A stretch of 64,000 nucleotides of DNA from Macrostomum lignano (lineage: Eukaryota). The first letter of the stretch is position 1. Every line of letters starts with the position of its first letter. Where the stretch lies: the NCBI GenBank assembly GCA_002269645.1, contig NIVC01002217.1:77099-141098 (forward strand), given 5' to 3'. Below, piece after piece: positions 1 through 64,000 of the stretch. The translations under genes and the position numbers were made by a program. The notes under the pieces were generated by a model, which ran no database searches, was not told where the DNA came from, and saw only the letters and a program-made list of their open reading frames with translations.

Positions 1-842
1 CATGTAGGGTGTATGTAGCGTGGGCATTTGAGTTTCTATTAATATTCCTACTGCTGTGTGCCTGTCTGCAGTGCCATCATTCTTCTTTTTATGCTGCTTT
101 TTATAACTATGCGGGCAACTCTTTCATATGCTGAGCCAGGGGAAGGAAGGCTTCGTTGGGGCAGCCCCTGCAGCCAGCTGCAGTTCGTGGAATCAGCATT
201 GCGGGCAGGCGATTGTTACAGCTCAGCTGCATAAATATGGTATATGCTGTATTTATGTAAGATAAATGTAAACAATGTTTTTTTACAAATGGTATTGCCA
301 CGCCAAATACATGGTACAATGCAGACTACTTAAACGTGAGTTGAGAGTAGTTAACTACCCCGACGTCAATCCGACCCGACGTTCCCCGACGTTCGACGTC
401 AGCAATCCGACGTCGCTATAGACGCTATAAACTATCGACAATATACTATAATGTCTGACTATAGACTATACTACATCTAACTTACGATTACAAGCAATTT
501 TACCCATACGCGTAATGAGTATATATCGATCGATATAAGGACGTTCAAGGGCGAGGACGATCTAGTTATTTCGAATCTAGTCACATGAGTCAAATTCTCA
601 TTTTAGCATGCGCAGGCAGGCAGTTCGGGCACCTAGTTTGCACTCCGTGACCCCCCCCACCCAGCCTATCCACTTCCCTCTGCTCGAGCACATCCCAACG
701 CGCACTCAATGAACCGGAAATCTGTGACCAGACAATAAATATACAGGCACAGCCACATTCTATTTCTCCACCTTTTTGAGTGGCTAACTAACACTCGCAA
801 TAACCAGCCAGAGTTGCTCGCAGGAGTTGCAAGCAGGATCCA

Positions 843-3459
843 ATGGGGCTACTACAGCTACAGCCGCCATCCGCATTCAGCATCAGTGCGGACCCCCACA
901 CCGTCAGCAAGCGCTGGACAGAGTGGGCCACCACACTAAAGCGATTCCTGGCAGCATCAGGAATCTCGGACGACGCCCAGAAGCAGGAAATCCTCCTGTA
1001 CACCGCGGGAAAAGAGGTTGCAGACATCTTTAAAGAGATCTCAGAGTCGCGTCCCGCCACTGACCAGCCGGAGCAGCAAACGCTCGATTCACTCATAGCG
1101 GCGCTAACTCAGCACTTTCAAGGACGCGACAATGTGGTGTTCACCCGGTACCGATTCCGCCAGTGCGCGCAGCTGGACGGGGAAGCCATCGACAGCTGGT
1201 ACAACCAACTGTGCAACGCGGCTGAGGCCTACCAGTTCGGCGAGCTGCGTCAGTCCCTCATCCGCGACCAGATCGTCGCCTGCTGCCGCAGCGAATCCCT
1301 CCGAAAGCGGCTGCTCAACGTGCCCAACATCAGCCTCCCCGAGGCCCTCCAGCTGGCGAGAACAAACGAAGCAGCCAGCCAACAAGCGGCCATCATGGAG
1401 CGCTCGGCAGCCGGACCAGCTGAAGAAGTGCATGCGGCTCGCGGCAAGCGCTCCACCAGGCGCCCGCCAGCCAGCCCGGCCGACAAATGCCTGCGGTGCG
1501 GAGAGCCCGGCCACCGCACTTGCAACCGGGCCCAAGGCAAGCGCTGCAGCAACTGCGGCAAGCTGCACTACCTGGCGAAGGCCTGCCTAAGCGGCCGCGC
1601 ACGCATCAACATGGCAGAGCCTGAGCCAGAGGAACCAGCAGTGGCGCACCTGGAGGAGGCGGCATTCTCCAGCCTCGACCCCAGCCGCAAAAGCGCCACC
1701 TTCAAAGCGGTCATCAACGGCTCAAACGTACCCATTCTGATCGACAGCGGTGCGAGCTGCAATGTGCTTAGCCAGCGGACCCTTCATCTAACTGGAGCAC
1801 CCGAGCGGGCGTTTCAGCTCAAACACACAAGGATCTATACTCTCGGAGCAGCGAGGCCCTTGACACCGCTGGCCAGATCACTCTGCACACGAAGATCAAC
1901 GGCAACTCGGGGAGTGTGCTTCATCGTCATCAGAGAAGACTGCATCACAATTCTAGGTCGCGAAACAAGCACGCAGATGGGGATGCTGAGGTCGGACCGC
2001 CGGCCGAGACAGCTCTCACCCCCGGGCTGACACCAACAGTCAACGACCAGCACCTTCCGCAAGACCTGCGACTGTCATCGATCATGAAGGAGTTCAGCGA
2101 CAGGTTTCAAGAAATCGGCTGCATTAAGGGCGTCTCAGTCAGCATCCAGCTGAAGGAAGAAGCGGTGCCAGTCTGCCACCCTCCGTCTCGAGTTCCGGTG
2201 CATCTTCGAACCGCCGTGGAAAAGGAGCTGAAGGACCAGCTAGCAGCCGGCATCCTGGAGCGAGTGACGGGGCCCAGCGCTTGGAGTTCACGCATGGTGG
2301 TCGTTCCAAAGGCCTCGCCAGGCGAGATCCGCATCACGCAGGATCCGAGGGACGTCAATAAGTACGTCATCCCAGAAAAACAGCCAATACCGACATTCGA
2401 AGAAGTCACCGACGAGATGGCCGGCTCCACCTATTTCTCCGAACTAGACGTTGCCAAGGCCTTTCACCAGATCGAGGTCAGCGAGGAGTCCCGGCAGCTG
2501 CTTACTTTCTCAACGCCTCTGGGCCTGCTCCGCCTCAAGCGCCTTTGCATGGGATTTACCTCAGCATCCGAAATCCTACAGCGCGTCATGACATCTATCC
2601 TGAGCGGTTTGAGAGGCGTGCGGTCGGTCCACGACGACATCATTATCTTCGCAAGCACCATAAAGGAGCACAACGAGAGGCTGCCTGCCTTGACAGGCTG
2701 CGCCAACACAACGTGACTCTGAACCCCCCCCCCAAATGCCGCATTGCAACCCAGCAGGCCGACTTCCTGGCCATGCGCTTCTCGGCGGGCGGAATCCAAA
2801 CGACCGAGGAAAAGCTGGAGGCTGTGGCCAACTTCAAGCGACCAGAAAATGCAACGGAGGTGCGGTCCTTCCTCGGACTCGTCACATTCGTAGCCCGCGT
2901 CATCCCAAACCTCGCCGACAAAGCGAGGCCACTTCGAGAGCTGACCAAGAAGAGCGTGAAATGGTCGTGGGGCCCACAGCAAGCCTCAGCCTTTCAGTTA
3001 ATCAAGCTGTCGATCGCTCACAGCACGACCTTCTTCAACAAGAACTGCGAGACCAGGTTGATCGTCGGCGCCAGCCCGACCGGCCTCATGGCGATCCTCG
3101 CCCAGGTGCAACCTGGCGGCCTCACCAGGCCAATCGCCTACGCCAGCCGCAGCCTCAGTGACACCAAGCAGCGCTACTCGCAGACAGAGAGGGAGGCACT
3201 GGCCGTCAAATTTGGTTGCTTCAAGTTCCACCACTACCTTAGCGGCTGCCCAAAGTTCAAAGTCATCACCGACCACAAGCCGCTGGTCAGCCTGCTCAGC
3301 CCCGGCTCGCGGCCCCCGCCGCGGATCGAGCGCATGGCACTTCGGCTGCAGGATCTCCACTTCGAAGTCACCTACCAGCCGGGCGCAGACAACCCGGCAG
3401 ATGTCCTGAGCCGCCAGCCACGTCCAAACACCGCCAAACACCGCCTAACAGCATGCTAA
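843..3459 (+). mobile_element. Degenerate Ty3/Gypsy LTR retrotransposon gag-pol (gag, zinc knuckles, protease, RT, RNase H), frameshifted and truncated before integrase
   Basis: Three overlapping ORFs (843-2030, 1916-2716, 2545-3459) carry in order: gag with Cys/His knuckles CLRCGEPGHRTC and CSNCGKLHYLAKAC; aspartic protease LIDSGASCN; RT motifs (SELDVAKAFHQI, RLCMGFTSASEILQ, VHDDIII); RNase H (PIAYASRSLS..QRYSQTEREALAV, VITDHKPL, NPADVLSR). Frame changes near ~1870-2030 and ~2690-2735 (next to a poly-C run). GC-rich sequence stops abruptly at ~3455 with no integrase or 3' LTR. 5' LTR not delimited. Confidence 0.93.
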
Positions 3460-3662
3460 AGTTAGTTTGTTAATGTACATGTACATTTATAAGAAAAAAT
3501 AACAGTGCATGGACAGTTTTACTCTCTTCTAAATTAAAAAAAAAACTATTTTGGAGGTGGCTAAAACACTCATGTAACTGACTGCAATTTAATTTGGTCA
3601 TGAATTTATTATGATTTTTAAATTTGCTTCAAAAACCTCTGCTGCTTCTTACCGTGAGCCAT

Positions 3663-4030
3663 TAGGCTTTTTATATTACCGATTCCAGAACCAGAATCAG
3701 TTTGAAGCTTTTCATATTGCTGTTCCGTTTTCAGAATCGGTTCCAGAATCATGTTCTGGTTCTGGAATTTGGATTGAGAAAATTTCTGGACGTTTTGATG
3801 TTCACACTTTAACAGTAAAATGTGTTTGAAATCATCAATTTTTAATTGTTATTTAATTAATTATTCCCTTTTTTGTCATATCCAAGAGGAAACAAAGTCA
3901 AGGAAAGACAAAAAAAAATTTGAAAGACTGACAAACGCAGAATGGGTTCGAAGCTTTTCATTTTCCTACTGATTCTGGTTCTGGAATCGGGATTACTCTG
4001 GTTCTGGAACCAATCTTCGTGAAAAGCCTA
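3663..4030. mobile_element. MITE-like element with inverted subterminal repeats
   Basis: GATTCCAGAACCAGAATCAG (3681-3700) is the exact reverse complement of CTGATTCTGGTTCTGGAATC (3969-3988). Outer TAGGCTTT (3663) pairs with AAAGCCTA (~4023-4030). Internal TTCCAGAA/TTCTGGAA motifs recur. No ORF. Confidence 0.6.
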
Positions 4031-4767
4031 AAAGAAGACAAAAAGTGAGCATCAGTAGTCTTCTAAGTTAAAAATTATATAAGAAAAAAATGCGCAGGTA
4101 TTGTGTGAATTATTCGATTAGTTTGTGAATTATTTTCAATTAGTTTGTCGACTACTAATGTACAAATTTACTAAGAATTAATGTTTTTCTTATACTACGT
4201 AAATAATGCTCAATTGTAGTTTTAAATTTTTTCACACCTTGAAAAACTTTTAAATTGCGATGAAAATGTTTGGCTTAACAAAACAGAACAGTCAGTTGCA
4301 TTCACTGTTTGACCTGTTTCCACGTCTGTCACCGTTAACAGTCTATCTCACCACTATCTTGTCACTTGACTATGATCTCATGATACTCAAGTCTATTTTG
4401 TACTGTACTTGCCTAAATTTTCTAAACAAAAATCAAATGGTGCAGGCACTATCTATAACTTAATAACTAATAACTGGCTGCATTTTGTGCATATTTTCTT
4501 GAGCAGCATAAGCATTAGAGCAGAAAGTATGGACAATCATGTTTACTGGTGCAATTTTGTAGGCCTAGAAAATCTGGATGAATTTTTGTTGTTGTTGCTG
4601 TTGCATAGTCTAGATAATTTAATCTAAGTCATTATATTGGTAGTCATAGATAGTATGATAGATCTAGAAAATTTTGAGTAAGGTGGTCTGACAGCACAGA
4701 CTAAGTCTAAGGTATCTTTGCTTTTGATTGTTTATTTATTTGATAATGTAGGGCCTAGTACAAATTC

Positions 4768-6040
4768 CAGTTGTTTTGCCCCTAAACCATTTCGGCCACC
4801 ACAGCCAGGAAGACGGTAGAATCCTCGGAATTTTCCGGCGCAAATCAGCAATTTGCCGGCGCATGGCGCACATTTCACTGCGCCGCGCGCATGGGCTCGG
4901 CGCATCGGCGCATGGCTCGGTGCATCGGTGCATGGCTCGGCGCATGGCGCACAAGGTACGTCAGTGTACGTGACAATATAATAATGAATAATAAAAAAAC
5001 GTATATTAAATGTCAATCAATCAATAAAATAAACGATAGTCATCACGATAGTCATTATTTCCAATGTTGTTTCTATTTCAAATTTCATTAATCAACTTAA
5101 CAAACTTAACAAATTTGCGCCTTTCGCGGCTTTTGTTGCGTCTTTTTGCTTATATTTTGCAAATAGAAGCCATGATTGAACTGCTTGAACTTCCATTGAT
5201 ATTGATTCAATTTAGATACTTAATACTTGATGGTGCTTTTTCAAGTGTATTTTTCTCGGCGCATGGCGCACAAGTAATTTTTTTTTCTCGGCGCACGCGG
5301 CGCACAACAAAAATTTTGATGGATGTTATTCCGGCGCACACGCTGCACCTTCCTGACCATGGTTCGGCCATAGACATTTTGCCCCTAGACCATTTCACCC
5401 ATAGTCCATTTTGCCCATAAACCAGTTTGGCTATTGTAGTGTAGTGTAGTGTAATTTTGGCTTAGGCAAGCAGTAGGCTGAAGGCATTTTGGCCAAAATT
5501 GGGATTAGGCCCTATGATGTAATTTAAAGATATAGCAATGCAATATAGTATAGGCCTAATATCTTTATTTTTTCTTCAATGCTGATTTTTAGTTTTAATG
5601 TGTAATCAAAAATGATCTGAATTGTTGCTATAACAATTGTGTTATTGCATTATTGCAATTTTGTTTATTACAATTGTGAATTCTTATGTTATGAGTTTTT
5701 AAAGTTATTCCTTTAAAAAAGTGCAACAATTAAAGCCAATTTGAACAATCAAAGGGTGAGAAAAGGTTTGGCCTAGAATGAATTGAATTGAAGTTACAAT
5801 ATACATGTATAATTATTTCTCAGTCAGTCAGTATTGCAATACACTACTATTCTTTTTTCCTTTACTTCTAAGTTACTTTTCTCCAAGTTTAGGCATTCGT
5901 TGCCACCTTGGCCAAACTGGGACAATTGGAGGCAAAATGGTCCATGGCCAAAATGGTCTATATAGGCAAAACAGTCTGTGGGCGAACTGGTCTAAGGGCA
6001 AAATGTCCATGGCCAAAACAGTTTATAGGCAAAACAACTA
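4768..6040. mobile_element. Non-autonomous foldback/TIR DNA element with arrays of subterminal repeats, interrupted by a nested insertion
   Basis: Left end CAGTTGTTTTGCC (4768) mirrors right end GGCAAAACAACTA (~6028-6040). Repeated TTTTGCCC..AGACCATTT units at 4770-4797 and 5360-5435 mirror GGCAAAATGGTC units at 5930-6035. Confidence 0.6.
4806..5355. mobile_element. hAT-like non-autonomous DNA transposon (~550 bp) nested in the foldback element
   Basis: Termini CAGGAAG (4806-4812) and CTTCCTG (5349-5355). Flanking 8-mers ACCACAGC / ACCATGGT look like a diverged 8-bp TSD. GGCGCATGGCGCACA-type motifs are clustered near both ends. Confidence 0.5.
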
Positions 6041-6699
6041 GTTACCCATAGTACCTATGGATACAATATAAAAAATAATAGGCCCTATATCTAATTTAAT
6101 AGGGTCAGGGTTACTTTCTGTATTTTCCCCAAAATTTTTTAGGCTATTAAATTGGTATTAATAAAAACATAATTAGCTAAGTCATGGTTCCACACAATAA
6201 AAATTGCATCAAATTCTGGGTTGATATATGTTTGATATTTCAATGTAGAATATAATATTGGATTTAATTTGAAATTTTCTATGTTAAAGTAGTGAGAGTA
6301 TTAACATATATCCTAAACAAATTTAATGCAACAGTTTTTTTACTTTCTTAATTGATATTCTAATTCTTAAGCTAATTCATTAAATTCAATATAATATTTC
6401 CTATAAGGCCTACTAAACTCATCTTGAGTTTTTAAGCTAATTCAAAAATAATGTAATGTACTTGTCTTTGGTAAAAGCCAGCTAGCCACTTTGGTAACAA
6501 AGTAGTTTTACAATTATAAATTGTCAATGGTCTAGGAAGTAAGAAGGATAAGGTGGTACCTTATACTAATGATCCCACGGCATTCCTTTTGTTAATAATC
6601 ACTTTAAATAGAGACTCAAATCAATCAATTACTTCAAATAGTGACAATCACTACTAAAAACAATTGTAAGACAAAATCCAATAGTTTTTCCAATTAAAT

Positions 6700-7610
6700 G
6701 CAAACCAAAGCTAACTGTAGGAAAACTTGTCAAATAATTTCAAATGTCAAGTTGCAAGTTTGAGTTGGTAGCCTATATATATATCATCTTTGGTTTGCAA
6801 TTACCCAAATGTATATTGCCCATTGAAATGATTGTGAAGCAAAGCTAGCTGTAGGAAAGCCTGTCAAATAATTTCAATTGTCAAGTTGCAAGTTTGAGCT
6901 GGCAGCTTATATATATCACCTTTGGTTTACAATTACCAAAACATGTATTACCTATTAAAATTATATTGAACCAAAGCTGGCTATAGAAAAGTGTGTCAAC
7001 TATGACAAATAGTCACATGCAGAAAACAACTATGATCATTCTAGATTGAGGGCATCAAAATCCTCCCTTACTTTCAACCCCTTCTCCTTCACCTTTGGTT
7101 TACAATCACTTCTACATGCACTTTGTTGAAATGATTGCAAACCAAAGCTGGAAATATTACCTTTATGGTTTACCTTAAGTGCATATGTTTACATACAATA
7201 TTAATTTTAACCTAGCTTCAGTTCATGATCATTTCTATTTGCATTACACATTCAAATGATCGTATACCAAAGCTAATATATATATAAGCATCATCCAACA
7301 AATTGCACTTTCAACTTTGCATATTTTTTGTTTTTTGTTTTAAACATGCCATTTTTGCGCTGCAATTGAGCAAAATGTAAGATGATCTAAAACCAAAAGT
7401 GGCAAAATTGAAGGTGATTGTAAACTGGAAGTGGCAAAATGGAAAGTGATTGTAAACCAAAAGAACACCAATCTCGCAATAGGTCTGGCATAAGGCAGGC
7501 TATGTGTAAACTGGAAGTGGCAAAATAGAAGGTGATTGTAAACCAAAGGAATGCCAATCTCACAATAGGTCTGGCATAATGCAGGCTGTGTGTAAACTGG
7601 CATTGTCATG
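6700..7610. repeat. 134-bp tandem duplication plus nested direct and inverted repeats (GTAAACCAAAG / CTTTGGTTTAC)
   Basis: GTCAAATAATTTCAA at 6729 and 6863. GAAGGTGATTGTAAACCAAAG units at 7410-7550 are inverted relative to CCTTTGGTTTACAATCAC at ~7092. Confidence 0.7.
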
Positions 7611-10600
7611 CAAAAGGAGTAGACCAAGTTCTAGGGTCTATGGCCAATTTTTGTGCAAAGTAGGCCAAAGATAGTGATAGTGAATTATAAAGCTCCAATA
7701 AGGCTGCTAGTTAATTTTTTGGCCTTAAAACATGCAGTAAATAAGAATAAAGCCAAAATTGTCATAGCATGCATGCAATTTATCTTGTCAACTCCCTTGG
7801 CTTGTCACAAAACTGGTCTTAATGGCTAGACAGAATTTTTTGGCTGCCACTCAGAGTTCTGGCTTTTGAGGTTGGGCTCATATAAACAAATCCAAGTCTC
7901 TTATCAAGTGCAATAATATGGTCTAAGAAAGCCAAACCCTTTGTCCTAAATTAATGCAAAAGCTACTAAGCAGTTGCTACCTGGCATACTTTGTTATCTG
8001 TGAGATAGTTTAAATAAATTAGGACATTTTATTTATAATATTTTTTTGGCCTATAAGCTATATATTAAGTTATAGAATCTACCTTTAAACTTTAAATAAA
8101 GAGTTGGAGTCTGAGTGGGACCTTTCCTAATGATTTTTATTCATCTTTAGATCATAGCACCCATGGAACATACTTTAAGATGTTGGCCATCTTCATGTCT
8201 TATCAAATAGTAATATTAGAAGCCATTCATATTCAAAAGACCTGGCATAGTCTTAAGGTTGGCATATATTTATTTTACTCCTTGAACAATTCTAAGTAGC
8301 ACGAGTCTCTTGACACCCCCTTTGGCAAAGTTGCTTAAGTAGACATTGGTAGGCTGTCTCAAAGTCACTTGCCTCAGTTGATATGTCAACTAAAAGGCTA
8401 GGATCTTTAGAAAATCTCCTCCACTCTCCATTCCAACTTTTGCAACAAACTTAGAACCAAAAGGCACCCTCCAATGTTGCAGCATGTAATCAATGAGACC
8501 TATTAGGTCCCTATAGAATATAACGGCAGCACTTTTTCTGACTGCTGCTGATCACAAACTCTGTATTGATCACCAAAAATGTTTGCTGAGACTGCTGTCT
8601 AGCTGCTGCAACTTTGACTCTAGACCTGCTTCAATTAAATTCTACCCATTTTACTTATAGAATTATTGTGCTATAGTCCTTGTTTGCTATTTGCTTAGAC
8701 TTAGCACCTGCTAAAAGCAACTCATTTCAGATGCTGAGATGGGCAAATCATAGAAAGCAGCCAAGTTTTTAGCTTGTAATATAGCTAGGACATTGAGTTT
8801 CAGATTCTACCCATAAGTAGTTAATTGAATTTGAGTATCACTATGCTTATCAATATGATCCTCTTGATCACTTTGGCTGCATGCATCTTAGCACCTTGCT
8901 AGTCTATAGAGTACATGGTGCACATTTTCCCTGAATTGAGTGATGGTATAGCAGTGACTGATTCCTTGCTAGAGGATGCAAAGGCAGTATTGGCAGATTT
9001 TGGCTAGCAAAGCTATAGGCAGCTGGTTGTTAGATGTCTTTGGCTAGCCAATTGGAGAAGACAAAACTTTGGCAGAGCCAAGCCCCTGACCAATTGTAGT
9101 CATCTGGGTGACTTCACATAGATCACATTGGAATAAGGGATTTTGGTGTATAACTACTGTTTGCTTCACTTGTGAAAAGTTGTATCATTTGGGCAGAGCA
9201 TCCATTGGCTTCTTACCATTATTGACATCAAGAAGTTTATGACACCAAATGCATAAATATGCTAGGAGACTTTTATTAGTGATATCAATGTTTTCAATAA
9301 AATGTCAATTGATGTATTATATATTTGTATCATGAATATATGCATGAGATGCTCCTTTTTTAAAGCAGACCAGGCATATTCTTAATTGGTTCTCCAAATG
9401 AGTTAAAGCCATTGAAGACATTGCAGAGCTACCAAAAGTGCTATAGAAACTGATTATAGATTAGAACTTTTCTCTCTAATCATTGTGAGATATTTATTGA
9501 GTTTGTAGTACATGATTATACATGTTTATTTAATCTTAAAAGTTGGTCTACTTGTAGGCATGAAATTTTCAGACAAGTGCAATATCATGATTTTCTAGTT
9601 GGTTTTAAATATGTTAAGCTTACAGAAATTTTTAGAAGCTTCCAGGTTTGTGTGCAGAGGTAAATAAATGTCATTGACTGACATAGAGCAACCCAGATTC
9701 AAGTTTTAGCTACAGTGCTATAGTACCAATCTATGTACTTTAAGCACTTCAATTCATAGAAGGCTTCACAAATGGTGAGAACTTTCTGTTTTACCCAATA
9801 CATAGTGTAAAAGTATGGCATACTGCTTATATAACTTATTCAATCAAAATATGTATTTTTATTTTTAGCAAGCCAAGATTTTAGAACTGGGACTTAAAAG
9901 ATATTTGTCTGCTTAATGAAGTTGTCTTCTCTACTAGCAAATAAAAAAAGGCTAGACAAAACTATTACACACTATGTTAGGGGCCTATAAAACTGTATAA
10001 TTTTAATGTTATAAAATAAGCTAATAAACAATATACAACAAATATCAGTTGGACATTTTATAATAAAATTTTGCCCGTTTTTTTAATTTCTAGGCCCTAT
10101 TTTTACAATAGGAATACCAAGCTATTCTTTTACCTATCAAAACTGCCAATTGGGAAGGAAGATCCCCCTCCTAGCAATTTTTCTATGCCAGAATGGAGCA
10201 ATATAGGCATACAAAATTCAAGAATGTAGGCTAACTTTTCGTGTGTACCTTTCAAGCAAGAATCAACTTTACAGTCGATTCTTAACAACTTTGCCATGTT
10301 GGATTTTTCCCATAAGTGCTATTGTATTCAATGTACTATGCATCAATCAGCACTGCACTTCCAGCTTTGCCAAGCCTTAAAATTTCATCAGCACATTGAC
10401 CACATGTTTGGCATCAGCTCTAGCTTTGCTTGTCACTGACTTTCACCCAGGCGGAGCTTCTAGACCTTCAGCAGGTGGCGCCAAGAGACTATGGACAACC
10501 TGTTGCAAATTTCTCTAATTTTTCTAATCAAGCCTTTATAATAGACATAGCTCAACTGCTGAAAATCCTCAGCTAGTCTCTCAACCATTCCAAGTGGCAC

Positions 10601-11079
10601 CAGGTGACTTAGTGTTGCAACCAGTGTAATTTCAGAGTTTGCACATGTATGTTGCAACTAGAGCCAACAAGTTCTTTTTTGTTAAAACCAAATTGCACAG
10701 CTAGTGGAAATTATTCATAAAACACCAGTTAAATATTCATCATAGACTTAGCTCCCTAACATATTATAATGCAAAGTATCTAGTTGCAATAGTAACAATT
10801 ATTTAATGCTGAGGACTGATGCTATTTTTTAACTGCATTAATAATTTTGTGATTCAAGTGAGTGAAAAACTTAAAAATTAATCATGATCCATTTCTGCAC
10901 TTGCTATAAAGAAACATACAATCAAGCGTAAATAGTTCCAAGGCTCAAATTACTGAAAGCAAGATTCGACACAGTTTCAGAATATCAACCTAATGCGCAC
11001 CTAAGGCAGCTGCACAGCTGGCTGACCTCAATTACAACTGTGCATTAACAATACAGAGTGACAATAAACAAACAAATCA

Positions 11080-14000
11080 ATGGATCGCGATTCGTTCCCA
11101 TTCTACTGCGAGCTCTGCTCGGTGGGCATGATGACTCGGGAAGGCTACGAAGTGCACGTGCTTGGCAAGCGACACCAGGAGCGGATGCTGCCGCCGGATA
11201 AACGGCCAGGCGCCGTCTCCGCCGCATCCGGCTCCACTGAGGAGCCTGAACTGGTTAAGTCGGACTTTGTATTCCTGCATCGAATCGCCTGTCAGCTTAG
11301 AGAGCTGCTGGATCCGCTGGGATCGCGTGTGCTTAACTACGCGGAGCTGCCTGGCAACTGCTGTGTAGCCTTGTTTGACCAGTTGGACTCCAGCCAATGG
11401 GATGACACCTATCGTCACCTGTCCGCCCGCTCCACCGCCTGCCCTGTCTACATACAAAACGGCGTCTGCGGCAGTCGTCAGCCGGTTGACAAACGCCGTT
11501 TGAATTTCGTGTTTCTGTACAACCTACCAGACAATCTCACTCCCGCTGACGTATCCGACGGTGCCGCTGGCGGCCGCATTCCTGTCGACGATGTGCGCAT
11601 TGTTGAACGCCTGGGCGACGCCCGTGCCGCTTTTGTCCGAGTGCCGACTAACCCGGCCGATCGTACCGAAATCATCAACCGGCTGAGCTCCTCTTCAGAC
11701 GGCTTCTCCGTCTTTGAGCTGTGGGCTCCAGCTGAGTCGCTTCAGTCGCCTTCGTCGACTCCGCCGCCGGCGCCGCTACAACAGCATCTGCAGGCCCAGC
11801 CAGCCCAGCCAATGATGATTTTTAACCAAGTAGCTCAGGCGCATTATCCTCATCCGCTAGTAACATTTCAGCAGGCCCAATACTCTCATCCTGCGCAATA
11901 CATGCAGTATCCTGCCAGTGTGGCGCCCCCTATAGCGCCGCAGTCTTATTGGAACGCGCCACCAATGGCGGCGGTAATGCCACCCGGAATGTTTGGCCAT
12001 CAGTTTAACTATCCGCCGCCGCCGATAAGCTCAGGAATGATGCCGGGGCAGCAGTCATTCGATGCTGCTTACTCGGCCTCTATGGCGGCCTGGCAACAGC
12101 AACAGCAGCAGCAACAACAGCAGCAACAGCGAATGCTTATGCAGCAGCATCGCCAGCAAGCACCAAGACCAGCTTCGCTCTGGGTTGACTCTACACCCGA
12201 TCAGGATCGCGATCGTAATCGGCATCTAGGCCGACTCAACACCGGCGGCAGACGATCGCCGTCCAGATCACCCAGTAGATCGGGGCGTCAGTCTAACAAC
12301 GAGTCTAAATCGCCGAGCGGCTTGGAGCACCGCCGCTTTGGCAGATCCAGCTCCCGTAGCGATTCGCGGCGTCACCGACGCGATCGGGCCGATGATCGAT
12401 CAGCGTCCAAGGGTGACGAATCTCGACATCGACGCCACACGGAATCGCGGCGATCCCGACATGACAACCGGCGATCTGGGTCTCGGCAAAGCAATTCTCG
12501 TCATCGCCATAGCCGCCGGTCTCGCTCCAAAAGTTCATCATCGCGACATCGCAAACGCACCAGCGAGGCTGACAGATCAAAATCACCGAATAGTAGCTCT
12601 TTGCGGCGGCGAATCAGCGGGTCATCTTCGCGTCGCTCGGACGCAGCTACCGCGCCTGTCAAACGGTCGGCAGAGCAATCGAACGGTGCAGCAAGCACCG
12701 CAGCCCAGCTGCAGCCTGACCGGCAAAGGAAAACTGACAAGCAGTCAGACGACTCGAACTTGTATTTGTTGGGCTTGAAAATGATTCAGCAGACAGATTC
12801 GCTTCTCAGGCAGCCTGCTATTGGAAGCAGCAATTGTGTTTCTGCTGCCTCCTCTGCCATTTCAATATCATCAGATAGTTGGTATATTTCTAGTGGACTG
12901 GAGACGTACTATGTTATTTCAGGTTTTCCCAAAGAAACTGATTGCATTTGGTTAAGTAATCGTATTCAAGTTATATTTCAGGACTGTTATGCAAGTTGCT
13001 ATGCGGTAGTGCATCCGTCCACTGGTTCCAAAGCCGTTGTAGTGGCACCTTTGCCTGGCAAGTCTTTGTCAAAGTCTCGGTTGATGGATGTGGCACAATT
13101 TTTGGCCAGATCGGCTGCGAAAAAGTTGAAGTTATATTCGAATGACGAGAAATCGTTGACTGCAGACGAATTTCTAGACGACGAATTCGAGGTTGTTTGG
13201 GAGAAGGAGCTCCCAATTATTAAAGATAGTGATGCGACAGATTCTGACTCTGGGGGTATGCCGGATGCGGATGCTGAGTTCAGGGTAGAATCTGAAGCGG
13301 AGTCGACGGAGTCAAACGGACTGGGAGATGTCAGTACAACTCAATCTGCGATGAGCGATGTAAATTCTAAACATGTCGAAGAAGCTAAGGCAGAAATTAA
13401 TCCAGTCGAGTCAGCTGTAGAGAGCATGGAAACAACATCGGCTGAGTCAAATTCAGCAGCAGAGACGAAAACAATTGAATTGAATGCTATTGCTGTTGAA
13501 TCCGCTGATGAAGCGACCGTTAGAGATGCTGAAGCAGCAGGCCATTCTATTGAAGTCAGTTGCGTTGAGAACCTGAAAGCTGAAGTTAATGCGTTGATTG
13601 CAGCCGACCAGAATGCAGAACTCGCCGACTCGATGGAAACAGTGGAAGAGGCAGTGAGCACAGCGAATCCGAGTATGTCGGCAGATAATGTAGTAGACGC
13701 ACCCGGCAGAGATGTGACAACCGATCCAATTGGCGCTCTATTTGAGACAGTCATCGACGAAAAAACTTCTGCCAGCAACGTCTTTGACGAAGCTAACTTT
13801 TCTAAGGATGTGTCAGTGACCGACGCGAAGCCTAGTGTAGTTAACCATTCACTTGTTATTTCAAATGAAGCAGGTGCAAGTAAAAAGCCTGAGGCTTCTA
13901 ATCCTGTAGATCAGATCACCGAGTCTGTTGAAAAACCGGACAGAAACAAGACGGAGAAGGTTGAATCGAATAGCGATGGTCAGACAGTTGAGTCTATGCA

Positions 14001-14958
14001 ATTAGGTACTATTGATGTAGCAGCTACTGACAAAGCTATCGAAGGTGTTGAGGGAAAAATCGAGACTACTAGTGAAACACCGTCTGACACTAATGAGTCG
14101 GCTTCAGTCGACATCATAGTTCGAGAGGTAGCCGAAGCTCTTCTAGACGCTGTTGTTCGAACGGTTGAGTCCGGTTCAACTAATAAGCCCCATAATCCAA
14201 GCGAAGAGGCGGCGATGGAAGCCGAAAAGCTACCTACCTCTGCGACTACTCAAGCAGAGACTAGCGCTCAACCAACAGACAAGTCGGCTCATGATTCCGT
14301 TGTCGGTTCGTTGTGCCTACGCGAATACAGTACAGTCACGTGTCACGAGTTTGCTTCAAGCCTGCCAGACAGGTTTCTGTTCTGGCCTACCAGACAACAG
14401 GCGCCTTTCTTATTAATTTGGAATCTGCCGACTCAACTGCCACTATCCCAGCTGATCGGCTCCCTACGCGAAATGATTCCTCGGCTGCGCAGCGTCCACG
14501 TGCCACGCGACCCGTTGCAGCCCGAGCTTAACTGCGGCTATTGCGTCATCCGCTTTCAATGCGATGCCGAGGATGCTTTCGGCCGCTGTCTAGGCGCCAG
14601 AGACAAGGTTCGAACATTTGCTCGAGAAAATCGACAACTTCGTGGCAATAAAGCCTGGCAAACTAAATTACGCGCTATACCAGCCCAGATGCGCGAGATT
14701 TGCCATGTGCCGCCGTTCAGTTTCCCCTGTCATAATCTGATTTCCTGGGTAGCCTCAGTTGAACCGAGCACTGAACGGTGCGTCATTGACAGATCGCCAT
14801 TCGCCTGTCCCTGTCACCCGGTATGCGAGGAGCTGGCGCCAGATAGCCAAAAATTTGTGCAGTTCGCCGAACTAGTGCAGCAGGCCAGGGCCGCCTACCC
14901 GGTTGACACTGTGCGCGCTAATCTGCGCTCCTATCTGGATTCGGTCATGTTTCGTTGA
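11080..14958 (+). CDS. Intronless 1292-aa putative nuclear RNA-binding protein: U1/matrin-type C2H2 finger, RRM-like domains, P/Q-rich, RS-rich and acidic regions, C-terminal RRM + Cys/His module
   Basis: Uninterrupted 3.9-kb ORF. CELC-x12-HVLGKRH matrin/U1-type finger. RNP2-like FVFLYNLP and FLLIWNLP. Poly-Q and RSPSRSPSR/RHRRSRSKS low-complexity tract. AATAAA at ~14998 after the stop. Confidence 0.88.
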   Translation: MDRDSFPFYCELCSVGMMTREGYEVHVLGKRHQERMLPPDKRPGAVSAASGSTEEPELVKSDFVFLHRIACQLRELLDPLGSRVLNYAELPGNCCVALFDQLDSSQWDDTYRHLSARSTACPVYIQNGVCGSRQPVDKRRLNFVFLYNLPDNLTPADVSDGAAGGRIPVDDVRIVERLGDARAAFVRVPTNPADRTEIINRLSSSSDGFSVFELWAPAESLQSPSSTPPPAPLQQHLQAQPAQPMMIFNQVAQAHYPHPLVTFQQAQYSHPAQYMQYPASVAPPIAPQSYWNAPPMAAVMPPGMFGHQFNYPPPPISSGMMPGQQSFDAAYSASMAAWQQQQQQQQQQQQRMLMQQHRQQAPRPASLWVDSTPDQDRDRNRHLGRLNTGGRRSPSRSPSRSGRQSNNESKSPSGLEHRRFGRSSSRSDSRRHRRDRADDRSASKGDESRHRRHTESRRSRHDNRRSGSRQSNSRHRHSRRSRSKSSSSRHRKRTSEADRSKSPNSSSLRRRISGSSSRRSDAATAPVKRSAEQSNGAASTAAQLQPDRQRKTDKQSDDSNLYLLGLKMIQQTDSLLRQPAIGSSNCVSAASSAISISSDSWYISSGLETYYVISGFPKETDCIWLSNRIQVIFQDCYASCYAVVHPSTGSKAVVVAPLPGKSLSKSRLMDVAQFLARSAAKKLKLYSNDEKSLTADEFLDDEFEVVWEKELPIIKDSDATDSDSGGMPDADAEFRVESEAESTESNGLGDVSTTQSAMSDVNSKHVEEAKAEINPVESAVESMETTSAESNSAAETKTIELNAIAVESADEATVRDAEAAGHSIEVSCVENLKAEVNALIAADQNAELADSMETVEEAVSTANPSMSADNVVDAPGRDVTTDPIGALFETVIDEKTSASNVFDEANFSKDVSVTDAKPSVVNHSLVISNEAGASKKPEASNPVDQITESVEKPDRNKTEKVESNSDGQTVESMQLGTIDVAATDKAIEGVEGKIETTSETPSDTNESASVDIIVREVAEALLDAVVRTVESGSTNKPHNPSEEAAMEAEKLPTSATTQAETSAQPTDKSAHDSVVGSLCLREYSTVTCHEFASSLPDRFLFWPTRQQAPFLLIWNLPTQLPLSQLIGSLREMIPRLRSVHVPRDPLQPELNCGYCVIRFQCDAEDAFGRCLGARDKVRTFARENRQLRGNKAWQTKLRAIPAQMREICHVPPFSFPCHNLISWVASVEPSTERCVIDRSPFACPCHPVCEELAPDSQKFVQFAELVQQARAAYPVDTVRANLRSYLDSVMFR

Positions 14959-15589
14959 CGGCATTTCTATTTTCATTCGTTTTTTAAACGCGCTTCTAAT
15001 AAACTGGTACGAGTAAGATGATAAAACGGTAAATACAACCGCTAAAAAAGAATGCAAGACTTGTCAACTCGATATTGTTTCACAAATATCTGCTTGAACT
15101 AAAACGTTTTTTTCATAGTTTTTCACTACTACTGGTACCAAGAGAAGAATTCCCTCTGAAGCAATTTTTTTCCTGCGCCCTAAATGTAAAATTCCAGAAC
15201 ACCAGCGAATCGTGTAGAAATACCACAATGTAAAAATGTTTTACGTATTGTACGTAGTTATTGAAAGTCTGTTGGGCCTACAATGGACAAGAGAACTCGT
15301 AGTCACATAGGCGACTATAGCGCTAGGCATTTCTGATATTTTATTGAACTGGGAAACTTAATTTCTTGAAGGAATGGTTGAATATCTTCTTAAAACGGTG
15401 CCTTGGTTGGCTTGTTAAATAATCTCAGACCACAGATTCTAGAATAACTTGATGAGCCACTCAGCACATTTGCGCGTAAGCTACTTTCAGTTCAGTAGTA
15501 GTATGCCAAAGGCTAATTTATTGGCCCTTACCCCCAGGCTTCAACCCTCCAACCGCGACTTTTCCACACTACCCCCGCCTCGCCCCGCC

Positions 15590-15890
15590 TCAATTGTTAT
15601 TGCCTTTCTCGGAATTCCGGCCTAAAGCTGCTATGCACATTTCAGTGGACTGGCAAATGTTAAATGTACATTATTTCTGATCCAATTAGCAAGTTGTTTA
15701 CGCCTGCAAGCTTGGGCTTCTAAACTTATCAAAGCCCCCCCCCCTGCCCCGCCCTAATTTTTATTGCCTTTCAGTATTCCAGCCTAAAGCTGCTATGTAC
15801 ATTTCAGTGGACTGGCCAACGTACATTATTGCTGAACCAATTAGATAGTTGTTTACGCCTGCAAGGTTGGGCTTCTTAACTTATCAAAGT
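15590..15890. repeat. Diverged ~162-bp tandem duplication
   Basis: GCCTAAAGCTGCTATG..CATTTCAGTGGACTGGC at 15620 and 15782, both followed by GTTGTTTACGCCTGCAAG..TGGGCTTC. Confidence 0.8.
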
Positions 15891-17204
15891 CATCTTAGCT
15901 GCCTTTATTTTTATAAAATAGCTCATGTATTCTTATTTGCTACTTAACTGAAAGTAGACAGCTGTTTTACTAAGTATATATGTCTGAGTGGCCCATCTAG
16001 TTATTTTAGTATCTGTGTTTCAGACTAAAAATAGCCAGGGAACTTCCTACTGGTAAAGATAGATATGTGCGCGTCCGATTCGACGAGAATAGAGTTGCCA
16101 AAGGCGATATTTTTGCCAATCAGTAAACATTCATTCGAATTCCGTTTCAAATTATATACTACTGAAGCACTGAATGTTTAACGCATATTGTTATACTCCA
16201 TATTGCTCTTACTCGTAAACTATTCATTATTTTGATTGTTTAACTATCCGCTAGCTTTCAATTTGCTTAGTAAACACAAGTAATAATAGCGAGGAGGACA
16301 ATGTGAATTAATGAAAGTTTTCGTTACGAAAGTTTAGCGCTAAGTTCACTTTAATCTTTCAACATATTGTGCAAGCTTTAAATACTCTTACGAGTCGAAA
16401 TGCGCTGGCTAGTGTATTTGTTGCATCATATTTTTGTATTGTATGATTATGCATTGCGTATTGTAATTGTAGTAACATCATATTTTGCTTTATCAGATAT
16501 TGTAACGCTGTAATCTTTGCGTTCACAATACATGCAGGCAACTGTTGTTAAATGAATGTTTGCGTTATATATAGTTGGAATTTTCGTAATATTATGCTAG
16601 CAATGTGTTCGAGTTCATTGTTTTCATATAGCGTTCTTTTTTATTTTAATGTGTTTTTAAGTTTTCGTATGTGAAAGACTAACAAAAAAAGACTTTGCTA
16701 GTTAGCAGCAGGGCTTTGAAGCTCTTAACTCGGTTAGCTTAAGTCTTGCATCAGCTATAGAGACTATACACAATATACTTCTACATTCTGCGCCAACTAA
16801 AATATATAATAGATACAATCTCAGCATCGTAGAATCTTTACAAGTACAATATATAATAATCTGCACATTGTATCTTGGAATCTGACCATTATAGAATCTG
16901 CACATTGTATCTTGGAATCTGACCATTATAGAATGTGATCATTGTAGAATCCGAATATTATAGAATCTGCACATTGTAGAATCTGAATATTATATAAAAT
17001 ATAATCTCACATTGTAGAACCAAGGACAACTTAAGTGGTAGGACGCAACACTCGAGTATCGTATAATTCAGTTGTCCTTGTGTAGAACCTGCACATTATA
17101 TCTTGGAATCCGAACATTATAGAATCTGTACATTGTGGAATCTGTACACGATAGAATCTGCACATTATAGAAACTGCACATTACGCTCGTATAGACTCCA
17201 CACG

Positions 17205-17958
17205 GAATCTGCACATTATAATGTAGATTCCCCATACAATATAATCTGCACATTATAATGTAGATTCCCCATACAATATAATCTGCACATTATAATGTAG
17301 ATTCCCCATACAATATAATCTGCACATTATAATGTAGATTCCCCATACAATATAATCTGCACATTATAATGTAGATTCCCCATACAATATAATCTGCACA
17401 TTATAATGTAGATTCCCCATACAATATAATCTGCACATTATAATGTAGATTCCCCATACAATATAATCTGCACATTATAATGTAGATTCCCCATACAATA
17501 TAATCTGCACATTATAATGTAGATTCCCCATACAATATAATCTGCACATTATAATGTAGATTCCCCATACAATATAATCTGCACATTATAATGTAGATTC
17601 CCCATACAATATAATCTGCACATTATAATGTAGATTCCCCATACAATATAATCTGCACATTATAATGTAGATTCCCCATACAATATAATCTGCACATTAT
17701 AATGTAGATTCCCCATACAATATAATCTGCACATTATAATGTAGATTCCCCATACAATATAATCTGCACATTATAATGTAGATTCCCCATACAATATAAT
17801 CTGCACATTATAATGTAGATTCCCCATACAATATAATCTGCACATTATAATGTAGATTCCCCATACAATATAATCTGCACATTATAATGTAGATTCCCCA
17901 TACAATATAATCTGCACATTATAATGTAGATTCCCCATACAATATAATCTGCACATTG
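17205..17958. repeat. 37-bp minisatellite (~20 near-identical copies), with degenerate related units from ~16800
   Basis: Unit TATAATGTAGATTCCCCATACAATATAATCTGCACAT, period 37. Junctions form the palindrome ACATTATAATGT. Confidence 0.97.
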
Positions 17959-18198
17959 TTGAAGCTACACGAAACAAAATTTTGAGCTGGAAATTTCTCA
18001 GAGGCATAAAATTGCAATAGCCTAGCCGTGTGTATGACCTTTGACGATACAAGTTTCGAGTTGAGCTGGGTGCTTGATATCATGCTGACCGTCTATTATT
18101 CCAGCTCAAAGATCGCATAGCGACAGACAGTGGCCCTGCTTCGCTGACAAACTTTCGAATAAAGAGATTTACTATAACCATATATCAATCGGACCCTA

Positions 18199-21100
18199 AT
18201 GCTTGCCGACAGCAATAACAATAAGAAGGCGGATGAGTCGGATAGCACTCAAGCCCAGCCTGCTCCAACTGTGGACTCCAACAGCAATAGCAGTAGCGAT
18301 TCTGAACAGCTGCTACTCCTATCTGATTTCGTGCTGCTTCCTCCCGATATCCCGGATGCCAAGAGTAGCAAGGCAGTTGCCGCCGATGCCAATCATAGGC
18401 AGTACGTGAGGTACTCGGCCAGCCTGGGCGATCGCACGGTACTGCTATTCGATGCCGTGCCAACAGACCAGTGGCCGGCTGTGCTACACCAGCTCGGACC
18501 GGGCGCCTGTCCGCTCTATTTCAGCATTGGTGACAATCAGCAGCAGCCGGCCGAAGCCCTGTCGGATGTCAGCCTGATGCTGGCCGAATGGAACGATCCG
18601 GACGCTATGCGACTAGGCGAAGACTGTTGGCCAGCCGATCAGCTTGTTGATTTTGCGCCCCTGCCGGCGCCTACGCAGTTAACCGACGCGCCAGCGGACG
18701 CCATGAGTGATGAAGCTGCTGTTGAAGCGCCGGCCACCGCGCTGGCTCTGCTGAAGCCGGGCACCGATCGGGCTAAGCTGACTAGCCGGCTAGCCAATGC
18801 CGGGGCTCGAACTCACAACCTGTGGCCAGTGCCGGTGTCGGCCGCGCTTCGATTAGACAGTCGGCTGAATGGGCAGCGACGGCGGCGCCCTCTTGACGAC
18901 AACATTGGCGACGCCAATGATGAAGCTTTTGCGCCAGACCCTGTCGGCGAGGCCGAGTCAGAGAGCAAGCGGCCTCGCCTATCGATAGATGCTAATCAAC
19001 CTCTATGGCAGGTGCAGCCGGGAAAGGTAACCTCCGGAAGCATCCCGCAGGTTTCATCTCCTCCTCCCGCAGGTTTCATCTCCTCCTCCCGAAGGTTTCA
19101 GCTCCCCTCCTTGGGTCTCATCTCCCCCTCCTTAGGGTTACATCTTTCCCTTCCTTGGGGTTTCATCTCTTCTCCTTCCTTGTGCGTTTCATCTCTCCCC
19201 TCCTTAGGTCTCATCTCCTCCTCCTTAGGGTTACATCTCTCCCTTCCTTGGGGTTTCATCTCTCCGCTCCTTGGGGTTTCATCTCTCCCCTCCTTGGGGT
19301 TTCATCTCTTCTCCTTCCTTGTGCGTTTCATCTCTCCCCTCCTTGGGGTTTCATCTCCCCCTCCTTGGGGTTTCATCTCTCCGCTCCTTGGGGTTTCATC
19401 TCTCCCCTCCTTGGGGTTTCATCTCTCCCCTCCTTGGGGTTTCATCTCTTCTCCTTCCTTGTGCGTTTCATCTCTCCCCTCCTTAGGTCTCATCTCCTCC
19501 TCCTTAGGGTTACATCTCTCCCTTCCTTGGGGTTTCATCTCCCCCTCCTTGGGGTTTCATCTCCCCCTCCTTGGGGTTTCATCTCTCCCCTCCTTGGGGT
19601 TTCATCTCTCCCCTCCTTGGGGTTTCATCTCTCCCCTCCTTGGGGTTTTATCTCTTCTCCTTCCTTGTGCGTTTCATCTCTCCCCTCCTTGGGGTTTCAT
19701 CTCCCCCTCCTTGGGGTTTCATCTCTCCGCTCCTTGAGGTTTCATCTCTCCCCTCCTTGGGGTTTCATCTCCCCCTCCTTGGGGTTTCATCTCTCCCCTC
19801 CTTGGGGTTTCATCTCCCCCTCCTTGGGGTTTCATCTCTCCCCTCCTTGGGGTTTCATCTCCCCCTCCTTGGGGTTTCATCTCTCCCCTCCTTGGGGTTT
19901 CATCTCCCCCTCCTTGGGGTTTCATCTCTCCCCTCCTTGGGGTTTCATCTCCCCCTCCTTGGGGTTTCATCTCTCCCCTCCTTGGGGTTTCATCTCTCCC
20001 CTCCTTGGGGTTTCATCTCCCCCTCCTTGGGGTTTCATCTCTCCCCTTTGAGTTTCATTTTTTCCTTCCCTGAGAGGTTTTGTCTCTTCCCTCCCGTAGC
20101 TTTCATCTCTTCCTTATGGCTCTATTCTACTCTTCCTTCCGAAAATCGCCTCCAACCTCTAAAAAGTCAAGCACTCATAAGCACGAATTGTTTCAATCAT
20201 TTCCATACAGCAGGCCTATCTGCGCATCACCGGCCTGAGACGTAGCGCCGATCCCGTGCAGCTAACGGACCTCACTATGCACCAGCTGGCCGGCCTGGCT
20301 CTCACCGGCTATTCATTCTATCCGCCCGGGCCAGCGGACTGCGGCAAAGCTGTACTATGCACTTTTAAACCCGATGTGCCGGTCAGTTCCATAGAATCAG
20401 CGGCTGACGATCTGGTTCGCATGTTTGAACGGCAGGGCCTGCAGGATTCCGAGCGGCGCCCGGTGACTGCCAGTGTTGTCCTGCCCGACAGTGTCGGTGC
20501 CAGTAGTCCGGCCAATCGCATGCCGGATAGCTTTGGCGACAGTTTTGTCTTGTTGCAAAAGGAGACGGCTGCCGATCCTGTGGGTTTGGGTTTGGGTTAG
20601 GGTTCGGGTTAAGGTTTGGGTTAAGGTTTGGGTTTGGGTTAGCGTTTAGGTTTGGGTTTTGGTTTGGGTTTGGGTTAGGGTTAGGGTTTGGGTTAGGGTT
20701 TAGGTTTGGGTTTGGGTTTGGGTTTGGGTTAGGGTTTAGGTTTGGGTTTGGGTTTGGGTTTGGGTTAAGTTTAGGGTTTGGGTTTGGGTTAAGTTTAGGG
20801 TTTGGGTTTGGGTTAGCGTTTAGGTTTGGGTTTTGGTTTGGGTTTGGGTTTGGTTTTGGGTTAAGGTTAGGGTTTGGGTTTGGGTTAGGGTTTGGGTTAG
20901 GGTTCGGGTTAGGGTTTAGGTTTGGGTTTTGGTTAGGGTTTAGGTTTGGGTTTTGGTTTGGGTTTGGGTTAGGGTTCGGGTTCGGGTTTAGGTTTGGGTT
21001 TTGGTTAGGGTTTAGGTTTGGGTTTTGGTTTGGGTTTGGGTTTGGGTTAGCGTTTAGGTTTGAGTTTTGGTTTGGGTTCGGGTTAGGGTTTAGGTTTGGG

Positions 21101-24100
21101 TTTTGGTTAGGGTTTGGGTTTGGGTTAAGGTTTGGGTTTGGGTTTAGGTTAGAGTTAGAGTTTAGGTTAGAATTTAGGGTTTAGGTTAGGGTTTAGGGTT
21201 TAGGTTTAGGTTAGAGTTTGGGTTAAGGTTAGGGTTTTGATTTGGGTTTGGGTTAAGGTGTGGGTTAAAGTTTGGGTTAGGAGAGGGTTTACTGAATTTT
21301 TGAGTTGCAGGTTGAATCTATATTATAAAAGTACGCTGTTGGGATATGGAGGGGATATTTTTAAACTAAGATTTGAGAGAATTTTATATTTTGGGATAAG
21401 AGCTGGTTTCCTAGTCTAGTAACTATATGAGGAATTTCATTGTGTTGTAAATTCATAAAGAAAATTAAAAAATCAATCCGCAGGTGTTTCTACTAATCTG
21501 GAACCTACCCAGCGATCTAAGCGCCAATTTAATAGTGCACAGAATGCGCCGATTCCTGCCTATGGCGCGCAGCTTCTACTGTCCCCGGCCAGTCCCCGCC
21601 AGCAGCGGCCAGCTGCGCAACTGCGGCTTCGCTGTGGCCAGATTTAATCGGCCGGCTGATTGCGCTCACGCTATGGAGCGGATGAGATCGGCCACCCAGC
21701 AGCAGCTGATGGCCATTTTCTGCTCCGGACTCATCCGAGTTAGCTATGCCGCTTTGCTGGTGAGGCTTAATGGAAATTTGGTCATTAGAATTGACCGGAA
21801 ATGGTTGCTAGGTGGGTCATTAGAATTGACCGAAAACGGTTGCTAGGGGGGGGGGTCATTAGAATTGACCGGAAATAGTTGCTAGGTAGGTCATTGGCAC
21901 GGACCGAAAACGGTTGCTAGTTAGGTCATTGGCACTGACTGGAAACGGTTGCTAGGTAGGTCATTGGCACTGACCGGAAACGGTTGCTAGGTGGGTCATT
22001 AGAATTGACCGGAAGCGGTTGCTAGGTGGGTCATTAGAATTGACCGGAAATAGTTGCTAGGTAGGTCATTGGCACTGACCGAAAACGGTTGCTAGGTAGG
22101 TCATTGGCACTGACTGGAAACGGTTGCTAGGTAGGTCATTGGCACTGACCGGAAACGGTTGCTAGGTGGGTCATTAGAATTGACCGGAAGCGGTTGCTAG
22201 GTGGGTCATTAGAATTGACCGGAAATAGTTGCTAGGTAGGTCATTGGCACTGACCGAAAACGGTTGCTAGGTAGGTCATTGGCACTGACCGGAAACAGTT
22301 GCTAGGTAGGTCATTGGCACTGACCGGAAACGGTTGCTAGGTAGGTCATTGGCACTGACCGGAAACGGTTGCTAGGTAGGTCATTGGCACTGACCGGAAA
22401 CGGTTGCTAGGTAGGTCATTGGCACTGACCGGAAACGGTTGCTAGGTAGGTCATTGGCACTGACCGGAAACGGTTGCTAGGTAGGTCATTGGCACTGACC
22501 GGAAACGGTTACTTGTTCGGTAATTGACTCGTAGCGGTTGCTAGGTGGATCACTATTTTTGAAGTGAAAATATTGCTCCACACCACTAAAGTGATAATAT
22601 TCCTGGAAACCACACTGGCTTGGACTTTATAATACATGTAAGCCTAATCTACTCGTAGTATCGTTAGCAAAAGCAACCCTCTTCGCCCCCCCCCTCGCCA
22701 GGAAACCTGCCACGTGCCGCCAATGTTCACCTTTCCCTGCCACAATCTTCTGCCTTGGCTGATCAACGCCAATCAGAACAGCGAAAATCCGCTCGACTTC
22801 CTACTGGACTCGCCGCCCTATTCGCCGGCTCCGTTTACCTGCCCCTGCCATCCGGACGCCATGCCGTCCGCACCCGCCGGCGGCATGTTCGACTGGCTGG
22901 CCTTCACGCTGCGAATGCGACTGCCGGCTGACGGCGACCCCATCCAGACGGTCAGGTAAGAGACCGCCGTATGAACCCTCTCTTCTACCCCCCCCCCCTG
23001 CATGACCGTCTCTTCTACCCCCCGCACCCGCCGGCGGCATGTTCGACTGGCTGGCCTTCACGCTGCGAATGCGACTGCCGGCTGACGGCGACCCCATCCA
23101 GACGGTCAGGTAAGAGACCGCCGTATGAACCCTCTCTTCTACCCCCCCCCCTGCATGACCGTCTCTTCTACCCCCCGCATGACCGTCTCTTCTACCCCCC
23201 CCCTGCATGACCGTCTCTTCTACCCCCCCTGCATGACCGTCTCTTCTACCCCCTGCATGACCGTCTCTTCTACCCCCCCCCTGCATGACCGTCTCTTCTA
23301 CCCCCCCCTGCATGACCGTCTCTTCTACCTCCCCTGCATGACCGTCTCTTCTACCCCCCCCTGCTTGACCGTCTCTTCTACCCCCCTGCATGACCGTCTC
23401 TTCTACCCCCCCCCTGCATGACCGTCTCTTCTACCCCCCCCTGCATGACCGTCTCTTCTACCCCCCCCCCTGCATGACCGTCTCTTCTACCCCCCCCCTG
23501 CATGACCGTCTCTTCTACCCCCCCTGCTTGACCGTCTCTTCTACCCCCCCCCCCCCTGCATGACCGTCTCTTCTACCCCCCCTGCTTGACCGTCTCTTCT
23601 ACCTCCCCCCCTGCATGACCGTCTCTTCTACCCCCCCCCCTGCATGACCGTCTCTTCTACCCCCCCCCTGCATGACCGTCTCTTCTACCCCCCCTGCATG
23701 ACCGTCTCTTCTACCCCCCTGCATGACCGTCTCTTCTACCCCCCCCTGCATGACCGTCTCTTCTACCCCCCTCCCGCATGACCGTCTCTTCTACCCCCCC
23801 CCTGCATGACCGACTCTCCTACCCCTCGCATGACCGTCTCTTTTACCCCCCCCCCTGCATGATCGTCTCTTCTACCCCCCCCTCCCGCATGACCGTCTCT
23901 TCTACCCCCGCATGACCGTCTCTCTTGTACCCCCATAGAGATCTATATAGCTGTATTTGATGAAGATTTCGACTATCTATCTTCTCTAACCCTCCAATTA
24001 CTAACTTACCCAACCGGCCTGTAACATTCGCAGGCTGCTGTCGGATCTGATGTTGGAAAGCGAAGAGCTGGTGCCAATTCACGTCACGGCCGCCTGGCTC

Positions 24101-26569
24101 TCTTCGGCATCGAGTGCAAAAACATCGGCATGGGCTGCGGCGACATCGCGGCTGCACCCGGTCAACCGGCACGGCAACGCCGCCCTGCTGCTGGCGCTGA
24201 ACAATGGCGAAGTTGACGATGCCAACAACAACAGCAGCAGCAGCAGAACTTCGAGTTGCTCTCGCACGGAGGAAGACGCCACTACATTCGACCGGTCCGC
24301 GGAGCAGTGGCGCCTGCTGCCGCCGAGCCGTCCGCTCCGCTGCTGGCAGCTGACCGGCTTGCCTACTGAAGCCGACCGGACGGAATTAGCCGTGGCTATT
24401 CGACGCGCTTTCCCTAGCCGAGTGGCCGACAACCTGTACATTGCCGGGCACGCCTCTTTGAACTGCCAGCTGGCCGTCCTGCGCCTGCCAGTCTCCATGT
24501 CTGCCAAGGTGGCCGAGTCCGCCGCCAGCCGCCTTTCCAAGGAGCTGCCCGGCCAGTCTGAGCTGCGCCTTCGCCAATGGTGCGGCAAACCGACTCGACT
24601 GGCCGACCTGCGGCCAACTCTGGCGCCGTTCTGCCCCGTGCCAGACGGTTGCGCGACTCGCTGCCAGTTCATCCTGGCCTGGAATCTGCACCGCCAATTG
24701 GCCACTGCCGAGGTGGCAGCCAGATTTCTGGATCGGTTCCCGCTGGTGAGATGCTTTCTGCTTTTGTTTTCGTTTTGTTTTATTGCCGCATGACCCCCCC
24801 CCAGTTTTCTCTAGAGGAGAGCAGCTGACCCCATTGACATCCCTTGGATGGCTCCACTATTGTAGTTAAGCAATAAGTAACCCTAATTCTTCAAACCCAA
24901 TTTCTAAACCCTACCTAAATCCCATCCGAAACCCCATCCTAAACTTTATCCTAAACTCTATCCTAAACCCCATCTTAAACCCCAGTTCCTGAACCCCATC
25001 CTAAACCCTACCTGAACCATCCTAAACGTTATCACAAACCCCATCTTAAACCACATCTTAAAACCATCCTAAACCCCATCCTAAACCTCATCCTAAACCC
25101 CATCTTAAACCCCAGTTCCACCCCAGTTCCTAAACCCCATCCTAAACCTTACCTAAACGCCATCCTAAACCTTACCTAAACCCGATCCTAAACCTTACCT
25201 AAACGCCATCCTAAACCTTACCTAAACCCCATCCTAAACCTTACCTAAACCCCATCCTAAACCTTATCCTAAACCCCATCTTTAACCTTACCTAAACCCC
25301 ATCCTAAACCTTACCTAAACCCCATCCTAAACCTTACCCTAACCCCATCCTAAACCTTACCTAAACCCCATCCTAAACCTTACCTAAACCCCATCCTAAA
25401 CCTTACCTAAACCCCATCCTAAACCTTACCTAAACCCCATCCTAAACCTTATCCTAAACCCCATCTTTAACCCCAATTCCTAAACTCTAACCAGTCGATT
25501 GCCGTGCTCCCCGCATGCTCTCTCCCTCAACTTGCAGATTCGCAGCGTTTTCGCTCCAACTGCGCCAGCCAGTTTGGCCAATGGCGCTAACAATCTCGGC
25601 TATTGCGTTCTGCGCTTTGATCGGCCGCGCGACTGCGCCAGAGCCCTGGCCGCTCTGCGCTCCCTGTCCGCAGCCGACCTGGCCAATCTCTGCTGCCCGG
25701 CCGGGCCGGCCTATTTCACCCTGTGCGAATGGACGACATCTGCTGCCTGCCGCCGTTTCAGTTCCCCTGTCACAATCTGCTGCCTTGGCACGGCCGCCGC
25801 TTCCCCGAGCACGTGAGCTGAGCTGTCTGCGTCTGTCTGCTTTTTTATTACCTGGCGCTCTCTGGCTTGCCTACTTGTCTCATTTGCTCCTTATCTTTTG
25901 TACGAATACTTAGTTTGACATGCATGCCACCTTGAGAATCGCCTCTGACACTCACAGTGCCTTGAGAATCGCCTTTGACACTCACAGTACCTTGAGAATC
26001 ATCGCTTTAATCATCTACAAACTTTTGAAAATCGCCTTTGACGCCCGTCTCCCCCTTGAGAATCGCCTTTGACGCCCGTCTCCCCCTTGAGAATCGCCTT
26101 TGACGCCCGTCTCCCCCTTGAGAATCGCCTTTGACGCCCGTCTCCCCCTTGAGAATCGCCTTTGACGCCCGTCTCCCCTTGAGAATCGCCTTGACGCCCG
26201 TCTCCCCTTGAGAATCGCCTTTGACGCCCGTCTCCCCTTGAGAATCGCATAAGAGGCGAAGTGCATAAGCCCTGAAACATACGAGTAAAATGCGAACTCT
26301 TGCCGAACAGCCGCGCACCAACCAACCCGTGTCCGCAGGCCCGCGCCCTCTGCCTGGAGTCCTGGCAGCGGCCCTTCCGCTGCATCTGCCACCCGAACGC
26401 GGCCTCATATTCGCCGGCATCTGTAGATCAGCTGATCCGGCTTAGCCGCCTAATCCGCATCGCTGGCTCCCCTAGCAACAGCGCCTGCAGTCCGGAGGGC
26501 CTGCGCGACTCGCTGTCCGAGCTGCTCGAAGCTGCCGAGTCTGACTTGGCCGAGTCCAGCCAGCAGTAG
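18199..26569 (+). CDS. 7-exon ~981-aa paralog of the 11080 gene, with RRM-like domains and two copies of the RRM + Cys/His module; one 1-nt frameshift in exon 6
   Basis: Exons with GT/AG and consistent phase: 18199-19026, 20211-20579, 21484-21759, 22702-22955, 24034-24745, 25538-25812, 26339-26569. Junctions read QPGK|[13 protein letters not shown]|[12 protein letters not shown]|[13 protein letters not shown]|LLSDL, RFPL|IRSVF, FPEH|ARALC. In exon 6 the frame shifts at ~25690-25730 (..ADLANL.. to ..[23 protein letters not shown]). Upstream exons cannot be excluded. Confidence 0.8.
19045..20050. repeat. Pyrimidine-rich ~21-25-bp intronic minisatellite
   Basis: Unit ~CCTCCTTGGGGTTTCATCTCTCC fills intron 1 of the 18199 gene. 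It accounts for the spurious PWGFISP ORFs. Confidence 0.95.
20580..21280 (+). repeat. Degenerate telomere-like repeat (GGGTTT/GGGTTA/AGGTTT)n in intron 2
   Basis: About 700 bp of hexamer variants including TTAGGG. It begins exactly at the inferred GTGGGT donor. Confidence 0.92.
21775..22550. repeat. 35-bp intronic minisatellite
   Basis: Unit GGTAGGTCATTGGCACTGACCGGAAACGGTTGCTA, period 35, ~22 copies with variants. Confidence 0.96.
22970..23930. repeat. ~27-bp C-rich intronic minisatellite with variable poly-C, containing a duplicated exon end
   Basis: Unit CTGCATGACCGTCTCTTCTAC(C)n. 22871-23024 is repeated at 23025-23178. Confidence 0.95.
24890..25490. repeat. 23-bp telomere-like C-strand minisatellite in intron 5
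   Basis: Unit CCTAAACCCCATCCTAAACCTTA, degenerate toward the 5' end. Confidence 0.93.
25930..26250. repeat. ~31-bp intronic minisatellite
   Basis: Unit GACGCCCGTCTCCCCCTTGAGAATCGCCTTT, ~7 full copies plus degenerate leaders. Confidence 0.93.
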
Positions 26570-27389
26570 CGTTTAGAGACGCTATATAACAATTCCGAAT
26601 GTTTGCAAATATCCGAATACGAAAATCAAAAAAAGTTTTATGACCGCAGATGCAGAATGAGTGCTAATTACGTATTTATATAAAATTAGTTTGTTGGTCT
26701 TCCTTTTGTCTATTCTATGAATCATATGTAGGAAATACTACGAGTAATAAGTACGCAGATAATAAAGATTATTTTATCAATCGCATGTTTTACTATTTAG
26801 TCTTTTAAAATGCGTTTCATCCGTATGGCTAATACTGATCTCTCGCTTGCAGAGCTTAAAACTTCTTCTGCATTAATAAAGGTTGCATTTTCTGTTATTT
26901 TTTGTTTTGATTTTTTCGCACGTGCTCAAAGTTTGTCAGGCTATTTTGCTATTTCTGTGTTTTTGTTTATTAATTGTTATGCCTAGACTAATTTTAATAG
27001 GCTTATAATAATTGCAGCGCATTTTAGGTAAGCTAACAGGTCAGCATCTGTCAGAAGAATCTAATAAAAAATACTACCGCATGTGCATTGACATAAATCA
27101 CTTTATCGGCTTGACTTTGTGTAACCAAGCCTGTCTTTATGCTTTTTCGTTTGTTGTTCAAGCATATTCCGAGTAGTTTATGTACATGTACTTTCTCTTT
27201 CTTTAAAAAATATAAATTTTTAAACTTAAAAAAGTATATTAGTGTTTCTCATCTTATCCTTTTATACTACCAATTACCAGTTCGTATTTGCTCTTTTGTC
27301 TTTTCTTTTTGGTGAAAGAGGGATTACATGGTCAAATAGATTAATTAGTGAGCGCGCAAACATTTTCAGTGTCAATCATCCCTGTTAAA

Positions 27390-27593
27390 AAACGAAAGCG
27401 ACTATCATTAGTCTTTGGTCTTAAACAGACCGTAAGCCAGTGCGGCAGCAGTCGGCTCGTTCATGATCGCAGCACGTTCAGTCCGGCAATCACCCGACAT
27501 CTTTTGTTGCCTGTTGCTGACTGCCATTGAAGAGGCCGGCACCGTGATCAGAATTTGTTTAAGACCGAAGACTAATGATAGTCGCTCTCGTTT
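27390..27593. mobile_element. Small MITE-like element / hairpin with 38-bp inverted arms
   Basis: AAACGAAAGCGACTATCATTAGTCTTTGGTCTTAAACA (27390-27426) versus TGTTTAAGACCGAAGACTAATGATAGTCGCTCTCGTTT (27556-27593): reverse-complementary with 2 mismatches around a ~129-bp spacer. Confidence 0.65.
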
Positions 27594-29807
27594 AGCTCGT
27601 AAAATCGTTTCTCAAATGAAAAACCATAGTTTTGTTTTTTTTATTTTAAAGCACGCTATATTTTCGAAACATTGTCCATCTCTATAGATTTTAATTCGTT
27701 GAAATTAAAACGAATTTCAACGAATCTTTGCATACTTTGCATAATTTGCATACAAATCTTTTTATGCTGTATACGACCAAATAATTATAAATAAAGCAGC
27801 TAAAGTAGATTTTCCTCTATTGTACAGCAACGCTTTAAGGCTTGCTTTAGGAGTACTTTTATTACGTACGTATTGCGGCAATGCCGTATATTTTGTTAGT
27901 TTGCTTTAAATTAAGCAAGCACATTTGACTTCGAACAAATAGACTATTTTTCTCCCGCGGCCCATCTATCCGTAATGTAGCGCTACATTACATTAGATTA
28001 GGCATTATGCCCTGGCCAGCACCATTCTATTCCTTACTCTGTCCCTCCTTATTTCATTACCTACACTGCAGGAATCTTAATTTTCAGCAATCCTTTTCTC
28101 TTTTCATACCTTAATCGCTTTAGACCTATCCAGTATATTTGAGTTGTTGTTGTTTAACGATTTTATAACAGAGGGCAGAGGCATACATCACATGTAGAGT
28201 ACTCCATTAAATGTATTTGGTATTTTACCCTATGCAACTTAATATCTTAGTAACTACTTTTTCAGTACTGGCTACTTTTGTAGTATTTGATTATTTTTCC
28301 CCACAAGGCCACAATACCTCTATTGGCTCTAACTCTTGTCTGTATATATGTAGTATCAGTATGTTATAATACTATACCTTACTATTTTGTCATTTATATA
28401 CATTTAACTTCCTTTATTTTTTCTTTAGGTTTTATATTTATTTAGTTTCATTATTAGACTTTGTAAAAATGTATCTATTACTAAATCATTGTTTACAATG
28501 ATTAATCAGCTTTGATGTTTTTTATAAACTTATATTTAGGCTTATGGCTATATTTAGCCATTTAGGCCCAAATATTTTTAGGACTAATTTAGAACTAATT
28601 TTATTTTTAGCTTATTATAAAATTCAAAGCCATGCTATATAATATAGAATAAAAGTTTTCATTTTAAATTTAAGGTTGATTAATTTATTAATGATAATAA
28701 GAAGCAATTTTAGGCTAGGCTTAGCAAAGAATAGATTTAAGATAGCTTTAGTATAAGAGATTATTAAATGTATACAAATTTTATTAGTAGATTTAATTTC
28801 TATATTATTGTCTCTATATATTGTAAAATATATTAATTCTCTAGAGCTAGGCATACTTTTTAAGCAAAAAGTGTTGAATAGAAGAATAGAGACTAAATTA
28901 AATAGCTTTTTTACAAAGCATATATTTGCCATTTATATGCTTAAAGCAATATGTAAGTAAATATGATTTTTTACTTTTAAAAAAATGTAATATTATCATC
29001 AGTATCTGATTCTAATACTATTGTATTAAGCAATTATGATTATATGGGAAGAGACAGAAAAGGCAATACCCCCTCTTTTCCATGGTTGAACTTGCATATA
29101 AGGGGGGTATTCTAATTTTGATCTTTTTAGGCCAACCCAAAAAGTTGGGCCAATCTGCCTCCTTTCTACTACTTTAAAAATCTTGGGCCCACCATAGGGC
29201 ATATATATTAATTTATATTTTTATGCTATGCCTAAATAAATGAAAATTATTTTTTCCATTTTATTTAAAATAAATTTAGATCGAAGGCTTGTTTAAGAAA
29301 TAGCTTTAAAAATATCTATACATATAGTTTATTAGTTAAAAGATATATATTAGGTAATTTTTTTTGTTTACAAAATTTCCTAAAGAGGCTAGGCCTAGGG
29401 CATTTTATTTTTTGAATAAATATTACAAACATGCTTTTTTCACCCCTAAAATTATACTTCAAAAAGGATAATATCTTTCTTGATGACCAAACTTATTACT
29501 AAGATATTAAAGAGTAATTAGGATAATGTTTTACTGATTTATTTTTATGTAAGTAATTTATTTAAATTTTTAGTAATTGCTCTAAAATGAGTCAAGCATT
29601 GTGTAGTTTAACTTTTAAACATTACTTGAAATAAAAAGGCATATAAGCTGACTGGATGTGAGACAATAATTAAGTTTTTTGTATAAAAAAATTATAAAAC
29701 TGATTAGTTCTCTTCGCTCTTCCTCCCCTCTGCCCTGTCTAAGTCCAAACTGCCAGGTGCAGCCCTGACCCATCGAAATTCTTATCCAGCCAGCCAGTCA
29801 GCAAGCC

Positions 29808-32800
29808 ATGCACTCGTCAAGTTGCTCCAACATTTGGCGGCCACTGCTGCTTCTCCATCTGCTGCTCGCAGTCCTGACCGCACCATCTGGCGCCGACTCG
29901 CATTCGGGCCGTGGCGACGTCTCCCAGAGGCCGGAGTTCATGTCGGCGCACTACCAGCGCACCCGGCAGCTGCAGGACGAGTTCCGGCTGTCATTCGACT
30001 GCGAAGCCCTGGCGAAGCCGCACGTCTATGACGTCGATCCGCCGCCGCGCACCTCGTCGCCGGCAGTGCAGCCGGCGGGCTCGGACCGGCTCAGCTGGCT
30101 GCGCAGGAAGCAGGCGGAGACGCACATCCTGTCTAGCGATGCCGCCGCCCTGCTGGCCGTGGCCGTGTCGCCGCCCTGCACGCGGGCCCGTCTGATCTCG
30201 CCGACTGTTGCATCCTCAGCCGCTGCCGCCGCCGAGCCGACAGTTGCCCTCGCCGATGTGAAAGCCTGCGGCCTGGTTGCTTCTATCCAAGCCGTCCGCC
30301 GCCTGCTGCCCGACCTCGGCCTGCTGTTGGTGTTCAACGCGCCGGCCGGCAGCGCCAGGTCCTACGAAGAGGATGCCGCTGCCTCCTCAACCGCTGCTCG
30401 GCCGGCGGCCACCCCGGCAGGCGCCATCATCAGCCAGGCGCACCCACCGCCACCGCCGCCGCCGCGCCGCCCGCAGCTTCCGGTTGTCCTGTACGAGCCG
30501 GCCGACCTGGCCGCCCGCCTGCTCGACGAGCTGCAGAGATCCAATCGGAGCTGCAAAATTGGCTATTCGTTCAGATCTGTAGCGCCGGATGGCCTCATCA
30601 ATAAGACCTCCGTGCTGTTCGTGTCCGTGTCCTTCATCCTGCTGATGGTGATCAGCCTGTCCTGGCTGATCTTCTATTATGTGCAACGGTTCCGCTATCT
30701 GCACGCCAAGGAGCGGCTGTCGGTTAGTTGCTAGGCTGCGGATAGGCGTTGTTCTGTCCTCTAAGCACGGCTTCTGCGATGCAAATTCCTATTGTTTGCA
30801 CTGTGCTCGGATAGGGTCATCTCAAAATTAGTTAGTTAGCCAGTCACTCAGTCAGTCAGTCAGTCAGCCAGTCAGTCAGTCAGTCAGTCAGCCAGTCAGT
30901 CAGTCAGTCAGTCAGCCAGTCAGTCAGTCACTCAGTCAGTCAGTCAGCCAGTCAGCCAGTCAGTCAGTCAGTCAGTCAGTCAGTCAGTCAGTCAGCCAGT
31001 CAGTCAGCCAGTCAGTCAGTCAGTCAGTCAGTCAGTCAGTCAGCCAGTCAGTCGTCAGTCAGTCGTCAGTCAGTCAGTCAGTCAGCCAGTCAGTCAGTCA
31101 GTTCGCAGGGCTTTGGGGACTGCCACAAGTCACTGCAACAGCTGACTCGCAACCAGCGAAGAGGCCGATCCGCTGACCCCTGAACACCCACACGGATATG
31201 TACACAGGCGCACACTTACACAGGGTTATCATTCATTAAATTTTCGGTTCTCAGGCAGGTATTCCATGGGATGCCAATGATTCCCATAACTGCTCCTCAC
31301 CGTCCACAGATTGGAATTCCAGGCTGTTTCAAGTCAATGACCGTATATTACTACGGTACATTGTGCATGTGTATTTCGCTCAACTGGATAATAGTTTATT
31401 CTGCCTCAAGAGGAAAAGATATATCAATACGATTGAGTACATAGCTTCCCTTTTTTCTTATAAATTGTTGTTTCTGGCATTTCAGCGCCGACCCCCCCCC
31501 TATTGACCCCCGGCTCGCACTCTCCCTCCTCCCCGAATTTCAGCGTCGGCTGGGTACCGCGGCGAAGAAGGCGCTGACAAAAATCCCCGTCAAGGTGCTC
31601 AAGACTGGCGACAAGGTGAGTTTTGTAGCTTAATGCTATCAATATTTTTCATTTTGCTTACTTGCCGATATGTAGCGCTAAAAAATTATAAGGCAATATT
31701 TTCTGAGTGATTTTATGCAGCAGCCCGTAGCATATAAGTATCTTCAATATTGACAGTCTTGCCGATATGTAGCGTAGAGCGCTTTTTACAGAGAAAACAA
31801 GGGTGCTAGTCTCAAAGTTGATTGAGTAACTTTGTAGCGCAAACAAACTCTTTTGAAGGTATACGATAGATAGATAGATAAATAAATCTTATTAAGAGCC
31901 TGGAGATTTTTATAGGCTTTAATTTCTCCTGTTCAAACGGCCTCATTATTTATGTTTCTTTTAATTAAAATCGAGCAAAAGCAGCTTCAGTTCTTTGGCT
32001 TCTAAAAGAGCACACGAAAGAAATTATTTTGGAACACGGGTTAATAAGTCCTGCTAAAGATAAACCGTCCGTTAGTCCGTAATCTTCTAAGCCACCCCAA
32101 TTTTCATTGATTTTTTCATCATATTTTCGTCTAGAAGAAAAAAAGCAGAAAGACTTGGAGATTTTCTGCTTGCGCTCAGGTACAGGAAATTCGGCTTCAT
32201 CTCCTGTTGTCTTTCATCTCATCGACGGACTTTTTTGCCAACTGAAAAGGTCGGGCAGCTGAAGGGCTTAAGCTTGACGAGAGTGGCAGAGTGAGCTTGG
32301 ATGAGCAGGGACAGACACTGGCGCATTATTCTGCAACTAACGCCTTTCTATGCTTTAATTAACTAGAGGCTTACCTTTATGAGAGAGCTAGGAGTAGATG
32401 GAGAGAGAGAAGGCCTATGTGAGTCTGCAGCGGCTCGCATTTCTGGGACTCTGAGAGGAGAGGCGGACTTCTTCCTTCTTGTTCTGTCCTTATACTCGTA
32501 CTGTAATCCTTCATTCGTGCGCAACAGCAGCTGAAAGGCGGGGCAGAGAGAGGCTGCGGCTGCTAAGCCGCTATTCCGGCTTTTAATTACGCGGATCTGC
32601 TCAAACAGAGCTAAACAGATAGTGCGGTGCGAGGTTCGAATTTTTTCAATCGGACTAGTAGGAATTATGGGGAATTTTCTTTTGACGGGAAAGTCGACAA
32701 ATTGTTGGAATTCCTTGATGTTCTGAGCCTTAATCGGGGATCCCTGCGCGCTACCTTTAAAGACTTGAATTTTGTTTTAAAAAATACCTCCCACCTCCAA

Positions 32801-35800
32801 AAATGCTTCGCTTTGCCAGGATTTCGACTGGATTGGGGATCAGTGCGCCGTTTGCATTGAGCCCTACAGGTGCGGCGAGTCGGTTCGAATCCTGCCCTGC
32901 AGGTGAGCTGGATTGTCTTTGAGATTTTGAGATCTGTTGGCAATGTGATTTTGAGATCTGTTGGCAATGAGATTTTGAGATCTGTTGGCAATGAGATTTT
33001 GAGATCTGTTGGCAATGAGATTTTGAGATCTGTTGGCAATGTGATTTTGGGATCTGTTGGTAATGAGATTTTGAGATCTGTTGGCAATGAGATTTTGAGA
33101 TCTGTTGGCAATTAGATTTGAAAGGCCGATCTATATGCGGAAGCGACAAGAACCCTAACAATACTCCACCCCCAACCCACCCAGGCATTTCTATCACAAG
33201 TCCTGCATCGATCCGTGGCTGCTGGACCAGCGCTCCTGTCCGCTGTGCAAGCTGGACATTCTGAAGGCCTGCGGCCTGCACATTCACCGCGGCTCCCAGG
33301 CCTCGCTGCTCGATGCCCACCTGCTGGCTGAGCACTCGCACCACTCTCACGCGGCTGCCAACCCGGCCGGCGCCACCGTGCCCAGCGGCGTGTCGGCCTC
33401 CGCTGCCGCGTCCGTTGCCGGCAGCGTCCAAGTGCCGACGCTCCTGATTCAGGCCGGCAGCGGCGGCAGGGACTCGGCTGAAGCTTCGCCTTCTAACAGC
33501 CACTCGGACGAGGGTGGCGTGCAGGTCAGTTTTGCAGTTTTGCATCCCGATATGTATCGAAAGTTGCATTCCAGTGAGGGGCTTATTTTAGCCCTAAATG
33601 TATGCTTCATGATATTATGCGACTCTCCCGATATGTATCGAAAAATACTTTTACAGTAAAAACCTATTTTGGTTATACGCTTTAAGCTGCTTAGGCCTTA
33701 TTCCTATATGTATCGAAAAGATGCATAAGAGGGTTGTAGCCTAGTGGTTAGAGCGTCGAACTCACGACTGGGAGGTCGGAGGTTCGATTCTCGGCCCACT
33801 CGGAAAAATTTGTGTCTTTGAGCAGGACATTTAACTCTGCATTGCTTCAGTTCACCCAGCTGTAAAATGGGTGCCAGCATTAGCTGGGGTAATTGAGGGT
33901 GTGTGGCGACCCCCCAGTCCTTGGACTGAACAGCCGTACGCAGCCTTCAGATGCGCCGCGCAATAGCTGCGGCTGAGCTGTCGGTTGCACATCTGCACAT
34001 TGGGCAGGTGTACACAATTATTATTTATTTTATAGAAAGGAGCATTACAGACGGTTTATTCGGTTTTGCACTTTAAGCTACTAATGACCTGTCCCGACAT
34101 GTATCGAAAGTAGCTTTTAATCATACATGTGATTCGGATAAATTGCTTTTGACCTGGAGTCAAGTAGTTTTTAGCGGCTGTTGGGTTGGTTAGTTTATTC
34201 AGCCTCCGACCTGCCAGCCACGCCCAAAGCTCCTGAGCTGTGCTGCAAATTGAAATTGCAATTTTAGGCATGGGATTTCCCTCAACCCACAGGATTTTTT
34301 TCAATTTCCCTCCCTAGCCGGGATTGAAATGCTGCAGACTCTGCTTTCGGCTGTCCGGGTTAGTTGCTAGGGGAGAGGAACTCTTTTTCAATTCTGATTG
34401 AGCAGCGATGAGGAAGCATTGAGCAAACGAGAAATGCAGACACTGAAGTATGGAATCTGGGGGCGGCTCAGGCATAGAAATTATACCTATGGCAAAGATA
34501 TTTTTTTTTTCAGATGCAGCTCGGCTCGCTTGCTGTGCGTGATGAGCGCCTTCGCCCGTTTTCCTCCTCTCCCTCTCTCTCCCTCTGTCTCCGTGGACCT
34601 CTAAAACAAGCCATCTGGAATGATGGGGAAGGTGACGAAGCGAAAAACCACCCCTCTAATTTTAATAAATCCGGCTGCTGTCTATGAAAATTTAATGACG
34701 AACCATCTGGATTGGCTGATTCTTGTGAATATTTAGGCCTTACTTAATTCTTTGTTATCATTTTTATAGGGCTATTTCTGGCGAATGAAATTGTGAACAA
34801 ATCAATCAATAAGAAAGTTACTTTCAATGAGCTGTTGTTGTTAGCATGGTCTCAAAATTTCTTCAGTTTTTTTGCACACGGATCAGACTGTTGCTCATGG
34901 ATCAGACTGTTGCTCATGGATCAGACTGTTGCTCATGGATCAGACTGTTGCTCATGGATCAGACTGTTGCTCATGGATCAGACTGTTGCTCATGGATCAG
35001 ACTGTTGCTCATGGATCAGACTGTTGCTCATGAATCAGACTGTTGCTCATGGATCAGACTGTTGCTCATGGATCAGACTGTTGCTCATGGATCAGACTGT
35101 TGCTCATGGATCAGACTGTTGCTCATGAATCAGACTGTTGCTCATGGATCAGACTGTTGCTCATGAATCAGACTGTCGCTCATGGATCAGACTGTTGCTC
35201 ATAAATCAGACTGTTGCTCATGGATCAGACTGTTGCTCACGGATGAGACTGTTGCTCACGGATGCGTACGCATGACAAAGTCTCCCTGACTTTCTGTATT
35301 TAGCCTTAATCAGCACCAGATTTTCTCCATCTAGTATTCCGTGATCGAGCTATCCACGCCCAGCCTGCACTGAGTAAGGTAAAAGAGCTAGTTAGCGTGG
35401 CGGGAAGGGTTCGAGTACACTATGCTGGGTTCATTCGGCTTGCTACTCACCGAACAAATCCTATTATATGCGGCTGGCTGATGATGACGCGGCGGGCTTG
35501 GGATTATTCTAAGGCAGGCAGCTGTGCTGGATCTGTCGGAGCTCCGGCTGGTTAACTGAGCAGAAATTGAGCCGCAGATTTCGAGTCGCCGGATGGGTGG
35601 ATTCTGAGCAGCTGGCGCTACCAATTAGTCATATTAAATAGGGGGGTGACTGCTTTATAATAAGGCCTCGCGCTGAAGCACGCCATCGTCGGGAGGGGGG
35701 CATGCGCAAATCGATCGCTGATTGTGCAACCTGAAGAGTCGCGGCTGTGCAGATTGGCGCGAAGATTAGAGACTAGATAGATAGAGAATAATAGCAGAGA

Positions 35801-37007
35801 GAAAACCAGGTGGGCTGACAGAGAAATGAAAACAGGATATAGAAAACTGCTGGAAGCGCTTCTGCTGATCTGCTGCGAAAGAATCAGTTGAACTTTTAAA
35901 AAGCACAGTGTTTAAATGCGAGTGTCATGAGACTGGCTTGACTGGTACGCGGATGAGACTGTTGCACTTGGGTCAGACTGTTGCACTTGGGTCAGACTGT
36001 TGCACTTGGGTCAGACTGTTGCACATGGATGAGACTGTTGCACTTGGGTCAGACTGTTGCACTTGGATGAGTCTGCACAGGATGAGACTTGCACACGGAT
36101 GAGACTGTTGCACTTGGATGAGTCTGTTGCACAGGATGAGACTTGCACACAAATGAGACTGTTGCACACAAATGAGACTGTTGCACACAAATGAGACTGT
36201 TGCACACAAATGAGACTGTTGCACACAAATGAGACTGTTGCACACAAATGAGACTGTTGCACACAAATGAGACTGTTGCACACAAATGAGACTGTTGCAC
36301 ACAAATGAGACTGTTGCACACAAATGAGACTGTTGCACATCAAACTGTTGCACACAAATCAGACTGTTGCAGGAGAGCACAGTGAAATGTGTGTGTTGCA
36401 GCAATGTGTCTGCTACAGAAAGGACCTGAAGTACCGACTGTTACAGGGCGGGCTGTTCAACAGAAAGACCGGTGTAGTGATTGGGCGGAATAGCTCAAAG
36501 TACAAGGTAGAATGTCGGGTAGAATTCTGAAATTTCAATCTCCCTAATGACGCCGGTGCTAAGAGAGAAACTCGAGCGCTTTAATTTTTCGCGAGGAAAT
36601 GAAAAAAACACGTTTGGATCGGGTTTTTCTACGCCGGTCCCCCACCCCACGAATTATTGTAAAACAGAGTAGGGCTGCATATTTAATTAAGCGGCGTATT
36701 GCCTTAGTGCAGAGCGGAGAGAGAGAGAGAGAGAGAGAGAGAGGCACCCGCCTATGACTGGTTAAATTAGAGTGCTTCGCTCTTCGCCTCTCAGGTGACG
36801 ATCGAGCCGCCGGATGTGCAGTATCACCACTCCAATGACAGCTCCGTGCAGTGCGGCCCGTTGGCCTGCCGGCACGACTCCGCCTCGTCTGACGCCTCCT
36901 CCGCCGGCGCCGCCGCTGATGGCGCCGCCGGGCATCAGCGATTGGCCCTGGTGAAGGCGGCCGAAGTGTGCTACCCGCTGGTGCACCGGCATCATGGATC
37001 CGGCTGA
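29808..37007 (+). CDS. gol: Goliath/RNF130/RNF150-family PA-TM-RING-H2 E3 ubiquitin ligase (~540 aa, 5 exons)
   Basis: Exons 29808-30722, 31544-31615, 32820-32902, 33185-33524, 36795-37007 are in phase. Signal peptide, then the family TM motif [48 protein letters not shown], and RING-H2 [43 protein letters not shown]. The last exon is less certain. Confidence 0.9.
30835..31101. repeat. (CAGT)n tetranucleotide microsatellite
   Basis: Direct reading, with CAGC/CACT interruptions. Confidence 0.97.
32920..33115. repeat. 24-bp intronic minisatellite
   Basis: Unit GAGATTTTGAGATCTGTTGGCAAT, ~8 copies between the two RING exons. Confidence 0.95.
33729..34030 (+). mobile_element. tRNA-derived SINE with CORE/Meta-like central domain
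   Basis: A-box TAGCCTAGTGG (33737) and B-box GGTTCGATTC (33781), then TGTGTCTTTGAGCAGGACATTTAACTC..CAGCTGTAAAATGGG resembling the CORE-type SINE domain. AT-rich tail. Second copy at 49033-49297. Confidence 0.85.
34878..35265. repeat. 19-bp minisatellite
   Basis: Unit GGATCAGACTGTTGCTCAT, ~20 copies. Confidence 0.96.
35950..36370. repeat. 19-bp minisatellite related to the 34878 array
   Basis: Units TGAGACTGTTGCACACAAA / TCAGACTGTTGCACTTGGG share the AGACTGTTGC core. Confidence 0.94.
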
Positions 37008-37194
37008 TTTTAGGAGTTTACAGCGTTGGGCGAGCTAGGGAAGGAAGCATTACGAATTTTCGAATAAGAACTGATTAGGTTGGTGATTTTTTTAACTTAA
37101 ATATTCGAATTATCGCTTCAAATAGTTGCCAGCTGTGAGTTTTAGCCATTTTTAGGAGTAATTCGACTGCTGTGTCTCTACTCCAAGCCGTGTC

Positions 37195-37750
37195 CTCGAT
37201 TGACCCTAAACCGTGTCCTTGACTGACCCTAAACCGTGTCCTTGACTGACCCTAAACCGTGTCCTTGACTGACCCTAAACCGTGTCCTTGACTGACCCTA
37301 AACCGTGTCCTTGACTGACCCTAAACCGTGTCCTTGACTGACCCTAAACCGTGTCCTTGACTGACCCTAAACAATGTCCTTGACTGACCCTAAACCGTGT
37401 CCTTGACTGACCCTAAACAGTGTCCTTGACTGACCCTAAACCGTGTCCTTGACTGACCCTAAACCATGTCCTTGACTGACCCTAAACTGTGTCCTTGACT
37501 GACCCTAAACAGTGTCCTTGACTGACCCTAAACCGTGTCCTTGACTGACCCTAAACAGTGTCCTTGACTGACCCTAAACAGTGTCCTTGACTGACCCTAA
37601 ACAGTGTCCTTGACTGACCCTAAACAGTGTCCTTGACTGACCCTAAACCGTGTCCTTGACTGACCCTAAACACGTTGACTGACCCTAAACACGTTGACTG
37701 ACCCTAAACAGTGTCCTTGGCTGACTATAAACCGTGTCCTTAATTGACCT
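37195..37750. repeat. 23-bp minisatellite
   Basis: Unit TTGACTGACCCTAAACCGTGTCC, ~23 copies. Confidence 0.96.
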
Positions 37751-38879
37751 CAACCCACATCCTTGACTCCTAAATGGATCCTTATTCGGATCACCGTGTG
37801 CGCACAGCTGTTTAATTTGTAGCCTGGCAGCATCTGGCGCCACGCGCCTAGCCTTGACCTTAATCAACCTTTGGATATCTTTGTTGCGCAGGCTCTCCCT
37901 GTAGTCTCGTCTCTCTGTGAAGTTTTGCTTTTTAATTTCTGCACACGCATTGTTGTGTTGTATTATTAGTCTGCCCTCGCTAGTCCTGTTGCTTGTGTTT
38001 GTCGTTCGCTTCTCGTCGCATGTGTCTGCATAGCGCATGCTGTAGCTTCTTAGCCTCTGTGTATGCGAGTATTCAATATTGCCGTATTCTCCTAGTCTGC
38101 CTGTCAATCAGTTTTGCTGCTATTATCTATCAGATAGTTGCTCCCAAAATCCCGGAGCACGTGCCCCCCCGTGTGCTTTTTGTCTTTCGCTTCGCATCCA
38201 CTGCCTCCTCATCCCCCCTAGCAACAAGCAATTATAGGTAATTAATGTAATAATATAATAATTATCCGAGAGGAGCGGCACCCGAGAAGTTTTCAATCTA
38301 TTAGTAGACTATGAAAAGTTTTTATTGTTGATTTATGATTTGCTGTACAATTATTAGTGTTTATTAATTTCTGCTTACTGTTCCGCTTTATATCTGTAAA
38401 TAAATATTGATGACGAGAATAAATAAAAATTACACTGTTTATTGCGCAGCCCTGTAGCCCTGTGTTGTGCTTGACCAGCTTATCAATGTAGTTCAATAAC
38501 TATACATTTTTATGCTAATTAGCAATGAGAGGTGTGATTCACCTTGCTCTCTGATTACTTATTCAGATTGCTTTATTCACACGTATAGGCTTGCTTGGGA
38601 TTATTATCCCCTATCAAATGCACTTACAAATTTATATGTATAGCTAATCAAAATTGGTTCTCTATCGCCCTGTTTTGCACTCTGCAGTCTCATTGAGACA
38701 TTCTTGGTGGCTCTGTTTATTGCGCAACGATTGGACCAGCTTTGTTATAATAAACAGTTTCTCAGTCAGACTAACCAATAAAACAGTATGGCAGTGCGCG
38801 TGGCTTTATAAATTGTCACTACTATGGAACTGTTTCAACTGCATTGCGGGATGGCGCCAGATTAATCTCTGTTTATTTC

Positions 38880-39792
38880 AGTGATCCCAGCATCTCTGCA
38901 TTGATCCCAGCCTCTCTGCACTGATCCCAGCCTCTCTGCACTGATCCCAGCCTCTCTGCATTGATCCCAGCCTCTCTGCACTGATCCCAGCATCTCTGCA
39001 CTGATCCCAGCCTCTCTGCACTGATCCCAGCCTCTCTGCACTGATCCCAGCCTCTCTGCACTGATCCCAGCCTCTCTGCACTGATCCCAGCCTCTCTGCA
39101 CTGATCCTAGCCTCTCTGCACTGATCCCAGCCTCTCTGCACTGATCCCAGCATCTCTGCACTGATCTCAGCATCTCTGCATTGATCCCAGCCTCTCTGCA
39201 CTGATCCCAGCCTCTCTGCACTGATCCCAGCCTCTCTGCACTGATCCCAGCCTCTCTGCACTGATCCCAGCATCTCTGCACTGATCCCAGCCTCTCTGCA
39301 CTGATCCCAGCCTCTCTGCATTGATCCCAGCCTCTCTGCACTGATCCCAGCCTCTCTGCATTGATCCCAGCCTCTCTGCATTGATCCCAGCCTCTCTGCA
39401 CTGATCCCAGCCTCTCTGCACTGATCCCAGCATCTCTGCACTGATCCCAGCCTTTCTGCACTGATCCCAGCATCTCTGCACTGATCCCAGCCTCTGCACT
39501 GATCCCAGCCTCTCTGCACTGATCCCAGCATCTCTGCACTGATCCCAGCCTCTCTGCACTGATCCCAGCCTCTCTGCACTGATCCCAGCATCTCTGTACT
39601 GATCCCAGCCTCTCTGCACTGATCCCAGCCTCTCTGCACTGATCCCAGCCTCTCTGCACTGATCCCAGCATCTCTGCACTGATCCCAGCCTCTCTGCACT
39701 GATCCCAGCCTCTCTGCACTGATCCCAGCATCTCTGTACTGATCCCAGCCTCTCTGCACTGATCCCAGCCTCTCTGCACTGATCCCAGCCAC
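38880..39792. repeat. 20-bp minisatellite
   Basis: Unit CTGATCCCAGCCTCTCTGCA, ~45 copies. Confidence 0.97.
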
Positions 39793-40869
39793 TCTACAAC
39801 GTCGGTAGCCATCAAAACTGATCCATGTAGTTTTAAAGCTACCCAACTTCACATAGACTAAATGTGTTACCATAAGTAGAGTGTTAGGTAAATTATCTAG
39901 CTCACTTGGCTATTAGGTATAGGCGCCTATATAGGCTACTTAAAACGAGAGCTTCTTCCTTTTTTGAGTAGTAAAACATTTTAATACAAAGATAAAATTG
40001 ACTTCACCTCTGAATTAAATGGATTTTTACTCAAAAGTACGATTAAACCAAACCTAGCGGTTCTGATCGTTAGTGTGTAGAACAGTTCTTAGAGCTGAAG
40101 GCTGTGACTACACTATAACGCCTCCCATGAGGCAGACAGTCCGCTCTCTCTATCTCCTCTCTCTCTCTCACTCTGTCTATTCACGCTAAGCGAAGCAAGA
40201 GGTCAGCAGGGGGGGGGGGTCCCGTGTGCAACTTGGCGCATTCTTTTATAGAGAGATAGCTAGCCAGATAGCAATGCTTATAATACTATAAGTAATGCAT
40301 GGAGCTGATGCAATAGCTGAGGCTAGGGCGAGTATACGTACGCAAGAGTAGGGCAGAACTAGCTGGCAGAGCTAATTACATGGAGACCAGAGTCCGGGCC
40401 CAGTCCCCCTAGGGACAGATCCAGGGCGAACGATGACGGTCGAACTGAGTTCACCCCACTGCAGTTCCCCGAAGCATTTGGGGATTAACTTTTTTACCCT
40501 CTTCTACTCCTCCCCTATATCCCCCGACGCGAACTGGTCGCATTCTTTTAAGCCTTCCCCTTCTAAATCCTTGCTTGCTTCGCCTTGCGGAGCCCTACAC
40601 TCTAAGACCCATAGCTAGTGGCGCCATTGCCAACCCCGAGATAGCGAGAGCTGTAGGCTGCTGTGACAGGAAATCTGTCTCGATCAATTGGGCAGTTTAA
40701 TCAGGCCGGCTACAGTGCGATAGGGGCGGGGTAGGAGCTGAGGGCGTCAGCGTGTGTGGGATGATCCTGTTTGAAGGATGATTCAGCCGTGGTCTCTGGA
40801 CAACTCATTCTCATTTTTAATAAGTTCGTTTCAGATTGCGGCGCAGTGACTCTGCGATCTTTCCCAAGC

Positions 40870-41298
40870 TTGGGTGACTCGGTGATCAGTCCCAATTTGA
40901 GATGACTCGGTGATCAGTCCCAATTTGAGATGACTCTGTGATCAGTCTCAATTTGGGATGACTTGGTGATCAGTCCCAATTTAAGATGACTCGGTGATCA
41001 GTCCCAATTTGGGATGACTCGGTGATCAGTCCCAATTTGAGATGACTCGGTGATCAGTCCCAATTTGAGATGACTCGGTGATCAGTCCCAATTTGAGATG
41101 ACTCGGTGATCAGTCCCAATTTGGGATGACTCGGTCGGTGATCAGTCCCTATTTGAGATGACTCGGTGATCAGTCCCAATTTGAGATGACTCGGTGATCA
41201 GTCCCAATTTGAGATGACTCGGTGATCAGTCCCAAGTTTGGGTGACTCAGTCATCAGTCCCAAGTTTGGGTGACTCGGTCGGTGATCAGTCCCAATTT
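40870..41298. repeat. 28-bp minisatellite
   Basis: Unit GATGACTCGGTGATCAGTCCCAATTTGA, ~15 copies. Confidence 0.95.
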
Positions 41299-41299
41299 A

Positions 41300-41510
41300 G
41301 GAGAGTTCCGGGTTTGGGCCGAAGTAGTTGAGCCTGTCTTGAGTAAAGGCGGGGCATTCACAGATGAAGTGCTCCGCAAGGAGGCAGAATGGGCATTCCT
41401 CACTGCGGATTCCCCTAAAGGTAGCGATGCCTGGCAAAACAGCTGAGGTCTGAGAGAGCCATGGTCATCGCCCTGATGTCCCTGCGGTTGACCACCTTGT
41501 AACGAGAAAA
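41300..41510 (-). mobile_element. Degenerate 3' end of a non-LTR retrotransposon ORF2 (C-terminal CCHC knuckle)
   Basis: Minus strand reads ..RRDIRAMTMALSDLSCFARHRYL / EECPFCLLAEHFICECPAFTQDRLNYFG, matching the CxxC..H..C.CP...R...G C-terminus typical of R1/LOA/I-group LINEs. Broken by stops and frameshifts. Confidence 0.55.
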
Positions 41511-42249
41511 TTAGGCCCATTTTTTCATCTTCAGACCCTCCGTAACAGCTATGGCTAGGAAAAAAGGAGGAAGCAAACAGGCCATTGCAAAACGATCCAA
41601 GTGCTGGCCCTGAATCTGGTTAAGTATACGGTATATTTAGACTTTGTGGACTATTATTTAGCCTTCATCCCCTATACCTACCGGTTAAGATCAGCTGCAG
41701 CCTGACAGCTCATCAATCCATCAGTTTCGCACCTTTAGCAGCAGCTGGCTGTGTGGCCTTCTTCCTACGGGCAGAGAGAAGGCGGAGGAAGTGAGAAAGC
41801 GGCTGAGAGAGAGCACGGGCTATACTGGCCCGATCGCGATTGGATGGACCCTGCTTGAGCCGGCAGTCTCAGCTGATGGATTAAGGGATGCCATCGGGAT
41901 GACAGTGGACGGCTACGGGGCTTGGATGTCGGGGGAGGGGTGCATGGGGTTCGGCTAGGATTGGAAGAGAGAAGCGGCCAGAAAACTGGCGGGAAGCCTC
42001 CAGATCCGGGAGATTCCGCCGCGACGCGCCGCTCTGCCACTAGCCAGCTGGCTATATAGGGGAAATCAGCTCCGATCTTCGTTTTCTGACTGCCGAGTCG
42101 CTCGTCTTTCCGCTGCCAGCTGCCACCCTGTCTGTTTGGCTGCTTCTTCAATACGGTGAGGCTCTGTCCCGTGGCCTGGGAATACTGCCGCATGACTCTG
42201 AGCCGCTCTGATCCCGCTTTGGCTGTCATCTGCACTCTGACTTTGCTTG

Positions 42250-42580
42250 TCTGTGTCTGCGCGTTTGTATTAGTGCCTGTCGATGTGTCTGCGCGTTTGT
42301 ATTAGTGCCTGTCGATGTGTCTGCGCGTTTGTATTAGTGCCTGTCGATGTGTCTGCGCGTTTGTATTAGTGCCTGTCGATGTGTCTGCGCGTTTGTATTG
42401 GTGCCTGTCTGTGTGTCTGCGCGTTTGTATTAGTGCCTGTCGATGTGTCTGCGCGTTTGTATTAGTGCCTGTCGATGTGTCTGCGCGTTTGTATTGGTGC
42501 CTGTCTGTGTGTCTGCGCGTTTGTATTAGTGCCTGTCGATGTGTCTGCGCGTTTGTATTAGTGTCTTGTGTCGATGTGTC
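42250..42580. repeat. 32-bp minisatellite
   Basis: Unit TGTGTCTGCGCGTTTGTATTAGTGCCTGTCGA, ~10 copies. Confidence 0.95.
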
Positions 42581-42829
42581 TTAGTATCCAAGTGTCTCTC
42601 TTTACTCGTTTCTTGGCGTCTACTCATGTGTCTGTTTAGTGCATTTGTGTTTGTTTTAGTGTCTTATGTATCAGCTTGGTTGTCTTAGTGACGTTCTGAC
42701 ATGGCAGTGACTATCGTTAGCCCGTATGTCTGTCGGTCTCCCTGTCAGTCGGCCTTGGCATCATTTTCCTCCACAGCATCAGGCAGCCAGTCAAACCTCA
42801 CTGCACCAAGTTGCAGGCCCGCCAGCAAC

Positions 42830-43318
42830 ATGGTGCAGCTGTTCTACTACGAACAAGTCGGCCGCCGTTGCGTCAAGCTGCTGCAGCCAAGCGGCGGGGG
42901 CAGCAGCAGCGGCCAGGACCGCCAGCCAGTGAAGGTGCTGCTGCACCCTGAGGAGGGCGGCGGCTGCCTCGGGCTCAACGCCTACTGGCTGCTCCGCTTT
43001 CCCTGGTTCACCAGGCGGCTCTGCCGGGTCACGGAAGTCAGCGGCGGCCTCAAACGCCGAGCAGGCTGGGCTACGGTGGCCCACTCGGATGACGGCGGCT
43101 GCGTGTCCATTGCCGGCCGGCTGAAGCAGAAAGTCAAGCAGCAGCAGCAGCAGCAGTTTCTGGCAGGCAGCAGCGGCAATTTCCTGTTGCGCCTCACCTC
43201 GAGCGTGTCGGACGCAGACTTTCACCGGGGCTACAGCCTGACCGGCTGGCTGGAGTCTGGGCGGGGTCGGCAGAGGCAGGTGACACACCTGGCCATGGTG
43301 AAGCGGCCAGGTTACTGA
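42830..43318 (+). CDS. Uncharacterised ~162-aa protein (MVQLFYYEQVGRRCVKLL...)
   Basis: GC-rich coding-like ORF. ATG in CAACATGG context, downstream of a polypyrimidine acceptor (TTTTCCTCCACAG, 42776). A TATATA (~42054) and a donor-like GTGAGG (~42156) upstream suggest a 5'UTR exon. No family recognised. Confidence 0.65.
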   Translation: MVQLFYYEQVGRRCVKLLQPSGGGSSSGQDRQPVKVLLHPEEGGGCLGLNAYWLLRFPWFTRRLCRVTEVSGGLKRRAGWATVAHSDDGGCVSIAGRLKQKVKQQQQQQFLAGSSGNFLLRLTSSVSDADFHRGYSLTGWLESGRGRQRQVTHLAMVKRPGY

Positions 43319-43444
43319 GAGCGACTTGAGCTGCTCGCAATGCGCACAGATTCGGTAAATCCCGAAGACCACCCTGATTGGCTAGTTTGGGCCTGTCACT
43401 TTCATTTTAGAAGCGTCTTGGGACCCTTTACTATCCCTTATTGG

Positions 43445-43750
43445 ACCTGTCACACGCCCATCTTGAGCCTGTCACACGCCCATTTTGAGCCTGTCACACG
43501 CCCATTTTGAGCCTGTCACGCGCCCATTTTGAGCCTGTCACACTTGCATCTTGAGCCTGTCACACGCCCATCTTGAGCCTGTCACACGCCCATCTTGAGC
43601 CTGTCACACTGCCATCTTGAACCTGTCACACTAGCATCTTGAGCCTGTCACACTGCCATCTTGAACCTGTCACACTGCCACCTTGAACCTGTCACACTGC
43701 CACCTTGAACCTGTCACACTGCTCTCCTAAGCCTGTCACACTCCCTGTCA
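43445..43750. repeat. 22-bp minisatellite
   Basis: Unit CTTGAGCCTGTCACACGCCCAT, ~14 copies drifting in sequence. Confidence 0.94.
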
Positions 43751-44811
43751 CCTTGGCCCTTTTGGTCTGTAAAAGCATGGATTAAATGAATAAAAGTTTT
43801 ACTCATTGCAGCACTCAAGTCCTCGTTTTATTGAAGCTTCTTTCTAATGCGGTTTTTCTGTATCAGCTGACAACTGTTTTCCGCGAACTGGCTGAATCAT
43901 GTTTATTCTTTTAGCGTGTGAACTGCTAGTGCTCGCATGATTACGACTATATATTTAAATTTGTTATAAATTGATTTCAATATTAAACTGAAGCGGCATA
44001 TCGAATAGCGTCAGAATTGCAGTGCATATCAATTGGTTTACCCGACTACCTCAATAGGCTTAATACAATGAAACAAAGGCCTTTTTAACAGTACTCTTTG
44101 TTGCGAAATATTCGTTTCGAATATCGAATGTTTCCCATGCAAATAAATACCCAACTAATTAACGCGTCTTTTTTGTTCGAAAGTACACCTCGGAAAAATG
44201 ATTCGAGCCTGAGACTGCAGTTCGCATTCGCGAATTAATTGCCGAACTGGGCCTTCGCCCGAGGGCTTTTGGTTCGAACCCCCCTCTCCCCAACCCCCAG
44301 ACCCTCAGGGAGTCGCAGAATGCAAATTCAATGCAGACTTTCTGTGGATCCTGAAATTTTTCCACCGATTTGAGTCCTCCCAGCAACTACAGCAGAGTTG
44401 GGGGGATGAGCATTACACTCCCGACTCCGGTGCTGGACAAGATGGCTAATTTGATTAACTTTTCTCTCTCTATTGCCATCCCAGACAAGCCAAATCCCGC
44501 CCGAATTAGGCGCCCCGGTCCCCAGGGGCGGGGAGTTTTGCATATCGGAATCGATGCCTCAGGGTCATTCCGTTGAGACGTGCTCGGCCAGCCGTCTATG
44601 GCCCAACTCGGAATCGAATAGTTCAGTACTAGAGAGCCAGGAGCGCACTGCTAAAAAAGCATTATAGCTAACTTGTTAATAAAAGTCTGAAAAGTATTGG
44701 ACTTTAACTAAGTTTAGCGGCAAACAGCCGAAGCCAGAACTTGCACCAGCCAAGCACAGCAGTGGAGGCCCAGCAGAGTGAGCGGCCAGCTTTACTTTCT
44801 CAGTTGTCGTC

Positions 44812-46659
44812 ATGCAGTCGATACAGAAGCCGCAGGTGCCGAAGGTCTACCGGCTGCAGATCGAAGGCGTCGGCGCCTCGGCAGGCGAGTACGCGTACAC
44901 CGCCATCCGGCCGTACTTCCCCGCCCTGCACCCCAACACGCTGTGGATCATCAACCGCGTGCGCTCGGGCGACGCCACGCCTTTGGTGAATATTCTGAAG
45001 ACCCGAGAGCGGATGAACATCTTCTTCAAGTACATGTACTTTCAAATCTTGGACAAGCCGTCGCTCTACAATCCAAAGTCGCCCATGGACCGGCCGATGT
45101 TCAACGAGAAGGCCTACCTGTTTCTCAACATCTTCTCGGTGGCGCTCTACTTCAAATGCGAGACAATCGTTCGCGTCCTGGCGCCGATTCGGGTTGGCAA
45201 AATCGACAACGCGGCCAGCTACGAGGCCATGAGCGAGGTGTCCATTCCGCAGTACGCCACCTACGTTCACGACCACTCGTTTGGCGACCTCATCACTTTC
45301 AACATCCCCACGATCATGATGCGTAGGGAGGCCTATTTCGCCATCCCGTCGCTGTTCCGTTTCGGCTCTTGGGCGCCGCGCAGCCAGTTCTGCATCTACT
45401 ATTTCCGGCGGAACTACAATTTCTCTAGGAAATTCAGCGACTGGATGGAATACGCCTGGTCGCTGCTAGACGAACGGCCCTACACGAAAATCTCTATGCT
45501 AGTTAACATGCTCAACAAGGCTGCTCACGTCAATTTCTACCTGGGCGACAAAGTGTTCTACCAGCCCATTAACTGTCGCTATTATAACGCTCCGTGGGCT
45601 TCGCCAGATCAGGACGAACGGGCGGTGATTGTGTATCGGTCCTACCCGCGCCGCATGCTGTGCAAACTCTTCCTGCACAAGGACCCGTTGAGAATCATGC
45701 CCCAGATCATACCGTTTGTTCGCGTCTTCCAGAAGGAGCGCTACTTTGTGTCGCAGACGTCAAAATCGCTCAATCCAGAATTTCGATTGGTGATTCTCAG
45801 CAGCCTGGAGGAGCGCTTCATCAACCTGTCGCCCATAGTGAACTCCACCGAAATCAATTCGTCTGACTACGTTGAGCAGAACGGCCACAAGACGTCGATC
45901 TACGATTACGACAACATTCTCGCCTTGCTGCACTACTTCCTGGTGCTGGCCGCCGACAGAAATGTCGAATCGCTGAAGCACAGCATCATCCACCTCATCA
46001 TGGACATCCTGACAGACACCAGCCTGTTGTACGTCTTCTCCAAGGAGCCCGCTGTAAACATCTCCTACTACATGTCGCACCTTATCGACGGTCCGTTCAT
46101 CCAGCCGAACGATCTGCAGCACATGCTGAGGAACATCCCAACTCTGCTGATGTCGTCCACTGTCGCCGACAAGAGTTTCCCGCCGTTCCTGCAGACCTCT
46201 GGCAGCAAGTACGACAAGCAGCAGCCAGCCGCCACCGAGCTGTTCAAGAACAAGCTGCCCCGGCTGTGGGAGCGCGGCCGCTTTGCCAAGGCCATCCAGC
46301 AGATGATGAAGTATCGAATCGATCTGGACGACAAAGCCGGCGTCACCACGCTGGAGTACTGCAAGTGGAAGAACGAGTACCTGGAGGCCAGGCTGCGCCT
46401 CAGCATGCAGACCATGAACCAGGAGCAGCAGACCATCCCGGCCGAGCGGGTGGACCAGCGCCTCACCTCCGACGACGAGGGCGGCACGCACGGCTCGTCC
46501 AGGGGCTGGCGGGCCTATCCGCCCAGCTACTTCAGGGACGCCAAAGAGTTCATGGTTAAAAAGCAGAAGGACGCCACCAAGGTGAAGAAGAAGGCCAGGA
46601 AGAATTTCATCGACCTCTGGACAATAGACGAGCTAGAGGTGAAGAAGTCAGCCAAGTGA
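44812..46659 (+). CDS. Intronless uncharacterised 615-aa protein
   Basis: 1.85-kb uninterrupted ORF with strong C/G third-position bias and globular, aromatic-rich composition. Basic C-terminal tail. Acceptor-like TTTACTTTCTCAG 8 nt before the ATG. AATAAA at ~46995. No family recognised. Confidence 0.85.
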   Translation: MQSIQKPQVPKVYRLQIEGVGASAGEYAYTAIRPYFPALHPNTLWIINRVRSGDATPLVNILKTRERMNIFFKYMYFQILDKPSLYNPKSPMDRPMFNEKAYLFLNIFSVALYFKCETIVRVLAPIRVGKIDNAASYEAMSEVSIPQYATYVHDHSFGDLITFNIPTIMMRREAYFAIPSLFRFGSWAPRSQFCIYYFRRNYNFSRKFSDWMEYAWSLLDERPYTKISMLVNMLNKAAHVNFYLGDKVFYQPINCRYYNAPWASPDQDERAVIVYRSYPRRMLCKLFLHKDPLRIMPQIIPFVRVFQKERYFVSQTSKSLNPEFRLVILSSLEERFINLSPIVNSTEINSSDYVEQNGHKTSIYDYDNILALLHYFLVLAADRNVESLKHSIIHLIMDILTDTSLLYVFSKEPAVNISYYMSHLIDGPFIQPNDLQHMLRNIPTLLMSSTVADKSFPPFLQTSGSKYDKQQPAATELFKNKLPRLWERGRFAKAIQQMMKYRIDLDDKAGVTTLEYCKWKNEYLEARLRLSMQTMNQEQQTIPAERVDQRLTSDDEGGTHGSSRGWRAYPPSYFRDAKEFMVKKQKDATKVKKKARKNFIDLWTIDELEVKKSAK

Positions 46660-47344
46660 GGCTTCGCACAGGCTCTACAAATGAAGAGATTTGCTGGAGG
46701 GACAAAGGTTTTCGCTTTTATCAGCCTAACAAAAACGCAGGTGCTAAAAAGTTGAGTCATTGTTTACATTTTTTGAGCATTACTTTTTTCGCACAATATT
46801 CTTTTTTGTTTTTCCGGAACTTTGTTTCTACTTGGTTCAGAGATTTTTTTGCAAACACGTCAGCGCAAATCAGTTTAAACTTGGTGTTGGCGCCTCACCA
46901 GTTACCTGTACTTACCTTTTGGCGCTAACAAGCCCTAAGCTTTAATGGACCTGAGTATAGTTCTCCGACACCACCTGCCCCACCCCTTTTGCTAATAAAA
47001 GAGTCGTCAGCAAAAAAGCAGAAAAAGGAACACAAATAAAAGGAAGCCGAAAGGAAACAGGCAATAACTTTGCTTTACTAGTACTGCCGTGACCTCTCTG
47101 TGTCTTAGTCATTTTCAAACTGTTCATTTAAGTATTTTGCGGAACATTTAGTGCAGTACAATCTTATTATTAAAAAGTTTATTATCTTCTGTTTCAAATT
47201 GCATTCGTGCGTTTTGCTGACGGAGAAATTCAACAAATCAAAATTCGCAGGCAGTTTGCTGCACTAGTGCAGCAGTGTCAGATTCAACAGCAGGTAGCGA
47301 TTCTGTGAGCACGGTGTTGCACATCTACAAGAATAAAAGTCCAA

Positions 47345-47402
<58 letters not shown>
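47345..47402. repeat. (GA)n microsatellite
   Basis: Direct reading. Confidence 0.97.
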
Positions 47403-47406
<4 letters not shown>

Positions 47407-47460
47407 GAGAGAGTCCAGATCAATGAGTGAGAGAGTCCATGGATGAACAAGCCCAAATCG

Positions 47461-50400
47461 TCACTTCCTTCCGCCGCTGCCCTCCCAGAGCAGCCTGCTG
47501 TGCTCCTCCTTGGAGACGCCCAGCAGTTTCCGCTGTCGCTCGATGTTGGCCGGCTGAAAGTCGCGCGGATTGCTGCTCTCTTCGGATTCGATCACCGTGC
47601 CCAGACTCTGTAGTGAAAAGCGGTTTTTCTGATTTCGTCATTTATTAGCGTCCATCAGGCCAGCTTGACCCAGAGACAGCTTGACCCACAGGATAGCTTG
47701 ACCCACAGGCAGCTTGACCCACAGGACAGCTTGACCCACAGGACAGCTTGACCCATAGACAGCTTGACCCACAGGCAGCTTGACCCACAGACAGCTTGAC
47801 CCACAGACAGCTTGACCCACAGACAGCTTGACCCACAGGCAGCTTGACCCATAGGCAGCTTGACCCACAGGCAGCTTGACCCACAGCAGCTTGACCCACA
47901 GGACAGCTTGACCCACAGGACAGCTTGACCCACAGGACAGCTTGACCCACAGACAGCTTGACCCACAGAGAGCTTGACCTACAGACAGCTTGACCCACAG
48001 AGAGCTTGACCTACAGACAGCTTGACCCACAGGACAGCTTGACCCACAGACAGCTTGACCCATAGGCAGCTTGACCCACAGACAGCTTGACCTACAGACA
48101 GCTTGACTAACAGGACAGCTTGACCCACAGGCAGCTTGACCCACAGACAGCTTGACCCACAGACAGCTTGACCCACAGGCAGCTTGATCCACAGACAGCT
48201 TGACCTACAGACAGCTTGACTAACAGGACAGCTTGATCTACAGACAGCTTGACCCACAGGCAGCTTGATCTACAGACAGCTTGACCCACAGGCAGCTTGA
48301 CCCACAGGACAGCTTGACCCACAGGCAGCTTGACCCACAGACAGCTTGACCCACAGAGAGCTTGATCCACAGGCAGCTTGACCCACAGCAGCTTGACCCA
48401 CAGGACAGCTTGACCCACAGGACAGCTTGACCCACAGGACAGCTTGACCCACAGACAGCTTGACCCACAGAGAGCTTGACCTACAGACAGCTTGACCCAC
48501 AGAGAGCTTGACCTACAGACAGCTTGACCCACAGAGAGCTTGACCCACAGACAGCTTGACCCACAGAGAGCTTGACCTACAGACAGCTTGACCCACAGAG
48601 AGCTTGACCTACAGACAGCTTGACCCACAGGACAGCTTGACCCACAGACAGCTTGACCCACAGACAGCTTGACCCGCTCACCCAGGAGAAAAAGGCGGCA
48701 GCGGCAGCGCTACTCTGGATGACTTCCTCCTCGCTGTAGGGCGCCAGCATCACTTTCGCCCTGGCGGCGATGCTGGGGTGCAGGCCGGAGGCTGGGCTGA
48801 ACTGGGCTATGCGCTGCTGCATGCTCGTCTTGCCAGTGGGATTCAGGTAGCGGAGGCACTTCTGCCAGCTCTGGTTTGGGAGCATCAAAAGTTTGATTCA
48901 TATTGATTTATTTTTCATCTCTGCTTTTGTGCGAAAAGTGTTAAACTTTTGCGGATAGGATAGATGGGGTTTGATTTCACAATAATTTGAGGTTCACGAA
49001 AGGAATTCTGCTGGCATGAGTGGCACATGCGGCTACACCTGCTCCAATTAGGTCAGATGTGAAACCGACAGCTCAGCCGCAGTTATTGCGCGGCGCATCT
49101 GAAGGCTGCGTACGGCTGTTCAGTCCAATGACTGGGGGGTCGCCACACACCCTCAATTACCCCAGCTAATGCTGGCACCCATTTTACAGCTGGGTGAACT
49201 GAAGCAATGCAGAGTTAAGCTTCTTGCTCAAGGACACAAATTGTTTCAGTGAGATCGGGAATCGAACCCACGACCTCTAACCATTAGGCTACAACCCATG
49301 AATAAATCAGTCTATTGAAGGAACTGCCTATTAAAGCTGCCCCTCTCACGTTGGTTCGCTTCTCGTATTCGCCGAGCAGAAGCAGGGTGGCCCGCACCGT
49401 GTCAACGATGGCCTGCTTGGGATTGACGTAGGCCCGCAGTTCGGCCACGGCCTTGCCATCCAGGCTGAGCACCCGCTTGTAGAGCCGCTCCATTCGGTCC
49501 ACTCGGACCAGGGCGGCGGCGGCTTCGCTCAGCAGGGGGTGCGACTCCTTCAGCAGGCCGGTCTTTCTGGCCCGATCCAGGGCGGCCCGGAGCGGCCCAG
49601 CGGCCCGCTGGCTCAGCGATTGAGCCGATGCCGAGGCCAGGTCTGCGGTTGGAAAAATGGGGGCGAATAATCAAATGGCGACGCGATTTGAGTGCACTTT
49701 TACCGAGGTTCGCCTCCGTATTGGCTTGAAAATCGATTGTCTTGGGAAACATCTAGAACCATGAGTTACTGGGTCAGGGTCATGCTTGATTTCAGTTGGG
49801 TCATGCTTGATTTCGGCTGGGTCATGCTTGATTTCGGTTGGAGTCATGCTTGATTTCGGTTGGGTCATGCTTGATTTCGGTTGGAGTCATGCTTGATTTC
49901 GGCTGGGTCATGCTTGATTTCAGTTGGGTCATGCTAGATTTCGGCTGGGTCATGCTTGATTTCAGTTGGGTCATGCTAGATTTCGGCTGGGTCATGCTTG
50001 ATTTCAGTTGGAGTCATGCTTGATTTCGGCTGGGTCATGCTTGATTTCGGTTGGGTCATGCTTGATTTCAGTTGGGTCATGCTTGATTTCGGTTGGGTCA
50101 TGCTTGATTTCAGTTGGAGTCATGCTTGATTTCGATTGGGTCATGCTTGATTTCAGTTGGAGTCATGCTTGATTTCAGTTGGAGTCATGCTTGATTTCAG
50201 TTGGAGTCATGCTTGATTTCAGTTGGAGTCATGCTTGATTTCAGTTGGAGTCATGCTTGATTTCAGTTGGGTCATGCTAGATTTCGGGTTGGGTCATGCT
50301 AGATTTCGGGTTGGGTCATGCTAGATTTCAGTTGGGTCATGCTAGATTTCAGTTGGGTCATGCTAGATTTCAGTTGGGTCATGCTTGATTTCAGTTGGGT

Positions 50401-53400
50401 CATGCTAGATTTCAGTTGGGTCATGCTAGATTTCGGTTGGGTCATGCTAGATTTCCGAGTTCACAAAGGTTACAGAGCCAACTCACCCTTCTTTATGCCG
50501 GTGATTCGCACAGTTCTCTCCGCCAGCTCCACCAGCTTTTCGTCCTGAATCTCCAGTTCGCGAAGTCGGTCCAGTCCGCGCCCGATGCCTTCCAGATCTT
50601 CTTGCCGGATGGCGGCGCGAAGGCGCGACTTTGCCACGCGGACAGCGGCGTCTCGAGCGATCTGTTCGCGCTTAGCGCGCTCCTCGGGATCGGCGGAGCT
50701 GCCTGCCTTGCCGAGCTGGATCTTGGCCTTGAATGAATGTACATATTTCAAGGATTAGAGAAAACAGCCGACGTACGTTAAAACGGATTCCTGTACCCCT
50801 GCTTTATCTCGACTTTGGCTTGCAAGGTTTGGCAAGACGCACGCACGAGGCTATGAACTATGTCTGGGTGGGGAGAAAGCTCCAATGTACAGTTAAGGGT
50901 AGAATGAAAGATAACGAATGTACATCCAGAGGGCTAAATTCCTGCCAGTCTTGATTTCAGCTACGAGGCAAAAAAATGAACTAATTCATGCCAGAGGTCG
51001 AGGCCCAGGTAAAGAAAGACTTCATTGTACAGTCAAGGGGTAGAGCGGAAGGTAACGAATGTACATCTAGAGAATGAGAGGGATAGGCAGTTAAATCCTG
51101 TCTGCTTTGTTTATCTCAAATTTTGCTTGTGGCGTTTAGTAAATAGTGTACATGTCTAGCGGTCTGTGGGGGGAGAGAAAACTTTAATGTACAGTCAAGG
51201 GGTAGAGCGGAAGGTAACGAATGTACATCTAGAGAGGGATAGACAGTAAAATCCTTCCCGCTTTAATTTGTTTATCTCAAATTTGGCTTGCGAGGTTTAG
51301 CAATGAGGCTATAAATAATGTACACGTCGAGCGGTCGGGGAGAGAGAGAAAATTTTAATGTACAGTCAAGGGGTAGAGTGCAAGATAACAAACGTACATC
51401 CAGAGGAAAGAAAGTAAATATTTTTTAATTGCCCAAGCTGGCCTAAGGCTTTGGCTAATACGAATATAATAAATGAGCTACAAGGCCAGAGACTCATTTT
51501 CGTTCATGTTTATGATAGTTCAATGCATCTTACCTGTTCTTCAATATCAGCCAGAGTCGCTTCATCAAGGTCCATCGCTTCGTCGTCTCCATCCTCGGCC
51601 TCTCTTAAGACGCGAATTCTCTCTTCGGCGAGTACCTCGTCCAGAGTCCGGGCCTGTTCGCGCACCATCTGCTCAAGCTGGACCAGGCGCTCCTCGTAGG
51701 CTGCGTTCTGTTTGCGGCAATACTCCAGCAGCTCCTGCCATTCGTCCCTGCGCTTCTGCGCGTCCGCCTCCGCCTTGGCGTCAAGGACCTGCGAGCGGCG
51801 GCGAATGGGTTTGGAGACGTTGAAGCAGAGAAGAGAGAGTCTAAATGAAGGCAGCGAATCCAAATGAAAGGAGAGAACCAAATTAATGGAGCGAATCAAA
51901 ATGGAGGGAGAAAACTCCAAATATTCAAATGAAGGGAGAGAAACTCAAATAAAGGAAGAGAAACTCCAAATGAAAAGAGAGAAACTCAAATACTCGTAAA
52001 GGAAAAGAAACTCCAAATGAAAAGAGAGAAACTCAAATACTCGTAAAGGAAAAGAAACTCCAAATGAAAAGAGAGAAACTCAAATACTCGTAAAGGAAGA
52101 GAAACTCCAAATGAAGAGAAAGTAACTCAAATAAAGGAAGAGAAACTCCAAATAAAGGAAGAGAAACTCCAAATGAAGAAAGAGAAACTTCAAATGAAGG
52201 GAGCGAATCCAAATGAAGGGAGAGAAACTTCAAAAGAAGGGAGCGAATCCAAATGAAGGGAGCGAATCCAAATGAAGGGAGCGAATCCAAATGAAGGGAG
52301 AGAAACTTCAAAAGAAGGGAGCGAATCCAAATGAAGGAAGCGAATCCAAATGAAGGGAGAGAAACTTCAAAAGAAGGGAGCGAATCCAAATGAAGGGAGC
52401 GAATCCAAATGAAGGGAGAGAAACTTCAAAAGAAGGGAGCGAATCCAAATGGAGGGAGAGAGTCCAAATGAGAGTGCAAGAGAGACTTCAAATAGCAAAC
52501 CCAAGCCAGGTGATCAGGTTCCAGCGACCTATTCGCTACCTGAACCTTTTTTGTACCTGAAACTGCATGAGCGGTCCGGCCACGGATCCGGCCACATCGT
52601 CCGGGTCGGGCAGGGCGGACAGAGTCCAGACTCCGCCAGGCGGCCCGGCATCGATGGTGGACTTCCAGTAGACTGGATTGTCCGCATCCCGCTGCAGGTA
52701 GAACATCAGCAGCTGGGGCCGCTCGACCCGCAGCTGCAGCTGGCCGAACTTCACTCGCCGATCGGCTTTGACCACAATCTGCACGTACCGGCCGGCCTCC
52801 AGCTGGCTGCTGTCTGGCGACATCAGCCGAAAGCCGCGCTGCCAAAGCGGCGTTGGCCGAGGGAACGGCGTAGCGTCAACGTACGGCTCGCCGTTGAATT
52901 TGATGACGTAATTGCACAGGTGTCGGACCTCCCTAAGGTTTTTGACAGCGTTGACTTGCATTAAATAGCAGTTTCTCTCGCCTCCTCTCCATGACCTTCC
53001 ATGTTCCTCTGCATTTCTCTCAAATTTCTCAAGGGGCAGAGCAGCTCAGCGATAAAAGCGCCTCCCTCTCAGCATCACCATGTATCTCCATCCCAATCTC
53101 TCTCGCTCTTTTATCTCCTTACTGATCCGAAATTTGTCACTAAAATCTGAGCTAAAATCTCAACACACCGGGTCGGGCTTATTTCTAGATTAGTTTTACA
53201 CAATCTCACATTTCTACTTATTAGTAGCAAGTTACCCACCTGGCGCTTTCGCTCCCCGAGTCTGGCGCGGCTCCGATGGCCAGGTGATAATATCCGTATT
53301 GGGGAAACTTGATGGAGACGCTGGCCCTGGCCTCGGCGACGCTGGTCTCCACCAGGATGAGGTCAGTGTAGTCGTGATGGCCCCGATGGTCCTGCAGGCG

Positions 53401-56400
53401 CATTGTGACGCAGTAGAGTAGCGGCCGGCCCATGCGCCAGACAACGCGCAGTGTCCGAGTTGCGCACTCCAAGTACCCAAACTGATGAGGCGCCAGCGGC
53501 TCGGTGTCCAGACTCCGACAGGCGTCCGAATTGACGCCTAGCGGCTCTTTAAGCCGGGGGTAGAGGAAGTCGGGATCCTGGCAGGGCGCCTGGCTGTCGA
53601 TGAGGTAGTCGCAGACTGGCACCACCCGGCCGCTGGGCAGCCGACAGGAGATGCAGGCTGCGTACAGGCCTTCCTTTGGCGCGCGCAGATGGAACACGGC
53701 CTCGCCGTTCTCCATCCAGTGAATGCTGTACAGTTCAAGGAATCGGATGCCATTGTCTGTGCTGCGGAGCTCAATCTGGATAGTCGATTGATGGGATGGG
53801 CGAGAGCAGCTTAGTCAGGTGGTGCTTCAAGGACTTCTTAAAGAAGTCTTTCAAGGTTTTCTTAGTGGTATTTCAAGGACTTCTTTGAGTGGTCCTTCAA
53901 TGACTTTTTAGAGTAGTACTTCAAGGACTTCTTACAGTTTTACCAACCATTATACGAGAGCAGTGAGCCTCCCAGCAGGCCAGCCCAGCTCACCGAGTAC
54001 TGCAGGTGATTACTCTCAGTCGCAAAGCGCAGCCTCGCCTCGCCTCGCACCGTCTCCACCAGGGGATCCGGGTGGGTCAGCGGGTCCAGCCCCGCCTCGG
54101 CTGTCTGGCCGCCGGGTCCCCACTCGGTGAGGTTGCCTGCCGGCACGGGCGCCACCTCGGCCGGGCGCCGGCAGTGAAACACGTAGGAGATCACGTGACG
54201 CAGGCAGCTGTCCGCGCACCTGGCGCCGAATAGTTTCAGTAGAAACTTGCCAGCCACTGGTGGAATCACGGTGATGAACAGTTCTCGCTTCTTCACGCTG
54301 TGCCCCGTGATGCAGAAGTGCGCCAGCTGCCATTTCTGCGATTTGTATTGAATCTCGCTGCCGGTGGCCTCCGAGTTCAGCGCCGAGGCGTGGATGTACA
54401 GTCGGGCGGAGTAGATGGCGAAGGCTTCGCGCGGCTCCTCCTGGAACTCCAGCGTGTTGTCCTGGCCCTTCTTGATGTGCAGCCCCAGCCGGCGCTCCTG
54501 CTGCGACAGGCCGCTGTCGCGGATCTCGAAGACGCACTTTGGATGGCTGACAATCTCCAGGCCGAGCCGCTCCATTTCCTCTGGCTCGCACTGCGGCATC
54601 TCTTCGAATTCTTCAAGGCTGATTGGCCGGGGCAGCAGCTGCCAGCGGGGATCATAGGGGAAATGCTCCAGCACCGCGTAGTGCGGGTCAGTCAGGAAGT
54701 AGAACTCGCTGATGGCGAACCCGACCTCCCCGGCTGCCGCTGCCGAGGTGCCAGCCGCGGCGTCGGAGGCTGCGGCGGCTGCGGCAGCTTCGTCTAGTCG
54801 GCTCCATTCTCCGCTGTCGTAGCCCTGGAGTGATGAGAGTCATGAGCCAAAGTGCCCAGTGGGTTCGATTCCAGTCACATTAATTGGGGGTTAGTGGATG
54901 TTGCAACCCCATAACGGTCAAAGTATGCGCGTGCGCACTCAGGTGTCAACGGAATGAGAATGACGTCACCTTGCGGCTTCCAAAGCAAAGGCTTCCTGCA
55001 GACTACAACTACTTAGTAAGGCCTGACAATGAGCACTTCGAGACCTCGAAAGCTGCGCTCCCTCGTTAAAGAAATTTGCTTGTAAAACAGTTAAAGCCCT
55101 ATGAAGAATCTCTTTTTCAATTCACTTGCAACTTTGCAAAACCTGGACAGTTCCTACATCTCCAATGCAGTTTAGTACCGAAACGCCCACAGTTCTGATG
55201 AAAATAAGCTTGTTAAAGCGACTCACCTGCAGCACCTGACAGGCCCAGATTGGGTCAATGAGACGCCACTGGCCTTCAACGAGCACCGCCAGCCATAGGG
55301 ACGCGTTATCCTCGTTGACGTGGTGCCCGATTCGATACTGAGCGCCCTTGGTGACCCCGCCGACGACCTGCAGGTATATAAAGCTCGATGCATGTATTGA
55401 GACAGCTGTTTAACATTCTGAGGTACAAGTACAGCATTTGATAGCGTTGGTGAGGATTGATGGAGTTGGAAGCTACAGAAGATTGGGTGACGGTGTTGGA
55501 GGCTACAGAAGATTGGGTGACGGTGTTGGAGGCTACAGCAGATTGGGTGACGGTGTTGGAGGCTACAGAAGATTGGGTGACGGTGTTGAAGGCTACAGCA
55601 GATTGGGTGACGGTGTTGGAGGCTACAGAAGATTGGGTGACGGTGTTGGAGGCTACAGAAGATTGGGTGACGGTGTTGGAGGCTACAGAAGATTGGGTGA
55701 CGGTGTTGAAGGCTACAGCAGATTGGGTGACGGTGTTGGAGGCTACAGAAGATTGGGTGACGGTGTTGGAGGCTACAGAAGATTGGGTGACGGTGTTGAA
55801 GGCTACAGCAGATTGGGTGACGGTGTTGGAGGCTACAGCAGATTGGGTGACGGTGTTGGAGGCTACAGCAGATTGGGTGACGGTGTTGGAGGCTACAGCA
55901 GATTGGGTGACGGTGTTGGAGGCTACAGCAGATTGGGTGACGGTGTTGGAGGCTACAGCAGATTGGGTGACGGTGTGGAAGGCTACAGAAGATTGGGTGA
56001 CGGTGTTGAAGGCTACAGCAGATTGGGTGACGGTGTGGAAGGCTACAGCAGATCGGATGACGGTGTTGGAGGCTACAGCAGATTGGGTGACGGTGTGGAA
56101 GGCTACAGAAGATTGGGTGACGGTGTGGAAGGCTACAGCAGATTGGGTGACGGTGTGGAAGGCTACAGAAGATTGGGTGACGGTGTGGAAGGCTACAGCA
56201 GATTGGGTGACGGTGTGGAAGGCTACAGCAGATCGGATGACGGTGTTGGAGGCTACAGCAGATTGGGTGACGGTGTTGGAGGCTACAGCAGATTGGGTGA
56301 CGGTGTGGAAGGCTACAGAAGATTGGGTGACGGTGTTGAAAGAAAGAGGGAAAGAAAAATGTGTTTCTCTCTCCTCCCTATAGTAAAAAAGGCGGACCTC

Positions 56401-59400
56401 TGCAGCGATGCCCGCATGCCGCAGCAGACGGTGCAGCAGCAGCACGTAGTTGATGCCGCGGCCCTCCCTGATGCAGCGGATGTAGTGCAGCGGATCCTCC
56501 TGCGTGGTCTCGGCGCCTTCAAGCAGCGCATCAACCCGACGATTGCCGGTGGTCACCGCCATCCAGCGGAACAGGACTCGGACTGCTTCTAGTTCGGTGC
56601 TCACCTGGGGAGGAGGCGATTTGGCATCATCATTGCTATATAGTTGCTATATAGTTACCATATAGTTACTGCGTCTTTTGAGTTTCAGCTCGTGTTACTC
56701 GTATACGAGTATATAGCTATCTCCGCAAAGTGCTGTGATGTGGCCATTGGGATCTTTAGGATGCCGATAGTGAGTGCCACACCCTAGTCATCGTGTGCTC
56801 TGTTAATTCACATAGGATCTAAAGAGTTATTATAATACTTCTTTAGAATTGAAGAGTGACCAGAGAGTGAAGAGTGACCAGAGAGTGAAGAGTGACCAGA
56901 GAGTGAAGAGTGACCAGAGAGTGAAGAGTGACCAGAGAGTGAAGAGTGACCAGAGAGTGAAGAGTGACCAGAGAGTGAAGAGTGACCAGAGAGTGAAGAG
57001 TGACCAGAGAGTGAAGAGTGACCAGAGAGTGAAGAGTGACCAGAGAGTGAAGAGTGACCAGAGAGTGAAGAGTGACCAGAGAGTGAAGAGTGACCAGAGA
57101 GTGAAGAGTGACCAGAGAGTGAAGAGTGACCAGAAAGTGAAGAGTGACCAGAGAGGGAAGAGTGACCAGAGAGTGAAGAGTGACCAGAGAGTAAAGAGTG
57201 ATCAGAGAGTAAAGAGTGATCAGAGAGTGAAGAGTGACCAGAGAGTGAAGAATGAACAGAGAGTAAAGAGGGACAACAGAGTGAAAAGTGACCAGAGAGT
57301 GAAGAGTGACCAGAGAGGGAAGAGTAACTAAAGAGTGAAGAGTGACAACAGAGTGAAAAGTGACCAGAGAGTGAAGAGTGACCAGAGAGGGAAGAGTAAC
57401 TAGAGAGTGAAGAGTGACTAGAGAGTGAACAGTGACCAGAGAGTGAAGAGAGACGAGAGAGGGAAGAGTAACTAAAGAGTGAAGAGTGACTAGAGAGTGA
57501 ACAGTGACCAGAGAGTGAAGAGTGACCAATCTTGCTGTCGAAAGAGTAATGGAAAAGTGAGTTACTTATCTAGGGCCTGAAGTCAAAGTGGAGAGTGTGT
57601 TAAGTTATGAAGAGTGACCACATGGTGACAGTGACTCATCTATTAAAATCCAGAGTTAGGAGTGGATTTTGTATAATCCAGTGCCAGGCTGATTCCCATC
57701 TTCACCTGGTCGCACAGGTGGCCAACCAGGACGTCGAACCCGGCTCCGGCAACCTCCAGCGGCGTTGCGTCGGCTATCGCGTCGGCCCTGGCCAGCAGCT
57801 CGGGCGCCACCAGCGTCTCCTTGTCCGTCAGTGGCGGCCGGCGCTCCTCCTCGTTCTCTATCAGTGCGAATCTGCCCTGCTTGGCCGCTTCGGCCTGGTA
57901 GACTCGCTGCATGGACTGCAGGTACTGCGGCGTCACGTAGTCCTCCTGGTCAGGTGACAGAGCGAACCGGTCTAGCGGGATTTCGCCCGCGCCGAACTCG
58001 TAGTCCTCCGGGCCTGTCGGGCTGCAAGAGAGATTTTTGGAGGGGACCGAAGGGGTCACAGATACTAAACCACTGCATTGATAGGCCTGTACTCCCTCAC
58101 TAAATAATGATACTTTCTCCCGGACGTCTCTCTATAGCGTTTTAGTGGACATCAAGTTAAGCGCAAGTTTAAGGTTCTGAGTTTTCTCTGATTGTAGCTC
58201 GTATGGTTGAAACTGACAGACCTGCGACGCCTCATCGCAAACTCAGACTGCAGTTATTCGCAATAAATACGAGATTCGTTGAAAATAAGGCTAGACTAAA
58301 TGCTGCTGTCTTGGCATTGCATAGACAGTGGTTGAATACATGTAGGCACATGCTGCATGTACCTCAGAACCTTGTCTTCCACCTCGGAGGGAGTCGGTCA
58401 GCGGTAAACGCGTCTGATTCTCACGCTTACGACGTAGCTGGTTTGAGCGGTCACTTTTCATTTGGGGCTTGTGCACTAAAAGCTGGCCGATTTACACGAC
58501 AGGAGGGCCAACCCCAAAAGCAGAGAGTGTACATGACGGAAGATTAGACAGTCAGGTCCGCTGTACACCCTGTGTGAGCGAGTGTAGTGTTAACTACCTA
58601 GTTTAGTGTTAACTACCTACCTCTAGTGTGGTAGTGTCAAAAACACCTTTTTCTCCATCATCAAATGGCTTAAAAACTGAATTCTTAACACGCCGTCCAA
58701 GAGAACAAGCAGGTCCACTTTCATTTCAATAACTCGAGCTTATCCGGTCATCCGGATATTCGTTGAATCGTTGCACTTATTTTTACACTTTGATTGCTCA
58801 TAACTTTAGCAGCAGCTTTAGTTGCAGCAGCTAGGATTCAACCACAGACATTTCCCTTTGCGATGATGAATTCTCGCCAAAGACTTACTATTCGTCATCG
58901 CCGTCCCCTCCAGCGTTGCCGAAGGCGTCCACAGCGACAGTGTCATTGTCCAGTATGCGGACTCCGGCTACGCCGCCGCCGCTGTCGGGTCGACTAGAAT
59001 TGCAGCCCATTTAGCTGAGCATGTCGCTCAAGTTCAGATCAAACTTCAAGTTCAGATCGCGGCCGAGACTCTATTATTACAGCTGATTTATGAGTCACAT
59101 GGTGGTCCCGCAGCTCAGTTGTTGCTAAGGTAGAATGGGTCGCTGCGCACACTATTGCCGCCAGTCTTTTTCATCTCTCCATTTCTGGACAGCAATCTCT
59201 TTTACTCTCTTGCATCTACCCAGAGTCCAAGCAATAGGAGCGCGGTGTGCAACCGTACCGTACTTTGAGCTTTAAAAGTGGATGGAAATAACTCAAGTAG
59301 CGCACCACTGTGCGTTGGCTCATGTGTGTAGGTGTGCGTATAATGCGAACCGCCTTTCTACGGTATAGGGTCTTTCAAACGGGTAGAGAGAGAGCTGAGT

Positions 59401-62400
59401 TTTCAGCTGCTCTCAAAGTGGCATTTCTATTATATCCACAGCTAGTTCTCTAATCAAAAAGCAATATAGTAGGAGGGTTTCAACTTAAGCGCCAAAATGG
59501 AACCCGAAGTTGTCGGGCTAGTTGACTATAGAAATGCCCAAGATTGAAAGAGATTGAGTTTGAACCAGATAAAGTGAAGCATGCGTGTATTGAGGCATAC
59601 ATGTAGCTTGGTTTTAAAGCTAGCTGACAAAACGTAGGTTTCGCCACGGACAATTTCATATGTAAACAGTTTATAGCATATCTGTTGCTCATCTGAACAT
59701 ATCTCTCTTTGTGCTTTTAGCTTCATCAAACATTTGGCCATAGACAAAAGAGCATTTAAACGAAACAAGTTGAATCTGCTACGTGGGTTACTGACTTCTG
59801 GTTCAATGAAGAATTGGAACATAGACTACAAAACCGTTTTTAATTTGATTTTGGTGAAAGACACCATTTTTGTGCCATGACCTTTTTGCCCCTTCTCCCA
59901 TAAAATGGTCATAGACATATCCGGATATTTTAAGCCCGCTTGCATCGAACACAGACATATCCGGATATTTAAGCCCGCTTGCATCGAACACAGACATATC
60001 CGGATATTTAAGCCCGCTTGCATCGAACACAGACATATCCGGATATTTAAGCCCGCTTGCATCGAACACAAGTCTAATTCAAAAAAAGTTCATTAGAGTC
60101 AAATCTGCGGGCAGTTCAACAAACAGTTTCGCTTGCAAACAACGGCGGAGCATTAAAACACAATTTTCAGTACTGAGCCACTTTAATCAATTCAAATGTC
60201 ACGCTGTCCTACTAACGTGCTAACAGTCTGGTCTTTTTTGACTCTCTTGTGACGTGATCATTTGCCTCTCATGACTCGCTTGACTGGCTGACAATGACAA
60301 CCTATTTTGTTGTTGTTGACTTTACAGCGGAGGCCTTCTCTAAATTAGCAATCTGCAGATGTCTCGTCCATTTCAGTAATCTCCGTTACATTGAGATGAT
60401 TCTTGAGTGAACAGTTAAAAGTCCGTTAAATTACGGCATAGCCGATTCCTTGTTCGGTCCAACAGATTGACGAGTCGCGAACTCCAATTAATCGGTGTTT
60501 GCTCCAGCTATCTCTCCTTCCACGATACCACTACAGTTTAAAGTCATTGTCTTCAGAGTCAAACCGGTTTACTAGTTATGCATGTTCACTCTCATTACCC
60601 AAGCCAGATATATATATATGAAATTTTGTCTATTGGTTAGAATCCGAGGCCTTCGCGCACACCCCAGCGGGGGCTCTGCCAGCTCTTCAACATTCTCTCC
60701 CAGATTTGTTGAAGAAAAAATGTCTACGGCGAAATAACAATAATACCCCTAATATATGCTCGTACTATAGCAATTTTCATTTTAGGAAGTTAAGCATTCA
60801 ATTTAAGACACGGCCAACAATATGACCAACACCGTGTATTGGGGAGAGAATTGAATTTAAGACATCGATCAGTTGAACTCAGAGTTTAAACTCAAACTCA
60901 CAATTGCGTATTTTATAACGCAGAAAGCGAACAATAAAAGTGAGTTAGCATTTTGGATGCACTTATGCAAACTGTAATTATGACTAAACTGTTCAGACCA
61001 CATGTGTGCTCAATCAGATGCTTTCACGGCCAAGCAACCGGCAGGAAGCGCAGTGTGCGAGCAAACCAGACTGCACTCTGCAGTGCCATGGAGCGAAAAT
61101 CCTGTAGATTGATTTCGTCTGGTGAACTCTCCAGCTCCATTTGCACGGGGGCATGAATTGTCTGAATTTAACTGCTAGCTAGCTGTCCTAAATTCAATGC
61201 TCTGCCTGTGCCATAGACCATGTACGCCATACGGTGTTTTGACCATAGACGATAGTAGCAACGGATTGAACGATTGGCAGTGTCTTAAACTACGAGCGCA
61301 TATTCTAAAGAACACTTTAAAACAATCCCATCGGTTTTTATCATTAGTAGTCTACGAGTATACTCGCATGCACATAGTCCACCATTTTGTGAACATGCTG
61401 TAGTTCAGACAACTGTTGGGGTATCTGAGTTTGCCAATCTAATACATTAGCGAAGGAAGAGTTGGTGAAAACTCCAGTTCCAGCTTAGGAGAGCAACCTG
61501 CGAATTTCTAGTCGGTTTGCTCCGCAGCTGTACTTCAGGTTCCATTCTAAGTTGACACCCTTATCTCTCCGATATGCACCTGAATATTGTACCAAATAGA
61601 TCCCCGAGTGGCCGCTGAAACAATAAAAGTAACGAAATCAAAACAACATGACACATCATTTTCATCCAAAAAAAGATTTTAAAAACTGAGCTGAGGAGAT
61701 ATATTTTTGAGCAAGATCCGCTCAAGTAACTGTTTTTTTACCAATATGGACTTTTGAGACCAAAACGGTCAATAACAATTTGATTGGAAAAAACAAATAA
61801 AGTACAAACCAGTACAAAACGTAACAAAAACAAAGGTGCATTGAATGTAGGGAGCTTGATAAAGAGGAGCATAAAAGCAGGTGCACGCCAAATGCATAAA
61901 CCTGGGGCTGCAGTTCTAAAGGCAGTTGATTATTAATACACAAATACAACCTAAACAGGAAATTAAGACTCGATACATGAGACCCATCGTAACCGATGCC
62001 AAGTGTTAGTTGCTATGGAAACAGAACACTGAGAAATACTCGAAGCTCCCTAGATAACTGCAACTAGCGAGGAAATATTGATTAGCAAAGGCGATAAATT
62101 GCATAGATAAATAGTCATTGAAGTAAGAAAACTTCTGGAAGGGAGGCTTGTGAACTTCAAGGACCACAACTTTTAAACTTGGTAGCTGAAAAAACAGTAA
62201 AGAAAAATGTGGTAACCGATAACAAAAGTAACTAAAAAGAGAGCCAAAGCTTCAAGCTGAAAAAATCACTCAATCCAAATTATGAAATGTCCATCAATCA
62301 GTTAAATCGAAACTACCTGACAGTCTGTCCAAAGTGATAATAAAGCCGGATTGAACCTCACTTGTTTTTGTGATTGTTCTGACGACGGGAGCGCTTCTTT

Positions 62401-63718
62401 TTCTTCTTTTGCTGATTCTTGTCTTGCTGCTCCAGCGAATCTCCAGGTTCGTCAGTCGGCTTCACTCGCTCTTCCTCCGTGGGCTCTTCTTCCTTGGGTT
62501 CATCCGCCTTCGGCTGTTCAAGCTGCTTCGCCATCCGACCATCACGCTCGGCAGCCTCGTACAGTTTGATCTTGCGTTTCAATTCCTCGTATTCCTGCTG
62601 CAACTGCTCCCCTTTGAGGTTGGCGGCATCCAGCTTGGCTCTCAGCCTATTTCGCCTACTGTTTTCCGCCGCGGCCATGGCGTGCACTGATATGTAGCGC
62701 AGCTTTTCGGCCGCCAATTTCTCGGCAGCCAGCCGGCACTGGCGCCAAGCGAACTTTGTATCCAGGCGTATGTTCTCCAATTTGACGGCTCTGGCGTCAT
62801 CTACCAGCTGCATTAGGCGCCTGGCTCTGTCGCTCTTTAGGGGAAAAATTCAGTAGTGTACTGGGCAATGCTCAGCAATGGTAGATTCAAAGCACAATAT
62901 AAGAAAGAAATCATTTTAGAGTACGAGCTGGGAGCTGAATCTCACCAGCCAGATGGGAGGCTGTGACATCCTCAGAATCCCACCAGCCAGATGGAGAGGC
63001 TGTGACATCCTCAGAATCCCACCAGCCAGATGGAGAGGCTGTGACATCTTCTGAATCTCACCAGCCAGATGGAGAGGCTGTGACATCCTCATATCCCACC
63101 AGCCAGATGGAGAGGCTGTGACATCCTCTGAATCCCACCCAGCCAGATGGAGAGGCTGTGACATCCTCAGAATCCCACCAGCCAGATGGAGAGGCTGTGA
63201 CATCCTCTGAATCCCACCAGCCAGATGGAGAGGCTGTGACATCCTCTGAATCCCACCCAGCCAGATGGAGAGGCTGTGACATCCTCTGAATCTCACCAGC
63301 CAGATGGAGAGGCTGTGACATCTTCTGAATCTCACCAGCCAGATGGAGAGGCTGTGACATCCTCAGAATCCTATCAGCCAAAGAGATGGAGAAGACATAC
63401 AGGTACCTATAGTCAACTATTCCGCCAATCGACTAATTCTAGGAAACTCACTTCTGTCGGATTTTCCGGCAGCTGCCTGACTGGCGGGCGCGCGTACCCT
63501 GGCTCGCCAAGTAAAACTCGTATGTAGGCAGCCCGGTTGTGAAGACTGTCAATGATCTTTTGGGTCACTTCAACGCTTTTCTCCCAAGTAGCCGGCGGCG
63601 CGTTGGGATCTTCGGAGAGTAATCCCAGCTCGATGAGTCCGCTCTTAACGGCCGGAGACAGATGGCTGGTGTCCGGCATGGTCCTTGGTACTGGGTTATC
63701 GCAACTTGTTGAGCTCAT
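47461..63718 (-). CDS. KY (kyphoscoliosis peptidase)/Hillarin-like transglutaminase-fold protein, ~1458 aa, 14 exons, probably catalytically inactive
   Basis: Minus-strand exons, all GT/AG and phase-consistent, totalling 4377 nt: 63452-63718, 62362-62834, 58889-58993, 57706-58021, 56398-56604, 55227-55367, 53994-54824, 53240-53775, 52557-52932, 51534-51788, 50487-50727, 49350-49642, 48682-48870, 47461-47607. Motifs AVRVLFRWMA, LLRHAGIAAEVVGGVTKG, WLAVLVEGQWRLIDPIW, EFYFLTDP...HFPYDPRWQLLPRPISLEEF are characteristic of the KY/Hillarin group. Followed by repeated beta-rich segments, a coiled coil and a helical tail. Confidence 0.87.
47660..48675. repeat. 17-18-bp intronic minisatellite
   Basis: Unit GACAGCTTGACCCACAG(A/G), ~57 copies, abutting the donor at 48676-48681. 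Confidence 0.96.
49033..49297 (-). mobile_element. Second copy of the tRNA-derived SINE, with an internal deletion in the tRNA head
   Basis: Near-identical reverse complement of the 33729-34000 body (CCCATTTTACAGCTGGGTGAACTGAAGCAATGCAGAGTTAA; GATGCGCCGCGCAAT). The head lacks the segment between the A and B boxes. Confidence 0.88.
49775..50455. repeat. 21-22-bp intronic minisatellite
   Basis: Unit GGTCATGCTTGATTTCAGTTG with variants, ~31 copies. Confidence 0.96.
50880..51410. repeat. Four diverged ~140-170-bp repeats
   Basis: TGTACAGTCAAGGGGTAGAG..AACGAATGTACATC recurs at ~50887, ~51027, ~51188 and ~51360. Confidence 0.85.
51830..52490. repeat. Purine-rich 19-24-bp intronic minisatellite
   Basis: Units GAAGGGAGCGAATCCAAAT / GAAGGGAGAGAAACTCCAAAT. 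Confidence 0.93.
55460..56340. repeat. 30-bp intronic minisatellite
   Basis: Unit GGCTACAGAAGATTGGGTGACGGTGTTGGA, ~29 copies. Confidence 0.97.
56852..57530. repeat. 18-bp intronic minisatellite
   Basis: Unit GAGAGTGAAGAGTGACCA, ~37 copies, homogeneous at the left and degenerate at the right. Confidence 0.97.
59912..60070. repeat. 39-bp tandem repeat (4 copies)
   Basis: Unit AGACATATCCGGATATTTAAGCCCGCTTGCATCGAACAC, containing the palindrome ATATCCGGATAT. Confidence 0.95.
62940..63375. repeat. 38-39-bp intronic minisatellite
   Basis: Unit CCAGCCAGATGGAGAGGCTGTGACATCCTCTGAATCCCA, ~11 copies. Confidence 0.96.
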
Positions 63719-64000
63719 TTTTAACAGCGAATTCTTGGATAATAACGTGCCTGAAACATGGATTCATGAGAATTGAATGAGCCATAACTGGAAGCGGACA
63801 CAGGTTCTTGCAAATAGTTTATTTTATATAACTAAGGTAGCTATAATGTATAAAGTATAAAGCCTAAAGTATCTTTTATATAAAGTAGCCTTAATTAGCA
63901 CAAGTCTCTAATGATTATTTTAACATTTAACATTTAAAGATTTAACATACTATTTTAACACAGGAACAACAAACATGCAAAAGTGCTATCACTTGTTGAG

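Follow-up and report, generated by a model that had tools for sequence, protein, structure and literature searches.

Two adjoining genes and their shared module

The window analysed here, a 64-kb stretch of Macrostomum lignano DNA, contains two adjoining genes on the same strand, gene 1 and gene 2, which share a module of ~200 aa, present three times in total. The following features were recognized in gene 1, in which the X domain was delimited by an alignment of nine units:

11080..14958, + strand: gene 1, intronless CDS, a single ORF of 1292 aa
11107..11175, + strand: U1-like/matrin-type C2H2 zinc finger (C-x2-C-x12-H-x5-H, 'HVLGKRH')
11251..11463, + strand: conserved N-terminal domain (SDFVFL ... 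LFD..QW ... ACPVY), common to gene 2 and the related proteins P0003, P0007 and P0008
11500..11724, + strand: RRM-like domain 1 (LNFVFLYNLP ... AAFVRV ... ELW), with weak profile matches
12094-12129, + strand: 12-Gln run of the P/Q-rich tract before the RS region
12220..12699, + strand: Arg/Ser-rich (RS) region, aa 381-540
12877..13209, + strand: 'X' domain (..YYVISGFP..), of a type that lies ahead of every family module
14362..14955, + strand: module copy 1, consisting of RRM, Cys/His tail and helical hairpin (RNP2 at 14407-14430, RNP1 at 14533-14556)
14587..14817, + strand: candidate metal ligands of copy 1, Cys1170 in alpha2 (14587-14589), His1218 (14731-14733) and Cys1243-x-Cys1245-His1246 (14806-14817)

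Gene 2 is spliced and comprises the following elements:

18199-26569, + strand: gene 2, seven exons with GT-AG introns
18199..19026, + strand: exon 1, N-terminal domain without zinc finger, degenerate RRM-like domain 1
20214..20579, + strand: exon 2, unit 1 X domain (AYLRITGL..), then the strand leading into module copy 2
21484..21759, + strand: exon 3, RRM of copy 2 (VFLLIWNLP .. CGFAVARF .. DC)
22702..22955, + strand: exon 4, Cys/His tail of copy 2 (motif at 22735-22758, CPCHP at 22840-22854) and first helix
24034..24745, + strand: exon 5, which completes copy 2 with its second helix and, after a linker, encodes the unit 2 X domain (RCWQLTGLP) and the beginning of copy 3 (FILAWNLH)
25538..25812, + strand: exon 6, beta2-beta4 of the copy 3 RRM and PCHNLLPW (25765-25788), with a 1-nt frameshift inside
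26339..26569, + strand: exon 7, CICHP (26381-26395), helical hairpin and stop codon
20535-20579 + 21484-21759 + 22702-22955 + 24034-24064, + strand: module copy 2, spliced
24620-24745 + 25538-25812 + 26339-26566, + strand: module copy 3, spliced
22868..23179, + strand: direct duplication of 154 bp, 99% identical, in which the end of exon 4 and its splice donor are copied into intron 4

The two genes are tandem paralogues, as proposed in a first-pass annotation of this DNA. The three modules are clearly related to each other, with BLASTP E-values of 6e-21 for copies 1 and 2 (33% over 185 aa), 6.5e-18 for copies 1 and 3 and 1.4e-23 for copies 2 and 3, and tblastn detected exactly three of them in the window; a tblastn match at 23033-23110 falls within the duplicated exon 4 end in intron 4. 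The motifs quoted in that annotation were all found where it had placed them, and its claim that the N-termini are homologous as well is supported by a BLASTP match of E=0.009 over 44 aa between genes 1 and 2. When three more paralogues (P0003, P0007 and P0008) are added to the alignment, S-D and L-W are invariant, which strengthens this match. A predicted helical segment follows each copy, except that copy 2 has its last helix beyond the 22955|24034 splice, which is in frame (AG|G, encoding Arg) and leads into residues matching the second helix in the alignment of the modules. Copies 2 and 3 each pair with their counterpart unit in P0003 (44% and 40% identity, respectively), and the duplication inside gene 2 is therefore old rather than recent. 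A C2H2 exon of gene 2 was looked for in 14959-18260 and not found. Upstream of both genes, an LTR retrotransposon fragment occupies positions 843-3459.

Outside the module, the finger of gene 1 at 11107-11175, CELCSVGMMTREGYEVHVLGKRH, fits the pattern C-x2-C-x12-H-x5-6-H with the H-x-x-G-K-x-H signature, with scores under the Pfam cut-offs for both zf-met (E=0.008, 16.9 bits, cut-off 21.2) and zf-C2H2_jaz (E=0.016, 15.8 bits, cut-off 22.6). U1-like fingers are also found in P0008 and in P0003 (19.3 bits against zf-C2H2_jaz, likewise under 22.6), and a PDB profile search with the N-terminal profile returned weak matches to those of Bud20, Prp9, KIN17 and ZNF622. Positions 129-205 of this profile, which cover RRM-like domain 1, weakly match the Mip6 RRM (E=0.026) and U1A, so that the assignment of this domain is tentative. 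The RS region of gene 1 contains 26 RS/SR dipeptides, with Arg and Ser making up 26% and 28% of its residues, respectively. A region of this kind also occurs in P0003 and is absent from gene 2, P0007 and P0008. The X domain, which gave no significant match in a PDB profile search, is possibly a pseudo-RRM. Gene 1 also carries a long acidic region.

The RRM half and the Cys/His tail

The first half of the module is predicted to adopt an RRM fold, in agreement with the first-pass annotation. An AF2 model built on 10 modules (pLDDT 77, pTM 0.71) displays a beta-alpha-beta-beta-alpha-beta core, with strands at 16-20, 42-46, 60-65 and 104-109 and helices at 28-38 and 69-93, and its best 50 Foldseek matches in the PDB are all canonical RRMs (best E=3.8e-4, target-normalised TM up to 0.79), aligned over ~95-110 columns that correspond to the RRM alone. 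Similarly, PDB profile matches run in register from beta1 to alpha2 and include hnRNP Q, PABP1, TIAR, RNPS1, SRSF2 and others. Judged by sequence, the nearest relatives of the module are SR-protein-type RRMs, whose 'DVYIPRD' is resembled by the beta2 segment '..RS(F/V)xxPR' of the module. A Mei2-type RRM_2 (PF04059), to which the name of P0002 in UniProt points, was rejected: the module RNP1 'N-C-G-Y-A-V-x-R-F' resembles the Mei2 sequence 'KCNVGYAFINF', but hhalign against RRM3 of S. pombe Mei2 aligned 16 columns at 2.8% probability, Pfam scans of the modules gave no RRM_2 match, and the PDB matches included no Mei2 chain.

Like canonical RRMs (SRSF2, RNPS1, SRp46, PABP1 and hnRNP Q), the module combines the predicted beta-alpha-beta-beta-alpha-beta order with an RNP2 of the form '..N-L' and an RNP1 of the form 'G-Y/F-x-V-x-R-F', but it differs from them in its Pfam scores, the best of which reaches 12 bits against RRM_1 (PF00076; gathering cut-off 20.7), and in the loss of two aromatic RNP positions. 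Its RNP motifs are in register with those of RRMs, yet degenerate: across the family, aliphatic residues stand in for the aromatic ones at RNP2 position 2 (Leu) and RNP1 position 5 (Val, Leu or Ile), leaving the canonical RNA-stacking surface incomplete. The module could be an RRM-fold protein-interaction domain, akin to a pseudo-RRM or UHM, in which the tail and its helices cover the RNA-binding sheet or take its place; zinc would then be optional. The family-wide aliphatic replacement of two of the three canonical aromatic positions and the sub-threshold RRM_1 scores are in line with this possibility, as are the two C-terminal helices after the domain, which recall occluded or extended RRMs. 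However, Tyr or Phe at RNP1 position 3 and the terminal R-F are retained in nearly all members, and the closest sequence relatives are RNA-binding SR-type RRMs. In addition, the U1-like finger and the RS region found around the module are typical of RNA-processing factors, and we count them as suggestive of an RNA-processing context. We regard a protein-interaction domain as unlikely, at perhaps one chance in a few, and favor an SR-type RRM.

The RRM continues directly into a tail of ~90 residues that comprises, in this order, a beta-hairpin, a P-x-H-N-x-x-x-W turn, a variable loop, the C-x-C-H motif and a two-helix hairpin. No Pfam family matched this tail at E<=10 in any of the 10 modules, and a tail-only profile produced 0 matches in the PDB at E<=10. 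The known zinc-finger classes considered for the H...C-x-C-H segment (CCCH, CCHC, RanBP2, ZZ and U1-like) were rejected, as none was matched in Pfam or the PDB. The earlier statement that the segment fits no known class thus holds, and the Pfam match that its author had named as contrary evidence is absent. By contrast, the set of invariant Cys and His residues described there needs revision. While C-x-C-H is invariant throughout the family, the Cys of PCHNL is present in 6/10 modules and replaced by V, A or S in the other four, and the C and H of EICH are kept in 7/10 and 2/10 modules, respectively. Incomplete Cys/His conservation is the other outcome that the author of the annotation had named as contrary evidence, and it applies to part of the set. 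Conversely, a previously unlisted Cys in helix alpha2 of the RRM proved to be invariant, together with the His of P-x-H-N and the Trp. The invariant Cys/His residues (C76, H124, C149, C151 and H152 in module numbering) are conserved in all 10 modules and account for five of the eight invariant columns (binomial P = 1.5e-4; 10 modules with 17-57% identity).

This conservation pattern suggests that the invariant Cys, His and C-x-C-H probably hold a zinc ion. The at least four conserved Cys/His residues that a generic structural zinc site needs are present, and the C-x-C-H region is modelled by AF2 at pLDDT 76-80. The assignment of the ligands is ambiguous, because it is unlikely that one ion is bound by both Cys151 and His152, which are adjacent. 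Alternatively, the invariant residues might not be metal ligands but buried packing or hydrogen-bonding, redox-sensitive or disulfide residues in an ordinary RRM flanking extension. Consistent with this idea, the candidate metal site is based on sequence conservation, the spacing between the His and C-x-C-H varies from 20 to 40 residues, and three other Cys/His positions named in the first-pass annotation are dispensable. However, so many Cys/His residues among the invariant positions are improbable by composition, the combination of C, H and CxCH provides one residue more than a tetrahedral site needs, and disulfides are rare in nuclear or cytosolic RS-domain proteins. A role other than metal binding appears improbable to us, and zinc is the presumed partner of these residues.

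Family distribution and integrity of the loci

An exhaustive HMMER profile search of 1.84 billion representatives, drawn from protein databases that hold few flatworm transcriptomes, retrieved full-length relatives of the module (P0003, P0005/P0014, P0006, P0007 and P0008; E from 1e-76 to 1e-9) exclusively from M. lignano and none from outside this species. With both window genes included, they fall into seven divergent paralogue groups (17-57% identity). The proteins thus appear to form a small, uncharacterised family, for which M. lignano is so far the sole known host in databases poor in flatworm transcriptomes, consistent with the lineage specificity proposed previously. A part of UniRef entry A0A1I8I8L7 from M. 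lignano is 98% identical to gene 1. P0001, a second M. lignano copy, shows 11 residue differences, all within the linker at aa 687-1053, and zero differences in the module and N-terminal residues 12-279, a pattern that may reflect constraint on the domains.

Copy 3 contains a 1-nt frameshift between 25726 and 25727 in this assembly, whereas the UniRef model P0004 is in frame across this site (...FTLCRMDDICC...), implying one additional C there. This frameshift, the missing zinc finger and degenerate RRM-like domain 1 of gene 2 and the retrotransposon fragment upstream could point to loci with no cellular function, either pseudogenes in decay or ORFs derived from transposons, but such a nature is highly improbable, given that the ORF of gene 1 is intact, 6/6 introns of gene 2 retain their GT-AG ends and the reading frame, differences between copies avoid the domains, the family invariants are kept in all three window copies, copy 3 is in frame in a second assembly, and none of the modules resembles a transposon protein in Pfam.

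Proposed architecture and relation to known proteins

On balance, we lean slightly towards the view that the module is an SR-type RRM with a zinc-stapled extension, in a modular family of RNA-binding-type proteins known so far from M. lignano alone. Genes 1 and 2 are tandem paralogues within this multigene family, whose typical layout starts with a U1-like C2H2 finger and the N-terminal domain, continues with RRM-like domain 1 and linkers of low-complexity or RS type, and ends with one or two units, each made up of an X domain and a module. In the module, the alpha2 Cys, the invariant His and C-x-C-H would bind one structural zinc ion, which would fasten the tail extension onto the RRM body, and the proteins may act as SR-related RNA-processing regulators. 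We infer zinc binding, RNA binding and this cellular role from sequence. More tentatively, and with the odds somewhat against it, the signature C(alpha2)...P-x-H-N-x3-W...C-x-C-H could constitute an undescribed zinc-binding extension in which an RRM-internal ligand locks a new subdomain, defining a Macrostomorpha-restricted family of RNA regulators with seven paralogue groups in M. lignano.

Canonical RRMs have no counterpart to the Cys/His tail, and the module further adds the invariant alpha2 Cys. An RRM followed at once by a Cys/His element is also found in RBM5 (RRM1-RanBP2, 7pcv), CPEB (RRM2-ZZ) and U2AF35 (ZnF-UHM-ZnF), the first of which ranked 34th in the Foldseek search, matched through its RRM. 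However, the pattern Cys(alpha2)...His...C-x-C-H does not correspond to CCCH, CCHC, RanBP2 C4 or ZZ, one of the candidate ligands belongs to the RRM, and the tail profile did not match the RBM5, CPEB or U2AF35 composite chains in the PDB search. The RBM20, Matrin-3 and ZNF638 group combines a U1-like/matrin zinc finger with an RRM and RS or acidic regions, and gene 1 has similar parts in its N-terminal U1-like C2H2 finger, RRM-type domains, RS region and acidic region. These proteins differ in that their C-terminal finger is a matrin-type C2H2 finger rather than H...C-x-C-H, and they have no counterpart of the N-terminal 'SDF' domain and the X domain; none of them was matched in the PDB profile searches.

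The RRM is the commonest RNA-binding domain in animals, and its flanking extensions often set specificity. Structurally, its fusion to an unmatched Cys/His tail is modestly new; if the zinc site takes one of its ligands from the RRM core, this would be a new way to build an RRM extension. M. lignano serves as a genetic model in research on regeneration and the germline, and the family of putative RNA regulators, restricted to one lineage and split into several paralogues, provides reasonable candidates for RNAi screens in this species. It is tempting to speculate that members of the family may possibly have stem-cell or germline roles. The database entries for these genes are poor: one model joins a retrotransposon to both genes, and others bear the names 'CCHC-type', 'FZ domain' or 'RRM_2'. 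These entries can be corrected from the present analysis.

Gene models and copies of the module

The stretch analyzed here comes from the nuclear genome of Macrostomum lignano, a flatworm, and has a G+C content of about 50-57% in coding and about 31-36% in intervening stretches. It contains two neighbouring genes that share a unit of about 200 residues, the module, composed of an RRM and a Cys/His tail of about 90 residues. Gene 1 contains one copy (m1) and gene 2, reconstructed manually from the sequence, contains two (m2, m3).

Coding features (window positions)
11080-14958, + strand: gene 1, single unbroken ORF, 1292 aa
18199-19026, + strand: gene 2, exon 1 (manual model)
20214-20579, + strand: gene 2, exon 2 (manual model)
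21484-21759, + strand: gene 2, exon 3 (manual model)
22702-22955, + strand: gene 2, exon 4 (manual model)
24034-24745, + strand: gene 2, exon 5 (manual model)
25538-25812, + strand: gene 2, exon 6 (manual model)
26339-26569, + strand: gene 2, exon 7 (manual model)

All six introns of gene 2 are of the GT-AG type and leave the frame as demanded by homology. The first-pass annotation had treated gene 2 as one gene with two units rather than two genes, and this assumption was upheld, since the junction 22955|24034 is in frame (AG|G, encoding Arg), the ten residues that follow it correspond in the alignment to helix 2 of the C-terminal hairpin of other family modules, and the paralogues P0003 and P0007 also contain two units per protein. 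The database model P0002 splices at a donor at about 20491/20492 and thereby omits a strand that is conserved, so that it agrees less well with the homologues than a donor at 20579|20580 does. Gene 1, P0003 and P0007 are intronless, while the genes for the paralogues P0008 and P0014 have introns. Since the first intron within m3 lies about three residues or less from the intron in the module of P0014, some of the gene 2 introns could be ancient, and retroposition or intron loss may have produced the intronless copies.

The proposed homology of three module copies in two adjacent genes was borne out by pairwise comparison (m1-m2, E=6e-21 with 33% identity over 185 aa; m1-m3, E=6.5e-18; m2-m3, E=1.4e-23) and by tblastn, which detected exactly three modules in the window. 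The N-termini of the two genes, also claimed to be related, match weakly on their own (E=0.009 over 44 aa); an alignment that includes P0003, P0007 and P0008 confirmed their homology, revealing invariant S-D and L-W residues as well as common LFD..QW and P-L-Y blocks.

A HMMER profile built from the three window modules and run against 1.84 billion cluster representatives retrieved 11 proteins at E<=0.001. Three are models of the window genes (P0001, P0002, P0004), and three others comprise a generic RRM protein, a repeat protein of bacterial origin and another spurious match to repeats. The remainder are divergent paralogues, namely P0003 (1072 aa, two modules), P0005/P0014, P0006, P0007 (two modules) and P0008, all from M. 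lignano and all annotated as 'hypothetical' or with automatic domain names. The family thus comprises seven paralogue groups, including the two window genes, with modules that are 17-57% identical. As m2 groups with module 1 of P0003 (44% identity) and m3 with its module 2 (40%), sequence comparison places the internal duplication before gene 2 and P0003 diverged. Among the other family loci retrieved, none has a family neighbour within 10 kb, and the tandem pair is so far unique. A metagenome scan for relatives with patterns from one alignment (A1) gave 154 matches, of which 0 were confirmed; the ten-module alignment (A2) was too divergent to yield patterns. As the first reading had suggested, the family appears lineage-specific, with members seen only in M. 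lignano by the exhaustive three-sequence profile search and the metagenome scan, in collections that hold no other Macrostomorpha transcriptomes. Its proteins are already deposited as hypothetical proteins, and a literature search by locus tag and keyword found no paper naming these genes. The automatic UniProt names of the family fragments P0002, P0004 and P0020 ('RRM_2', 'FZ domain' and 'FIST domain') are misleading.

Fold of the module and its cysteines and histidines

We lean towards reading the module as an SR-type RRM with a predicted zinc-stapled extension, set within modular proteins of the RNA-processing type. Sequence profiles gave weak but uniform matches, in register from beta1 to alpha2, to hnRNP Q (E=0.024), PABP1, TIAR, RNPS1, SRSF2, SRp46 and Pub1. 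An AlphaFold2 model based on the three window modules only was unusable (pLDDT 47), whereas ten modules yielded a model (pLDDT 77, pTM 0.71) with a beta-alpha-beta-beta-alpha-beta core, followed by a beta-hairpin (113-122), a short helix at H-N-L-I, the C-x-C-H loop (pLDDT 76-80) and two helices (162-178 and 181-197). In a Foldseek search of the PDB, the best 50 matches were all canonical RRMs, including eIF4B (E=3.8e-4) as well as U2AF65 RRM2 and ELAVL1 (target-normalised TM 0.77-0.79), with alignments of ~95-110 columns that span only the RRM; a search of BFVD returned only weak matches to RRM proteins of giant viruses. The RRM assignment of the first-pass annotation thus stands, with membership in the superfamily supported by the predicted fold rather than by a Pfam threshold. 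The main rival to our preferred reading, with which it is partly compatible, is that the RRM may be a protein-binding domain: aliphatic residues occupy two of the three canonical RNP aromatic positions, and the sheet could be masked by the C-terminal helices. A Mei2-type RRM, prompted by the UniProt name of P0002 ('RRM_2 domain-containing'), was rejected because hhalign aligned the family with S. pombe Mei2 RRM3 over 16 columns at 2.8% probability.

The tail fits no described domain, as had been proposed: none of the ten module tails matched a Pfam family at E<=10, and a tail-only profile gave 0 matches to PDB chains at E<=10. A likeness to HNH nucleases and SWIM fingers was rejected: H-N-L is uninterrupted in the tail and C-x-C-H lies 20-40 residues downstream, an order and spacing that do not fit, and neither likeness is backed by a profile match. 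Across ten modules, eight columns are invariant (F65, C76, P122, H124, W129, C149, C151 and H152 in the numbering of the gene 1 module). Cys or His occupies five of them, compared with a Cys+His share of 8% in the composition (binomial P=1.5e-4).

Conservation of Cys/His positions (number of modules)
Cys of 'EICH': 7/10
His of 'EICH': 2/10
Cys of 'PCHNL': 6/10 (V, A or S in the rest)
His of 'PCHNL': 10/10
C-x-C-H: 10/10
Cys in RRM helix alpha2 ('D-C'): 10/10, absent from the first list

The set initially described as invariant therefore held for the 'PCHNL' His and C-x-C-H, but not for either 'EICH' residue or the 'PCHNL' Cys. The resulting order, Cys(alpha2)...His...C-x-C-H, would fit a single tetrahedral zinc site and leave one residue over, and such a putative site would tie the extension to the body of the RRM. 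A non-metal role of these Cys and His residues is less likely.

Domain context and related systems

A C-x2-C-x12-H-x5-H finger lies at the N-terminus of gene 1, P0003 and P0008, bearing in gene 1 the H-x-x-G-K-x-H signature of U1-like/matrin fingers. Its Pfam scores (zf-met, E=0.008; jaz, E=0.0013-0.016) are both under the cut-off, and it weakly matches the U1-like fingers of Bud20, Prp9, KIN17 and ZNF622. It is followed by a conserved 'SDF' domain and a weakly RRM-like domain (Mip6 RRM, E=0.026). Further on, gene 1 encodes a P/Q-rich tract, an RS region (26 RS/SR dipeptides, 26% Arg, 28% Ser) and an extended acidic region. Ahead of every module lies an 'X' domain whose hydrophobic pattern is beta-alpha-beta-like and whose profile had no significant match in the PDB. 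In gene 2, the finger is missing and the first RRM-like domain is degenerate; the sequence upstream of this gene was searched for an overlooked zinc-finger exon, and none was found.

The module would work like the composite RRM and zinc units of RBM5, CPEB and U2AF35, with zinc being predicted here, and the layout of gene 1 resembles that of RBM20, Matrin-3 and ZNF638. The ligand pattern of all these proteins is unlike that of the module and a profile match is missing, so that membership in any of these groups is not supported.

It is also less likely that the window genes are pseudogenes. Relative to the UniRef model P0004, which reads ...AYFTLCRMDDICC... (FTLC-RMDD), exon 6 of gene 2 lacks a single base between 25726 and 25727, causing a 1-nt frameshift within m3; either the assembly is wrong here or this copy carries a real, allele-specific lesion. 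With the whole of gene 1 as query, a word-indexed protein search returned P0001 (UniRef A0A1I8I8L7) as its sole match, part of which is 98% identical. P0001 represents another copy of gene 1 in M. lignano, with 11 residue differences that all fall in the linker (aa 687-1053); none of them affects N-terminal residues 12-279 or the 194 residues of the module that were compared, a pattern that fits purifying selection on the domains.

Repeats and other features of the window

Tandem repeats are plentiful. Each gene 2 intron consists mostly of a different minisatellite, with units of 23 (19027-20213), 6 (20580-21483), 35 (21760-22701), 28 (22956-24033), 12/23 (24746-25537) and 31 bp (25813-26338). 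Degenerate telomere-like arrays occur in two of the introns and are oppositely oriented, with (TTTGGG/TTAGGG)n on the + strand at 20581-21278 and (CCTAAACC...)n about 4 kb downstream at 24904-25485. A 154-bp direct duplication (22868-23179, 99% identical) has copied the last ~88 nt of exon 4 and its splice donor into intron 4, generating an additional donor at about 23110 that is probably not used. The AT-rich spacer that separates the genes contains a 37-bp tandem array (17206-17957; 20.3 copies, 100% identity) bordered by related 16/37-bp repeats; the array either arose very recently or was collapsed during assembly.

A degenerate LTR-retrotransposon fragment at 843-3459 encodes, in three different frames, gag (with a CCHC knuckle) and aspartyl protease, RT and RNase H. 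P0001 wrongly joins it to genes 1 and 2, and this fusion accounts for its name, 'CCHC-type domain-containing protein'. An intact ORF of 615 aa without a Pfam match lies at 44812-46659 (+ strand). Finally, exons for KY-like immunoglobulin-like domains (Pfam Ig-like_KY, E=6.6e-13 and 4.4e-9) are found at 53221-54674 (- strand), near a long repeat-filled stretch at 55306-57529.
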